From contig CAWCNJ010000008.1 of the NCBI GenBank assembly GCA_963796955.1, positions 1-64,000 of the forward strand: 64,000 nt of DNA. The letters run 5' to 3'. This DNA is from Endomicrobiales bacterium. GTDB taxonomy: Bacteria; Elusimicrobiota; Endomicrobiia; Endomicrobiales; JALOBY01. The notes under the pieces are model-generated. The model was not told where the DNA came from, ran no database searches, and saw nothing but the letters and a program-made list of their open reading frames with translations. A program made the position numbers and the translations under genes. This document shows positions 1 to 64,000 of the stretch, piece by piece. Numbering within the stretch: the stretch's first letter is position 1; every line of letters begins with the position of its first letter.

Positions 1-301
<301 letters not shown>

Positions 302-302
<1 letters not shown>

Positions 303-2962
303 TGTCGAATATTTATATTATCGACGGCAACGCCTATATCCACCGGGCCTACCACGCGCTGCCGCCCCTGACCGGGCCCGCCGGCCAGCAGGTGAACGCG
401 GTCTACGGTTTCGTACGTATGCTGATGAAGGTGCAAAAGCAGAAACACCCGGACCACTGGTGCGTTTGTTTTGATTTTCCAGCAAAGAATTTCCGCCACG
501 AGTTGTACCCCGCCTACAAAGCCCACAGAAAAGCAATCGACGACGAACTGAGATCACAGATGCCGCTGGCGCGCAGGGCCGCCGAGGCGTTGAACATCCC
601 GATCATTGAAAAAGAAGGTCTGGAAGCCGATGATATCATCGCGGCTATCGCGCGCGACGCTGCCGGGGCCGGTGTGCAGGTGGTCATTGTTTCGGGCGAT
701 AAAGATGTATTGCAGCTGGTCAAGCCGGGCATTGAGGTGTGGAATGAATCAAAGGGTACCACGATAGATACGGAAGCGGTGCAGGCAAAATACGGTCTTT
801 TGCCGGGCCAGCTGCCGGATATGTTCGCGCTGATGGGAGATACCTCCGACAACGTCCCTGGCGTTAAAGGTATTGGTCCCAAGACTGCGCAAACGCTGAT
901 CGCGAAATATGGTTCCATCGAAGGCGTGCTGTCCAACGTTGACAATATAACCGGCCAGGTGAAAGAAAAGCTTAAGGCCGAAGCGCAGAATGCGCTGCTC
1001 AGTAAAAAACTGGTCATATTCGATCCTGATCAGGCGCCTCATCTTGACTGGAAAGAATGCCGCTATCAGCCGCCGGTGGAAGCGGTCATCAATGCTTTTT
1101 TCGATGAAATGGGATTTATAAGCTTGAAGCAGGGAAAGACCGGTGAAGCCGAGGCTCAAACCGCATTCTCTGAAACGCCGGTCAAACCCCTCACGATCAT
1201 CCCGTTGCCGGAAGTACGACAGATCACTTCCCTGATCGAGTTGCGAAAGGCAGTCGCTTCGATCGTTGATACCTTATTCCTTGAACCAGGCTACGCCGAA
1301 AGCGGTAGTATTAATTCCTATTCATTTGCCGCAGGATCAGGGCCGGTCTATTTTTGCCCCATTAACGCGGGCGGCCATGACCTGCTCTCCGCCCCGGCGT
1401 TCGAAGGGAAGATCGATCCCGCTGCGGAATTCCTTGGTAATGGGAACATATGTCTTGTTGTCCATGATATAAAAAAACTGCTGCTTGCCTCTGGTATCGA
1501 TCCCTCTGCCATAAAATGCCGTATTAATGACACGATGCTGGCCGCCTATTGTATCGACGCCGCCGTTGATACTTCCACGCCGGAAAGCATCGCGAAAACG
1601 CTGGTTGCAAAAGCGGTGAACACAGGCGCCGATACCGAACTCCCGGAAGAAGCGGTTGCAGGCGCAAAGGCCGTTGAATGCCAGCGCCTGCTGCTAGAAA
1701 AATTTGATGAAAAACTGATCGGCGGTCTTAGAAAACTGTACGATGACATTGAACTTCCCGTCGCTTTTATACTGACCCGTATGGAACGTACCGGGATACG
1801 CGTTGACCTCAACTATTTGACCGGTCTCCAGAATCAATTCGGCCAGCTGCTGGGCACATTGTGCGCCGAGATCACGACATCGGCGGGCGTTGAGTTCAAT
1901 ATCAATTCTCCAAAACAGCTTGGAGTGATATTGTTCGAAAAGATCGGCCTGGCGGGCGGTGTTAAAACCAAGTCCGGCGGTTATTCTACGAACGAAGAAG
2001 TTCTCAATTCACTGGCAGCAGCACACCCGCTGCCGGCGTTGATATTGCGCCACCGGGAACTGCAGAAACTTAAATCGACGTACATAGACGCTCTGATCCC
2101 GGCGGCAGACGGCAATTCGCGCGTCCATACACGGTTCAATCAGGCCATTACCGCCACCGGAAGGCTGTCATCGTCAAACCCCAATTTGCAAAATATACCG
2201 ATACGTTCTACTGAGGGTATGAAGATACGCGCTGCCTTCGCCGCGGCGCCCGGCACCGTTTTACTGTCGGCCGATTATTCCCAGATAGACCTGCGGGCCC
2301 TCGCCCACCTGTGCAAGGATCCTGCCCTGGTACGGGCTTTTAAAGGGGGGGAGGACATTCACACCGCGACGGCCGCTGAAATATTCATGGCGGATCCTTC
2401 TTCGATCGACGACGGCCAGCGGCGCATCGCGAAAACGATAAACTTCGGGATCGTGTACGGTATTTCGGCATTCGGCCTTGCCCAGCAGCTGGGCATAGAT
2501 AATTCCCAGGCTAAGGCGTATATTGAAAGTTATTTCCAACGCTATCCCCGCATCCGGGCCTGGCAGGAAGAGCTGTTGTCCGCGGCGCGAAGGGACGGAT
2601 TTGTCACCACCTTGTTCGGTCGGGTACGCTCTATTCCGGGGATAAATGCGAAGAACGGCATGATACGCTCTTCAGCCGAGAGGATGGCCATCAACATGCC
2701 CGTGCAGGGAACATCGGCTGATATTATCAAGATCGCGATGATCGCGGTGGATACACAGCTGACACGTAATAAACTGAAAACCAAAATGCTGCTGCAGGTG
2801 CATGATGAGCTGGTATTTGAGACGCCGGAAAACGAGGTGGATGCGGCCTGCGCGTTGATAAAAGAATGTATGGAACATGCCGTCAAGCTGGATGTCCCCT
2901 TGGAAGTACAGCTGGATAAAGGTATGAACTGGTCCCAGATGGGCAGCTGGAGTGAGCAATGA
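302..2962 (+). CDS. polA: DNA polymerase I
   Basis: 886 aa; 5'-3' exonuclease N-terminus (IDGNAYIHRAYHA, EADDII, GDTSDNVPGVKGIGPKTA); polymerase motifs (TGRLSSSNPNLQNIP, DYSQIDLR, AKTINFGIVYG, QVHDELV). Confidence 0.97.
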
Positions 2963-3564
2963 CCTGCCGTGTCGTCGGTCTCACGGGCTCCATTGGAGCG
3001 GGGAAATCGACCGTCGCCGCTCTCCTGCGCGAACTCGGTGCCGCGGTGATCGATGCCGACACCGTCGCACATCAGATCTACGCTCAGGATAAGAAGTTAC
3101 GAGCGGCGTTAGTACGGCGCTTCGGCAGTTCCATAGTTTCGGCAAACGGCATCATCGACCGGAAAAAACTTTCGCTGGCCGCCTTCAGGACAAAAGCAGA
3201 TCTAACGGCGCTTGAAAAGATCACCCATCCGGTCATCTTGAAAGAAATAAAGAAGCGGATCTCGAAATCCGGTGACGTGAGCCAACTGTGCGTCGTTGAG
3301 GCGCCGCTGTTGTTCGAATCCGGTTTTGACCGGTTCTGCGATGTGGTGGTGCTGGTTACGGCTCCCTTTACAAAAGTTATTTCCAGGGCGAAGGTCTTGC
3401 GGCGTCTGTCTATAGAGGAACTTGAAAAGAGGAACAACCGCCAGTTGCCGGTTTCAGTAAAGCTTGAAGGATCGGATTACATGATCGATAACGGCGGTTC
3501 CCTGGCACAGACGCGCCGCCAGACCCGGTTGCTGTTTGAAAGCTTGACAAACAGTAAGAATTGA
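2959..3564 (+). CDS. coaE: Dephospho-CoA kinase
   Basis: GLTGSIGAGKST P-loop, IDAD, THP, EAPLLFE motifs; usual position after polA with ATGA overlap. Confidence 0.95.
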   Translation: MTCRVVGLTGSIGAGKSTVAALLRELGAAVIDADTVAHQIYAQDKKLRAALVRRFGSSIVSANGIIDRKKLSLAAFRTKADLTALEKITHPVILKEIKKRISKSGDVSQLCVVEAPLLFESGFDRFCDVVVLVTAPFTKVISRAKVLRRLSIEELEKRNNRQLPVSVKLEGSDYMIDNGGSLAQTRRQTRLLFESLTNSKN

Positions 3565-3572
3565 TATAGAAT
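3544..3572 (+). promoter_or_regulatory. Sigma70-type promoter for rho
   Basis: TTGACA (3544-3549), 17-bp spacer, TAGAAT (3567-3572). Confidence 0.7.
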
Positions 3573-3692
3573 GTTCAAAAGGTAAATACCCCACTATTTT
3601 AACTCCCAACGAATTGAAACCTGAAATAACGCCTCAAAAAAACAAAACCTAAACATGCCTATCGTAACACACCCCACCGCCGGAGGAAATTA

Positions 3693-4970
3693 ATGGAAAA
3701 CAACAAGTCCATGGACGTTACCGTTTTGTCAAAGCAGACCCTGGTAGAGCTGACGAACATAGCCAAAGGTCTTAAGATAGAGAACCTTTCGGGTTTGCGC
3801 AAACAGGAACTTATCGCGAAGATATTGGAAGGTCAGGCTAAAGAGAATAACCCCGTCTACGACGAAGGCGTTCTTGAGATACTGCCGGACGGTTTCGGCT
3901 TTCTTCGCTCACCCAATTACAACTATTTGCCGGGTCCTGATGACATATATATCTCACCTTCACAGATAAAAAAATTCGCCCTGCGCAAAGGCGATACGGT
4001 CGCCGGCTACGTGCGGCCGCCGAAAGAGCAGGAACGCTTTTTCGCCCTGCTGCAGGTAAAGACCGTCAACGCCCAGGAAGTCGATCATATCCGGGAACGT
4101 CCGCTCTTTGACAACCTGACTCCTTTGTACCCGAATAAGAAGATCACGCTGGAGACCGTTCGCGGCGAATTGTCAACACGGGTGTTAGACCTGGTTACAC
4201 CGCTCGGCAAGGGTCAGCGCATGCTTATAAATGCCGCGCCCCGTACCGGTAAAACCGTTATGATGCAAAAGATCGCCAATGCGATCACCATGAACCACCC
4301 GGAAGTAGTGTTGATGGTACTTCTGATAGACGAGCGCCCCGAAGAAGTTACCGATATGCAGCGTTCCGTCAAAGGTGAAGTTGTTTCGTCGACGTTCGAT
4401 GAACCCGCGGACCGCCATATTCAGGTCGCCGAAATGGTAATAGAAAAAGCAAAACGCAATGTCGAGCACGGCAAGGATGTGGTGATATTGCTTGATTCCA
4501 TAACACGTCTGGCCCGCGCCTATAACACCGTAACTCCTTCCAGCGGAAGAGTGCTTTCCGGCGGTCTTGATTCCAACGCCCTGCAGCGGCCGAAAAGGTT
4601 CTTCGGCGCGGCACGGAATATCGAAGAAGGCGGCAGCCTTACGATCATCGCGACCGCGCTCGTAGAAACAGGCAGCCGCATGGACGATGTGATATTCGAA
4701 GAGTTCAAGGGCACCGGTAACGCCGAGCTTTACCTTGACCGCAAACTCGCCGACCGCCGCATCTTCCCGGCCGTTGACATAACGCGTTCCGGCACCAGAA
4801 AAGAAGAGCTGCTTTTGACGGAAGACGAACTCAACAAGGTCTGGATCATCCGCAAGGTCGTCAGCTCCCTCAACCAGATAGAAGGTATGGAACTGCTCAA
4901 CGAAAAACTGTCCGCCACGAAGTCCAACAAAGACTTCCTCAAGTCCATGGAAACAGGCGGCCTGGCTTAA
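3693..4970 (+). CDS. rho: Transcription termination factor Rho
   Basis: [59 protein letters not shown] upstream. Confidence 0.98.
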
Positions 4971-4989
4971 ATTGTCTCATTGACAATAT

Positions 4990-5018
4990 TTGACATTTAA
5001 TTTATTTTTTGGCATACT
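4990..5018 (+). promoter_or_regulatory. Sigma70-type promoter for rpmE
   Basis: TTGACA (4990-4995), 17 bp, CATACT (5013-5018) preceded by TG (extended -10). A second TTGACA lies 10 bp upstream (4980-4985). Confidence 0.6.
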
Positions 5019-5056
5019 GTACGACAATACTTGTGTAAATAGATGAAGGAGAGACC

Positions 5057-5416
5057 ATGCGAGAAGGCATTCATCCAAAATATGTTGATTCCGTCGTAAG
5101 CTGCGCCTGCGGTTATACCTTTAAGACCCGTTCTACAAAACCGGTGATCAAGGTTGAAATTTGCTCAAATTGTCACCCGTTCTTTACGGGCAAGCAAAAG
5201 CTGCTTGACAGCGCCGGCCGTGTGGACCGCTTTAAAAAGAGATTTGCCAAGACCGAAGGCAAGGCTGCGGAGAAAAAGGTTAAGGTCAAAGTCGTTAAAC
5301 CCGCGAAGAGCAAGATACTTTCTCTTTCTCCAAAACGCGTGAATAAGGCTATGCCGATGCCCAAGGTTACCGCACCCAAAAAAGAAATAAAAGAAACGCC
5401 GAAAAAAGAAAAGTAG
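5057..5416 (+). CDS. rpmE: 50S ribosomal protein L31 (Zn-binding type) with Lys-rich C-terminal extension
   Basis: [47 protein letters not shown]. Confidence 0.95.
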
Positions 5417-5433
5417 TTACCGATAGCATTTAT

Positions 5434-5477
5434 ATATGACAGAGTTATATCAATATAACTCTGTCATATTTTTATTT
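5434..5477 (+). terminator. Intrinsic terminator-like hairpin after rpmE
   Basis: Perfect 17-bp inverted repeat ATATGACAGAGTTATAT (5434-5450) / ATATAACTCTGTCATAT (5453-5469) followed by a T-rich run. Confidence 0.6.
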
Positions 5478-5486
5478 GGAGAAACG

Positions 5487-6560
5487 ATGATAGAGCAAAA
5501 GCTGAAAAATCTGGAAGACCGTTTCCATGAAGTCGAGAAACTGCTGGGAGACCCTGCCACGATGGCGGTGCAAAGCCGGTTCAAGGAGCTCTCGCAGGAG
5601 CATTTTTATCTGCAGCCGATCATGGCGCGCTACATCCAGTTCAAGCGGTTCAAACATGAACTCGCCGGTATCGATGAGCTGAAGAATTCTTCCGACAGCG
5701 AAATGCGGTTGATCGCAGCCAGCGAGCACGAGCAGTTGACCGCCAAACTTGCGGCGCTTGAGCTGGAACTGAAGTTCGCTATTTTGCCGCGGGATCCCAA
5801 CGAGGGAAAGGGGATCATCGTTGAGATCAGGGCGGGAACCGGCGGTGATGAGGCCGCTTTGTTCGTGGGCGACCTGCTGCGTATGTACTCCCGTTTCGCG
5901 GAAGCCCAGGGTCTGAAAGTTGAGCCCATGGACAGCAACCCGACGGGCATAGGTGGATTCAAGGAAATTATATTTGGCATAACGGGACCCAATGCCTGGA
6001 AATTTTATAAATATGAGCGTGGTATCCATCGCGTACAGCGGGTACCGGCGACCGAAGCCGCCGGGCGGATACATACCTCGGCGGTAAGCGTCGCGGTGCT
6101 GCCGGAAGTCGAGGAAGTTGAGATCGATATTAAACCTGAAGACCTCAGGATCGATACCTATAAAGCGTCGGGCGCCGGCGGCCAGCACGTGAATAAAACC
6201 GAGTCAGCGATACGCATTACGCATATACCGACGGGAGTCGTGGTGGCCTGTCAGGATGAACGCAGCCAGCAGAAGAACCGTGTAAAGGCCATGAAGATAT
6301 TGCTGGCACGGCTTAACGAGCAGAAAGTTATCGAAAAAGAAAAATCGATGTCCAGCGAGCGTAAGTCTCAAATCGGCACGGGCGACCGCTCGGAAAAGAT
6401 CCGCACATATAATTACCCGCAGAACCGAATAACCGACCACCGCATAAACTGGAGCATTCACCGTCTGCCGGAAGTGATGGAAGGCGATATGATGGAAATG
6501 GTTCGTGCCCTGATCAAGGCCGACCAGGAGCGCATGCTTGGCGCACAATCGAACGTCTGA
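5487..6560 (+). CDS. prfA: Peptide chain release factor 1
   Basis: EIRAGTGGDEAALF, HRVQRVPAT (PxT of RF1), GAGGQHVNKTESA, RTYNYPQNRITDHRI. Start moved to ATG 5487 (GGAG RBS) instead of 5436. Confidence 0.96.
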   Translation: MIEQKLKNLEDRFHEVEKLLGDPATMAVQSRFKELSQEHFYLQPIMARYIQFKRFKHELAGIDELKNSSDSEMRLIAASEHEQLTAKLAALELELKFAILPRDPNEGKGIIVEIRAGTGGDEAALFVGDLLRMYSRFAEAQGLKVEPMDSNPTGIGGFKEIIFGITGPNAWKFYKYERGIHRVQRVPATEAAGRIHTSAVSVAVLPEVEEVEIDIKPEDLRIDTYKASGAGGQHVNKTESAIRITHIPTGVVVACQDERSQQKNRVKAMKILLARLNEQKVIEKEKSMSSERKSQIGTGDRSEKIRTYNYPQNRITDHRINWSIHRLPEVMEGDMMEMVRALIKADQERMLGAQSNV

Positions 6561-7425
6561 GCAATGGACGGCGGGCAGGATACTGGAATGGATGACCGGC
6601 TGCTTTGCCAAAGCCGGCATTGAGGGCGCCAGAGCAGACGCCGAGATACTGTTGGCGGAAGCGATGGGCTGCAAAAGAGCGGCCGTAAATCTTAAGCTTG
6701 ATGACGTGCTCGATGAAGCGAAGCTCGCGCGGGTACGGTTTTTTATCGAAGAACGACGCCGGCGGAAACCGGTCGCATATATCCTCGGCGAGTGGGAGTT
6801 CATGGGACTTCCTTTTGTCGTAAACGAACACACGCTCGTGCCCAGACCTGAGACGGAACATCTGGTGGAAGCGGCCATCGCGCAGATCAGTCTGGAAAAG
6901 CCGGATACCGTCGTAGACCTTTGCACCGGCTGCGGCAACATTGCGGTTTCTGTCGCAAAACTTTCACAGGTAGAAACTGTGTACGCAAGCGATATATCGA
7001 ACGGGGCTCTTGCCGTTGCGGACCGCAATATCACCGGCAATGCAGTTTCCGGCAAAGTTCTATTAAGAAAAGGCGATCTCTTCACGGCGTTCGCATCTGA
7101 CGCCCTGGATGGAAGGGTTGACCTGTTGCTTTCAAACCCACCGTACATACCGGAGAATGAGTATGACGACCTTGCTGCTGAATTAAAATTTGAGCCTAAA
7201 AATGCCCTGATCTGCGGAGACGGCGGTTTGTTGATATATAGAAAGATCGCCCAGGAAGCACAACGTTTTCTGAGAGACGGCGCAACGCTGCTGATAGAAC
7301 TTAATGCCCGGCTTTCCAAAGAGATATGCCTTATCTTCAGTCAGGCGGGATATACGATCGTTGAAGTTATAAAGGATTACGCCGGGCACGACCGGGTGTT
7401 GAAAATGCGGTTCGGGAGACATTAA
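6538..7425 (+). CDS. prmC: Release factor glutamine methyltransferase
   Basis: PVAYILG, LVPRPETE, DLCTGCG, SNPPYI motifs; follows prfA; TTG start with AGGAG 7 nt upstream. Confidence 0.93.
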   Translation: MAHNRTSEQWTAGRILEWMTGCFAKAGIEGARADAEILLAEAMGCKRAAVNLKLDDVLDEAKLARVRFFIEERRRRKPVAYILGEWEFMGLPFVVNEHTLVPRPETEHLVEAAIAQISLEKPDTVVDLCTGCGNIAVSVAKLSQVETVYASDISNGALAVADRNITGNAVSGKVLLRKGDLFTAFASDALDGRVDLLLSNPPYIPENEYDDLAAELKFEPKNALICGDGGLLIYRKIAQEAQRFLRDGATLLIELNARLSKEICLIFSQAGYTIVEVIKDYAGHDRVLKMRFGRH

Positions 7426-8703
<1,278 letters not shown>

Positions 8704-8711
8704 TAGTCACC

Positions 8712-9916
8712 ATGAAGATGAAATCGGTCAGTGAGCAGGTTAGGTCAATATTGGACAGCGTAGCCGCTAAAGGCGATACGGCACTATTTTCTTTTACCAG
8801 GAAATTCGACAGGTGTGCGCTCACAGAAGATACCATTGAGGTCTCGGTCTCAGAGATCAAAGCTGCTTCAGCGAAACTGGACGTCTCTACACGACGCGCC
8901 ATCGAGATCGCCGCTTCAAACATACAGTCATTCCACAAGGCCGAACTGTCGCGCAGCTGCAAAACCTGGATCTTACATGACAAAGGGGTAAAGCGCGGGC
9001 AGATCATAGGGCCGCTGCGGAGCGCAGGGATATATGTACCAGGCGGGCGCTACCCATATCCGTCTACCGTGTTAATGGCGGCGATACCCGCTAAAGTTGC
9101 CGGTGTCAAAGAGATCGTGATGGTCTCACCGCCCAAAAATATAACGCCTGCCGTGCTGTACGCCGCGCAGGTTGCCGGTGTAAACCGTATATTCCGCATT
9201 GGCGGGCCGGCCGCGATAGGTGCGCTTGCGTTCGGCACAAGAAGCATACCGAAAGTGGACATTATCGTGGGGCCGGGAAACGCGTATGTCAACGAGGCAA
9301 AGCGCCAGGTGTACGGCCTTGTCGGCATTGATTCTCTGGCGGGCCCAAGCGAAGTTGCGATAATCGCCGATGGCGGGCGCCGGCGGACTACGTTGTCGCA
9401 GATGTGAAAGCCCAGCTTGAACATGATGAGCGGGCTGTTGCCTCGGTATTCTCTCTGTCAAAGGCCCTTACAAAGGCCATAACAAATATGCTGGACGAAC
9501 CGTTGTTGAAAAGGGTAAAACTTTCGACGGTAAATGCGCGGCAGGCGATAGCGCTGGTTAACGAAGCGGCGCCCGAACATCTGGAACTGCTGGTACAGGA
9601 CACTGCATATTATTTGAAAGGCATACAGAACGCCGGCGCTATCTTTGCCGGTTATGCAACCCCGACGGCAATGGGTGATTACGTGACCGGGCCTTCGCAT
9701 GTATTGCCGACGGCCGGAACGGCGCGTTTTTCGAGCGGATTATCCGTTGCGACGTTCTTAAAAAGAAGCAGTTATATGGAGTACAGCGCTCAGTCGGCCG
9801 TCATTGCCGCCGATTATGCCGCCCTTATGGCTTCAACCGAGGGAATGTCCTGGCATGAAGCGTCTCTTAATATTCGAAAGAATCCCGCTCAGCGGGATTT
9901 CGCAAAAAAACAATAA
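8712..9916 (+). CDS. hisD: Histidinol dehydrogenase (apparent -1 frameshift at ~9375-9377)
   Basis: GIYVPGG, YPSTVLM, GPGNAYV, AGPSEV in the first ORF; AQLEHD, APEHLEL, GDYVTGPSHVLPT in the second. One extra G at 9375-9377 joins them (ADGGAPADYVVADVKAQLEH). Confidence 0.92.
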
Positions 9917-9928
9917 CAAAGTCGAGAG

Positions 9929-10141
9929 GTGCTCAAGATGAATATAGAATTAAACCGCAGGGATCTGGAGCTGTTGCTTGTTATAATGGAAGATGTTGAG
10001 CAGGCAGCCCTTGAGAGCGACGGGAAATGCCCGTACGCCATGGAAGAACTGATGCTGTACGATAAAATTGAAAAAGCTCTTGCCATGATGGATACTCATG
10101 AAGTAACGCACTTTACCACGAACAGCGAACTGTCTCACTAA
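9929..10141 (+). CDS. Small acidic hypothetical protein
   Basis: 70-aa ORF with GAGAGG just upstream (ATG 9938 is an alternative start), filling the hisD-hisB gap; no family recognised. Confidence 0.6.
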   Translation: MLKMNIELNRRDLELLLVIMEDVEQAALESDGKCPYAMEELMLYDKIEKALAMMDTHEVTHFTTNSELSH

Positions 10142-10149
10142 GGAAGACC

Positions 10150-10743
10150 ATGAAAAACCGTTCGGCCGTACAAAAGCGCGCGACCAGGGAAACGGATATC
10201 TCTATTTCTCTGGGCCTTGAAAAACCGGGAAAGATAGCGGTAAGCACCTCTATACCGTTCATGGACCATATGCTGACGCTCTTTGCCCACCACGCGGGAT
10301 TTTCTCTGTCCATAAAAGCGAGCGGTGATACGCACATAGACGACCACCACCTTGTGGAAGATATCGGCATTACCCTGGGCTCCGCCCTTAAGCTGGCGCT
10401 GGGCGATAAAAAAGGGATCGTCAGATACGGCAATTTTCTGCTGCCTATGGATGAGGCTCTTTCCTACGTCGCCCTGGATCTGTCCGGCAGGCCCCTGCTT
10501 GATTTCGGCGTGAAATTCGCCAAACAGAGCGGTGAACGCTTCGATTATTCCCTGATAAAAGAATTCTTTTACGCGCTTGCCGTTAACAGCGGCATGACGC
10601 TGCATATTTCCATGAAAAAAGGCTCCAATAACCATCATATCGCCGAAGCGGTCTTCAAGGGTTTCGGCCGTGCGCTGGCCGCCGCCGCAACACGCGATAA
10701 AAAAAATAAAAGCATCCCGTCCACGAAAGGCCTGCTGGCGTGA
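10150..10743 (+). CDS. hisB: Imidazoleglycerol-phosphate dehydratase
   Basis: RATRETDI, FMDHML, DDHHLVED, PMDEAL, NNHHIAEAVFK, IPSTKG. Confidence 0.97.
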   Translation: MKNRSAVQKRATRETDISISLGLEKPGKIAVSTSIPFMDHMLTLFAHHAGFSLSIKASGDTHIDDHHLVEDIGITLGSALKLALGDKKGIVRYGNFLLPMDEALSYVALDLSGRPLLDFGVKFAKQSGERFDYSLIKEFFYALAVNSGMTLHISMKKGSNNHHIAEAVFKGFGRALAAAATRDKKNKSIPSTKGLLA

Positions 10744-11381
10744 AACAGCCCGTCATAGCCGTCCTCGATTATGATATGGGCAATCTGCGCAGCGTGGCAA
10801 AAGCCCTGGAACTGGCGGGCGCGAAAGCCGTGGTAACCGCTCATGCCCGGCAGATCAAATCTGCCGACGCGCTGGTTTTCCCTGGTGTCGGCGCTTTTAT
10901 ACCGGCGTTAAAAAACCTTAATGAGACCGGCCTGATAGATACCATCCGCGACTGCATAGAGATGGATAAGCCGTTCCTTGGCTTGTGCCTGGGCTTTCAA
11001 TTGCTTTTTGATCATAGCACTGAAGGCGGGTGGCGGAAAGGTCTTTCGGTTCTCAGCGGCGAGGTGGAACGTTTTGCTTTTACCGGCAGGAACAAAAATT
11101 TGAAGATACCGCACATGGGCTGGAACCAGGTTGCTATCCGGTCACAACAGGCTGCAGCGACAATGTTCAACGGGATCGCCGATAACTCGTATTTCTATTT
11201 CGTTCATTCGTATTACGGCCAGCCGTCTAAAAAGGCAGACATTGCCTCCACCACGGATTACGGCGGCGATTTTTGCAGCGCCATAATAAAGGGCAAGGTC
11301 TGGGGCTGTCAGTTCCACCCGGAAAAAAGCGGTCCCACAGGGATCAGGCTGTTGAAGAACTTTATAAAAGAGGTTCAATAA
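10740..11381 (+). CDS. hisH: Imidazole glycerol phosphate synthase, glutaminase subunit
   Basis: DYDMGNLRSV, PGVGAF, GLCLGFQ, IPHMGWN, YFVHSY, QFHPEKS. Confidence 0.96.
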   Translation: MKQPVIAVLDYDMGNLRSVAKALELAGAKAVVTAHARQIKSADALVFPGVGAFIPALKNLNETGLIDTIRDCIEMDKPFLGLCLGFQLLFDHSTEGGWRKGLSVLSGEVERFAFTGRNKNLKIPHMGWNQVAIRSQQAAATMFNGIADNSYFYFVHSYYGQPSKKADIASTTDYGGDFCSAIIKGKVWGCQFHPEKSGPTGIRLLKNFIKEVQ

Positions 11382-12107
11382 ATGCTTATCATTCCAGCGA
11401 TAGATCTGCGCGACGGCAACTGTGTGATGCTGACCCAGGGCAGGCTGGACGCCGAAACTATTTATTCCAATGATCCGGCGTATCTCGCTAAAATATGGCA
11501 GGCCAAGGGCGCTAAAAGACTGCATGTCGTTGATCTTGACGGCGCTTTCCAGGGGTCTCCCAGGAACTTTGAGGTGCTGAAAAAGATCCGCGAGAGCGTT
11601 TCCATCCCCGTTGAGTTCGGCGGCGGTGTGCGCAGCATGAAAACGATAGATCTGCTCGCAGAGGCAGGCATTGATCACATTATCATCGGCACGATCGCGG
11701 TTTATAATCCTGAGCTGTTAAGAGAAGCGGTTGATAAATATGGCAGCAAAATAGTCGTGGCGCTGGATGTGCGCGATAACATGGTCGCGATCGCCGGTTG
11801 GAAAGAAACGACGGCTGTTGATGTGTTCGAGCTTGCCGGCCGCCTTAAAGAAATGGGTGTGGAAGAAATAATACATACCGATATCAAAAAAGACGGCATG
11901 ATGCAGGGTGCTAATATCGCCGCGCTGAAAGAAATAGCAGAGCGCAGCAAATTAAAAGTCATTGCTTCCGGCGGGGTTTCTACGCTTGCGGATGTTGAGC
12001 AGCTGAAAGCCCTTGAAAGCACGGGTATCATGGGCGCGATCATCGGCAAAGCCCTGTATAACGACAGCATAAAAATAGAAGACGCGATAAAGATAGCGGA
12101 GAAATAA
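11382..12107 (+). CDS. hisA: ProFAR isomerase
   Basis: [39 protein letters not shown]. Confidence 0.96.
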
Positions 12108-12859
12108 TGCTTGCGGTAAGAGTGATACCCTGTCTGGACGTTGACGCCGGGAGAGTAGTTAAGGGAACCCGTTTCCTTAACCTGCGCGATGCCGGCGATC
12201 CGGTGGAAGTGGCTAAAAGGTATAACGTCGAGGGCGCCGATGAACTGGTTTTTCTTGATATCACAGCCTCGGCCCACAAGCGCCCGATCATGCTTGAAGT
12301 GGTCAGGAAGACCGCCGAACAGGTCTTTATTCCCTTAACGGTGGGCGGCGGCGTGCGCACGGTGGAAGATATTCGCGCATTGCTGAAGGCCGGCGCTGAT
12401 AAGGTTTCCATGAATACCTCGGCGGTAAATGACCCGGGTCTGATCGCAGCCTCCAGCCGCCGGTTCGGTGCGCAGTGCATTGTGGTAGCGATCGACGCCC
12501 GTCGGCAAAACGGCGCCTGGAAAGTATATACTCACGGCGGCCGGACCGAAACTGCGCTTAATGTCGTAGACTGGGCGAAACGGGTTGAGAAACTCGGCGC
12601 CGGCGAAATATTGCTGACCAGCATGGATTGCGACGGTGTAAAGAACGGTTACGATGAAGCGTTGCTGTCCGCGGTAAGCAGTAACGTACATATCCCGGTC
12701 ATCGCTTCAGGCGGCGCGGGGAAACTTGAACATTTTAACGGGGCCTGCAAAGCCGGCGCTTCTGCTGTCTTGGCCGCCTCATTGTTCCATTTTAAGGAAT
12801 TGAGCATTAAGCAGGTAAAACAGTATTTAAAGTCAAAAAAAGTTGCAGTGCGAATTTGA
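12107..12859 (+). CDS. hisF: Imidazole glycerol phosphate synthase, cyclase subunit
   Basis: [46 protein letters not shown]. Confidence 0.97.
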
Positions 12860-12897
12860 TCAGACAGATCCGTCTGATCCAACCGATCCGACAGATC
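12858..12897. repeat. Imperfect 9-bp tandem repeat, each unit starting with GATC
   Basis: GATCAGACA-GATCCGTCT-GATCCAACC-GATCCGACA-GATC; includes the perfect 8-bp inverted repeat GATCAGAC/GTCTGATC. Confidence 0.8.
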
Positions 12898-12910
12898 AAA
12901 GGGAGACACA

Positions 12911-13310
12911 GTGGACTTTATCAAAAAACTGAAGTTTGACGACAATGGTCTTATACCGGCGGTCGTGCAGGATTGGAAAGACGGCGAAGTCCTGATGGTC
13001 GCCTATATGAACAAGGAATCCATCAAACGCACTATCAAAACAAAGAAGGCCACGTTCTGGTGCTAGATCGCGCCAGAAGTTCTGGGTAAAAGGCGAAGAA
13101 TCCGGAAACATTCAGAAAGTTAAAGAATTTAAATATGATTGCGACGGTGACTGTCTGCTGGTGAAAGTGGATCAGGTCGGCGGGTCGGCCTGCCACACCG
13201 GTTACCGCAGCTGCTTTTTCACAAAAGTAAGCACTTCCGGCGACCGCACAACGGTCAAAGGAAAACGCATTTTCGATCCCGCAAAGGTCTATAAGAAACC
13301 GCATGCTTAA
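12911..13310 (+). CDS. hisI: Phosphoribosyl-AMP cyclohydrolase (apparent +1 frameshift at ~13062; absent from ORF track)
   Basis: GTG start after GGGAG; reads [26 protein letters not shown]. Removing one base gives [35 protein letters not shown], stop at 13308-13310. Confidence 0.9.
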
Positions 13311-14775
13311 ACCTTCGAAGCAGGAATTCATAGCGCTGGCAAAAAAAGGCACGATCGTCCCGGTATACGGCGAGATCCTGGCTGATCTTGAGACGCCGGT
13401 TTCCACATTTTTGAAGCTTGCCGACGGTAAACCCTACGCGTATTTGCTGGAAAGCGTTGAAGGCGGCGAAAGATGGGGCCGCTACTCGTTCATGGCCTGG
13501 GAACCGAAGCTCATATTTCAGAGCAAGGGCAGCATGTATTCCCTGCACAAGCCAGGCGACAAACCGGCCTGGCAGAAGACCGACGACCCTATCGTTGAGC
13601 TTCACGAGATCATGAAGCGCTATACGCCGGTTCAGATAGAAGGCCTTCCGCCGTTCTGGGGCGGCGCGGTGGGCTATTTCGGCTATGACATGGTGCGTTT
13701 TATAGAGCACCTTCCCAATAAGCCGAAAGACACCATGCAGCTGCCGGACAGCACGTTCATGATAACTGATACTATCGTTATCTTCGACCATCTCAAACAT
13801 TCCGTGAAAATAGTCGTCTGCGCCGATGTAGACGGAAAAGAACCGGGTAATGTTTATGCCGAAGCAGGCAAGGCTATAGAAGGGATCATCGCGAAGCTGC
13901 GAAAACCGTTCGTTCCCAAGAAAAGCAAAAAAAATCGGACATATCCGCTGCTGTCAAACATGACGGAAAAAAAGTTCGAAGAGAACGTTCGTGCCGGACA
14001 GCGCTATATCCGTAACGGTGATATTATCCAGGTCGTGCTTTCCCAGCGGCTTATGCGGAAAACTGATGCCAAGCCATTCGATATATACCGCTCTTTAAGG
14101 CAGGTCAACCCGTCGCCTTATATGTTCTATCTGCAGCTGGGGTCCTTCGAGCTGGTCGGCTCATCGCCCGAGATACTGGTGCGAAAGGAAGGCTTACAGG
14201 CACAGACACGGCCTATCGCCGGGACCGCGCCGCGCGCCAAAGATCCCGAGGCCGAGGAGCAAGTGGCGAAAGATCTCCTGGCGGACCCTAAGGAACGGGC
14301 CGAGCACATAATGCTGGTAGACCTTGGGCGTAACGACCTGGGCCGCGTCTGCGAACCCGCGACCGTGAAAGTCCCGAACCTTATGTGCATTGAGAAATAT
14401 TCGCATGTCATGCATATCGTCTCCTACGTCACCGGCACGCTCCGTCCCGGGGCGGGACCTTTTGAATTGTTCCGGGCCTGTTTTCCGGCCGGCACTTTAA
14501 GCGGTGCGCCGAAGGTTCGCGCGATGGAAATTATCGACGAGCTGGAAGAGGGCGCCAGAGGCACCTACGGCGGCTCCGTTGGTTATTTCTCATATTCCGG
14601 CAATATGGATATGGCGATAACGATCCGCACCATGCTGGTAAAGGACGGTACCGCGTATGTGCAGGCGGGCGCGGGGATAGTTGCGGATTCGGTGCCGAAA
14701 AAGGAATATCTGGAATCGCGAAATAAAGCAGCCGCGCTTTTTGCCGCTATAGATAAGGCGGAAGAGGGCTTATGA
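13303..14775 (+). CDS. trpE: Anthranilate synthase component I
   Basis: [57 protein letters not shown]. Confidence 0.96.
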
Positions 14776-15334
14776 TCCTGGTCATAGACAACTACGATTC
14801 ATTCACGTATAACATTGTTCAATATCTTTACGAATGGGATAAGAACGTCAGGGTTTTCGTAACGACCATATAACGATAGACCAGATCAAAGAACTGGCGC
14901 CGGACAAGATAGTGATATCTCCGGGCCCCGGCAACCCGAAACAGGCGGGGATATCTATGGATGTTATCCGGACGTTCGCGGGCAAGATCCCTATCCTCGG
15001 CGTGTGTCTTGGCCATCAGTGTATCGGCGAGGTTTTTGGCGGAAAGGTAGTGCGCGCCGAACGCCTGATGCACGGTAAGACATCGCCGATCATGCACGAC
15101 GGTAAAGGTGTTTTTAAAGGTTTGAAGGACTGTTTCGACGCAACGCGCTACCATTCCTTGCTCGTTGAAAACAGCTCCCTTCCTTCGTGCCTTACTGTCA
15201 GCGCCCGTACAAAAGAGGGCGAGATCATGGGCCTGCGTCATAAAAAATTGGATGTGGAAGGCGTACAGTTCCACCCGGAATCGGTGCTGACCTGCGAAGG
15301 CAAGAAATTATTAAGGAATTTTGCTAAGAAATGA
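14772..15334 (+). CDS. trpG: Anthranilate synthase component II (apparent -1 frameshift at TTTT 14854-14857)
   Basis: ATG 14772 reads [19 protein letters not shown]. One extra T joins it to RND..ISPGPG, GVCLGHQ, HGKTS, RYHSL, QFHPES. Confidence 0.92.
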
Positions 15335-16383
15335 TAAAAGACACGATAGCGAAACTGGTAAAGCGGGAAGATCTCTCCGAGAAGGAAGCCGCCGATACGA
15401 TGTCGGAGATCATGTCCGGTGAAACGACCGATGCACAGATCGGATCCTTCATCACCGCCCTTCGCATGAAAGGCGAAACGGTTGATGAGATCACCGGCTG
15501 CGCGCGTATCATGCGGGCATTCGCGACACCGGTGAACGTGCATACGAATGTCGATATCGACCGCGAAGATATTTGTATAGACCGGGAAACGATCATCGAC
15601 ACCTGCGGCACGGGCGGCGACGGGACCGGCACTTTTAATGTTTCAACGGCCTCGGCGTTCGTGGTCGCTGCCTGCGGTCTTATGGTGGCAAAGCACGGTA
15701 ACCGGTCGGTCTCAAGCGCCTGCGGCAGCGCCGATGTGCTTGAATCGCTGGGCGTCAATATTAACAGTTCGACGGCAAAAGTAGAGGAATGCCTGAGAAC
15801 GCTGGGGATCGGTTTTTTATACGCGACGTTAATGCACGGCGCCATGAAGTACGCGATCGGTCCGCGCAAGCAGATAGGCGTTCGCACGATCTTCAATATT
15901 CTCGGCCCGCTTACTAATCCTGCGCGGGCAACGGCACAGGTGTTGGGCGTCTATAGCGCCGATCTGACTGAAAAAATGGCGGGTGTGCTGAAGAATTTAG
16001 GGGCGCGCAAGGCCTGGGTGGTGCACGGCATGGACGGCCTTGATGAGCTGACGACTTGCGCGGAGACCAGAGTAACTGAATTGTCGAACGGCGCTTTAAG
16101 AACCTTCACTATAACCCCCGAGCAATATTGTTTAAAACGGGCAACGCTTGCCGACATAAAAGGCGGCAGTGCCGCTGAAAATGCCTGCATAATCAAGAAT
16201 GTGCTATCAGGCGCCACCGGTCCGCAACGGGATATTGTATTGCTCAACGCTGGCGCCGCATTGTTCGTCGGCGATAAGGCGGCCTCGGTGAGCGAAGGTA
16301 TTACGCTTGCTGCCCAGGCCATAGATTCGGGCAGGGCAAAAGAAAAACTGTCGCAGCTGGCAGCACTGACCGGGCAGGAGTAA
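15331..16383 (+). CDS. trpD: Anthranilate phosphoribosyltransferase
   Basis: [43 protein letters not shown]. Confidence 0.96.
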
Positions 16384-16384
16384 T

Positions 16385-17170
16385 ATGGCCGGCATTCTTG
16401 ATGAGATCGTCACGAAAAAGTTGGTATCATTAGAGAAGGCAAAGAGCGTCATTTCCCCCGATGCTATACGTGATATGGCCGGGGCCAAAAAGGCTGCTCA
16501 CCTTTTCATACAGTCGCTTTCAAAACCCGGTTTACGGATAATCGCTGAAATAAAAGAGGCCAGCCCTTCCAGGGGCGTGATACGCTACAATTTCAACCCT
16601 GTGGAGATAGCGATGGAGTATACGGCTGCAGGCGCCGCTGCCATATCCGTGCTAACGGAAGAGAATTATTTCCTGGGCTCGCTTAAATATATCAGACAGG
16701 TGAAAACCGCGACAAATCTGCCGGTGCTGCGCAAAGATTTTTTAACCGACCCCTACCAGATCTATGAAGCGCGGGTGAACGGAGCCGACGCGGTATTGCT
16801 GATCGCTTCTCTGCTGAACGCGAACCAGATCACCACGATGCTGGCGATTGCCGAGGGTCTGGGTATGGATTGCCTGGTAGAAGTGCACAACGCGGAAGAA
16901 CTGCAGAAAGTGCTTGCGACTCCGGCCAAGATAATAGGCATAAACAATAGGAACCTTTCAACGCTGACGGTTGACCTGGGGACTGCTCAAGAGCTTTCAA
17001 AGAGCATGCCGGCGGACCGGTTGATCGTCGTCGAAAGCGGCATTGAAAAATACGACGATATCAAACAATATCAAGGCAGCAATATCAACTGTTTCCTGAT
17101 AGGCGAGACCTTTATGAAAAGCGGCAATATCAAAGCGAAATTCAAGGAACTGACCAATGGCAAAAATTAA
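16385..17170 (+). CDS. trpC: Indole-3-glycerol phosphate synthase
   Basis: IAEIKEASPS, ISVLTE, LRKDF, GINNRNL, ESGI. Confidence 0.95.
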   Translation: MAGILDEIVTKKLVSLEKAKSVISPDAIRDMAGAKKAAHLFIQSLSKPGLRIIAEIKEASPSRGVIRYNFNPVEIAMEYTAAGAAAISVLTEENYFLGSLKYIRQVKTATNLPVLRKDFLTDPYQIYEARVNGADAVLLIASLLNANQITTMLAIAEGLGMDCLVEVHNAEELQKVLATPAKIIGINNRNLSTLTVDLGTAQELSKSMPADRLIVVESGIEKYDDIKQYQGSNINCFLIGETFMKSGNIKAKFKELTNGKN

Positions 17171-17789
17171 GATCTGCGGCATAACAAAAGAAGAGGATGC
17201 ATCGCTGGCAATGAGCCTGGGAGCCGACTATCTCGGCTTCAATTTCTTTAAAGACAGCGCCAGAAAGGTTTCACCCAAGATGGTCGATGAGATCATGGGG
17301 AAACTGCCGCCGTTCGTGGTTCCGGTAGGGGTTTTCGTTGATGAAGACCCGAAAGAACTTGGTAAAGTGGTTAAGCGCTCGGGTATAAAAATGCTTCAGC
17401 TGCACGGCAACGAAAGCCCTGATATCTGTAAGTCGTTGAAAGATTCCCTCGGATTGCCGGTCATAAAAGGGTTTCGAGTTGCAGATGATTCCATTATTGA
17501 AACTATTAAGCCCTATCTGGATGTCATAGATTATATTTTACTCGACACATACGTTGAAGGCGAAGCCGGCGGGACCGGCAAAACCTTTAACTGGGACATT
17601 GCGGTCAAGGTTAAAGAGCTGGGTAAGCCCCTGTTCCTTGCCGGCGGCCTGACACCGGAGAACGTGGAAGAGGCCGTTGAAAAAGTAAATCCGTTCGCCG
17701 TTGACACCGCTTCCGGCGTAGAGCGCCTGCCGAGGCGGAAGGATTACGATAAGATGAAAGCCTTTATTCGCGCGGCAAAGGGGCTTTGA
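17157..17789 (+). CDS. trpF: Phosphoribosylanthranilate isomerase
   Basis: KICGIT, QLHGNE, GGTGKTFNW, LAGGLTPENV, VDTASGVE. Confidence 0.95.
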   Translation: MAKIKICGITKEEDASLAMSLGADYLGFNFFKDSARKVSPKMVDEIMGKLPPFVVPVGVFVDEDPKELGKVVKRSGIKMLQLHGNESPDICKSLKDSLGLPVIKGFRVADDSIIETIKPYLDVIDYILLDTYVEGEAGGTGKTFNWDIAVKVKELGKPLFLAGGLTPENVEEAVEKVNPFAVDTASGVERLPRRKDYDKMKAFIRAAKGL

Positions 17790-17790
17790 A

Positions 17791-18759
17791 ATGGCAGACG
17801 TGATACTTGCTACCGCAAAGCGTACCATACAGATAGAGGCAAAAGCGGTCGCCTCGCAACTTGCGCATCTTGACAAAAATTTCGTTGAAGCCGTCCGGAT
17901 CATTTCGGAATGCCAAAGCCGCCTGGTGGTAATGGGTATAGGCAAATCAGGTTTGATAGGACGCAAGATCTCCGCCACCATGTCGTCAGTGGGGATCCCT
18001 TCAGTCTTTCAACATCCCGCTGAGTGTCTGCATGGGGATCTTGGCATGCTGATGGCGGGCGATGTAGTGCTGATGCTTTCGTATACCGGTGAAAGCGATG
18101 AAATAAAGAAGGTTCTCTCGGCGGTCAATAACTTCGGTATCCGTGTGATCGCCATGACCGGTAAGCCGGGAGCCAAGGCGTGGAAGAACGCCGCCTGCAT
18201 TGTTAATTCGTCAATTGAACGCGAAGCCTGCCCGTTCAATATCGCGCCGACGTCTTCGACCACCGCGATGCTGGCGCTGGGTGATGCGCTGGCGCTATGC
18301 GCTTCGCAGAAAAAAGGTTTCAAGCTGGAACAGCTGGCCAGCTTTCATCCCGGCGGCGGGATCGGTAAAAGGATCACCACAAAGGTTGCAGATATCATGC
18401 GTTCCGGCAGGGAGAATCCTAAAATTTCAGAATCTGCTTCTTTGAGCCAGGCCCTCATGGTCATGACAAAAACACGGCGCGGAGCCGCTATCGCAGTCAA
18501 TAAAGCCGGCAAACTTTCGGGGTTCTTTACCGACGGTGATCTGCGCAGAAAACTCCAGGCTGACCCGGCCCTGCTTTCAAGGCGCCTTAAAGATGTTATG
18601 ACTAAAGATCCAAAAACAGTTGAACCCGATATGCTTGCCGCCGATGCGGCAAAATTGCTGAAGAAGCTGAGAGTAGATAACATGCCGGTCGTTGACGCGA
18701 AAGGCCGGCCTATCGGCATAATAGACGAACAAGACCTGCTCGCTGAAGGAATAGTATGA
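17791..18759 (+). CDS. kdsD: KpsF/GutQ family arabinose-5-phosphate isomerase (SIS + 2 CBS)
   Basis: [45 protein letters not shown] pair. Confidence 0.92.
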
Positions 18760-19904
18760 AAAAAACTGGATACTTTGGTGAATTTGGCGGACGGTTCGTT
18801 CCGGAAACGCTGCTTGCGCCGTTAACGGAACTGGACAATGAATACCGCAAGGTGCAGAAAGATGCCTCCTTCAAGGCTGAACTTGACCATTACCTTAAGG
18901 ATTTTGTCGGCCGGCCGACGCCCTTGTATTTCGCCGAACGCCTGAGTGAGCATTTTGGCGGGGCTAAGATCTATTTAAAACGCGAAGACCTGTGCCATAC
19001 CGGTTCCCATAAATTGAATAACGCTCTGGGGCAGGTGCTGCTTGCGAAGAGGCTTGGAAAAAAACGAGTTATAGCGGAAACCGGCGCGGGGCAGCACGGG
19101 GTTGCGACGGCCACGGCGGCCGCGCTGCTTGGCCTGGAATGCGAAATATTCATGGGAACCGACGACGTAAAAAGACAGGCATTGAATGTCTATAGAATGC
19201 AGCTGATGGGCGCGAAGGTGAACCCGGTTTCATCGGGGACCAGGACGCTTAAAGACGCGATCAATGAAGCGATGCGCGACTGGGTTTCAACCGTTAAGAC
19301 TACCTTTTATTGTGTCGGCTCAGTTATGTGCGCCGCGCCGTATCCTCTGATGGTGCGCAATTTTCAGTCTGTTATCGGCAAGGAAGCCCGCGCACAGATA
19401 TTAAAATATGAAGGCAAATTGCCGAAGGCTGTGGTCGCCTGCGTGGGCGGCGGCAGTAATTCGATCGGCTTGTTCCACGCCTTTTTCAACGATAAAGAGG
19501 TAAAAATGGTCGGTTTGGAAGCGGCCGGCGCGGCCACGCTCTCGAACGGTACCGTCGGTTATCTTCACGGAATGAAAACGTATGTTCTTCAGGACAAGGA
19601 TGGGCAGATCTGCGGTACCCATTCTATTTCCGCGGGTCTTGATTATCCGGGTATCGGCCCGGAACACAGTTACTATCGCGACAGCGGCCGCGCTGAATAT
19701 CATCCGATAAATGACGCGCAGTGCCTGAAAGCGTTCTCACTGCTTTCTAAAAAAGAAGGCATCATACCGGCGCTGGAGTCAGCCCATGCCTTTGCCTGGC
19801 TGCCAAACCTTGCTCCTAAATTAAAGAAGTCGGACAGCATCATCGTGTGTCTCTCCGGCCGCGGCGATAAAGACGTTGACTCGATAAGGGCGTTAATAAA
19901 ATGA
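18756..19904 (+). CDS. trpB: Tryptophan synthase beta chain
   Basis: [54 protein letters not shown]. Confidence 0.97.
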
Positions 19905-20698
19905 ACAGGCTCGATATTAAACTTAAAGACTTGAAGCAGACCGGCAGAAAAGCGCTGGTGGCTTTTGTCACGGCCGGATACCCGTCGCTCAGTGAGACGG
20001 TCAAGATAGTGCGTGATATTGAGACCGCCGGCGCCGATATTATTGAGCTGGGAGTTCCTTTTTCGGACCCGATAGCGGACGGTCCCACCATTCAGGCTTC
20101 GTCTGAGAAGGCACTGCGCAATGGCGCGACGCTCGGGAAGATACTGAAGATCGTTGAAGCGATACGCAGAAACAGTGATATACCGATACTTTTGATGGGT
20201 TATCTGAACCCTTTTACCCGCCACGGCGTGAGCAAGACGATGAAGGCGGTAAAGGCTTCGGGTGTCGACGGTCTTATTATCCCGGATGTGACGATAGAAG
20301 AAGGCGGGTTCATTAAGGCAGAGACCGATAAGAACGATCTTTCACTGGTACAGTTCGTTGCGCCCAATACGCCGCAGAAGCGCATGAAAACGATAGACCA
20401 CGCCGCCGACAGCTTTGTGTACGTAGTGTCAATAACGGGTGTGACGGGAAAACGCGCTGCCATGCCCTCGCAGCTGCAGGGGTACCTGGCCTCTACCGGT
20501 AAAGAAATGCGCCATATGCGTTTCATGGGTTTCGGTATTTCCGGCCCCGAACAGGTACGTGCCTATAAAGGATACGTCGACGGTGTTATTATCGGTTCCG
20601 CCCTGGTAAATATCATAGAACAGAACAAATCAGCTGCAAAACGTTCTGAGGCTATACAGAAGTTTATCTTAAGCATCAGGTCCGCTCTTGATGCATAG
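19901..20698 (+). CDS. trpA: Tryptophan synthase alpha chain
   Basis: [36 protein letters not shown]. Confidence 0.96.
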
Positions 20699-20740
20699 TT
20701 GTTGTTCTAAACGCTAGACGCTATTTTCAGGGAGAAAATT

Positions 20741-21544
20741 ATGCCAGTAAAAACACATCACAGCGAAAAAAAAGAGATCCCGCACGGCGTATGGACAAAA
20801 TGTAAAAAATGCGAGCAGATCATCTTCCAAAAAGAGCTCGACGAGAATTTTCAGATATGCCCTAAATGCGGTTATTATTTTCGCCTCGGCTCAGCCGAGC
20901 GCATTAACCAGCTCACCGAACCCGGTTCGTTCAAAGAGCTGGACGCTCATTTGGTGTCCTGTGATCCGCTTGGTTTCCCTGACTATGGCAATAAATTAAA
21001 AAAAGCCGCGCACCTTAAGGATGCCATAACTACCGGCGAGGCTTTGATCGGCAAATATCCTGTGGTCATCGGCGTCATGGATTTTTCATTCATGGGCGGC
21101 AGCATGGGTTCCGTTGTAGGCGAAAAGATCGTGCGCGCAGCTGAGCGCGCCGTCAAGAAAAAATGCGCTCTTATCATTGTATCGGCTTCGGGCGGCGCAC
21201 GTATGCAGGAAGGCATGTTCTCTCTGATGCAGATGGCCAAGACAAGCGCCGCGCTTGCCATGCTTGGCGAACACGGCCTTCCGTATATCGCGTTGCTTGC
21301 GGACCCTACGACGGGTGGTGTGACCGCTTCTTTCGCGATGCTGGGCGATGTTATAATAGCCGAGCCCAAAGCGCTGATCGGTTTTGCCGGCCCCAGAGTG
21401 ATCGAGCAGACCATCCGCCAACAACTGCCGGAAGGGTTTCAGCTTTCTGAGTTCCTGGAAGCGCATGGCATGGTCGACGTTATCAGCGAGAGAAAAGACC
21501 TGAAGACCAATATCATCAAGGTGCTGGATTTCTTTAATTTGTAA
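20741..21544 (+). CDS. accD: Acetyl-CoA carboxylase carboxyltransferase beta subunit
   Basis: WTKCKKC..CPKC zinc ribbon, FMGGSMGSVVGEK, SGGARMQE, PTTGGVTASFA. Confidence 0.96.
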   Translation: MPVKTHHSEKKEIPHGVWTKCKKCEQIIFQKELDENFQICPKCGYYFRLGSAERINQLTEPGSFKELDAHLVSCDPLGFPDYGNKLKKAAHLKDAITTGEALIGKYPVVIGVMDFSFMGGSMGSVVGEKIVRAAERAVKKKCALIIVSASGGARMQEGMFSLMQMAKTSAALAMLGEHGLPYIALLADPTTGGVTASFAMLGDVIIAEPKALIGFAGPRVIEQTIRQQLPEGFQLSEFLEAHGMVDVISERKDLKTNIIKVLDFFNL

Positions 21545-22815
21545 TGATAGATCTGGGACAGTGGCAAAAACAGGAATATACCGGTATGAAACCGGGTCTC
21601 TCCCGTATAAGAAGGTTCCTGAAATGCTTCGGCGATCCTCAAAGATCTTTTAAAACAGTTCATATAGCAGGGACGAACGGCAAAGGTTCGACCACAGCCA
21701 TGATCGCCTCAGTGCTTTGCGAGGCCGGTTACAAGACAGGTTTGTACACCTCTCCGCACTTGTGCAATATACGCGAACGTGTTAAGCTGAATGGCCATGA
21801 TATACCTGATGCCGCTATCAACAGGATCAGCAAGAGGCTGAGCGGCCCGGCACAGGCTGCCGGTTTAAGTTATTTTGAGTTCATAACGGCGGTCGCTTTT
21901 ATATATTTTGATGAAGAAAAAGCTGATATAGCCGTCCTTGAGACAGGTCTCGGCGGCAGGCTGGACGCGACGAACGTTGTGCAGCATCCGCTGGTAAGTG
22001 TCATAACCGGCATCGATCACGACCATACTAAGCTTCTCGGCACGAGCCTGGGCCGTATCGCGGGGGAAAAAGCCGGCATTATCAAATCCGGTGTGCCGGT
22101 GATCTGCGGTCATATGACAAAGGCCGCGCTCGATGTTATCAAGGCAAAAGCTTGTAGCTCCGGCTCCCAAGTCTTTGTTGCGGGAAAAGATTTCTTATCA
22201 ATAAGCTGCCTGACAAATTGGAACAAAGGTTTTCAGGTGGTCAAATATACCGGTCCAAAATGGGACCGGGAGTTCGTAGTCGGACTAGTCGGTAAATTTC
22301 AGGCGCTGAACGCGGGAACGGCTTTGGCGGCCGCAGAAGTGCTTAATACCCGCGGTTTAAAGATATCGGCGAAGGCTGTTCAGGCGGGGCTCTTGAAAGT
22401 CAGTTGGCCCGCCCGTTTTCAGATCGTTCGCCGCGGTCAACAGCTATTAATAATAGACGGGGCACACAACCCCGGCGCCATGAGAAAGCTGGTCGAGACA
22501 TTTAACGGATCGCCATGGGCGGGATGTAAGCCGCATATCATGTACGGTTCTGTTAAAGATAAGGATTATACACGTAATATTTCAATATTGTCAAAGATCG
22601 CCGGTAACGTTGTTGTTACTGCTCTTGATACACCGCGCACGGCCTCGGCGGCTGAACTGTGCATACCATGGCTTAAGAAAGGTATCACTGCTACCCGGGC
22701 AGCGTCTGCGAAAGATGCGTTGTCAAAAATGAAAAGTTCCAAAGTGTGTCTGGTCGCCGGTTCGCTGTTCCTGGCGGGGGAAATATTAAACATTCTTAAT
22801 TTACAAGGAAGGTGA
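21544..22815 (+). CDS. folC: Folylpolyglutamate synthase/dihydrofolate synthase
   Basis: HIAGTNGKGST, YTSPHL, ETGLGGRLDATN, EKAGIIK, DGAHNP, GSLFL. Confidence 0.95.
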   Translation: MIDLGQWQKQEYTGMKPGLSRIRRFLKCFGDPQRSFKTVHIAGTNGKGSTTAMIASVLCEAGYKTGLYTSPHLCNIRERVKLNGHDIPDAAINRISKRLSGPAQAAGLSYFEFITAVAFIYFDEEKADIAVLETGLGGRLDATNVVQHPLVSVITGIDHDHTKLLGTSLGRIAGEKAGIIKSGVPVICGHMTKAALDVIKAKACSSGSQVFVAGKDFLSISCLTNWNKGFQVVKYTGPKWDREFVVGLVGKFQALNAGTALAAAEVLNTRGLKISAKAVQAGLLKVSWPARFQIVRRGQQLLIIDGAHNPGAMRKLVETFNGSPWAGCKPHIMYGSVKDKDYTRNISILSKIAGNVVVTALDTPRTASAAELCIPWLKKGITATRAASAKDALSKMKSSKVCLVAGSLFLAGEILNILNLQGR

Positions 22816-22818
22816 AAA

Positions 22819-23754
22819 ATGGCAAAACTATTTTTGGGCATCGATCTGGGCGGCACTGTTGTCAAACTTGCCGTCGTTGACGCTAAAGGATCCATTGTCG
22901 AACAGCATACATTCAGTAATTGTGATCACGAACCCTCGGTCGTGGTAAAAAAGATCATAGGGCACTACCAGGCTTTAGCGTATAAAGGAAAGCTCAGCGG
23001 TACGGGAATAGGCGTTGCCGGCGATATCGACCAGAAAAAAGGAATTGTCCGTTTTTCGCCTAATCTTGGTTGGAAGAACCTGCAACTAAAGAAAATGCTG
23101 GAGAAGCATTTGCCGCTGCCCATAAGCATGGACAACGACGCCAACGCGGCTGCCTGGGGCGCCTTCTGGCTTGAAACAAAGGGCAAGGTCAAAAATATGA
23201 TCTGCATAACCCTGGGTACCGGTGTCGGCGGCGGGGTGATCTGTAACGGTAATATTATGCTCGGCGCGACCGGCACGGCCGGAGAGATAGGCCACATGAC
23301 CTTTGATCCGGACGGACCCAGGTGCAACTGCGGCAACAATGGGTGTATTGAACGCTATGTCGGCGCCCAGTATCTGGCTGATAACGTTCGCGAGCGTATA
23401 GCCAAAGGCGAGCATTCGCAGATGTCCGAACTGGTAAAAGGCGAACATGCCGCGATCACGCCTGAGATCATCACGATAGCCGCCAAGAACGGCGATAAGC
23501 TGGCGACCAGTATCTGGTACGAGGCCGGTGAACGCCTGGGAATAGTTTTTGCAAGCCTGATCAATGCCCTGAACCCTGAAATGATCGTGCTGGCGGGCGG
23601 GGTAAGCAAATCTGGCGATCTTATCATGAAGCCGATCAAAGAGACCGTCAAAAAAAGAGCATTTAACACCGCGGCAAAGGCCTGCAAGATCGTTTTCGCG
23701 CGCAACACCCAGCATCTGGGCGTGGCAGGCGCAGCTTTGCTGGCTGCCCGATAA
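22819..23754 (+). CDS. ROK family sugar kinase (glucokinase-like)
   Basis: GIDLGGT, NDANAAA, TLGTGVGGG, GEIGH..CNCGNNGCIE; no N-terminal HTH. Confidence 0.88.
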   Translation: MAKLFLGIDLGGTVVKLAVVDAKGSIVEQHTFSNCDHEPSVVVKKIIGHYQALAYKGKLSGTGIGVAGDIDQKKGIVRFSPNLGWKNLQLKKMLEKHLPLPISMDNDANAAAWGAFWLETKGKVKNMICITLGTGVGGGVICNGNIMLGATGTAGEIGHMTFDPDGPRCNCGNNGCIERYVGAQYLADNVRERIAKGEHSQMSELVKGEHAAITPEIITIAAKNGDKLATSIWYEAGERLGIVFASLINALNPEMIVLAGGVSKSGDLIMKPIKETVKKRAFNTAAKACKIVFARNTQHLGVAGAALLAAR

Positions 23755-23775
23755 AACACAGGACGCTTCCGCATA

Positions 23776-25815
23776 ATGAAAATAATGAACAGGATACTGG
23801 TTGTCTCTATACTGCTTGCTATCCTGTTCGTATACCGTATCCCGCTCGTGCATGCCGGCGACACCGAAGTAACCATAAACTCAAACTATCTGGAATATCA
23901 GGAAGAGGACCGGTATCTGGTCGCCAGGGGCAGTGTCGTTATCAGCTGGGAAGGTAAGCAGCTTAAAGCTGATTCGGTAGAAATGGACGCCGCAAAAAAT
24001 TATATGATCGCCAAAGGCAGCGCTTCTCTTGCGGAAGCCGGCAGTGTATTGAAGGGTGAAACCATAGATTACGACATTAAGAATAAAGTTGGGTACATCG
24101 CAAAGGTTCATGGCGCCGCCGAAGAATGGTTTTTCAGCGCCATGGAGGCACGCAAGCAGAGCGAAAAAAGATTTGAAGTGTACCAGCCGCGTTTTACTAC
24201 CTGCGATCTGCAGCACCCGCATTACACCATTAAAGCTACCAGCGCCAAAGTAACCCTGAATAAAAACATCTTATTGTACAATCCGGTATTATATTTCAGA
24301 AAAGTGCCGGTGCTGTATTTTCCTATCCTCCCGATAGGCCTTGGGCCTCATAAGCACGATATTAAGGTGGATCCCGGCTACAACAATACGGACGGCCTGA
24401 CCTTTAAGGTGGTTTGGGGTTACCCGGTCACTGATAAAGTCTACACGCGTCTTTTCTACGATTATTACAGTATACGCGGCAACGGTGTCGGTGGCGAATT
24501 GGATTATAATTCACCGGCTACGAGGGGAACTCTTTACACGTATGGTATCAGGGACAACGTGACCAAATCTGAACGGTACACGCTTACCGGGAGCCATTAT
24601 CAGAAAATTAATTCCAGTTGGACGGCTCAGGGAGTTATAAACTATCAAAGTGATTCTAATTTTAACAACGAGTATGTTACTGATAACTGGAACAGAGTGT
24701 CGCAAACATTGGACTCCAATCTTTCGGTGACCAGACAGGTAAAAGCGAGTAACTTGCGGATATTTACGTCACGATTCGATGTGTTCAATTCTACCACGAA
24801 CACTTTCCAGCCGACCAGCATGGTCGTTCCCGGTATTACCTATACCCGCTTCCCTGTGGCGCTTACAAAACTTTCTATCTATCAAAACTATGTGCTTTCG
24901 TTATCTAACAATTACGATCCCGGCAGTAATCTGTATATCTGGAACGGCTCATACAACTATAATCTGTCAAAGAGCCTGAGGGTGAACAGGGGTTTGTCTT
25001 TGAACCCGCAGATCGGTTTTACGGAATCCTGGGTAGAACGAACCAGCACAACCGCCTACGACAGCGCTTACAGGACCGTTTCTTATGCGGCTGTGACAGC
25101 CAGGCAACGACCGTTATCCTGGATAGACCTGGACTATTCATACCGTTACTCTTTAAGAAGCCGTTTCAACTCGCTTGACATCGACAGCGATGCCAACGAT
25201 TTTGGGGTGCAGGAAAACAACACGTCTTTCCTGAGTTCCGTGTATCTTAACAAACACACGACCATGCGCAATAGTTTTTCTTACAATCTGCAGGACCTGC
25301 GTGTGCCGCCGACCCCGCTGTATGCCGACGGCTGGGACCGGTTCTCTCCACTGGTCAATGAACTTACCTGGCTTCCCACCTTTAACTTTAACGTATACAT
25401 AAAGGAAACAAATGTCATTCACCCGCTGATAATGCAGTCCATACAAACACTATTCAGTTATTCACAGTTGGACAAATACTACATAAACACCGGTTTTTTC
25501 TTTCAATCAGCGCTGCCCGGCCAGTTCGACATAAGCGCCGGCGGCGGCTTCACGATACCGAACAACATGAAACTTGATTATACTCTGAACGCAACGGAAC
25601 AATATGATCGGGACAATTTTATCCCTATTTCACAACAGGTCAAGATTACTAAGGAACTGCACTGCTGGCTTGTTTCTCTGCGTTACCGCGTCTGGGATAT
25701 AGCCGGCAAATATACGGATGAAATATATGCGCAGGTGCAGTTAAATTCCCTTAAAGGCAGAAAACAGAGCGAAGCCAGGCTGGAAAAAGAACGGGAATTT
25801 TACCCCTGGCGTTAG
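23776..25815 (+). CDS. lptD: LPS-assembly protein LptD-like outer-membrane protein
   Basis: Signal peptide; OstA-like N-terminal region (ARGSV, ADS, FTTCD..PHY); Tyr/Asn/Ser-rich beta-strand body; C-terminal KELHCW motif. Confidence 0.72.
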   Translation: MKIMNRILVVSILLAILFVYRIPLVHAGDTEVTINSNYLEYQEEDRYLVARGSVVISWEGKQLKADSVEMDAAKNYMIAKGSASLAEAGSVLKGETIDYDIKNKVGYIAKVHGAAEEWFFSAMEARKQSEKRFEVYQPRFTTCDLQHPHYTIKATSAKVTLNKNILLYNPVLYFRKVPVLYFPILPIGLGPHKHDIKVDPGYNNTDGLTFKVVWGYPVTDKVYTRLFYDYYSIRGNGVGGELDYNSPATRGTLYTYGIRDNVTKSERYTLTGSHYQKINSSWTAQGVINYQSDSNFNNEYVTDNWNRVSQTLDSNLSVTRQVKASNLRIFTSRFDVFNSTTNTFQPTSMVVPGITYTRFPVALTKLSIYQNYVLSLSNNYDPGSNLYIWNGSYNYNLSKSLRVNRGLSLNPQIGFTESWVERTSTTAYDSAYRTVSYAAVTARQRPLSWIDLDYSYRYSLRSRFNSLDIDSDANDFGVQENNTSFLSSVYLNKHTTMRNSFSYNLQDLRVPPTPLYADGWDRFSPLVNELTWLPTFNFNVYIKETNVIHPLIMQSIQTLFSYSQLDKYYINTGFFFQSALPGQFDISAGGGFTIPNNMKLDYTLNATEQYDRDNFIPISQQVKITKELHCWLVSLRYRVWDIAGKYTDEIYAQVQLNSLKGRKQSEARLEKEREFYPWR

Positions 25816-25816
25816 T

Positions 25817-25845
25817 TTGATTTATAGGTAAGCATTTGGTAAAAT
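25817..25845 (+). promoter_or_regulatory. Putative promoter of the polysaccharide locus
   Basis: TTGATT (25817-25822), 17 bp, TAAAAT (25840-25845) with TG extended -10, ~28 nt before the wzz-like ATG. Confidence 0.5.
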
Positions 25846-25873
25846 ACGTATATAAATTTCAAAGGGGCTCGCC

Positions 25874-26542
25874 ATGGATGAAGCGGAAATTTCATTGAAT
25901 GATGTTCTAGGAGCGTTGAAGAAAAGATGGGCGCTGATAGTTCTACCAACATTGATCGTTTCCGTCTTAACGTGGGTTTACGCTCATAATTTGCCTAAAG
26001 AGTATGAGTCTGTCGCGATGATACGCCTTGGTTTTGTCGGATCCGATCCGGTTGAATCGGTAGGCGCTGCAACGGCTGTTATGAAATCAGAGCAGTTGCG
26101 CGAGCAGATAGCTGCAAAAGTCGGCCATGCCCAGGATAATGACTACATAGACTCGTTAACCGATCTCATTGAATACACCGATGCGGCCGGCATGCTGCAA
26201 ATAGCCGCACGATATACCGACCCGGCGGCGGCGCAGAAACTGACGGAAGTGGTCTCTTCGCTGGTACTGGAACGACAAAAGCTTATTTTTGAAACCGAAA
26301 AGAAGAATCTCTCCCAGCTGGTAACATATGTTAAAGAAAATATCCGCCCTATGCCCTTAAGCAGCGGGCTTAAAGAATTCCGGCTGTCCGAATCTGAACT
26401 AGCGGTTCCGGCGAACCTTCCCAAAAAACCTGTTCCAAGTAAAAAGCATTATACCTCCGTCGCATTTGCTCTCAGCCTGATCATGATGGGTTTTCTTGCG
26501 TTATTCCTGGAGCGAAATTCTATTGTAAAGCCGGTGAAATAA
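25874..26542 (+). CDS. Wzz-family polysaccharide chain-length determinant (short)
   Basis: EISLNDV..KRW + TM + PKEYES at the N-terminus; Pro-rich PKKPVPSK + TM at the C-terminus. Confidence 0.75.
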   Translation: MDEAEISLNDVLGALKKRWALIVLPTLIVSVLTWVYAHNLPKEYESVAMIRLGFVGSDPVESVGAATAVMKSEQLREQIAAKVGHAQDNDYIDSLTDLIEYTDAAGMLQIAARYTDPAAAQKLTEVVSSLVLERQKLIFETEKKNLSQLVTYVKENIRPMPLSSGLKEFRLSESELAVPANLPKKPVPSKKHYTSVAFALSLIMMGFLALFLERNSIVKPVK

Positions 26543-26543
26543 T

Positions 26544-27605
26544 ATGAAAGCTCTCGTCCTCTCCGGCGGCAAAGGTACGCGCCTTCGTCCTATCACACAC
26601 ACCTCAGCCAAACAATTGGTACCGGTCGCGAATAAACCTATTTTATTCTATGGTCTGGAAGCGATCGCAGCTGTCGGTGTCAAAGAGATCGGGATCATTG
26701 TCGGCGATACGAAAAACGAGATCCGCGCTGCTGTCGGCGATGGAAGTAAATTCGGTGTAAAAGTAACGTATATAGAGCAGGAAGCGCCGCTCGGCCTTGC
26801 CCATGCCGTAAAAATTGCCCAGCCATTCATCGGTGATGAGGATTTCATCATGTTCCTGGGCGACAATTTACTGAAGGATAGTTTTCAGTCGATCGTTAAT
26901 GACTTTAACACAAAAAGGCCTAATGCCCAGATACTGCTGGCAAAAGTGCCGTGCCCGGAGCAATTCGGGGTTGCGGAACTCTCTGGTGATAAAGTGGTGA
27001 AGCTGGAAGAAAAACCCAAGCACCCCAAAAGCGATCTTGCGCTGGTGGGTGTGTATCTGTTCGATAAAAATATCTTCACCGCGGTAAATGCTATTAAGCC
27101 GTCTAACCGCGGCGAGCTGGAAATAACGGATGCGATACAGTATCTAATAGACAAGGGTTTTTCAGTTGCCTCACACGTCGTAAAAGGCTGGTGGAAAGAT
27201 ACCGGCAAGTTGGACGATATGCTGGAGGCGAACAGGCTTATCCTTGAGACGAAAGAAACTTTTATCGCCGGTACCATTGACGCCCAGTCGAAAATTGAGG
27301 GTAAGGTGGTCATTGAAAAAGGCGCTAAAATAATCAACAGCACCATCCGGGGCCCCGCGATCATCGGCAAGAACACGGTTATCAGTAATTCCTATATCGG
27401 CCCTTTTACGGCAGTGTATTATAACGTGAAAGTCGAAAACAGCGAGATTGAACACTCGATCATTCTTGAGAACTCAACGATCAGGGACATCAAAAGGCTG
27501 GAAGACTCGTTGATCGGGCAGAATGTGGAAATAGTTCGCACGGATAAGAGGCCGGCGGCCTACCGTATGATGGTAGGTGATTCTTCGAAAGTGGAGATCG
27601 TATGA
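26544..27605 (+). CDS. rmlA: Glucose-1-phosphate thymidylyltransferase, long form
   Basis: LSGGKGTRLRPITHTSAKQLVPVANKP, EEKP, RGELEITD, WKDTG plus a hexapeptide-repeat tail; adjacent to rmlB. Confidence 0.9.
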   Translation: MKALVLSGGKGTRLRPITHTSAKQLVPVANKPILFYGLEAIAAVGVKEIGIIVGDTKNEIRAAVGDGSKFGVKVTYIEQEAPLGLAHAVKIAQPFIGDEDFIMFLGDNLLKDSFQSIVNDFNTKRPNAQILLAKVPCPEQFGVAELSGDKVVKLEEKPKHPKSDLALVGVYLFDKNIFTAVNAIKPSNRGELEITDAIQYLIDKGFSVASHVVKGWWKDTGKLDDMLEANRLILETKETFIAGTIDAQSKIEGKVVIEKGAKIINSTIRGPAIIGKNTVISNSYIGPFTAVYYNVKVENSEIEHSIILENSTIRDIKRLEDSLIGQNVEIVRTDKRPAAYRMMVGDSSKVEIV

Positions 27606-28603
27606 AAACTGTCTTGGTTACCGGCGGCGCAGGTTTTATTGGTTCGAATTTTGTCCGTTACATGCTTAAGACGTATCCGAAATATAACATCATTAATCTT
27701 GATAAACTAACCTACGCCGGCAATCTCTCCAGCCTGAAAGACGTAGCCAGGAATCCTCGATATAAATTTATAAAAGGCGATATCTGCGACGCCAAACTCA
27801 TCGATAAGCTTGCGCCGCAGGCAGATGCCATAATTAATTTTGCCGCCGAAACGCATGTTGACCGGTCTATCCTTGACCCGGCTTCTTTCATTAAGACCGA
27901 TGTTTTCGGAACGTTCACTCTTCTTGAAGCGGTACGCAAATATAAGATCAAACGATACATTCAGATCTCAACGGATGAAGTCTACGGCAGTATCGACAAA
28001 GGATCGTTCACCGAGCATAGCCCGATCTCGCCGAACAGCCCGTACTCTTCCAGCAAGGCTTCAGGCGATCTGCTGGTGCGCTCATATTTCAAAACCTATA
28101 AACTGCCGGTCATGATCACCCGTGCGTCCAACAATTTTGGCCCGTATCAGTACCCGGAGAAAATTATTCCGCTCTTTATTACGAACGCGATGGACGACAA
28201 ACCCCTTCCTCTGTACGGAGACGGAAAAAACGTAAGAGATTGGCTCTTTGTTGAGGATCATTGCAAAGGTATCTGCGAGGTTCTTCATAAAGGCAATGAC
28301 GGCGAGGTTTATAACATCGGCGGCGGCACGGAAGTAAATAACATAACCATAACAAAAATGATCCTCGCGTCCCTTAAGAAGCCGGTCTCTCTTATAAAGC
28401 CAGTGCAGGACAGGCCTGGACACGATAGAAGGTATTCAATAGACTGTTCCAAACTTAAAAAGGCAACAAATTATAAGCCTGACACGGTTTTTAAAAACGC
28501 GCTCACAGAAACAATACAGTGGTACCTGGACAATCAGGTATGGTGGCGGAAATTGAAAAATGCTTCTTTCAACAACTACTATAAAAAACAGTACAAAGCA
28601 TGA
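27602..28603 (+). CDS. rmlB: dTDP-glucose 4,6-dehydratase
   Basis: [50 protein letters not shown]. Confidence 0.95.
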   Translation: MKTVLVTGGAGFIGSNFVRYMLKTYPKYNIINLDKLTYAGNLSSLKDVARNPRYKFIKGDICDAKLIDKLAPQADAIINFAAETHVDRSILDPASFIKTDVFGTFTLLEAVRKYKIKRYIQISTDEVYGSIDKGSFTEHSPISPNSPYSSSKASGDLLVRSYFKTYKLPVMITRASNNFGPYQYPEKIIPLFITNAMDDKPLPLYGDGKNVRDWLFVEDHCKGICEVLHKGNDGEVYNIGGGTEVNNITITKMILASLKKPVSLIKPVQDRPGHDRRYSIDCSKLKKATNYKPDTVFKNALTETIQWYLDNQVWWRKLKNASFNNYYKKQYKA

Positions 28604-29475
28604 AGGTCCTTATCACGGGGATAACAGGCCTGCTTGGCAAGGAACTTGCCATGACACTGTCTAAAAGCCATGAGGTTTGCGGCATAGCCCGTGGCGGAAG
28701 CTTCATGGACTTTGAAGTTCATACCGTCGACCTCACAGATCAAAAAGCGACCTACCAAACGATCACCAAAATCAACCCCGATATAGTGATTCACTCCGCA
28801 GCGATGTCTAACGTAGACCTTTGTGAGAAAGACCCTGAATCAGCGATCCAACAGAACGCGATAGCGGCAAAAAACGTTGCCCTGGCCTGCCAGCGGTTTG
28901 ATGCGGAAATGCTATATGTTTCGACGGATTACGTATTTACCGACAATGACTCCAATCGATTTAAAGGTTTTTGCGAAACCGACCCCCTAAATCCTGCCAG
29001 CATGTATGGCAGATCTAAAGCCGATGGGGAGACAATAGTAAGTTCCCTTCTGAACAAACGTTACATTGTGCGCGTTTCCTGGTTATTCGGAAAATGGCGC
29101 GATAATTTTGTCTCTCAGACGGTAAAGATGCTGAAAGAAGGGAAAAACCCTGTAATGGTTTCTGATATGGTCAGCTCTCCAACGTATGTTAAAGACCTTT
29201 CTGAATCAATTGAGACCTTGGTAGATTCACATTCGTATGGAACATATCATATAACGAATGGTGGTTTCGCTTCAAGATATGAAATAGCCTGTGAAATCTG
29301 CAACATGCTCGGTGTTCCTAATACAATGATCAAGAAAACAACTCTGGCAGAGCTGCATCTGCTTGCACCAAGACCAGCTTTCTCAGGGCTTGAAGGGACG
29401 TACTGGCGGTTAAGCGGTTTCAAACCATTACGCCACTGGAAGGAAGCAATTAAAGAATTCATAGAAAGGCAGTAG
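28600..29475 (+). CDS. rmlD: dTDP-4-dehydrorhamnose reductase
   Basis: GITGLLG, VDLCE, STDYVF, YGRSK, SPTY, APRP. Confidence 0.9.
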   Translation: MKVLITGITGLLGKELAMTLSKSHEVCGIARGGSFMDFEVHTVDLTDQKATYQTITKINPDIVIHSAAMSNVDLCEKDPESAIQQNAIAAKNVALACQRFDAEMLYVSTDYVFTDNDSNRFKGFCETDPLNPASMYGRSKADGETIVSSLLNKRYIVRVSWLFGKWRDNFVSQTVKMLKEGKNPVMVSDMVSSPTYVKDLSESIETLVDSHSYGTYHITNGGFASRYEIACEICNMLGVPNTMIKKTTLAELHLLAPRPAFSGLEGTYWRLSGFKPLRHWKEAIKEFIERQ

Positions 29476-29480
29476 TAACA

Positions 29481-29682
29481 GCATATAGTGAGCAGTTGAT
29501 CGTGCGGAGTAAATCCCTTTATCCGCCAATGAGGTGAATGATCTTCATTCCTTCGGCTCAGCTGTCTGAAGCCCCACTCCTAAGTATTTTGATTTGGGGT
29601 GTGTGGCAAGTTCTGAGCCGGCGAAGATCATGAACCGGAATGGATATACGGATTTACGCAGTACGATCAATTGCGAATATGT
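29481..29682 (+). ncRNA. Long rod-like structured RNA candidate (unassigned; 6S-like size)
   Basis: Nested complementary segments: GCAGTTGATCGTGC/GTACGATCAATTGC, GTAAATCC/GGATTTAC, TATCCG/TGGATA, ATGATCTTC/GAAGATCAT, CGGCTCAG/CTGAGCCG, GCCCCA/TGGGGT. The non-Watson-Crick positions within these stems are G-U on the + strand. Confidence 0.55.
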
Positions 29683-29703
29683 CGTAAAACACGGGTGATT
29701 ATA

Positions 29704-30996
29704 ATGAAAAAAGTAGCCGTTATTGGTACAGGTTATGTCGGGCTGGTTACAGGCGCCTGCCTTTCAGAAATGGGCCATCAGGTGATCTGTGTTGATAACG
29801 ATAAAAAGAAAGTCGCTATGCTAAAGAAGGGTGTTATGCCCATTTACGAACCAGGGTTGGGTGAACTGGTTCTTAAGAATGTAAAAAAGAAAAGAATTCT
29901 CTTTACGCACGATATAGCTGCTGCGACGAAAAACTCGGAGATCATATTTATTGCCGTTGGCACGCCCCCGCGCGACGATGGTTCCGCCGACCTGTCTTTT
30001 GTAGAAACCGTGGCACGAAATATCGCGGAAAATATGACCTCTTACAAGTTGATCATTGACAAATCAACGGTACCCGTGGAAACAGGCGATTGGGTTGAGA
30101 CCACTATAAAACGTAATCTAAAAAAAGAAATCTCGTTCGATGTGGCTTCTAACCCCGAATTCCTGAGAGAAGGTTCAGCTATTCATGATACATTCAACCC
30201 GGACCGCATTGTTATCGGTGTAAAGTCCCCTAAGGCGGAGAAACTGCTTCGGGAACTCTATAGCTCTATCAAAGCACCGGTGGTGGTGACGGATATTAAA
30301 AGCGCCGAAATAATCAAACATGCCTCGAATTCATTCCTGGCGATGAAAATATCGTATATCAACGCGGTCGGCGTTATCTGCGAACGCGTGGGCGCGGATG
30401 TTACTAAAGTTGCCGAGGGTATGGGGTTGGACAAACGCATCGGCCGGGCTTTTCTTAATTCCGGTATCGGTTTCGGCGGTTTTTGCTTTCCTAAAGACCT
30501 TGAAGCCTTCTTATGGATAGCACGCAAACAGGGGTATGAGTTCGACCTTTTAAAGGCCGTCAAGCAGATCAATGAAGACCAGAAGAAGGCCCTGGTCACA
30601 AAGATAGAGGATGCCCTGTGGATACTTAAAGATAAAACTATCGCGATCCTTGGTCTGGCCTTTAAGCCGAACACAGATGATATGCGCTTCGCGCCGTCAG
30701 TAGATATTATACGTATGCTGCAGGAAAAAGGTGCAAAGATAGTGGCATACGATCCCGTTTCAATGGAACGCGCTAAGCCGCTCCTTAAGAACGTAAAGTA
30801 TGCTAAAAATGTATTAGACGCAATGAAAAACGCCGATTGCGCTGTCTTGATAACAGAGTGGGATGAATTCAAGAAAATAGATCTAAAGAAAATGAAAAAT
30901 ACACTTAAGCACCCCATACTGATAGATGGTCGCAATTTTTACGATGCGGCGACCGCTCAGCAAGCGGGACTTATATACAAGGGGATGGGAAAATGA
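29704..30996 (+). CDS. ugd: UDP-glucose 6-dehydrogenase
   Basis: [45 protein letters not shown]; start set to ATG 29704. Confidence 0.94.
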
Positions 30997-31922
30997 GGAT
31001 TTTGATCACCGGCGGCGCAGGCTTCATTGGTTCGCATTTGAGCGACATGTTTTTAGCGGATGGTCATTCTGTCGTGGCTATGGACAATCTGATAACCGGT
31101 AATCTTGCCAACATAGAGCATTTATTCGGCAATCCTAAATTTAAATTTGTTAAGCATGACGTTACCGAATATATTCACGTTCCGGGAAAGATCGACGCGA
31201 TAATGCACTTTGCGTCCCCGGCCAGCCCTATCGATTATCTTAAACACCCGATACCGACCCTTAAAGTAGGGGCGCTCGGCACACATAAGGTGCTGGGTCT
31301 TGCAAAAGAAAAGAAAGCGGTGTTTTTCCTGGCATCAACCAGCGAAGTTTACGGCGATCCACTGGTGAACCCGCAGCCCGAAACATATTGGGGCAATGTT
31401 AACCCGATCGGTCCACGCGGCGTTTACGACGAAGCCAAGCGCTTTGCTGAAGCTATGACGATGGCCTACCACCGGTTCCATAAAATGCCGGTTCGCATAG
31501 TAAGAATATTCAATACGTATGGCCCCCGGATGCGCGCCCATGACGGCCGTGCGGTACCCGAGTTCATCAACCAGGCTCTGGATAATAAGGCGATCACCGT
31601 ATTCGGCAGCGGCGAGCAAACACGTTCTTTCTGCTATGTTAAAGATCTGGTGAACGGTCTTTATAAACTTCTGCTCTCGAAAGAGAACGAACCAACCAAC
31701 ATCGGCAATCCTCACGAAATAACATTGAACGAACTTGCGCAAACGATAATTAAACTTACCAAGAGTAAGTCAAAAATAATCTACAAACCTCTACCCGTCG
31801 ACGATCCCAAAGTCCGCCGCCCTGACAACACCAAAGCCCGCACAAAACTAAAATGGGAACCCAAAGTCCAGTTGGACGAAGGCTTGAAGAAAACCATCGA
31901 ATACTTTAAATCCATAAGATAA
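30993..31922 (+). CDS. UDP-glucuronate decarboxylase (UDP-xylose synthase) family SDR
   Basis: [52 protein letters not shown]; coupled to ugd. Confidence 0.9.
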
Positions 31923-31934
31923 GAAAGAGGGGAT

Positions 31935-32894
31935 ATGTGCTGTCGATATATGAAGAGCTTGTTTTTGTTAACATTTCTTGCTTCTTTTGCTTATGCCGGT
32001 GTGCCGGGTTCCGTTACCTATCAAGGCAGGCTGAAGGAGGGCGGAAGCCCGGTAGAGGGGACCAGGAAAATGCAATTTCATATTTTTAACGATGCATCCG
32101 TGGAAGTTTGGGGTACACCTGCTGACATCGCTGTACCGGTCGTTTCCGGAAGCTTTTCTGTTCAGATGTCTCCGGTCGTTGACTGGACAAGCAGCACCAG
32201 GTGGTATTTAGAGACATGGGTAGGGCAATTAAGCGCCGATAAGAAATTATCTCCCCGCGAAGAGATCACATCACAATTCTTTGCTCTTTACGCCCAGTCG
32301 GCTGAAAATTTAAAATCCAGCTCTACCGTAACGATCATTGCCGCAACTACGACTGTGACAGGCGCTTTCGCAATAAATGGTAATCTTACCGTTTCTGGCA
32401 GTAACAGTATTATTCCCGCTGGGTCAATTATAGCCTATGGAGGAACAACTGCTCCCACTGGTTGGTTTATTTGTGATGGATCTTCAAAAGATTCAACGTT
32501 ATACCATGATCTATACCTGGCTATCGGAAGCAATTTTGGTGGAAGCGGTAGTAATTTTAATCTTCCTGATCTGAGAGGTCGATTTATTCGAGGACAAGAT
32601 TCTGGTTCCGGACATGATCCAGATGCAGCATCTCGAACAGCAGGATTCGCGGGTGGCAACACAGGCGATCATGTTGGTTCATTACAAGATGACGCATTTA
32701 AGAGTCATGTTCATGATATTGTTGCTGGTCAGTCAATTATTGAAGGTGGATCATCTTGTGGAACAATCAGAGGTTATTATACTACAGCTCGAAATTATGT
32801 TTATATCCAAAATGCAGAATATGGTGTGCAGGCGTCTGGCGGTGCTGAAACCCGTCCAAAAAATGTTACCGTGAATTACATAATCAAATACTGA
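31935..32894 (+). CDS. Secreted fibre-like protein with phage tail-collar domain
   Basis: Signal peptide ending AYA; N-domain GVPGSVTYQGRL..SQFFA; collar motif PAGSIIAYGG..PTGWFICDG..FNLPDLRGRFIRG; HxH; ETRPKN..NYIIKY end. Confidence 0.8.
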   Translation: MCCRYMKSLFLLTFLASFAYAGVPGSVTYQGRLKEGGSPVEGTRKMQFHIFNDASVEVWGTPADIAVPVVSGSFSVQMSPVVDWTSSTRWYLETWVGQLSADKKLSPREEITSQFFALYAQSAENLKSSSTVTIIAATTTVTGAFAINGNLTVSGSNSIIPAGSIIAYGGTTAPTGWFICDGSSKDSTLYHDLYLAIGSNFGGSGSNFNLPDLRGRFIRGQDSGSGHDPDAASRTAGFAGGNTGDHVGSLQDDAFKSHVHDIVAGQSIIEGGSSCGTIRGYYTTARNYVYIQNAEYGVQASGGAETRPKNVTVNYIIKY

Positions 32895-32901
32895 GAAGAC
32901 T

Positions 32902-34056
32902 ATGAAGAAAGTTATTGTTTTGACTCTTGTTTTATTCATTAATGCTTCCGCTTATGCCTGGATATCTTCATACTCAGACGCGAGTGTTTCTATGGATTTA
33001 TATACATCTTTTGGACCGTTCACTATTTATGGCGCTACACTACCAATAACTGATATGGATTCTATGGTAGCCATGGTCAGTACCTCGACTTTAACGCACA
33101 CATCCGGTATCGAGATGGATCTTGGGTATTACGCTTTCACTGATTTTGGCGCGAATGCCACACCCGTTTTACTTGCCAAATGTCAAAGCGGATATTTTGT
33201 TAATGTACCGAATGAGGCGCCCGTTACATTTTCAGTTTACTATATTAATTCCAGCGGTGTGGAACCTCTGCCCGGGTATCCGTGTGTAAGTTTCTGGAAG
33301 GACGGAACCTCCTCTACAGTTTCTGTAGTTCTGGACAAGTTCAGCACCGATGCGACCGGCGCTCTTTACAAAAAGTCAGTCGCTATAGACCCCGGTGTAT
33401 ACTGCTACACCTACACCGTTAAAAATTCCCAATATGCCGGCGGCTATACCCTTGCCCAAAGTTCTTTTGTTGTAACAGGCCGGCCAGCAGGTGTAGCTGA
33501 TACAAGCCTTCCAGACGCAAAAGTTGTTACCAGCGGCAAAATACAACTATCATGGACTGTTAGTGATACACAACCCGTCTCATTTAAAGTTTATGCGGGT
33601 AAAGATCAAAATAATCTAACGCTTGTTTACACCGGCTCATTGCCAACCTGCCTATTAACTTCACTGGATGCCGGCAGCAATTACTACTGGCAGGTAGAAA
33701 CAATTAATCAGTATGGCGTTTCTTCAAGAAGCCCTATTCACAATTTCACCACCCTCGGCAAAATGACAAAATCATTTAACTACCCCAATCCCTTCAGCCC
33801 GCCGGGCCAACACACTAATTTCGTAGTTGATATGGCAGAAGCCGGCTCCGCCGAGGTTACCGTCTATTCAGAGTTCGGTGACAAAACCTGGAACCAATCC
33901 TTTAACAACCTGCCTATGGGACAAAATGAGCTGTCATATAACGGTACTGACGGCAATGGAAAGGTTCTATACAACGGAACATACGTCGCTATTATTAAAA
34001 AGCATTATTCGGGCCGCGAAGAACAAGACCACGTGCGTATAATGGTCGTTAAATAG
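32902..34056 (+). CDS. Secreted protein with Fn3-like domain and C-terminal T9SS-type-A/FlgD-Ig-like domain
   Basis: Signal peptide; LSW..FKVY..L..GSNYYWQV Fn3 pattern; C-terminal NYPNPF..VYSEFG..YNGTDGNG..NGTY..IMVVK. Confidence 0.72.
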   Translation: MKKVIVLTLVLFINASAYAWISSYSDASVSMDLYTSFGPFTIYGATLPITDMDSMVAMVSTSTLTHTSGIEMDLGYYAFTDFGANATPVLLAKCQSGYFVNVPNEAPVTFSVYYINSSGVEPLPGYPCVSFWKDGTSSTVSVVLDKFSTDATGALYKKSVAIDPGVYCYTYTVKNSQYAGGYTLAQSSFVVTGRPAGVADTSLPDAKVVTSGKIQLSWTVSDTQPVSFKVYAGKDQNNLTLVYTGSLPTCLLTSLDAGSNYYWQVETINQYGVSSRSPIHNFTTLGKMTKSFNYPNPFSPPGQHTNFVVDMAEAGSAEVTVYSEFGDKTWNQSFNNLPMGQNELSYNGTDGNGKVLYNGTYVAIIKKHYSGREEQDHVRIMVVK

Positions 34057-34064
34057 GGGTTAAA

Positions 34065-34991
34065 ATGCGCAAGAAAGTATCGTTAAAACTAATCGTGATA
34101 ATGTTTCTCGCTTCACTAGCATATGCTGGTGTGCCGGGCTCTATCACGTATCAAGGCAGATTAAAAGAAGGCGGAAGCCCTGTAACAGCTACCCGCATAA
34201 TGAAGTTTTTGATATACAAAGATAGTAAGGCAAGTCCTGAGTGGGTCACCACACCAGATATGTCTGTAAATGTCAGCTCCGGTATTTTTTCTGTTGAGCT
34301 AACCCCGTCTGTAGACTGGACGACAGGAACAGACTGGTATTTGGAAACGATGATAGGTATAACAACCCCGGACAAAACCCTGAGCCCCAAAGAGAAGATA
34401 ACTTCACAATTCTTTGCACTCCATTCAAAATCCTCCGAAGATATGGAACAATCTACGGGCAACTCGATACACTTTGCCATAGGTGGAAGCACAATTGCGA
34501 CAATTACTTCAACAGGAAATTTTGGCCTAACCCCACCGGGAGTTGTCGTTGCATACATGGGCGTAACCATACCAAACGGCTGGCTGTCATGCGATGGGTC
34601 AACTGTTACTGTGACTCAATACCTGGGTTTATTTAATGCCATTGGTTACACATATGGGGGAAGTGGCGCCAGTTTTAGTGTTCCTAATCTAAATGGTATG
34701 TTCTTGAGGGGAAGGGCCACTGACACAACTAACGATCCTGATGGTCCAAGATCTTTAGGTTCGAATCAAATTGACACTTTTCAAGGACATCATCACTCAC
34801 CAGCAATGAGCGTAAATGCTAATACGACTGGTGTGGGACCGAGCTATACTTTGTCGACCGCTACAGGAGGTGGTCCATGGGCTGGAATTCCAGCCCTTGA
34901 TCCGAGTCCAGATTTTATTAATGGTTCACCACGTACTGGATCCGAAACTCGCCCAAAAAACATGGCTGTAAATTATATTATTAAATACTGA
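34065..34991 (+). CDS. Second secreted tail-collar/fibre-like paralogue
   Basis: Same architecture as 31935: AYA-GVPGSITYQGRLKEGGSPV, ITSQFFA, PNGWLSCDG, PNLNGMFLRG, GHHH, ETRPKNMAVNYIIKY. Confidence 0.8.
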   Translation: MRKKVSLKLIVIMFLASLAYAGVPGSITYQGRLKEGGSPVTATRIMKFLIYKDSKASPEWVTTPDMSVNVSSGIFSVELTPSVDWTTGTDWYLETMIGITTPDKTLSPKEKITSQFFALHSKSSEDMEQSTGNSIHFAIGGSTIATITSTGNFGLTPPGVVVAYMGVTIPNGWLSCDGSTVTVTQYLGLFNAIGYTYGGSGASFSVPNLNGMFLRGRATDTTNDPDGPRSLGSNQIDTFQGHHHSPAMSVNANTTGVGPSYTLSTATGGGPWAGIPALDPSPDFINGSPRTGSETRPKNMAVNYIIKY

Positions 34992-35039
34992 AATATTTTA
35001 CTATTTTATTGACACTAATCTTAAAGATAGGAGCAATTA

Positions 35040-35585
35040 ATGCCTTTCACTTTCAATACGCTTGTAGTACCAGACGTAATTGCGATTCAACCCAAAGTCT
35101 TCAGTGATGAACGCGGGTACTTCGCTGAGATATTTAAAAATACAGACTTTATAGCTGCTGGTATAACTAAACCATTTGTCCAGATCAATCAGTCAAAATC
35201 TTCTAATGGTGTTATCAGGGGCTTGCATTTTCAGAAGGCTCCTAAAGCACAAGGGAAACTTGTTCGTGCGCTTAGCGGTGTTATATTTGATGTGGCTGTT
35301 GACATTCGCAAGGCTTCAGCGACATATGGTAAATGGGTCGGTATTGAATTAAGTTCTGAAACTAAAAACATGGTCTACGTGCCTGAAGGCTTTGCTCATG
35401 GTTTTTCTGTTCTCTCAGAAACGGCTGAAATTGAGTACTTCTGTACTAATGTTTACGCCCCGGAATGTGAGGTTGGTATAGCCTATAACGACCCTGTTCT
35501 GAATATTGATTGGAAGGTAAAAACGGCGATCGTTTCAGCCCGTGACCAGTCCCACAAAAAACTTTCAGAAATATTGACATTTTAA
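35040..35585 (+). CDS. rmlC: dTDP-4-dehydrorhamnose 3,5-epimerase
   Basis: DERGYF, FVQINQS, RGLHFQ, QGKLVR, DVAVDIR, GFAHGF. Confidence 0.95.
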   Translation: MPFTFNTLVVPDVIAIQPKVFSDERGYFAEIFKNTDFIAAGITKPFVQINQSKSSNGVIRGLHFQKAPKAQGKLVRALSGVIFDVAVDIRKASATYGKWVGIELSSETKNMVYVPEGFAHGFSVLSETAEIEYFCTNVYAPECEVGIAYNDPVLNIDWKVKTAIVSARDQSHKKLSEILTF

Positions 35586-35602
35586 GTCCATTTAGCTAAA
35601 CT
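35574..35602 (+). promoter_or_regulatory. Putative internal sigma70 promoter
   Basis: TTGACA (35574-35579), 17 bp, TAAACT (35597-35602), upstream of the peptidase/regulator/CDP-sugar block. Confidence 0.55.
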
Positions 35603-35660
35603 GTTCAATAAGTGAACGGAGTCGTTGGCTTACCTTAACCTAAGTCGTTTAGGAGCGTTT

Positions 35661-36407
35661 GTGTTAAAAAGACCATATGGTTGGCAACCCGATTTCCCTG
35701 ATCAGAGAGATTTTCTGTTTTCAGAGATAGTGAAAATCTCAAAGGTTTTGCCAGAGTTGGTGGATTTGAGAAGAGAATGTTCAGCTGTTGAAGACCAGGG
35801 TCAACTAGGCAGCTGCACTGCCAACGCCCTTGCCGGCGCGCTGGAATTCCTGGAAAACCAGGAAAAGACAGCTTTTGTGGACAAAAGTCGCCTATTCATT
35901 TATTATAACGAACGTGCCATAGAGCATAAAGTTAGCTCTGATTCCGGCGCAATGATACGCGACGGTATAAAAACCCTTGCAACATTTGGGTGCTGTTCAG
36001 AAACCCTGTGGCCCTACAATATTTTGACATTTACTAATAAACCAACCGCCAAGTGTTACACTCAAGCAAAAGATCATAAAATTAATTCATACCACAGAAT
36101 ATGTTCGCTGGACGAGATGAAGGCGTGTCTCGCCTCCGGCTTCCCTTTTGTATTTGGTTTCACGGTTTATGAGAGTTTTGAATCCCAAACTGTTGCCAAA
36201 ACCGGCAAAGTAAATATGCCAAAAAGTTCTGAGCGTGCCATAGGCGGCCACGCAGTAATGGCGGTAGGCTATAATGAAAAACAAAAACGCTTTATAGTCC
36301 GCAATTCCTGGGGACCCAACTGGGGAATAGACGGCTATTTCACAATGCCTTACGCATACCTTGACAGCCGCAACCTCTCCGACGACTTTTGGACAATAAG
36401 GAAATAA
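35661..36407 (+). CDS. Papain-like C1 family cysteine peptidase
   Basis: DQGQLGSCTANA (catalytic Cys), GGHAV (His), VRNSWG (Asn); YGWQPDFPDQRD N-terminus. GTG 35661 with AGGAG RBS preferred over TTG 35625. Confidence 0.9.
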   Translation: MLKRPYGWQPDFPDQRDFLFSEIVKISKVLPELVDLRRECSAVEDQGQLGSCTANALAGALEFLENQEKTAFVDKSRLFIYYNERAIEHKVSSDSGAMIRDGIKTLATFGCCSETLWPYNILTFTNKPTAKCYTQAKDHKINSYHRICSLDEMKACLASGFPFVFGFTVYESFESQTVAKTGKVNMPKSSERAIGGHAVMAVGYNEKQKRFIVRNSWGPNWGIDGYFTMPYAYLDSRNLSDDFWTIRK

Positions 36408-36408
36408 A

Positions 36409-36930
36409 GTGGAAGTTACTGAGAAAGAGTTTGCAGTTATACAGGAAATTCATAAAAACGAGATGCCGGATCAGCGCACTATTGCGCATAAAACCGGCAT
36501 TTCTCTAGGTATGACGAATTTGATCATTCAGCGTCTTATCGAGCGCGGATACATAAAAGCCCGCCAGTTGAACCGTAAAAAGATACAGTATATTCTTACC
36601 CCGGAAGGCTTCGCCGAGAAAGCCCGTAAATCCTATGCCTTTACCCTTAAAACCGTCAATCATTTAAGAACTATCAAACATATCCTTCATGAAGTAATAG
36701 AAGCAGGTATACGGGACGGCTACACCACATTTTCATTCTCAGGAAATAGTGAAGTAAATGAGCTTGCGGAGCTTATTGCGATGCGGCTGAAATCAAAAAA
36801 CATACAATTCAGATTTGATAAAGAAACAAATATTAATGCCGATTCGTCGAGTCTGATCATGGAATCAACTGACAATAGAAAAAACGAAATTGATCTTATG
36901 ACCTATCTGTCAGAGCAGGGGATTGCTTAG
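36409..36930 (+). CDS. MarR-like winged-HTH regulator (EPS-locus-associated type)
   Basis: QRTIAHKTGISLGMTNLIIQRLIERGYIK..YILTPEGFAEK. Confidence 0.8.
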   Translation: MEVTEKEFAVIQEIHKNEMPDQRTIAHKTGISLGMTNLIIQRLIERGYIKARQLNRKKIQYILTPEGFAEKARKSYAFTLKTVNHLRTIKHILHEVIEAGIRDGYTTFSFSGNSEVNELAELIAMRLKSKNIQFRFDKETNINADSSSLIMESTDNRKNEIDLMTYLSEQGIA

Positions 36931-36946
36931 TAAAAAGGATACGCAA

Positions 36947-37723
36947 ATGAAAGTCGTAATTCTTGCAGGTGGAATGGGAACAAGGATCAGTGAAGAAACA
37001 AGTGTTATCCCAAAGCCTATGATAGAGATAGGCGGCAAGCCGATCCTGTGGCACATTCTTAAGATCTATTCACACTATGGCTTCAACGATTTCGTAATTT
37101 GTCTGGGCTATAAGTCGTATGTTGTCAAAGAATATTTCTCTCATTATTTCCTTCATATGAGCGATGTAACTATTGATATGGCAAACAATCAAACTGAGAT
37201 CCATTCTTCCGCTTCTGAGCCCTGGAAGATAACTTTGGTTGATACCGGCAATGAAACAATGACAGGCGGCAGGATCAAAAGAATACAAAAATACCTGAAC
37301 AATGAGCCTTTCATGCTCACCTATGGTGACGGCGTAGCTGATGTAAATATAAAAGATCTGGTAGCAAAACATACAAATTCAAAAAAACTTGCGACATTGA
37401 CGACCGTAAAGGACGCTGGAAGGTTTGGCGTTATTGATATCGGTGTGGACGATTCCGTAAGGTCTTTCCTTGAAAAACCGGTAAGCGAAGGCTCATCCAT
37501 AAATGCTGGGTTCTTCGTGCTTGAGCCTAAAGTGCTCGATTATATCGACCAGGGAGATTCCTCGATCTGGGAGAGAAAACCTCTTGAAAAGCTCGCGAAG
37601 GACGGACAATTGAATGCCTACAGGCACACAGGGTTCTGGAAGCCTATGGATACCCTTAGGGACAAGGTTGAACTCGAAAAACTATGGCAGAATAATAACG
37701 CCCCATGGAAGGTATGGAAATGA
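36947..37723 (+). CDS. rfbF: Glucose-1-phosphate cytidylyltransferase
   Basis: MKVVILAGGMGTRISEET..PKPMIEIGGKPILWH, TMTGGRIKR, LTYGDG, GFWKPMDTLRD, APWKVW. Confidence 0.95.
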   Translation: MKVVILAGGMGTRISEETSVIPKPMIEIGGKPILWHILKIYSHYGFNDFVICLGYKSYVVKEYFSHYFLHMSDVTIDMANNQTEIHSSASEPWKITLVDTGNETMTGGRIKRIQKYLNNEPFMLTYGDGVADVNIKDLVAKHTNSKKLATLTTVKDAGRFGVIDIGVDDSVRSFLEKPVSEGSSINAGFFVLEPKVLDYIDQGDSSIWERKPLEKLAKDGQLNAYRHTGFWKPMDTLRDKVELEKLWQNNNAPWKVWK

Positions 37724-38697
37724 ACAGGTTCTGGAAAAACAAAAGCGTTTTGATCACCGGCGGTGAAGGTTTCCTTGGAAGCAACCTTACAAGAAGGATG
37801 ATCGGTCTCGGAGCAAAAGTTGTCGTTATTGACCCTCTGGTTAAGCGTAAACAGACATTGTTTACTAAAGATGACTACAGTAAATTTACATCGGTCAAGG
37901 GGTCAGTGGCAAATTACGAACTAATCAGCAAAGTGCTGAAAAATAACCGAGTCGAGTATGTTTTTCATCTTGGCGCTGAGGCCATTGTCGGCAAATGTAA
38001 TGCTGACCCGCTGGGATGTTTTTCTTCAAATATTGAAGGTACCTGGAAGCTGCTCGAGGCCTGCAGGCAATATGGGAAAGTCAAGTCTATTGTCGTAGCC
38101 TCCAGCGATAAAGCCTATGGCAGTCATAAGGTCCTTCCTTATAAGGAAGAAGCCCCGTTGATAGGCAATCATCCGTATGATGTTTCTAAGAGCTGCGCGG
38201 ACTTGATATGTTATACATATTTTCATACATACGGCCTTCCTGTCTCAGTTACCCGGTGCGGCAATATTTACGGGCCCGGTGACTTCAATTTTTCCAGAAT
38301 AGTACCCGATGCGATTAGGTGTGCCATAACCGGCGGAACACTTTCGATCCGGAGCGACGGAAAATTTACTCGCGATTACGTTTACGTTGATGATATTGTT
38401 AATGGGTACATATTGATCGCTGAGCAAATGCTAAGTAAGAAACTTGCCGGCGAAGCTTTCAATTTTAGTGATGAAAACCCTATTACTGTGTTGGAATTTG
38501 TTAACAGGATATTTAAAGCTGCTGGCAGTGTTCCTGCGTACAAAGTCCTCAATACTGCCAAATATGAGATCAAGCACCAATATCTTGCTTCTGGAAAGGC
38601 CAGGAAGATACTTGGGTGGAAACCGGGAAACTCTTTGAAAACCGGTGTCAAGAACACGATTTCCTGGTATAAAACATATCTTAGCAGAGGGAAATAA
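37720..38697 (+). CDS. rfbG: CDP-glucose 4,6-dehydratase-like SDR
   Basis: FWKNKSVLITGGEGFLG, ASSDKAYG, PYDVSKSCAD, RCGNIYGPGD; ATGA-coupled to rfbF. Confidence 0.75.
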   Translation: MNRFWKNKSVLITGGEGFLGSNLTRRMIGLGAKVVVIDPLVKRKQTLFTKDDYSKFTSVKGSVANYELISKVLKNNRVEYVFHLGAEAIVGKCNADPLGCFSSNIEGTWKLLEACRQYGKVKSIVVASSDKAYGSHKVLPYKEEAPLIGNHPYDVSKSCADLICYTYFHTYGLPVSVTRCGNIYGPGDFNFSRIVPDAIRCAITGGTLSIRSDGKFTRDYVYVDDIVNGYILIAEQMLSKKLAGEAFNFSDENPITVLEFVNRIFKAAGSVPAYKVLNTAKYEIKHQYLASGKARKILGWKPGNSLKTGVKNTISWYKTYLSRGK

Positions 38698-39626
38698 TGG
38701 CTTTTATAAGCGTTGTCACACCTTGCTATAACGAAGAGGCAAATGTTGCCGGCCTTTACAAAGCTGTTAAGTCTGTATTCTCAGAACTTGAGGGTCTGAC
38801 TTATGAACATATCTTTATAGACAACTCCTCACGGGATAATACGGTACGTATCCTCAAAGATATTGCTAAAACCGATAAAACGTTGAAGATCATTGTAAAT
38901 TCTAGGAATTTTGGCCATATTCGGTCGCCTTACTACGCTCTTTTACAGGCCAATGGCGACGCTGCTGTACTTTTAGCATCTGATTTTCAAGACCCACCGG
39001 AACTTATTAAAGACTTTATCAAAAAATGGCAGGAAGGTTTCAGGATAGTAATTGGAGTTAAACATAAGAGCGAAGAAAACAAACTTATGTTCGCAGCGCG
39101 AAAGATCTATTATCATCTGATCTCCAGGATCTCTGATACCGAGCAGGTCAAAAATTTCACAGGTTTCGGTTTATACGATAAAAGTTTCGTAGATGTGTTG
39201 AAAAAGCTGGATGAACCATATCCATATTTCAGGGGATTGATCGCGGAATTGGGCCCGGAGCGAGCTGAGATCGAATTTACGCAGCCGAAAAGAAAAGTTG
39301 GCAAGACAAAGAATAATTTCTACACTCTTTATGATATCGCCATGCTAGGGTTGGTAAGTTACTCAAAACTTCCCTTGCGTATTGCAACATTCGTAGGATT
39401 CATTTCTTCTTTTATAAGTATTGGTGTGGCTTTTATATATCTTATTTACAAAATTTTATTTTGGAATCGATTTTCCGCTGGGTCCGCTCCCATCGCTATT
39501 GGGTTGTTCTTCTTCGCTTCGGTACAATTATTCTTCGTAGGCATTCTGGGGGAATACATCGGTGCGATCTATACACAAGTCAAGAACAGGCCATTGGTAG
39601 TAGAAAAAGAGCGAATTAATTTCTAA
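38697..39626 (+). CDS. GT2 polyprenyl-phosphate glycosyltransferase (GtrB/ArnC-like)
   Basis: VTPCYNEE, IDNSSRD, SRNFG, SDFQDPPELI, two C-terminal TMs, GEYIGAIY..RP. Confidence 0.85.
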   Translation: MAFISVVTPCYNEEANVAGLYKAVKSVFSELEGLTYEHIFIDNSSRDNTVRILKDIAKTDKTLKIIVNSRNFGHIRSPYYALLQANGDAAVLLASDFQDPPELIKDFIKKWQEGFRIVIGVKHKSEENKLMFAARKIYYHLISRISDTEQVKNFTGFGLYDKSFVDVLKKLDEPYPYFRGLIAELGPERAEIEFTQPKRKVGKTKNNFYTLYDIAMLGLVSYSKLPLRIATFVGFISSFISIGVAFIYLIYKILFWNRFSAGSAPIAIGLFFFASVQLFFVGILGEYIGAIYTQVKNRPLVVEKERINF

Positions 39627-39650
39627 ATTATTATTCGAGGGCAAAAGACC

Positions 39651-41456
39651 ATGAAAATTAGAGTTGCTGATTACATTACGCAAAAACTTCACGAAGCCGG
39701 TGCCGATTATGTGTTCATGATCACCGGCGGTATGATAATGCATTTGACGGATGCTCTTACTAAGAACAAGAAAATGAAATATATTTGCTTCCAGCATGAG
39801 CAGGCCGCCGCTATGGCTGCCGACGCATACGGGCGTTATACCGGCAAACTTGGGGTTGCCTATGTAACCGCGGGGCCGGGTGTTTTAAACACCATAACAG
39901 GCGTCGTTGGCGCTTATGTTGATTCGGCCCCATGCATTATCGTTGGCGGCCAATCTAAAGTTTCGCTGGCGAAAGTTGTCGGCCCAAGACAGTTCCCGTT
40001 ACAGGGTTACAATAATATACCTATATTCAAACATATCACTAAATACGCCGTAATGCTCGATGATCTGTCCAGAGTGAGGTATGAAGTAGAGAAATGCATC
40101 CACATAGCGCAACAGCCCAGGGTTGGCCCAGTCTATCTTGAATGCCCGGTAGATATACAGGGCGCGACCTTTGACCCTGATGAATGTGCCGGCTATGTGC
40201 CGCAAAACGATAAAGAGGCGGTAAATAAAAAGGCTTTGAACAAGCAGATAACAGCGGTTAAACAGGCTCTTCTAAATAGCCGGCGGCCATTGATCCTTGC
40301 TGGAGCAGGGGTCAGGCTTTCAGGTTGTATCGGCCAACTGCACAAATTTATCGAAAAAACTAACATTCCAATTGTCACATCCCGCCTAGGCATGGACCTT
40401 ATTGGACATGATCACCGTCTTTTTGTCGGAAGACCCGGCACCTACGGCGATCGCGCTGCCAATTTCGCCGTGCAGAAATGCGATCTTCTAATAGTTCTCG
40501 GCTGCAGAATGGGCATAGGGCTTGTTGGTTATGATTTCCAGAATTTTGCTCAATCTGCAAAAAAAGTTATGGTAGATGTTGACGAGGAAGAATTGAAAAA
40601 GCCTTCAGTTGTGCCTGATATAGCTATAAAGGCCGATGCCGGCGAATTCCTTGGTAAGTTGTCTGAACAGCTGAACGGTTACCGTAATAACAATACGCCA
40701 TGGGTCGAGAAAACTCAATATTGGAAGGAACATTACCCTGTAGACTTGCCGGAATACGCAAAAGAAAAACACGGTATCAACTCCTATCATTTTACCCGGG
40801 TATTCTCGGAAAGTATGCCCAAAGATAGTTTGTTCGTTGTTGACACCGGCTCGTGCTTCCACGTGTATGCCCAGGCATTTAAAGTAAAATATGGGCAGCG
40901 GCACATAATTACGGGCGGCCTTTCGACGATGGGCTATGTACCGGCGGTTATCGGTGTTGCGGCAATCGACAGAAAGAAAGATGTTTATTGCATAACTGGC
41001 GACGGTTCCGTACAGATGAATCTACAGGAACTACAGACTATAATCTACAACAAACTGCCCGTTAAGCTCATTATTTTCAATAACAATGGTTATTTGTTAA
41101 TACGTCATACCCAAATAAACTTCTGTGACGGCAGGCTTATCGGTGAAAGCCCGGAAACTGGTGTTGGTTTCCCTGATATGAAAAAGATAGCGGGCGCGTA
41201 TGGAATTAAATATATGCGAATAGCAAAGGCCTCTGAAATGGATGGCAAGATCAAGGAACTTAAGAAGATAAAAGGCCCCGTGATCTGCGAAGTAATGACA
41301 CCGAAAAACCAATTCCTTATTCCCAGGGTCGCTTCAAAGAAACTTGAAGATGGCCGGATGGTCTCAATGCCTTACGACGATATGTTCCCATTCATGCCCA
41401 GGGAAGAGTATCAAAGCAACCAAATACAGGATCAAGAGAACAAAAAAAATGGCTAA
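39651..41456 (+). CDS. ThDP-dependent acetolactate-synthase-like carboligase (YerE-like)
   Basis: HEQAAAMAADAY, TAGPG, GGLSTMGY, GDGSVQMNLQEL..NNGY ThDP motif; no small regulatory subunit adjacent; sits in a sugar locus. Confidence 0.85.
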   Translation: MKIRVADYITQKLHEAGADYVFMITGGMIMHLTDALTKNKKMKYICFQHEQAAAMAADAYGRYTGKLGVAYVTAGPGVLNTITGVVGAYVDSAPCIIVGGQSKVSLAKVVGPRQFPLQGYNNIPIFKHITKYAVMLDDLSRVRYEVEKCIHIAQQPRVGPVYLECPVDIQGATFDPDECAGYVPQNDKEAVNKKALNKQITAVKQALLNSRRPLILAGAGVRLSGCIGQLHKFIEKTNIPIVTSRLGMDLIGHDHRLFVGRPGTYGDRAANFAVQKCDLLIVLGCRMGIGLVGYDFQNFAQSAKKVMVDVDEEELKKPSVVPDIAIKADAGEFLGKLSEQLNGYRNNNTPWVEKTQYWKEHYPVDLPEYAKEKHGINSYHFTRVFSESMPKDSLFVVDTGSCFHVYAQAFKVKYGQRHIITGGLSTMGYVPAVIGVAAIDRKKDVYCITGDGSVQMNLQELQTIIYNKLPVKLIIFNNNGYLLIRHTQINFCDGRLIGESPETGVGFPDMKKIAGAYGIKYMRIAKASEMDGKIKELKKIKGPVICEVMTPKNQFLIPRVASKKLEDGRMVSMPYDDMFPFMPREEYQSNQIQDQENKKNG

Positions 41457-42333
41457 TAAAAAAATGAAGGTGGCAATACTTGGCAGCGGGTTGATAGGCA
41501 CCGACTTGTTGATAAAGATCCGGAGGTCAAAATACCTTGATTGTACGCTTTTTGTTGGCCGGAACCTGCAGTCCCAGGGGATGTCGAAGGCCGTGAGCCT
41601 TGGAGTGCCGGTATCTGACAGGAGTATCGAAGCTATTTCTGATAACCCGGAGAATTGCGAGCTGGTTTTCGACGCTACATCGGCGCATTTTCATCAAATC
41701 CACGCCCCGATCTTGAAAAAACTCGGGATAATGGCGATAGACATGACGCCGGCCCAGGTTGGCAGTATGTGTATACCAGCCGTTAACCTGCAAGAATGCC
41801 TCGGAAAAGATAATGTCAACATGGTAACCTGCGGCGGTCAGGCTTCAACCCCGATAGCATACGCGATAGGCCAGGTTCATAAAGATGTTGAGTATATAGA
41901 GGTAATTTCAACTATCGCTTCACGCAGCGCCGGGCCTGCCACGCGCGCGAACCTTGATGAGTATATTGAGACGACTGAGAGAGCCGTTAAAACTTTTTCC
42001 GGCGCCAGGAAGACAAAAGCGGTTCTGGTTTTAAATCCCGCTCAACCATGCATCAATATGCAGACAACCGTCTTCGCAAAAATAGCCAACCCCAAGATGG
42101 ATCAAATAAGCGCTGCCGTTAATGATATTGTGAAAAGAATACAAAAATATGTACCGGGCTATAATCTGGAAATCCCGCCGACCTTTGAGAACAACAGGGT
42201 AATAACAATGGTTCGCGTCCAGGGTATAGGAGACTATTTGCCCAGTTACGCGGGGAACCTTGACATAATTAACTGCGCGGCAGTCGCGACTGCTGAAGAG
42301 TACGCAAAATTAAAATACGGTATAAAAGATTAG
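41449..42333 (+). CDS. Acetaldehyde dehydrogenase (acylating), DmpF/MhpF family
   Basis: GSGLIGTDLL, FDATSA, DMTPA, NMVTCGGQAS, SAGPATRANLDEY, YAGNLDI; start set to ATG 41449. Confidence 0.93.
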   Translation: MANKKMKVAILGSGLIGTDLLIKIRRSKYLDCTLFVGRNLQSQGMSKAVSLGVPVSDRSIEAISDNPENCELVFDATSAHFHQIHAPILKKLGIMAIDMTPAQVGSMCIPAVNLQECLGKDNVNMVTCGGQASTPIAYAIGQVHKDVEYIEVISTIASRSAGPATRANLDEYIETTERAVKTFSGARKTKAVLVLNPAQPCINMQTTVFAKIANPKMDQISAAVNDIVKRIQKYVPGYNLEIPPTFENNRVITMVRVQGIGDYLPSYAGNLDIINCAAVATAEEYAKLKYGIKD

Positions 42334-42346
42334 CAGAGGGGCCTTA

Positions 42347-43357
42347 ATGAAAAATATTCTTATCACTGATCCGACATTAAGAGATGGTTCTCACGCTGTA
42401 GGGCATCAGCTTAGCGCGGCCCAGATAGCCACTTATTGTAAAGCCGCGGAAGCAGCCGGTATCCCGATAGTTGAGGTCGGACATGGCAATGGCCTCGGGG
42501 CGTCGTCCCTTCAGGTAGGCTTAAGCCTTATCGATGACGCACAGATGCTGAAAGTAGCGAGAGAAAACCTGAAAAAGAGCAAGCTCGAGATCTTTGTTAT
42601 TCCGGGCTTTGCGACTATAAACAAAGATTTAGAACCGGCGCTGGAGGCCGGTGTTGATGCGGTACGGGTTGCCTCTCATTGTACGGAGGCCGACCTGACC
42701 GAACGCCATATCAGTTTTGTGAGGAAAAAGGGGAAGCTCGCTTACGGGTGTCTGATGATGACACACATGGCTTCCAAAGAAACCCTTCTGGAAGAAGCAC
42801 GCAAAATGGAATCATACGGCGCTCAGGGTGTGATATTAATGGATTCAGCTGGCGCCTACCTGCCGATGGATGTACGGGAAAAAGTGGGTATACTCGCCGA
42901 AAACCTGAACATCCCTGTTGGCTTTCACGCGCACAATAATCTTAGTATGGCTGTTGCCAATTCAATAACGGCCGTAGAAGCCGGGGCTTCGATCCTGGAC
43001 GGTACAGCCAAAGGATTCGGCGCCGGAGCGGGTAATACCCCTATAGAGATCATGGTGGCTGTTCTGGGGAAGTTAGGCTACTCTACCGGCATAGACCTTT
43101 ATAAGATCCTTGATGCCAGTGATATCGCGGAAAAGGAACTGATGAAGATCCTCCCCAGTATTAAATCTGTCAGCGTAGTCAGCGGCCTTGCTGGAGTTTT
43201 TTCCGGCTTTTCCAAGCATGTCGAACGAGTTGCAAACGAATATAAACTTGATCCAAGAGACATTTTCTTTGAGCTTGGCAAACGAAAAGTTGTCGGTGGC
43301 CAGGAAGATATTATCGTTGAAGTAGCTATACAATTATCCCAAAAAGGGAGAAAATAA
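42347..43357 (+). CDS. 4-hydroxy-2-oxovalerate aldolase, DmpG/MhpE family
   Basis: DPTLRDGSH, EVGHGNGLG, HCTEAD, DSAG, GFHAHNNL, GAGAGN, VGGQED. Confidence 0.93.
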   Translation: MKNILITDPTLRDGSHAVGHQLSAAQIATYCKAAEAAGIPIVEVGHGNGLGASSLQVGLSLIDDAQMLKVARENLKKSKLEIFVIPGFATINKDLEPALEAGVDAVRVASHCTEADLTERHISFVRKKGKLAYGCLMMTHMASKETLLEEARKMESYGAQGVILMDSAGAYLPMDVREKVGILAENLNIPVGFHAHNNLSMAVANSITAVEAGASILDGTAKGFGAGAGNTPIEIMVAVLGKLGYSTGIDLYKILDASDIAEKELMKILPSIKSVSVVSGLAGVFSGFSKHVERVANEYKLDPRDIFFELGKRKVVGGQEDIIVEVAIQLSQKGRK

Positions 43358-44412
43358 TGCCAAAGCAGATAAACAACCTCATCATAAATGATTGTGAAGA
43401 AGCAGTAGGAAATTCACCGGAAATGCTGCAGGCGCTGAAAAATGAAACTATTTTCATATCCGGCGGCACAGGTTTCACGGGCACGTGGCTCGCTGAATTA
43501 ATATCTTTTTTGAACGACCGGCATTCGTTCAATACAAAAATGATACTTCTGTCAGAGCACGCCTTCAGTTTTAGTTCCAAAGCCCCTCATTTAGCCACAC
43601 GTAAGGATATCACATTAATAGAAAAGGATGTTCGGAACCTGGTTGAGATCTCTCAGGAAGTTACGTATATAATACACGCTGCCGCTAATCCGGACAACCG
43701 TCAGCATTCGTCAGACCCTCTTAAGGTTATGGACGTGATATCTAAGGGGACGAACACGGTACTAAACGCCGCCAGCCGCCTGCCGAATATAAAAAAGATA
43801 CTTAATGTCAGTTCAGGGCTTATATACGGTCCTCAGCCGCAGGAGTTGGAACGGATCCCCGAAATAGCGCATGGCGGGCCGGATTGTGATTCAATACTCT
43901 CCATATACTCCGAAGCAAAGAGATACGCCGAAACTCTTTGCACAGCCTTCAGGAACCAATTCAAACTGCCAATAGTCACCGCGAGGCCTTTTGCGTTTAT
44001 CGGCCCCTACCAGCTTTTGGATAAACCGTGGGCAATTAACAATTTCATCAGGGACAGCTTGCTGGGCGGACCTATCAGGATACTGGGTGATGAAAATACG
44101 GTCAGAAGCTATATGTACGCGAGCGATATGGCTGTTTGGCTCCTGAAAATGCTTGTTGATGGTAAACCAGGACAGGCTTATAATGTTGGTAGCCCTGACG
44201 GGATCACACTTAAACAGCTATCTGAACGCATAGCCTCCCATTTTCCAGCAGCGCCGGAGATAGTCCACGTGCCTGTAAGCAGGTCGGTCTCAAGATCCAG
44301 GTTCGTGCCGGATGTAGCTCTGGCTCGGAATTCTCTGGGTTTGACCGTTAAGGTGGATATTGACGAAGCCATAAAGCGTACGATGATGTGGCACAAGTCC
44401 AAGGGAATATAG
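43357..44412 (+). CDS. NAD-dependent epimerase/dehydratase/reductase (extended SDR)
   Basis: GGTGFTG, SSG, YSEAK (YxxxK), RPFAFIGP, RSYMY. Confidence 0.85.
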   Translation: MPKQINNLIINDCEEAVGNSPEMLQALKNETIFISGGTGFTGTWLAELISFLNDRHSFNTKMILLSEHAFSFSSKAPHLATRKDITLIEKDVRNLVEISQEVTYIIHAAANPDNRQHSSDPLKVMDVISKGTNTVLNAASRLPNIKKILNVSSGLIYGPQPQELERIPEIAHGGPDCDSILSIYSEAKRYAETLCTAFRNQFKLPIVTARPFAFIGPYQLLDKPWAINNFIRDSLLGGPIRILGDENTVRSYMYASDMAVWLLKMLVDGKPGQAYNVGSPDGITLKQLSERIASHFPAAPEIVHVPVSRSVSRSRFVPDVALARNSLGLTVKVDIDEAIKRTMMWHKSKGI

Positions 44413-44420
44413 CTCTCTAA

Positions 44421-45356
44421 ATGAAAAATGAGAAAAGAATTTTTATAACCGGAGCCCGCGGCTTCATAGGAAGATCATTAGTCGAATACTATAGCGCTTA
44501 CTGCTCCGATAAATACGATTTGTTCTTTCCCTATCATAACGAACTGGAACTTACAAATCCTATCGCTGTCAGGGAGTATATTAAAGAGAACAATATAGAC
44601 ACGGTCATTCATACCGCGAACGTCGGTGGGTCTAGAAAAACCCAGTACGACACAGGCAAAACCGACGTTGTTACAGCGAACCTTGGGATGTTTTTTAATA
44701 TTGTCCGATGCAGTGATCTGGTAAAGAAAATTATTTATTACGGTAGCGGCGCGGAATACTCCTGTCTTAATTATGTGCCATCAATGGTTGAAGGCTATTT
44801 TGATACTTTTGTTCCTTCCGATTCGTATGGGTTTTCAAAATATGTTTGTTCGAAATACGCTGAAAAAAACAATAAGATAACGAATCTGAGGCTTTTCGGC
44901 GTTTTCGGGAAGAATGAGGACCATTCCATCCGGTTCATATCAAATGCTATTTTGAAAAACTTATTCGGACTACCCATTGTTGTTAATCAAAACGTGCGCT
45001 TTGATTACCTTTATATAGACGACCTTGCTCGAATAACTATGCATTTCATAGAGAATGACAGTAAATGCAATGTCTTTAATACGTGTACGGGTAATCCTAT
45101 CGACCTGGTTACGATCGCGGAAATGATAAATTCTATTAGCGATAACAAGTCTGCCATTATTGTCAAGAATCAGGGAATGAACAGGGAATACAGCGGTGAT
45201 AACAGCAGGCTTGCGGAAGAACTGGGCAAATTCAATTTCACATCCATGGAGAAGGCGCTCAAAGAATTGTACGGCTACTTCAAACTCAATTTAGATAAGT
45301 TCGATAAAAAGATATTCACTGACGATGAATATATTAAATACTGTAAGAAATGCTGA
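44421..45356 (+). CDS. NAD-dependent epimerase/reductase (extended SDR)
   Basis: GARGFIG, GSGAEY, YGFSK (YxxxK), LRLFGVFG, FDYLYIDDL. Confidence 0.85.
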   Translation: MKNEKRIFITGARGFIGRSLVEYYSAYCSDKYDLFFPYHNELELTNPIAVREYIKENNIDTVIHTANVGGSRKTQYDTGKTDVVTANLGMFFNIVRCSDLVKKIIYYGSGAEYSCLNYVPSMVEGYFDTFVPSDSYGFSKYVCSKYAEKNNKITNLRLFGVFGKNEDHSIRFISNAILKNLFGLPIVVNQNVRFDYLYIDDLARITMHFIENDSKCNVFNTCTGNPIDLVTIAEMINSISDNKSAIIVKNQGMNREYSGDNSRLAEELGKFNFTSMEKALKELYGYFKLNLDKFDKKIFTDDEYIKYCKKC

Positions 45357-45445
45357 AGATCGACCAGTTTCGTATTTTAAGAATCAAAAATCTGTTTCTT
45401 CGTTCATGGCTCCATTCTTGGCAGGTTTTCAGCCTGTAATCTGAT

Positions 45446-47113
45446 GTGTTGTTGATTATTCAAAGGATGTCTTTAATGCATTTACTCTCGATTCTCATGT
45501 GGTTCATTGTCTTACTTGTTTCCGTCAAAGTTATCAGAGAGAATCGATATCTGTTTACGGCTGACAATGCGCAAATTAATAAATTCATGCTTATACCAGT
45601 ATCCTTGTTCGTAACCTGTTCTCTTTATTACTTGTACCTGCATATTTACTACATACCGGGTCGTGATACTTCATATGCTGTGTTTCTTGCTCCAAGATTT
45701 TATGGTTCAATGAATGATATGCCATCTGCTATCTTCAGTCAGTGGAAGGAATTGTCCGTGATTTTTCCCGCTCTTATGATAATTATCAGTTGTGCTTTCT
45801 GGTCAGGGCTGATTAAGAATATCTCTTTTAAGAGCTTCCTGGTCTTTATATATTTCTCAGCGCTTTTGTCTGAATTTTTATTTGTCTTTTTTACCGGGCA
45901 CGGGATCCAGCATATTGCAATGCAGGCTAGCTCTATAAATAATGGTATTTGGTATTCGATCACGTTATTGCAAAGCCAATTCGCGGGAATGCATGATTTG
46001 GATAAATTGAGATACATTTTCCAGGTTCTATGTGCTAATTATTCTCCCTACACGATCCCCGGGACCACACATCCCGCAGGTATGTTCATTATAACATTCG
46101 CGATACATAAGATGTCTTATTTACTCGCAATGGATCTCTTTCATGATATTCGCTTTATGCAATACTTTTGGGGATTTATTGTGTCTGCTGTTGGTACACT
46201 GATTATTCCCGTTACAATGCTTGTAGCGCGAGAACTTTACAATGAAAAATCTGCGCGGTTAACAGGGATCATGATGATCGCCGTTCCGTCAGTGTGTATG
46301 CATTTTTGTTCTGTGATAGATGTTGTTGCATCTTTCTTCATAGCAGCGGGAATTCTCGGGATGGTTTCATATTTAAAAAATATTGGTAAGTCGAAAAATA
46401 GTAAAAGTCTCAGGTCTTTCGTATACGGGTTGGCCGCGGGTACCTCTTTCACACTTGCCGCACAGATAACATTCGGACATGCTATTCCTATTTTTGCCTT
46501 ATTGGCGGCTTTCATTTATATGTCTTGGGGGACAGGTACGAGAAGACTACTTGTTTTTTTGAGTGGGCTGATAATACCGGCAATGTTGTATTTTGTATTT
46601 GAGTATTATATAAGCAACGGAAAACTGTTCTACATTGTCAGAGCTTTTACTATAACAAAAATCGTCGAGACCGGGCTTGAAGGATTCCGTCCTTACCCTG
46701 TGTCTCAAATCGCCAATTTCATCGTAATGTTCATAATGGGTGGGATCTTGTTCCTGCCGGTGCTTTTCCACACTACTATTTCCTTTTTTTCTCAGCTAAT
46801 TATGCATTTCAAAAATCGCGTTACTATCATAAACAATAAACAACGGATCAAAAATTTCCTGACAGCTGCAACATTTATAATGTTCGTAATGCTCGCCAGT
46901 CAGAAAACGGTACGATTAGAGACGGAGAGAACATGGCACTGGTTCTTCGTTCCGGTTTGGATGTTGTCGTCCGTTTTCTTTAACAGCATTTATGAAACAT
47001 TTAGGCGTTTGTTCAATATTGAAAAAGATACACTTTATCCGGCGTATTTTTTCGTTTGCTTTCAAATGGTACTCACGGTGGTTCTGGCAATGTGCATTCA
47101 AGATTACTATTAA
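45446..47113 (+). CDS. Polytopic membrane protein, possible GT-C-fold glycosyltransferase
   Basis: 555 aa with many hydrophobic segments; loop motif THPAG and C-terminal ETERTW resemble GT-C membrane proteins; start uncertain. Confidence 0.55.
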   Translation: MLLIIQRMSLMHLLSILMWFIVLLVSVKVIRENRYLFTADNAQINKFMLIPVSLFVTCSLYYLYLHIYYIPGRDTSYAVFLAPRFYGSMNDMPSAIFSQWKELSVIFPALMIIISCAFWSGLIKNISFKSFLVFIYFSALLSEFLFVFFTGHGIQHIAMQASSINNGIWYSITLLQSQFAGMHDLDKLRYIFQVLCANYSPYTIPGTTHPAGMFIITFAIHKMSYLLAMDLFHDIRFMQYFWGFIVSAVGTLIIPVTMLVARELYNEKSARLTGIMMIAVPSVCMHFCSVIDVVASFFIAAGILGMVSYLKNIGKSKNSKSLRSFVYGLAAGTSFTLAAQITFGHAIPIFALLAAFIYMSWGTGTRRLLVFLSGLIIPAMLYFVFEYYISNGKLFYIVRAFTITKIVETGLEGFRPYPVSQIANFIVMFIMGGILFLPVLFHTTISFFSQLIMHFKNRVTIINNKQRIKNFLTAATFIMFVMLASQKTVRLETERTWHWFFVPVWMLSSVFFNSIYETFRRLFNIEKDTLYPAYFFVCFQMVLTVVLAMCIQDYY

Positions 47114-47131
47114 TAGCTAAGGAGAGAAAAC

Positions 47132-48448
47132 ATGATTTTTGAAAACAAATTGAGATCGGAGATCCTGAGTAAGGTTGTTAGCTATTATAAAAAAACTAGA
47201 AAAGCTGATAGATTCATTCCCGGCAAAGATTATATTAACTACGCTGGAAGAGTTTATGACGATAAAGAATTGGTCAACCTGGTCGACTCGTCCCTTGATT
47301 TCTGGCTTACTACGGGAAGATATGCACAAGAGTTCGAAAAAAGACTTTCTGAATTCATTGGCGCTAACTACAGTCTTCTAACCAATTCGGGTTCATCGGC
47401 AAATCTCTTGGCAGTGACTGCCTTAACATCTCCGTTGCTAAAGGAACGGCGTCTTAAACCTGGCGATGAAGTGATCACAACCGCTTGCGGCTTTCCTACA
47501 ACATTAAATCCTATAATACAGAATAATGCTGTTCCTGTATTTGTTGATATAGAACTCGGCACTTATAACATAGACGTCAAGAAGCTGCAAAAAGCGATCA
47601 CAAATAAGACAAAAGCTGTCGTAGTGGCACATACCCTCGGGAACCCTGTGAATATCGACGCTATAACCAAGATCTGCGATAAATATAAGCTGTGGTACAT
47701 AGAAGATAATTGCGATGCACTTGGATCTAGATACAGAGGGAAATATACAGGAACATTCGGGCATATCGCCACCTGCAGTTTCTATCCTGCCCATCACATT
47801 ACGATGGGAGAGGGCGGCGCGCTTCTGACAAACGATCCGCTGCTTCGCCGTATCATCATGTCGTTCAGGGACTGGGGCAGGGACTGCTGGTGTGAGGGGG
47901 GGCGCGACAATACATGCAATAACAGGTTCACTCAACAATTTGGCGAACTACCATTGGGCTATGATCACAAGTATGTCTACTCGCATATAGGATACAACCT
48001 GAAGGTAACTGATATGCAGGCCGCTATCGGTTGTGCCCAGATGAATAAACTGCCCAAGTTCATTAAGGCTAGGAAAGATAATTTTAACTTTTTAATGAAA
48101 AGCCTAGCGAAATACAGCAAATATCTTGTATTGCCTGAAGCAACGGATGGTTCTGACCCGAGCTGGTTTGGATTTACGATAATGGTGAAACCGGGTTGCC
48201 CGTTTTCAAGGGCTGATATAGTAAAATATCTTGAAGAGCACAAAGTAGCCACTAGAATGCTTTTCGGAGGTAATTTGACGAAGCAGCCTGCGTATCGTGA
48301 TATCAAATCAAGAATATCTGGCGGGTTGGTTAACACCGATATTGTTATGAATAACCTGTTTTGGATAGGGGTTTATCCAGGGATAACAAAAGATAAACTG
48401 TCATACATAAGTAAAACACTCGACAACTTTATGAGCAAATACACATGA
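47132..48448 (+). CDS. rfbH: CDP-4-keto-6-deoxyglucose 3-dehydratase (E1)
   Basis: WLTTGR, NSGSSANL, SFYPAHHITMGEGG (His in place of the aminotransferase Lys), WGRDCWC..DNTC Fe-S motif, YDHKY. Confidence 0.93.
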   Translation: MIFENKLRSEILSKVVSYYKKTRKADRFIPGKDYINYAGRVYDDKELVNLVDSSLDFWLTTGRYAQEFEKRLSEFIGANYSLLTNSGSSANLLAVTALTSPLLKERRLKPGDEVITTACGFPTTLNPIIQNNAVPVFVDIELGTYNIDVKKLQKAITNKTKAVVVAHTLGNPVNIDAITKICDKYKLWYIEDNCDALGSRYRGKYTGTFGHIATCSFYPAHHITMGEGGALLTNDPLLRRIIMSFRDWGRDCWCEGGRDNTCNNRFTQQFGELPLGYDHKYVYSHIGYNLKVTDMQAAIGCAQMNKLPKFIKARKDNFNFLMKSLAKYSKYLVLPEATDGSDPSWFGFTIMVKPGCPFSRADIVKYLEEHKVATRMLFGGNLTKQPAYRDIKSRISGGLVNTDIVMNNLFWIGVYPGITKDKLSYISKTLDNFMSKYT

Positions 48449-49443
48449 AAATTGCGGCTATATTGCTTCGCTATGACTATGGCGACAAGGCCAGAGGGGA
48501 GTCTCTAGAAGCTAGAGGTATTTATCCGGCGCTAGAGAAAACAGGGATGGATATACATCCTTTCTGGTTCGACGAGTATCTTGCCGACAAGGAATCATTA
48601 CAAAAAGCCGTGATAAATTTCGTTGACAATGTTAAACCGGATTATGTATATTTCACCCTCATTCATGACGAATTCAGTTTTGAAACACTTGATTATCTGA
48701 AAGACAAGTATATCACAATTAACTGGTTCGCAGATGATAAATTCCGTTTTGATAGTTTTACCAGGCACTATGCACCTCATTTCACTTACTCTGTTACAAC
48801 AGACCGGTTTTCATTAAGAATGTATAAACAGATTGATTATAAGAATGTACTGTTGACCCAATGGGCCGCGTTTGAGACTGCCGACGCTTCAAACATTGAT
48901 AAAACAGAGTATCAATATGATGTCTCATTCGTCGGAATGGCGACAGGATATCGTAAATGGATAATTAAAGAACTTTCTAAGGCTGGAATTGAAGTCGCTT
49001 GTTTCGGACACGGGTGGCCTAAAGGTCGCGTGTCTTTTGAACAGTTCAAAAATATTATCAAACTTTCCAGGATAAACCTGAATATTTCTAACAGCGTTTC
49101 ATATGATATCAGATATATAGTTTCAAGTATCGGCAGTTTCAAGGAATTTCTGAGATGTCCGAAAAGATCCGAAGATATAAAAGCTCGCAATTATGAGATC
49201 CCTGCATTGGGAGGGTTTGAATTAACGAACTATGTCCTTGGTTTGGAGCAATATTTTGTCATCGGATCCGAGATAGCTGTTTATGGCAATATAGAGGAAT
49301 TGACGGTCCAGATCAATTATTACCTTGAGAATGAAGATGAAAGGCAGAAAATATTACAGTGCGGTTACAATAAGGCGGTAGTTAACAATACATATTACAA
49401 CAGATTAAACGACATATTCACTGCAATTGGAAAATGCAAATGA
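48445..49443 (+). CDS. Glycosyltransferase, CgeB/Glyco_trans_1_2-like
   Basis: NWFADD, YDVSFVG, SRINLN, IKARNYEIPALGGF. Confidence 0.75.
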   Translation: MKIAAILLRYDYGDKARGESLEARGIYPALEKTGMDIHPFWFDEYLADKESLQKAVINFVDNVKPDYVYFTLIHDEFSFETLDYLKDKYITINWFADDKFRFDSFTRHYAPHFTYSVTTDRFSLRMYKQIDYKNVLLTQWAAFETADASNIDKTEYQYDVSFVGMATGYRKWIIKELSKAGIEVACFGHGWPKGRVSFEQFKNIIKLSRINLNISNSVSYDIRYIVSSIGSFKEFLRCPKRSEDIKARNYEIPALGGFELTNYVLGLEQYFVIGSEIAVYGNIEELTVQINYYLENEDERQKILQCGYNKAVVNNTYYNRLNDIFTAIGKCK

Positions 49444-50447
49444 TAAAAGCGGCGTTCTTTACAAGTAAACCATTCCTCAACAACAAACAGTTTAATATTT
49501 TCGACAAAGATTTCAATAGAGATAACTGTTTATACCCATTATATGCTCTTAAAGAAGGATTGAAGGCAAGAGGTGTTGATCTTAGTACCCAAGACATAAA
49601 CACACTTGAAGAAAGCGAGATAGTAATATTTAATGATATGCCTGATAAACTGCCGACTAAGAAAAGAGGTCAAAGATATTATCTGATAGCATTGGAAAGT
49701 ATCGCTGTAAACCAGCGCAACTATGATCGCTCTTTGTACGGTAATTTTGATAAAGTCTTTACTTGGCATGACGACCTTGTGGATGGCGTTGACGTTATCA
49801 AGATCAATTATTCGTTTTTGTTTGATCCCACTGACGATCTCGTTCCTGAAGAGAGACATAAACTGGTATGTCTGATAGCGAACAATAAGAACTCTGACTA
49901 CCCGAATGAACTATATTCAGAACGATTGAAAGCGATCCGCTGGTTCGAAAATAATCACCCAGAAGACTTTGATCTTTATGGTATTGGGTGGGACAAACAT
50001 ACGTTTAAAGGGCTCTTTGCGCCTCTTAACAGGTCAAAGTTCCTGAGGAACCTTTTTAAGGAAAAATATCCTTCGTATCGCGGGCAGATCAAGGTAAAAA
50101 AGGATGTTTTGTCTAAATACCGTTTTTCCATATGTTATGAAAACATAAAGGATATCCCAGGGTATATCACTGAGAAGATCTTTGACAGCTTTTTTGCCGC
50201 CTGTGTACCGATTTACTGCGGAGCCAACAATATTCAAGATTATGTCCCAAAACAATGCTTCATTGATAAAAACGATTTTAATACATATGAACAGCTGCAC
50301 ACATTTATTAAAAGCATGTCTGTAACAGAATATAAGTGCATGAGGGACGAGATAAAGTCATATTTAAATGGCAGGCAAAGTGTTGCTTTTCAGGCGAAAT
50401 ACTTTGCTGAGACGATAGTTAATTCCATTTGTCAATCAACCTTATGA
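49440..50447 (+). CDS. GT10-like (alpha-1,3-fucosyltransferase family) glycosyltransferase
   Basis: YRFSICYEN..GYITEKIFD.F...CVPIY motif; ATGA overlap with the upstream gene. Confidence 0.8.
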   Translation: MIKAAFFTSKPFLNNKQFNIFDKDFNRDNCLYPLYALKEGLKARGVDLSTQDINTLEESEIVIFNDMPDKLPTKKRGQRYYLIALESIAVNQRNYDRSLYGNFDKVFTWHDDLVDGVDVIKINYSFLFDPTDDLVPEERHKLVCLIANNKNSDYPNELYSERLKAIRWFENNHPEDFDLYGIGWDKHTFKGLFAPLNRSKFLRNLFKEKYPSYRGQIKVKKDVLSKYRFSICYENIKDIPGYITEKIFDSFFAACVPIYCGANNIQDYVPKQCFIDKNDFNTYEQLHTFIKSMSVTEYKCMRDEIKSYLNGRQSVAFQAKYFAETIVNSICQSTL

Positions 50448-51334
50448 AGAATACTAAAATTGTGCTGACCATCGCCATACCGACATATAACAGGTGTGAA
50501 TATCTCAAAGAACTGCTGCCGACAGTTATTGAACAGGTAAATAAGCTTGGTGTGAATAGTGAGAATATCGAAATTCTTATTAGTGATAACGCATCAACTG
50601 ATTCGACAAGCGAGTATGTCTCAATATACACTGATCCCAGAATAAGTTACTATTGCAACGAAGTAAACATTGGCGGCGATAAAAACTTTATAGAATGCGT
50701 TCGCAGAGCAAAGGGGAAATACGTATGGTTGTTCGGTGATGATGAGATACTGTTAAATAATGCCTTAAGCACGATATTTGATATAGTCAATCGCGCTGAT
50801 CCGGTGTTAATAACGGTCGGCAACGGAAGATACGGTGATATAAATAAAACACGAACATTTGAAGATTATAGTGCGTTTTTGTGTCATGTCCTTAAGGCGC
50901 AGCCGAATTATTTGATAGCAAATACGCTTATAACAAGTAATATTTTCGCAAAAGATGTCTTTGATCTTGAAGTAGCAACTCGCTATTTAAACACAAACTA
51001 CGGGCATATGTACGCCATTGTCGGCAATCTATCCAAAGGCGGTAAGGTACATTTATCTATTGAAAATATATTCAAGGTTCGTGATCAACGAGCCCCATTT
51101 TCAACTAAGCTAAGATTCCTGAGATTCAAGTTGGTTGGTTATTTGTGGCAATTGGGTAGAATTTATAAAGATTCTCCAGTTGAACACTACTGTTACAGGT
51201 TCCTTATAGAATGTATAATTGACGATATGTTTTTCAAAGTGCCTAGAATGTTGTTTTCTGAGACCAATTATAATAAATACTTTAATTTTATACGGAAATG
51301 CTATCGGATCGTTAAGGGCAAAGGAAATAAATGA
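50444..51334 (+). CDS. GT2 glycosyltransferase (RfbV/abequosyltransferase-like)
   Basis: LTIAIPTYNR, ISDNASTD, NIGGDKN, GKYVWLFGDDE. Confidence 0.8.
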   Translation: MKNTKIVLTIAIPTYNRCEYLKELLPTVIEQVNKLGVNSENIEILISDNASTDSTSEYVSIYTDPRISYYCNEVNIGGDKNFIECVRRAKGKYVWLFGDDEILLNNALSTIFDIVNRADPVLITVGNGRYGDINKTRTFEDYSAFLCHVLKAQPNYLIANTLITSNIFAKDVFDLEVATRYLNTNYGHMYAIVGNLSKGGKVHLSIENIFKVRDQRAPFSTKLRFLRFKLVGYLWQLGRIYKDSPVEHYCYRFLIECIIDDMFFKVPRMLFSETNYNKYFNFIRKCYRIVKGKGNK

Positions 51335-52908
51335 GCACTTTAAGCAATAAAAAGAATTATCTTTTGACATTGTTCTCTGGTCTTGGCGGAGTGGTTTTTG
51401 CGAATATCGTAGGGTTCATTTCGGTACCTATCGCGTTAAATTATTGGAAAGTGGAAAGGTATGGTTTATGGGCTCTTATAACTTCTATGTTGGTTTATTT
51501 AAGTGTCAGCAACCTAGGGCTGAATTTCTCGGCTACGACTTTAATGACAAAAAACCCAAACATCGCAAATAAATTTAAGATATTGAAAAGAACGCTCAAG
51601 ATTCTTTCTTTAAGCCTGCTGGTCGGTTGTGCTATCTTTGTTGCTGTAAATCTCGTAGATAAAAACTGGATAAACGTGCTTGGCAAAATACCTGATTATA
51701 TGAGGACGGAAACCTACTATGCGGTGTTCGTGCTCGGAGTATTCTTTTTCATCAATACACCATTTTCACTTTTGTCTTCATTGTTCAGCGCTTTTCAGAA
51801 AGCCTATATCGATAACGTGTTCGCACTGGTTGTCAATTTAATAAACTTCGCCACATTGTTGACAGTTATTTGGTTAAAAGGCAACCTTATGACTTATGCT
51901 TTGATCAATGGCGTTGGAAACCTGATCCTGAACATCGCTAAGCTGATGATCTTTTATCATTGGATATATAAAAAGATTCCGAAAGAAGATTTAGTTGAAC
52001 AAAATGATAATGATGAAGAAACATCGGCAAAAAGCATATTTATAACAGGATTAAGGTTTTTTCTTATAGGTTTGGCGGCCATGGTTGTTTGGAATACGGA
52101 TAACATCGTTATTTCTAACCTTCTGAGTATAAAACAGATAACGCCATACTCGATCACACTTAAACCTTTCTTTATCTTATTCAACATAATATTTACAATT
52201 AATCTTTCACTCCTGCCTATATTGGGTAAAGAGATCGGTAACAAGAACTGGGAGTGGATAAACAGGACATATCAAAAATTTATTGTTATCATGGCGGTGC
52301 TCGGCGGCGGTATGTGGCTGGGTGGTATTCTCTTTTCACGTGATTTTATAACATTATGGACCAATAAGGATAGTTATGCTGGACTGTTGACTGTTTGTGC
52401 GTTCGGAGGGTATGCATATTTGTTGAGCATGATCAATCTGAATTCGAATATCGTCAACACTTTCAACTATCTTGAGAATGTCGCTTTTGTGGGTTGGATG
52501 GAAGCTCTTGTAAAAATTGCTTCCTCAATAATACTTCTCCATTATTTCGGTATTGCAGGTGTGGCGTTAGGGACATTTGTAGGAGCTTTGCTTGTTCCAA
52601 CATGGGTTCTCCCGAAGATATTATCAACTAGAAGCGGTCATAAACTGCATTACAATCTGGATTTTGTCCTAAAGAATATTGGTTTGACATTAATCCCTCT
52701 GCTTATCGGGTCCATAGCTGTGCAATTACTTATTCATCAAATGATAATGAGGATAACTGCCGGTCTCTCTATAATGATCATTTACGCCGTTCTTAATTAC
52801 TTAATAATCCCGGATGATGTTAAGGAGTTTGTGAAGAAGAATGGTCTAATAGTAGTCAGAAGATTATTTCCAGGAACTCAGAAGGTCTCACCTATACAAA
52901 ATCCATAG
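51331..52908 (+). CDS. wzx: Wzx-type polysaccharide flippase (MOP superfamily)
   Basis: 525 aa polytopic; YGLWAL..NLGL, NTDNIVIS, FGIAGVALGT motifs. Confidence 0.78.
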   Translation: MSTLSNKKNYLLTLFSGLGGVVFANIVGFISVPIALNYWKVERYGLWALITSMLVYLSVSNLGLNFSATTLMTKNPNIANKFKILKRTLKILSLSLLVGCAIFVAVNLVDKNWINVLGKIPDYMRTETYYAVFVLGVFFFINTPFSLLSSLFSAFQKAYIDNVFALVVNLINFATLLTVIWLKGNLMTYALINGVGNLILNIAKLMIFYHWIYKKIPKEDLVEQNDNDEETSAKSIFITGLRFFLIGLAAMVVWNTDNIVISNLLSIKQITPYSITLKPFFILFNIIFTINLSLLPILGKEIGNKNWEWINRTYQKFIVIMAVLGGGMWLGGILFSRDFITLWTNKDSYAGLLTVCAFGGYAYLLSMINLNSNIVNTFNYLENVAFVGWMEALVKIASSIILLHYFGIAGVALGTFVGALLVPTWVLPKILSTRSGHKLHYNLDFVLKNIGLTLIPLLIGSIAVQLLIHQMIMRITAGLSIMIIYAVLNYLIIPDDVKEFVKKNGLIVVRRLFPGTQKVSPIQNP

Positions 52909-52915
52909 GAAAAGT

Positions 52916-53947
52916 ATGCTAATAAGTGTGTGCGTGCCAACTTACAATAACGCAAAATATATCGCAAAGACCTTACATTCGATATGCAACCAGAGTTATG
53001 GCAAAATAGAGATAATTATATGCGACAACGCATCGACAGATGAAACAGAGCGTATTGTTAAGTCAATAAAAGATAAAAGAATACATTATTATAGAAGCTT
53101 AGAGAATATTGGTGCTGCTGAAAACTTTAATAAATGTATTCAACTGTCCGGCGGGCAGCTAATATCAGTTTATCATTCTGACGACGTGTATGATCCTCGG
53201 ATCGTCGAAAAAGAGGCTGATCTGCTAATGAGCGATCCGTGCGCGGGTGCTGTCTTTGCCCTGGATACGCTTATAGACGAAAATGATAGAATACTTGGCA
53301 GCGGGGTTTCACTACCCAAACAATTTGCTGGTAAATCGCTATTTGGTTTCAATCAGCTTTATCCGGCGCTGTTGCAGGGAACATCTAATTTTCTGGTCTG
53401 TCCCACATTCATGGCCTGGAAAAAGGTATTCGAACCCTGCGGTATATTCAATAGCTCCGGCAAATATGGTGATTGGATCGGTGGGGCTGCTGATACAGAG
53501 CTGTGGCTAAGGATATGTGAGCAATTCAAGATCGGTATCGTCAATGAAAGGCTTATTTTCCGCCGCATTTCCAGCAAAAGCGGGTCTGGTCGTTATAACA
53601 CAACTTATACTACACGTTCGAATCACTTCATTGCTCTGGATTCGTTCTTGAATTCCAAAGCACTATTGGAACCGATTGATGAGAAGATATTGAAGCAATA
53701 TGAATTCAATAAGTTCTGGGACGATGTGAATATCGCTAATAATCTTATCTTAAGTAACATGAACAATCGACCAATTCTCCACCTGGCAAAAACACTCTCT
53801 TTTCAAAGACTAGTTACAGGCTTTAGAAGCGTTAAAAACATCGAAAAGCTAATATTCTATTTTGGATTGATGCTTGCATCGTGCATGTCGATGGGCGGTT
53901 CGGTTGCCCGTTTATTGCCAAAAATAAAGAGAGGGAATGAGATATGA
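52916..53947 (+). CDS. GT2 glycosyltransferase
   Basis: ISVCVPTYN, DNASTD, NIGAAENFN, HSDD, DTELWLR. Confidence 0.88.
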   Translation: MLISVCVPTYNNAKYIAKTLHSICNQSYGKIEIIICDNASTDETERIVKSIKDKRIHYYRSLENIGAAENFNKCIQLSGGQLISVYHSDDVYDPRIVEKEADLLMSDPCAGAVFALDTLIDENDRILGSGVSLPKQFAGKSLFGFNQLYPALLQGTSNFLVCPTFMAWKKVFEPCGIFNSSGKYGDWIGGAADTELWLRICEQFKIGIVNERLIFRRISSKSGSGRYNTTYTTRSNHFIALDSFLNSKALLEPIDEKILKQYEFNKFWDDVNIANNLILSNMNNRPILHLAKTLSFQRLVTGFRSVKNIEKLIFYFGLMLASCMSMGGSVARLLPKIKRGNEI

Positions 53948-54720
53948 CAATTAATTCGTCAAAACGAAAACAGATGTTCTCAGCGGTCGGGAAGTTCATT
54001 AACGCTGTTTGCGATCCGAGAACCTTAAAAACGATACCAAGCTATATCGGATATTTCAAAGATCTGGCCAGGTACAAAAAAATGAATAATGCAGAAAATA
54101 TAGAGTTTGTAAACATGTATCCGAGGCTTAGAGATAAAACTGAAACCTCGAATCCAACGGATTGGCATTATTTTTATCAAGGACAGTGGGCATTTAAGCT
54201 CATTAAAAATTCCGGAGCTGCACAACACGTCGATGTGGGATCAGCTATTGATTTTATCGGTTACTTAACAACTATAATCAAGGTTGTCTTTATAGATATA
54301 CGTCCTTTTGTCATAAAAATGGACAATATTGAGTCTAAGCCAGGTACGATCCTCAAAATGCCATTTGACGACAGTTCCATTAAGTCACTCTCAAGTCTGC
54401 ATGTGGTAGAACACATAGGTTTAGGGCGTTATGGAGATCCGTTGGATCCTGAAGGTTCTATAAAGGCCGCGAAGGAATTGTCCAGAGTTCTTTCCAAGGG
54501 TGGACATCTTTACTTTTCAATGCCAATCGGAAAACCTCGAGTTTGCTTCAATGCCCATCGTATACACACGCCGAAGCAGATAGTCTCCATGTTCCCACTG
54601 CTGCAATTAGTTGAATATTCGGCTGTGAGTGATAACGGTGAGTATTACGAGAATATAGGGCTTGAGAAGTTTTCTGACTCTGAATATTCATGCGGAATGT
54701 TCCATTTTACAAAACAGTAA
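53944..54720 (+). CDS. DUF268-like, probable SAM-dependent methyltransferase fold
   Basis: HVDVGS, DIRP, SLSSLHVVEHIGLGRYGDPLDP, FNAHRI. Confidence 0.7.
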   Translation: MTINSSKRKQMFSAVGKFINAVCDPRTLKTIPSYIGYFKDLARYKKMNNAENIEFVNMYPRLRDKTETSNPTDWHYFYQGQWAFKLIKNSGAAQHVDVGSAIDFIGYLTTIIKVVFIDIRPFVIKMDNIESKPGTILKMPFDDSSIKSLSSLHVVEHIGLGRYGDPLDPEGSIKAAKELSRVLSKGGHLYFSMPIGKPRVCFNAHRIHTPKQIVSMFPLLQLVEYSAVSDNGEYYENIGLEKFSDSEYSCGMFHFTKQ

Positions 54721-54760
54721 TTTTTGTTCCTAAATCGTAGCTGATATAAATACTTGTTGA

Positions 54761-55714
<954 letters not shown>

Positions 55715-55733
55715 GCCTGCCACTGAGATTAAA

Positions 55734-56840
55734 ATGAAAAGAATTCTCATTGTCGACCACTCATCGTTCGTGGGGGGGGCTGAAATATACGCGACGGAAA
55801 TAGCTCGACAAAATCTGTGCGGACAGTATGAGTATGTGTTTGCGGTTACTACACCTGATATTTTGGAAGGGACTGATCTGGACTATGAAATATTCCACAG
55901 CTCACAAATAAAAACACGCAACATCTTCAGGATTCTTGTTTCCGCTTTAAGCAGCATTAAACAATTGCTGGCTATTATTAAAAAAAGGCAGGTTCAAATA
56001 GTTCAGACAAATACTGTAAGGATGCATTTAATTGGCGTTATCGTAGCGATCGTATCACATAAACCACTTGTTTGGGTTATACATTCGTATGATTTTCCAA
56101 TAATGCTTTTTACGTTCCTGTCGTTCATACCTGTAAAAATTGTTTTCGTATCGGAAACTATTAAAACGTATTATGCTTCATTCATGCTAAGCAAGGATAA
56201 GGCTGTTGTAGTATTAAATGGTTTCGATTTCAAAAAAGATGCAACGGCCTCGGGGATACCGGTGGAACTGAACGAAACGTTCTCATGTCAAGGTGAAAAA
56301 GTAGGAATAATCGGGAGAATAGAACATCCAAAGGGTCAGGAATGTTTAATTAAAAGTTTCTCCGTTGTCATTAAATCTTTCCCGAGAGCTAAACTATATA
56401 TTGTTGGAGATATAGGGCCGGGATCTAAAAAGTACTATGAAGATCTAATCTCTTTAATTAAAACACTTAATCTTGAATCAAATGTTGAATTCCTCGGCTA
56501 TGTCGCAAATGTTGCCTATGTTATAGATAGACTCGACTTGATAGTACAATGCTCGGTAATTCCTGAATCATTCGGGAGAGTGATTTGTGAGTCAATGGCG
56601 CAAGGGAAAGCTGTTGTTGCAACCAGAATAGGCGGTTTTTGCGAGCTAATTGACGATAATGAAAATGGGGTGCTTGTGACCCCTGATAATTCGACAGAAT
56701 TGGCAAATGTGATAGTTGATTTGCTCTCGAACAGCGAAAAAATCAAAAGAATGGGCGAATCTGGTATGCGAAAAGTCACCCAAAAATATCAAATACAAAA
56801 TACAATATGTGCGTTTAATAACTTATATGAAAACATTTGA
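55734..56840 (+). CDS. GT4 glycosyltransferase
   Basis: GGAE, GRIEHPKG, ESFGRVICESMAQGKAVV (E-x7-E). Confidence 0.88.
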   Translation: MKRILIVDHSSFVGGAEIYATEIARQNLCGQYEYVFAVTTPDILEGTDLDYEIFHSSQIKTRNIFRILVSALSSIKQLLAIIKKRQVQIVQTNTVRMHLIGVIVAIVSHKPLVWVIHSYDFPIMLFTFLSFIPVKIVFVSETIKTYYASFMLSKDKAVVVLNGFDFKKDATASGIPVELNETFSCQGEKVGIIGRIEHPKGQECLIKSFSVVIKSFPRAKLYIVGDIGPGSKKYYEDLISLIKTLNLESNVEFLGYVANVAYVIDRLDLIVQCSVIPESFGRVICESMAQGKAVVATRIGGFCELIDDNENGVLVTPDNSTELANVIVDLLSNSEKIKRMGESGMRKVTQKYQIQNTICAFNNLYENI

Positions 56841-58323
56841 TCTTCTAGAAAGGCAGTTGAGATCATCCTGTACCGGTTTTTTATCCAATGGATATTTAAT
56901 ATTCATTATAATAACCGTTATGATACTGGCAATATTCTATCCTTCATACATAGCTGCGTTGTTGGTCGTTGTATTGTTTACATGTGTTCTTACATTAAAC
57001 ACGAAATGGAATTTCTTCTTGTTAATATTTGCTATGCCTTTGACGGTGGTAAGCTATTATATCGGGTTTACGTTTAAGCTCTGGATGTATATCTTATTCG
57101 TTATGTGCATGATTTGGATAAAGGGACTATTAACAGATAGGAAACGTATTCATTATAGTTTTTTGAACTATCTATTGGCAGCACTTTTGTTTGTCGATGT
57201 GTTTTCGATATTTAATGCGGTAAATTTCGCGAGAGCTGAGAAAATCTTAGTTCAATACGCGATGCTTATATTCTTAACCGTGTTTGTTATAAATAATGTA
57301 TGCACTGCTGATAAAATCAATCGCGTCATTAGATACCTGCTGATTTCCGGTGTGATACTTGCGCTTTATGGAGTGCTTCAGTGGTTAGCTCTTATGTACG
57401 GCTACGATTTAAAATTACCGATCGAGCGAATGAATATTTACAGCAGAGATGTGGCTGAAACGTTAAGGCCCGGAGCTGTCTATATCGGAAATATGTTAAT
57501 ACCCCGGGCAAGAGCCACTTTTACTGATCCGAATGTGTTCGGGGGATACATAAATTCATTCCTTCCGCTCATATTCAGCCTGCTTTTGTATAAACTGATT
57601 AAAGGCGGCAAAATAAAAATCTATCTTTTAGGATTGATCATCGCGTTCTTAGCGGTAATCAGCACTGTATCACGTACTGCAATTGGCGGTGCATGTGTTG
57701 GTTTATCAATTGTCGGTGCCTACTGGTTCTTAAAATTACCCATAAAGAGAGTCGCTTCGATATTCGTTGGCGTTATAGTCGTCTTGTCAACATTTCAACT
57801 AATCGCTCCATCTAGGATCACAAAATATATGGATTACAACATATTCATAGGCAGGATATCACAGACGTTCTCGAAAGGTGACGGCTCTACGGCATTGCAC
57901 AGAAAACTTGCGGAAAACGCTTTAATTATGTGGAATGATCATCCATTTATCGGAGTAGGTATCGGTAATTACGGAGCATATTTCGATCCTTCCGGTCCCG
58001 GCAATGGGTCCAGTCATTCTGCCGTGCTGAATTTCTTTGCTGAAACCGGTGCTATTGGCGGCCTAATAAACGTTAGTATAATATTATTCCTTATTTTATT
58101 ATTGTTAGTTAATATTAGAAAATTAAAAAAGTATTCATATTGGTATTCAATAAATGTTGGATTGCTTGCGTCTTATATAATAACAATACTCGGGAATGTA
58201 ACATATATCTATTACAATGAAGCCTTTATTTGGTTCCTTATGGGCCTTATTGTCGTTGTAGTAAGATATGGTAAAGATAATCCTGGTGGAGTGTTAGTCA
58301 CTCCTGCTGAGAGAAAGATCTAA
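56827..58323 (+). CDS. O-antigen polymerase/ligase family (Wzy_C) membrane protein
   Basis: Polytopic; RARATFTDPN, SRTA, HPFIGVGIGNY, HS..ETG; start set to ATG 56827. Confidence 0.8.
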   Translation: MKTFDLLERQLRSSCTGFLSNGYLIFIIITVMILAIFYPSYIAALLVVVLFTCVLTLNTKWNFFLLIFAMPLTVVSYYIGFTFKLWMYILFVMCMIWIKGLLTDRKRIHYSFLNYLLAALLFVDVFSIFNAVNFARAEKILVQYAMLIFLTVFVINNVCTADKINRVIRYLLISGVILALYGVLQWLALMYGYDLKLPIERMNIYSRDVAETLRPGAVYIGNMLIPRARATFTDPNVFGGYINSFLPLIFSLLLYKLIKGGKIKIYLLGLIIAFLAVISTVSRTAIGGACVGLSIVGAYWFLKLPIKRVASIFVGVIVVLSTFQLIAPSRITKYMDYNIFIGRISQTFSKGDGSTALHRKLAENALIMWNDHPFIGVGIGNYGAYFDPSGPGNGSSHSAVLNFFAETGAIGGLINVSIILFLILLLLVNIRKLKKYSYWYSINVGLLASYIITILGNVTYIYYNEAFIWFLMGLIVVVVRYGKDNPGGVLVTPAERKI

Positions 58324-59456
58324 TGCGTATAGCCATTGATTGTAGAATGCTTTTAGACAGACCAACCGGAATTGGGAAATATATTTCAAATCTAGTTTCC
58401 AGTTTATTAATCGTTGATAAAAAAAATACTTATATTATGCTTGTTAATAATAAAAAGATAATAGAACCCCTTCTCAAAGAATGTAATAATGTCTCTTTAA
58501 TTAGATTGCGCTCAAAACCCTTGTCGTTAATGGAACAATTCGAGATACCATTCTTTTGTCGAAACAGCAAAATCGATATATTTCACTCGCCCTCTTTTGT
58601 GATCCCTAGATTCATGAAAACAAAAGTCGTGGTCACAATACATGATCTTATACACGTTTTATTCAAAAGTGAATTTTCTTTCATTGTTCAATTATATTAC
58701 AAACTTATAGTGAGGCCGGCCATAAGGAATTCAAATATAGTTATAACGGACTCGAAGAGCTCGGAAAGTGATATTGTCGATTGGGCGAATATCGACGGAT
58801 CGAGGATCAGAGTGGTCTCTCTGGCTTGCGACAGTATCTTCAAAAAACATAGTGATAACAACGCTATGCAGGCAGTAAGGTCAAAATATGGTGTGGATGG
58901 TAAATATATTATGTACAACGGGAACAAGAAAGCGCATAAAAACGTTGAGGCTTTGATCGAGGCTTTTGCGATCTTGAAATCACGGTTGAAAGAACCATGC
59001 ACTTTGGTAGTTGTCGGCAAACGGGACAATAATACCACTGAAACGAATTGTGCGGGCATCGATTCGCTTATAGCTAAACGAAAGCTAAGCGATTCCGTAG
59101 TCTTTACAGGCCACGTATCAGAATATGACCTGGTGGGGCTCTATAACTCAGCGCAGTTGCTTGTTATGCCTTCCTTGTATGAGGGTTTTGGATTCCCTGT
59201 CCTTGAGGCTATGCAATGTGGTTGTCCCGTGGTTTGCTCAAATATATCTTCTTTACCAAATGTTTGTGATGATGCCGCGTTTTACATTGATCCTTACAGC
59301 ATCGAAAGTATAGCTGAAGGCCTGCATCGCGTTTTTACTGATGAAGACCTGCGCAGGGAATTAGCAGACAAAGGTCTTGAGAGAGCAAAAGCGTTTAGCT
59401 GGGACAAATGCGCGAACGAAACGTTGAATATATATAATGAGGTGTATTGTTTATGA
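58323..59456 (+). CDS. GT4 glycosyltransferase (mannosyltransferase-like)
   Basis: TGIGKY, TIHDL, HKN, PSLYEGFGFPVLEAMQCG, FSWDKCA. Confidence 0.9.
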   Translation: MRIAIDCRMLLDRPTGIGKYISNLVSSLLIVDKKNTYIMLVNNKKIIEPLLKECNNVSLIRLRSKPLSLMEQFEIPFFCRNSKIDIFHSPSFVIPRFMKTKVVVTIHDLIHVLFKSEFSFIVQLYYKLIVRPAIRNSNIVITDSKSSESDIVDWANIDGSRIRVVSLACDSIFKKHSDNNAMQAVRSKYGVDGKYIMYNGNKKAHKNVEALIEAFAILKSRLKEPCTLVVVGKRDNNTTETNCAGIDSLIAKRKLSDSVVFTGHVSEYDLVGLYNSAQLLVMPSLYEGFGFPVLEAMQCGCPVVCSNISSLPNVCDDAAFYIDPYSIESIAEGLHRVFTDEDLRRELADKGLERAKAFSWDKCANETLNIYNEVYCL

Positions 59457-60553
59457 AACTGGCCATAGTACATGACTTCCTTAATCAATATGGTGGTGCA
59501 GAGAGATGCGTTGAAGCTTTTCATGAGATCTTCCCGGAAGCACCGATATACACATCAATTTATTTACCTGAGAACTTGCCCGATAGCTTTAAGAGCATGG
59601 ATATAAGAGTGTCGTTCATGCAGAAGTTCCCGTTTCTGAAGAAACATTTCAAAAAGTATCTTATGTTTTATCCTGGAGCCATAGAATCATTCGATCTAAA
59701 AGAATACGACGTCATCTTAAGCAGTAGCAGCGCATTTGCTAAAGGTATTACAAAAGGCGCCCGGACCTGTCATATTTGTTATTGCTACACGCCCCCAAGG
59801 TTCATCTGGAATTTCAAAGGATACGTCGAGAAAGAGAAGTTTGGCGCTCTTGGTTCTCTGCTAATGCCTCCTATTCTTCGTATATTAAAAAAATGGGATT
59901 TAGCAGCTAACAACGGAGTGGATAATTTCGTTGCGATCTCAAAGGCAGTTGAAAAACGAATAACGAATATTTATTCCAGGGATAGTGATGTGATCTATCC
60001 ACCGGTAAACACAGCTGTTTTCAATGTGTCAGACAGATCGGAAGATTATTTTTTAGTCGCCTCCAGGCTTAATGCATATAAGCGCATTGATCTTGTCATT
60101 GACGCTTTCAATAAATTGAATTTACCTTTAAGAGTGATCGGCGACGGACCTTGCCGGAAAAAATTGCAGGAACAGGCGAATAAGAACATTACATTTATGG
60201 GCAGAGTGGATGAATCAACTCTGAAAGAAAATTATTCCCATTGCAGGGCGAATATTTTCCCGGGAGAGGAAGATTTTGGTATCGTGCCGTTAGAAGCACA
60301 GGCATCAGGAAGGCCTGTTATCGCATTAGCCGCGGGCGGCGCGTTAGAAACTGTAATAGACGGGACGACCGGCATTTTCTTTAATACTCAAACAGCTGAT
60401 TCGCTGATCGATGCCGTAAATAGATTTATAGCTATGGAAATCAGCTTTGACAGTGCGGTCATCAGAAAAAATGCCCTTAAGTTCGACAAAGAAGTTTTTA
60501 AGAGCGCAATTCAGATGTATGTTTCCAGAAAATACAGGAATATGACCGCTTAG
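59453..60553 (+). CDS. GT4 glycosyltransferase (WbaZ-like)
   Basis: MKLAIVHDFL..GGAER, CYCYTPPR, IYPPV, YKRID, EDFGIVPLEAQASG. Confidence 0.9.
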   Translation: MKLAIVHDFLNQYGGAERCVEAFHEIFPEAPIYTSIYLPENLPDSFKSMDIRVSFMQKFPFLKKHFKKYLMFYPGAIESFDLKEYDVILSSSSAFAKGITKGARTCHICYCYTPPRFIWNFKGYVEKEKFGALGSLLMPPILRILKKWDLAANNGVDNFVAISKAVEKRITNIYSRDSDVIYPPVNTAVFNVSDRSEDYFLVASRLNAYKRIDLVIDAFNKLNLPLRVIGDGPCRKKLQEQANKNITFMGRVDESTLKENYSHCRANIFPGEEDFGIVPLEAQASGRPVIALAAGGALETVIDGTTGIFFNTQTADSLIDAVNRFIAMEISFDSAVIRKNALKFDKEVFKSAIQMYVSRKYRNMTA

Positions 60554-60569
60554 ATAGAAGAGGGTTTTG

Positions 60570-61871
60570 ATGCAATACGCTTTATATACACTTATCTTGA
60601 TAATACCCTTCCAGGGATATTTTAATTTATACAACCATCTCTCTATCTCTATAGCACAGATAATGGCAATTTTGTTGTTCGTGATTTTGCTATTTCAGCA
60701 AGGTGTGAGGAAACTTATTTTTAATCAAGACATGGGCTTGAGTCTTGCTGTTTTTGTGTTTTGTGTAGCCATGTTGTTTAGTGTTTTTGTTGCCAATAAT
60801 AAAGTTATTGCCATTCAATTCTTTTTAAAATGGATAAGCTTCATATCTCTTTATTTCAGTACAATTTCTATAATTCAGCATTACCAAGATATCAGAAAAT
60901 GTATATTAGTATCTCTTGGTTCCGCCGGATTGATCAGTGTAATTGCTATATATGAATATTTCCAGGGCTTTGAAAAAGTTTTGACTTGGTTCGCAAACAA
61001 ACCGTTGGCTTACAGGATAATGGAACCCGACACGTTAAGAGAGAAAATAGCGCATAATGGAACTAATTGGACGATATCGTCAGGCAGAGGCTTCAACCTA
61101 AGAGCTTTTGGGACGTTTGAAGATGTAATTTCATATAGTGCTTATCTCGGTTTAATTTTGCCATTTGGCCTCCTGTCGTTCGTAGTCAAGCAGGGTAAAA
61201 AAATATTTATTCTGATGTGCGTCGTTCTTGTTTTGATCTCTCTGTTCCTTACATTCACTAGAAGTGCCTATTTAGCTTTTATTATAGCAATGATAGCAAC
61301 CGTTTTTTTGGTTAAGGATATTCTTTTTCATCGGAAATATCTGTTCGTTTTAATCTCGTTCGCGGCTATACTAATGGGGATCGTTGTTTCGAATAAACAA
61401 GTACATGATACATTGGTTTTTCGTTTCGATAAGCCTGTCGTCGAACAGTTTGACCGAAGAGTCTTGTGGGATTGCGCGTTGAAGATAATAAAAGCAAAGC
61501 CGGTGACGGGTGTGGGTTTATCAAATTATGATAGCGGTATAAAAAAATATTGCGCGGTTGATGCACCAGTTTTACCTGCTCATAATCAGTACCTTCAAAT
61601 CGCTGCTGAGTCCGGAATAATCGGGCTGATTTCGTACATGTTCATTCTTTTAGTCGCTTTCAGATATTCCATATATATTTATGTTCATTCAAGAGATCCG
61701 GAATTTAAATTGATCGGAGTTTCGTTTGTCGTCTTGTGTTCTTGGTATTGCGTACAAAGTTTGTTTACTAATTATTTATTTGGGGATAAGTTTTCTATGA
61801 TGTTCTGGATCATGATAGGTCTTATTGGCAGTTCATACAGAGTTTGCAGAAATATGGCTAATGTTATATAA
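60570..61871 (+). CDS. O-antigen ligase family (WaaL/Wzy_C) membrane protein
   Basis: RAFGTF, TFTRSAY, R..W, PVTGVG, AHNQYLQIAAESGIIG. Confidence 0.82.
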   Translation: MQYALYTLILIIPFQGYFNLYNHLSISIAQIMAILLFVILLFQQGVRKLIFNQDMGLSLAVFVFCVAMLFSVFVANNKVIAIQFFLKWISFISLYFSTISIIQHYQDIRKCILVSLGSAGLISVIAIYEYFQGFEKVLTWFANKPLAYRIMEPDTLREKIAHNGTNWTISSGRGFNLRAFGTFEDVISYSAYLGLILPFGLLSFVVKQGKKIFILMCVVLVLISLFLTFTRSAYLAFIIAMIATVFLVKDILFHRKYLFVLISFAAILMGIVVSNKQVHDTLVFRFDKPVVEQFDRRVLWDCALKIIKAKPVTGVGLSNYDSGIKKYCAVDAPVLPAHNQYLQIAAESGIIGLISYMFILLVAFRYSIYIYVHSRDPEFKLIGVSFVVLCSWYCVQSLFTNYLFGDKFSMMFWIMIGLIGSSYRVCRNMANVI

Positions 61872-61902
61872 TCTAACAATTGTTCATAAGGGTAGGATTA
61901 TA

Positions 61903-63286
<1,384 letters not shown>

Positions 63287-63291
63287 CGACC

Positions 63292-64000
63292 ATGAAAGCT
63301 CTCATTCTAATAGGCGGGCTAGGGACTCGCCTTCGGCCGTTAACCTGTTCAACCCCTAAACCGTTGTTGCCGATCGTCAATAAACCGTTTCTTGAGTATC
63401 AGATAGACCTACTGAAGAAGCACGGGATAAGTGATATCATCCTGTGCATATCCTATCTTTCTCATACATTCGAAAATTACTTCGGTGATGGTAAAAAATG
63501 GGGCGTGAAGATACAGTATGTTCATGAGAAAGATCCTCTCGGGACTGGTGGGGCAATACGCAATGCGATCCATATGGTAGAGGATCAATTGCTGGTTTTG
63601 AATGGTGACATTCTTACCGATATTGATGTAACGCAATTTATAAATTGTCACAAAAAGAACAAAGCCTCTGTTACTATCGCCCTGGCGCGTGTAAAGGATC
63701 CGACAGCGTACGGCCTTGTTATGGTTGATAAGACGGGACGGATAGAGAATTTCCTGGAAAAACCATCCTGGGACGAAGTTACCTGTAACACAATAAACGC
63801 AGGGATCTATGTATTGTCAAAAGATGCTATAAACCAGATACCGGAAGGCATCAATTATTCTGTTGAGCGCGGGTTGTTCCCTACGCTGCTCGCGAAAAGA
63901 AAACGGGTATACGGGTTTTCAAAACCAAGCTATTGGATGGATATAGGTGCGATCGATAAATACCTGCAGGCTCATACAGATGTGATGACGCATCAGATCA
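63292..64000 (+). CDS. Nucleotidyltransferase (mannose-1-phosphate guanylyltransferase-like), 3' truncated
   Basis: My translation: MKALILIGGLGTRLRPLTCSTPKPLLPIVNKPF..PLGTGGAI..NGD..FLEKP..INAGIY..YWMDIG; the frame runs off the window end. Confidence 0.85.
   Translation, partial: MKALILIGGLGTRLRPLTCSTPKPLLPIVNKPFLEYQIDLLKKHGISDIILCISYLSHTFENYFGDGKKWGVKIQYVHEKDPLGTGGAIRNAIHMVEDQLLVLNGDILTDIDVTQFINCHKKNKASVTIALARVKDPTAYGLVMVDKTGRIENFLEKPSWDEVTCNTINAGIYVLSKDAINQIPEGINYSVERGLFPTLLAKRKRVYGFSKPSYWMDIGAIDKYLQAHTDVMTHQI

Follow-up and report, generated by a model that had tools for sequence, protein, structure and literature searches.

The chemistry of erwiniose formation in Pectobacterium atrosepticum, with the proteins ErwE, ErwF, ErwI and ErwJ, has been published (Steitz et al. 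2022; PMC9306805). In that work, a ketone analogue is coupled with 4-hydroxy-2-oxopentanoate by ErwE, which is selective for the R donor and does not accept pyruvate; the accessible part of the report contains no assays of ErwF, ErwI, ErwJ or the full reaction on the CDP-sugar. Donor range varies widely among YerE-like enzymes, and MyGE, a relative of ErwE, can be promiscuous and favour the opposite enantiomer. As to the aldolase, wild-type BphI is strictly (4S)-specific, the Y290F variant loses stereocontrol, and the L87W/Y290F and L87N/Y290F variants are (4R)-selective (reviewed in PMC3962088). Finally, a polyprenol route has been proposed for LOS sugars (PMC4403928).

Here, we describe a related cassette in a 64,000-nucleotide stretch of Endomicrobiales DNA (the window). 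To judge by its genes and their homologies, by protein folds and residues, and by patterns of co-occurrence, it likely yields a CDP-linked C10 sugar with the erwiniose skeleton, for which delivery to the surface on a lipid carrier is predicted. As a stand-in for the P. atrosepticum cluster we used an ErwE-bearing cluster, L206, whose ThDP protein, compared by eye, could not be told apart from the ErwE sequence given in the supplement of PMC9306805 and whose gene order is that tabulated for ECA1420-1432 (PMC6286560). In the synteny check against a Pectobacterium-type cluster, which the initial annotation had proposed, L206 matches the YerE-like ThDP enzyme and the DmpFG pair gene for gene.

Gene content and recurrence of the cassette

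All genes named in the initial annotation were recovered by profile models and open reading frames where it had placed them, on the + strand. The cassette begins with rfbF/ddhA (36947..37723), encoding a glucose-1-phosphate cytidylyltransferase (TIGR02623, 422 bits, cut-off 300; 59% identity to L206 rfbF), and ends with rfbH/ddhC (47132..48448), encoding an E1 3-dehydrase (NF011936, 729 bits, cut-off 423; 54% identity to L206) that matches 3BCX (E 2e-167) and aligns with it at the PAHH and C-x-C-x7-C motifs. By homology, the CDP-4-keto-3,6-dideoxyglucose genes rfbF and rfbH (E1) that characterize an erwiniose-type cluster are both in place. Between them, a run of five genes encodes a YerE/ErwE-like ThDP carboligase (39651..41456; 41% identity to ErwE of L206), a DmpF/ErwJ-type acylating acetaldehyde dehydrogenase (41449..42333; TIGR03215, 390.7 bits, cut-off 282; 61%), a DmpG/ErwI-type aldolase (42347..43357; TIGR03217, 389.5 bits, cut-off 286; 63%) and two extended SDRs, SDR1 (43357..44412; 38%) and SDR2 (44421..45356). 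The intergenic gaps of -8, 13, -1 and 8 bases bear out the tight coupling noted earlier. The DmpF protein retains the NMVTCGGQA motif, and alignment of DmpG to 1NVM matched the catalytic Arg/His and metal-site motifs; a BphI-like aldolase thus adjoins a BphJ-like dehydrogenase, as homology has it, in the manner of an erwiniose cluster. Two genes, also on the + strand, had been overlooked, a GT2 (38697-39626) and a GT-C membrane protein (45446-47113), and many further transferases lie downstream of the cassette.

Using the window ThDP protein as the sole query, we retrieved 80 related loci. Both dmpF and dmpG were present in 76 of these, and rfbF, rfbG or rfbH lay within the fetched stretch in 70, so the grouping is not due to chance. 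Relatives of the cassette occur in many bacterial phyla and in archaea, which leaves its presence in this lineage, put forward as a novelty, a minor one.

The rfbG-like gene (37720..38697) likely encodes a CDP-glucose 4,6-dehydratase of a second subfamily. SSDK and YxxSK motifs can be read from its sequence, and this subfamily (19 of the 80 loci) and canonical RfbG (42 loci; 60 together) are nearly exclusive. Its score on the best model, TIGR02622, is 204.5 bits against a cut-off of 278, its best PDB matches are dTDP-glucose dehydratases, and identity to L206 rfbG is 29%; the sub-threshold score and the dTDP-type matches count against the proposed pathway. So does the lack of an E3/Fer2 match: rfbI, the E3 reductase gene, was not found in the cluster, nor was a Fer2 domain in the genome (81.5% complete). 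Since the E3 of L206 has a match in 1/80 cassette loci, the clade is mostly without this gene.

The carboligase, the aldolase and the handedness of the donor

The best PDB matches of the ThDP enzyme are 8RPH (1e-114) and 5AHK (1.7e-71), which we take to be JanthE and PpYerE, respectively; both rank ahead of AHAS. In the tree, the enzyme shares a clade with ErwE, in a subclade of its own, separate from nine IlvB rows (support 100), as the YerE-like assignment and the phylogenetic check proposed with it had anticipated. Database entries label the protein acetolactate synthase. An identity as anabolic AHAS large subunit (IlvB) was considered and rejected: identity to IlvB is 27-32%, TIGR00118, with a cut-off of 538, gives it 369 bits, the clade is separate, and no AHAS small-subunit gene adjoins the ThDP gene. 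We predict 4-hydroxy-2-oxopentanoate as the donor; the 41% identity to ErwE and the separate subclade count against this.

The source of that donor would be the neighbouring DmpFG pair. Both genes are single-copy in the genome, in which no catabolic partners were found. The reported lack of ring-cleavage genes in the window extends to the whole 81.5% complete genome, with 0 matches to PF00903 (ring-cleavage dioxygenase) and no tblastn match to E. coli mhpA-D. A biosynthetic role for DmpFG, as originally suggested, fits both the scheme of Steitz et al. (PMC9306805) and the gene set of L206, and the same two sources support an erwiniose-type skeleton.

Two residues of the aldolase bear on stereochemistry. 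In the alignment to 1NVM, Phe83 and Phe285 of the window enzyme occupy the positions of Leu87 and Tyr290 of BphI; the L206 aldolase has His and Phe there. Among 83 cassette aldolases, site 290 is Phe in all, and site 87 is His, Phe or Tyr in 79 and Leu in 4, while 66 of 71 control aldolases retain the Leu/Tyr pair. On this basis, we predict that with Phe83 and Phe285 the enzyme can form, or even prefers, the (4R) keto acid needed by an ErwE-type route. In a quick tree, the cassette aldolases form a clade apart from the catabolic ones (support 99), and this cassette clade also contains three aldolases from outside sugar clusters. Being confined to one clade, the signature counts as one evolutionary event; this single clade with its three outsiders, the differing residues at site 87 and the 4/83 with Leu all count against the signature reading.

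Two explanations would assign these enzymes other roles. If DmpFG were catabolic, the ThDP gene could be a spare acetohydroxyacid synthase replacing the housekeeping ilvB (C4:386863-388598), which is frameshift-split in the assembly, and the name carried by the protein in databases would agree. This reading is already disfavoured, and we consider it extremely improbable: apart from the distance to IlvB and the missing small subunit described above, two genomes (G008 and G014) each hold an intact ilvB plus the cassette, neither hydratase nor dioxygenase was found in the 81.5% complete genome, and the Leu/Tyr pair of catabolic aldolases is lost. Alternatively, the ThDP enzyme might take pyruvate like YerE, giving a two-carbon branch of the yersiniose type, with DmpFG extending it later or serving another sugar. 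The modest identity to ErwE and the variable donor range of YerE-like enzymes are compatible with this, yet dmpF and dmpG follow the ThDP family in 76/80 loci and ErwE turns pyruvate down (PMC9306805), making it quite improbable.

Predicted reduction of the side chain and route to the surface

In the pathway that we favour, that of an erwiniose-type sugar, RfbF, the RfbG-like enzyme and RfbH would convert glucose-1-phosphate to CDP-4-keto-3,6-dideoxyglucose; with no E3 gene found, RfbH would be supplied with electrons by a general ferredoxin or flavodoxin. DmpF would reduce acetyl-CoA to acetaldehyde, which DmpG would join to pyruvate to give the keto acid, with the (4R) form allowed or favoured. 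The ThDP enzyme would decarboxylate this acid, thereby pulling the reversible DmpFG pair forward, and place a 3-hydroxybutanoyl unit on C4. One SDR would then reduce the side-chain ketone, the other performing a redox step on the CDP-sugar.

As to which SDR does what, SDR1 is by sequence orthologous to the unnamed gene that follows the aldolase of the erwiniose cluster (L206:12806-13861), with which it falls in one clade (support 100), and the SDR1 family is present in 50/80 loci. SDR2 represents one of four families that nearly exclude one another: 63 loci contain a member, and in 58 of them a single family is present, a figure that rises to 61 of 63 when three distant, separately branching genes are left out. 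SDR2 fills the slot occupied elsewhere by the ErwF family, and in one locus (L209) its family adjoins a YerE-like gene without dmpFG. We lean towards SDR2 as the likely side-chain ketoreductase, with SDR1 as a tentative second choice. No ErwF ortholog was found, SDR2 being closest at 21% identity and the ErwF-position protein having no tblastn match in the genome (E <= 1e-3); this counts against the main reading. The second SDR had been presented as the novelty of the locus and as a possible epimerase. L206 also has two SDRs, and no tyvelose epimerase chain is among the PDB matches of SDR1 (E <= 1e-10) or SDR2 (E <= 1e-5), leaving an epimerase role for either without support.

Because SDR2 replaces ErwF, the same cassette might make a stereoisomer of erwiniose or a further-modified form, for example one in which the carbinol at the first carbon of the side chain has the opposite configuration. 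The two reductases are of different families, among four that alternate in this slot, and epimeric pairs do exist, as in yersiniose A/B or the R. palustris sugar and caryophyllose. Unrelated reductases can nevertheless yield the same configuration, and if the true branch reductase is SDR1, which L206 has as well, erwiniose itself would be the product; we regard such a variant product as possible, if rather unlikely. Two SDRs where the published scheme requires one, and the numerous transferases downstream, could also mean that one of the two acts on C4 of the common keto intermediate as a reductase, so that a plain 3,6-dideoxyhexose arises alongside the branched sugar, with the GtrB/GT-C pair moving this or another sugar. 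That is improbable: the available part of the description of the erwiniose producer's polymer lists no plain 3,6-dideoxyhexose (PMC8657720), although L206 has two SDRs, and SDR2 is the sole listed SDR in 12 loci.

The completed branched sugar would be loaded onto undecaprenyl phosphate by the GtrB-like enzyme and attached as a side group outside the cytoplasm by the GT-C protein, a route we hold to be reasonably probable. The GT2 (38697..39626), a predicted polyprenyl-phosphate glycosyltransferase of the GtrB/ArnC type, has sll0501 as its top PDB match (5EKP, E 1.9e-52), ArnC next, and two hydrophobic segments at its C-terminus; by these features it is a GtrB-type GT2 with the two C-terminal membrane segments of GtrA/B/C systems. 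The membrane protein (45446..47113; 545-555 aa) has a GT-C fold in the predicted model, again as in those systems, and is a predicted lipid-linked-sugar transferase. No Pfam model matches its family, for which one search gave 28 relatives. Since none of the 80 cassette loci has a homolog, its link to the branched sugar comes from its position and from one locus (L112) with a homolog plus a YerE-like gene. A GtrA-family gene occurs in 17 loci, all among the 30 with the GT2, and GtrA (PF04138) was not found in the window genome (81.5% complete). The missing GtrA and the absence of the GT-C protein from the 80 loci count against the lipid-carrier part.

Relation to described systems

The pathway being known, the cluster by itself is a further instance of it. 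We think it somewhat probable that the large sugar-cluster DmpG/ErwI clade, in bacteria and archaea, reversed its handedness at the two sites used by the BphI engineers and supplies (R)-4-hydroxy-2-oxopentanoate, the window adding a different reductase, a GtrB/GT-C route and an undescribed GT-C family. If true, the two-residue signature would fill a gap in the published scheme, where an S-specific aldolase family feeds an R-selective carboligase, and offer natural R-selective pyruvate aldolases for biocatalysis. It would also provide a simple rule by which dmpG genes of biosynthesis can be told from those of catabolism in genome annotation, where dmpFG and ThDP genes are currently assigned to the breakdown of aromatics and the synthesis of amino acids. 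A fixed SDR1 combined with a second position open to exchange, occupied by another SDR, a methyltransferase or an aminotransferase, points to a family of branched sugars yet to be described, and makes the choice of reductase for erwiniose a provisional one.

Compared with catabolic BphI/BphJ and DmpG/DmpF (1NVM), the window pair belongs to the same families, both members scoring over cut-off, but the aldolase has Phe/Phe in place of the Leu87/Tyr290 pair enforcing (4S), and no meta-cleavage genes were found in the 81.5% complete genome. This natural pair parallels engineered BphI without being identical, site 87 being Phe, His or Tyr in nature and Trp or Asn in the variants. By description, the YerE/YerF pathway to yersiniose shares ThDP branching of CDP-4-keto-3,6-dideoxyglucose followed by reduction, but YerE takes pyruvate and needs no aldolase, whereas the cassette has one. 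GtrA/GtrB/GtrC side-branch glycosylation has in common the GtrB-type GT2, the GT-C fold protein and GtrA beside homologs, although no GtrA was detected in this genome; a further parallel to the GT2 is offered by DPM-like transferases from mycobacterial LOS clusters (PMC4403928). The erwiniose cluster L206 has rfbI (E3), hpcH, rfbG, ErwF and a short GT2 after wzx, whereas the window cassette lacks the first two, has another RfbG subfamily and the unrelated SDR2, and carries GtrB-like and GT-C transferases inside it; the carboligases fall in different subclades. Both share rfbF, rfbH, a 4,6-dehydratase, the ThDP carboligase, the dehydrogenase, the aldolase with Phe at 290 and the post-aldolase SDR. 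We regard the cassette as a probable variant of this known pathway, to which it adds a stereochemical signature open to test and, probably, delivery on a lipid carrier.

The cassette and its genomic setting

Ten genes lie on the plus strand in the order rfbF, rfbG-like, GT2, ThDP (a YerE/ErwE-like carboligase), dmpF (acylating acetaldehyde dehydrogenase), dmpG (aldolase), two extended SDRs (SDR1 and SDR2), a membrane protein, and rfbH. The run described in the initial annotation, with rfbF, the rfbG-like gene, and rfbH around ThDP, dmpF, dmpG, and two SDRs, is thus present, and its genes from ThDP to SDR2 are tightly coupled, with intergenic gaps of −8, 13, −1, and 8 bases. The cassette sits in a long glycan locus with rml genes, a wzx-like gene, two Wzy_C proteins, and many transferases. 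GC content is 0.39 to 0.49 for genes in the block versus 0.535 to 0.541 for two housekeeping genes, and the closest named homologs are from Elusimicrobiota. An Fn3 protein in the same glycan locus is flanked by two proteins that look secreted and carry a phage tail collar domain (window 31935-34991). Immediately upstream of rfbF are genes for a C1 peptidase of the papain family and a MarR EPS-type regulator (below cut-off; 35625-36930).

Beyond the window, which was reported to lack ring-cleavage genes, neither a PF00903 protein nor homologs of E. coli mhpA-D were found in the genome (2.1 Mb, 81.5% complete). dmpF and dmpG are present there in one copy each; across the order, dmpG scored above cut-off in 4 of 61 genomes, this one included.

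The ThDP enzyme and the erwiniose route

ErwE, ErwF, ErwI, and ErwJ of Pectobacterium atrosepticum have been described by Steitz et al. 2022 (PMC9306805). According to the portions of that paper available to us, ErwE couples 4-hydroxy-2-oxopentanoate with a ketone analogue, does not accept pyruvate, and is selective for the R donor; the assignments of ErwF, ErwI, and ErwJ are by homology. The earlier suspicion that the chemistry may not be new was well founded, as this route is published for erwiniose.

Searching a sample of 401 genomes with the window ThDP protein gave 17 matches, one of which was extended as locus L206. By eye, its ThDP protein does not differ from the ErwE sequence printed in the PMC9306805 supplement, and its gene order (rfbP, rfbI, F, G, H, hpcH, ThDP, SDR, nahO, nahM, SDR, rfbX, GT) is that of ECA1420-1432 as tabulated in the available part of PMC6286560. 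The suggested synteny comparison with Pectobacterium is provided by this ErwE-bearing locus, which shares its core genes with the window at 29 to 63% identity (RfbF 59, RfbG 29, RfbH 54, ThDP 41, DmpF 61, and DmpG 63%). L206 further carries a second, HpcH-type aldolase gene (7320-8102), unused in the erwiniose scheme as laid out in the available portions of PMC9306805; it had no match in the 80 loci of the best 80 of 164 ThDP relatives.

Could the ThDP gene instead be a spare acetohydroxyacid synthase, standing in for a broken ilvB while DmpFG serve catabolism? The housekeeping ilvB, between ilvD and ilvN/ilvC (contig C4, 386863-388598), does carry a frameshift near 387,690, beside a short T run, which may be an assembly error. 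However, two relatives carry an intact ilvB together with the cassette, and a quick tree of 34 proteins placed the window enzyme with ErwE and other YerE-like proteins (YerE-like sequences rather than YerE itself being included), in a subclade of its own and apart from nine IlvB rows (support 100). We consider the spare-synthase reading highly improbable. Within the reading as a branched-sugar pathway, a C2 branch or an epimer is possible as the product, and a plain dideoxyhexose as a side product.

An alignment search of the genome collection matched 164 ThDP relatives, and the best 80 of these were retained (L001-L080). By record title, Elusimicrobiota, cyanobacteria, Campylobacterota, Paenibacillus, Patescibacteria, methanogens, Altiarchaeia, and Micrarchaeota are among them. 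Such titles may misstate lineage: that of L066 reads Gammaproteobacteria, but the sample for its class is made up of genomes close to 1 Mb in size. Among the best 80 of 164, dmpF and dmpG occur together in 76 loci (all except L025, L062, L064, and L069), a ddh gene in 70, and an E3 match in one. In the 22-kb locus L078, there are three ThDP genes, and the second slot is represented by two SDR families. In L059, L061, L063, and L064, the ThDP gene is followed by a class I/II aminotransferase and a DegT-like gene, with a GNAT acetyltransferase in three, possibly an amino-branched variant.

A two-residue signature in the aldolase

In the available portions of a review by the BphI group (PMC3962088), BphI accepts only the (4S) keto acid; Y290F abolishes stereocontrol, and L87W/Y290F and L87N/Y290F accept only (4R). 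We located BphI sites 87 and 290 at Leu88 and Tyr291 of the 1NVM alignment, the sole offset fitting Leu87, Leu89, and Tyr290 together; window DmpG has Phe83 and Phe285 there. Eighty-three aldolases adjoin a ThDP gene of this kind: that of the window, 76 from L001-L080, and 6 from further genome loci, with 5 duplicate loci left out. All 83 have Phe at site 290, and site 87 is His in 44, Phe in 31, Tyr in 4, and Leu in 4. Of 71 control aldolases lacking such a neighbor, 66 have Leu/Tyr; 60 of the 71 were the highest HMM scorers in two lineages, with 1.5-kb flanks, and those on plasmids were picked by hand. The exceptions are two Phe/Phe, one His/Cys, and two Phe/His. All four PDB chains have Leu/Tyr. 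The aldolases of L206 and L207, found after the tally, are His/Phe.

In a quick tree (81 of 154 rows), one clade (support 99) unites the cassette enzymes with three of the control exceptions; the signature thus reflects a single origin rather than 83 events. As a prediction from sequence, the two-residue signature would account for the supply of the R donor by an aldolase of the catabolic type. The Y290F change by itself would leave the aldolase non-selective, which would suffice for the pathway because ErwE selects R. We did not find this link in print in a search covering few subscription papers.

Same-clade aldolases also occur outside sugar clusters (L179:7341-13782, L097, and L098:8735-13260), in Streptomyces plasmids (Phe/Phe) and Leisingera (His/Cys). 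Their neighbors, in L179 a KAS III, an acyl carrier protein, and a CoA ester lyase, and in Leisingera an ATP-grasp protein and an aminotransferase, suggest small-molecule biosynthesis. Very divergent DmpG-like proteins with Phe/His were seen in L105, where the gene adjoins DegT-like genes, and L106, in genomes of about 1 Mb.

The two SDRs and the relation to the erwiniose cluster

The SDR1 family is present in 50 of the best 80 of 164 loci (49 by identity rule plus L054, reassigned from the tree), where its gene mostly follows dmpG directly; within one ThDP clade, 50 of the 58 rows have it. L206 has a member as well, following its aldolase gene (support 100), and so does L207, next to a ThDP enzyme of a third type. 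The second slot is occupied by one of four families: SDR2, an SDR1 paralog, a family that frequently accompanies an FkbM methyltransferase, or the ErwF-position family. At least one of them is found in 63 of the best 80 of 164 loci and exactly one in 58, or 61 if three distant genes that branch separately are set aside; the other 17 loci have none, some of them ending at contig ends. The FkbM pairing (L005, L012, L019, L021, L022, L034, L039, L042, and L207) suggests O-methylated branched sugars.

With the second slot filled in 63 of 80 loci and two SDRs in L206, two SDRs are normal for the cassette, erwiniose cluster included; the second SDR is thus not the novelty proposed in the initial annotation. 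As to function, these distributions favor SDR2 as the side-chain ketoreductase: in 12 loci no listed SDR other than SDR2 occurs, and in L209 it is found close to a YerE-like gene in a setting that lacks dmpFG. SDR1 stays a candidate, being conserved with the erwiniose producer.

The window cassette and the erwiniose cluster share a common core, and the window cassette is a variant of this known pathway. It differs from the erwiniose cluster in having another reductase, in lacking E3, and in probably handing its sugar over via GtrB/GT-C.
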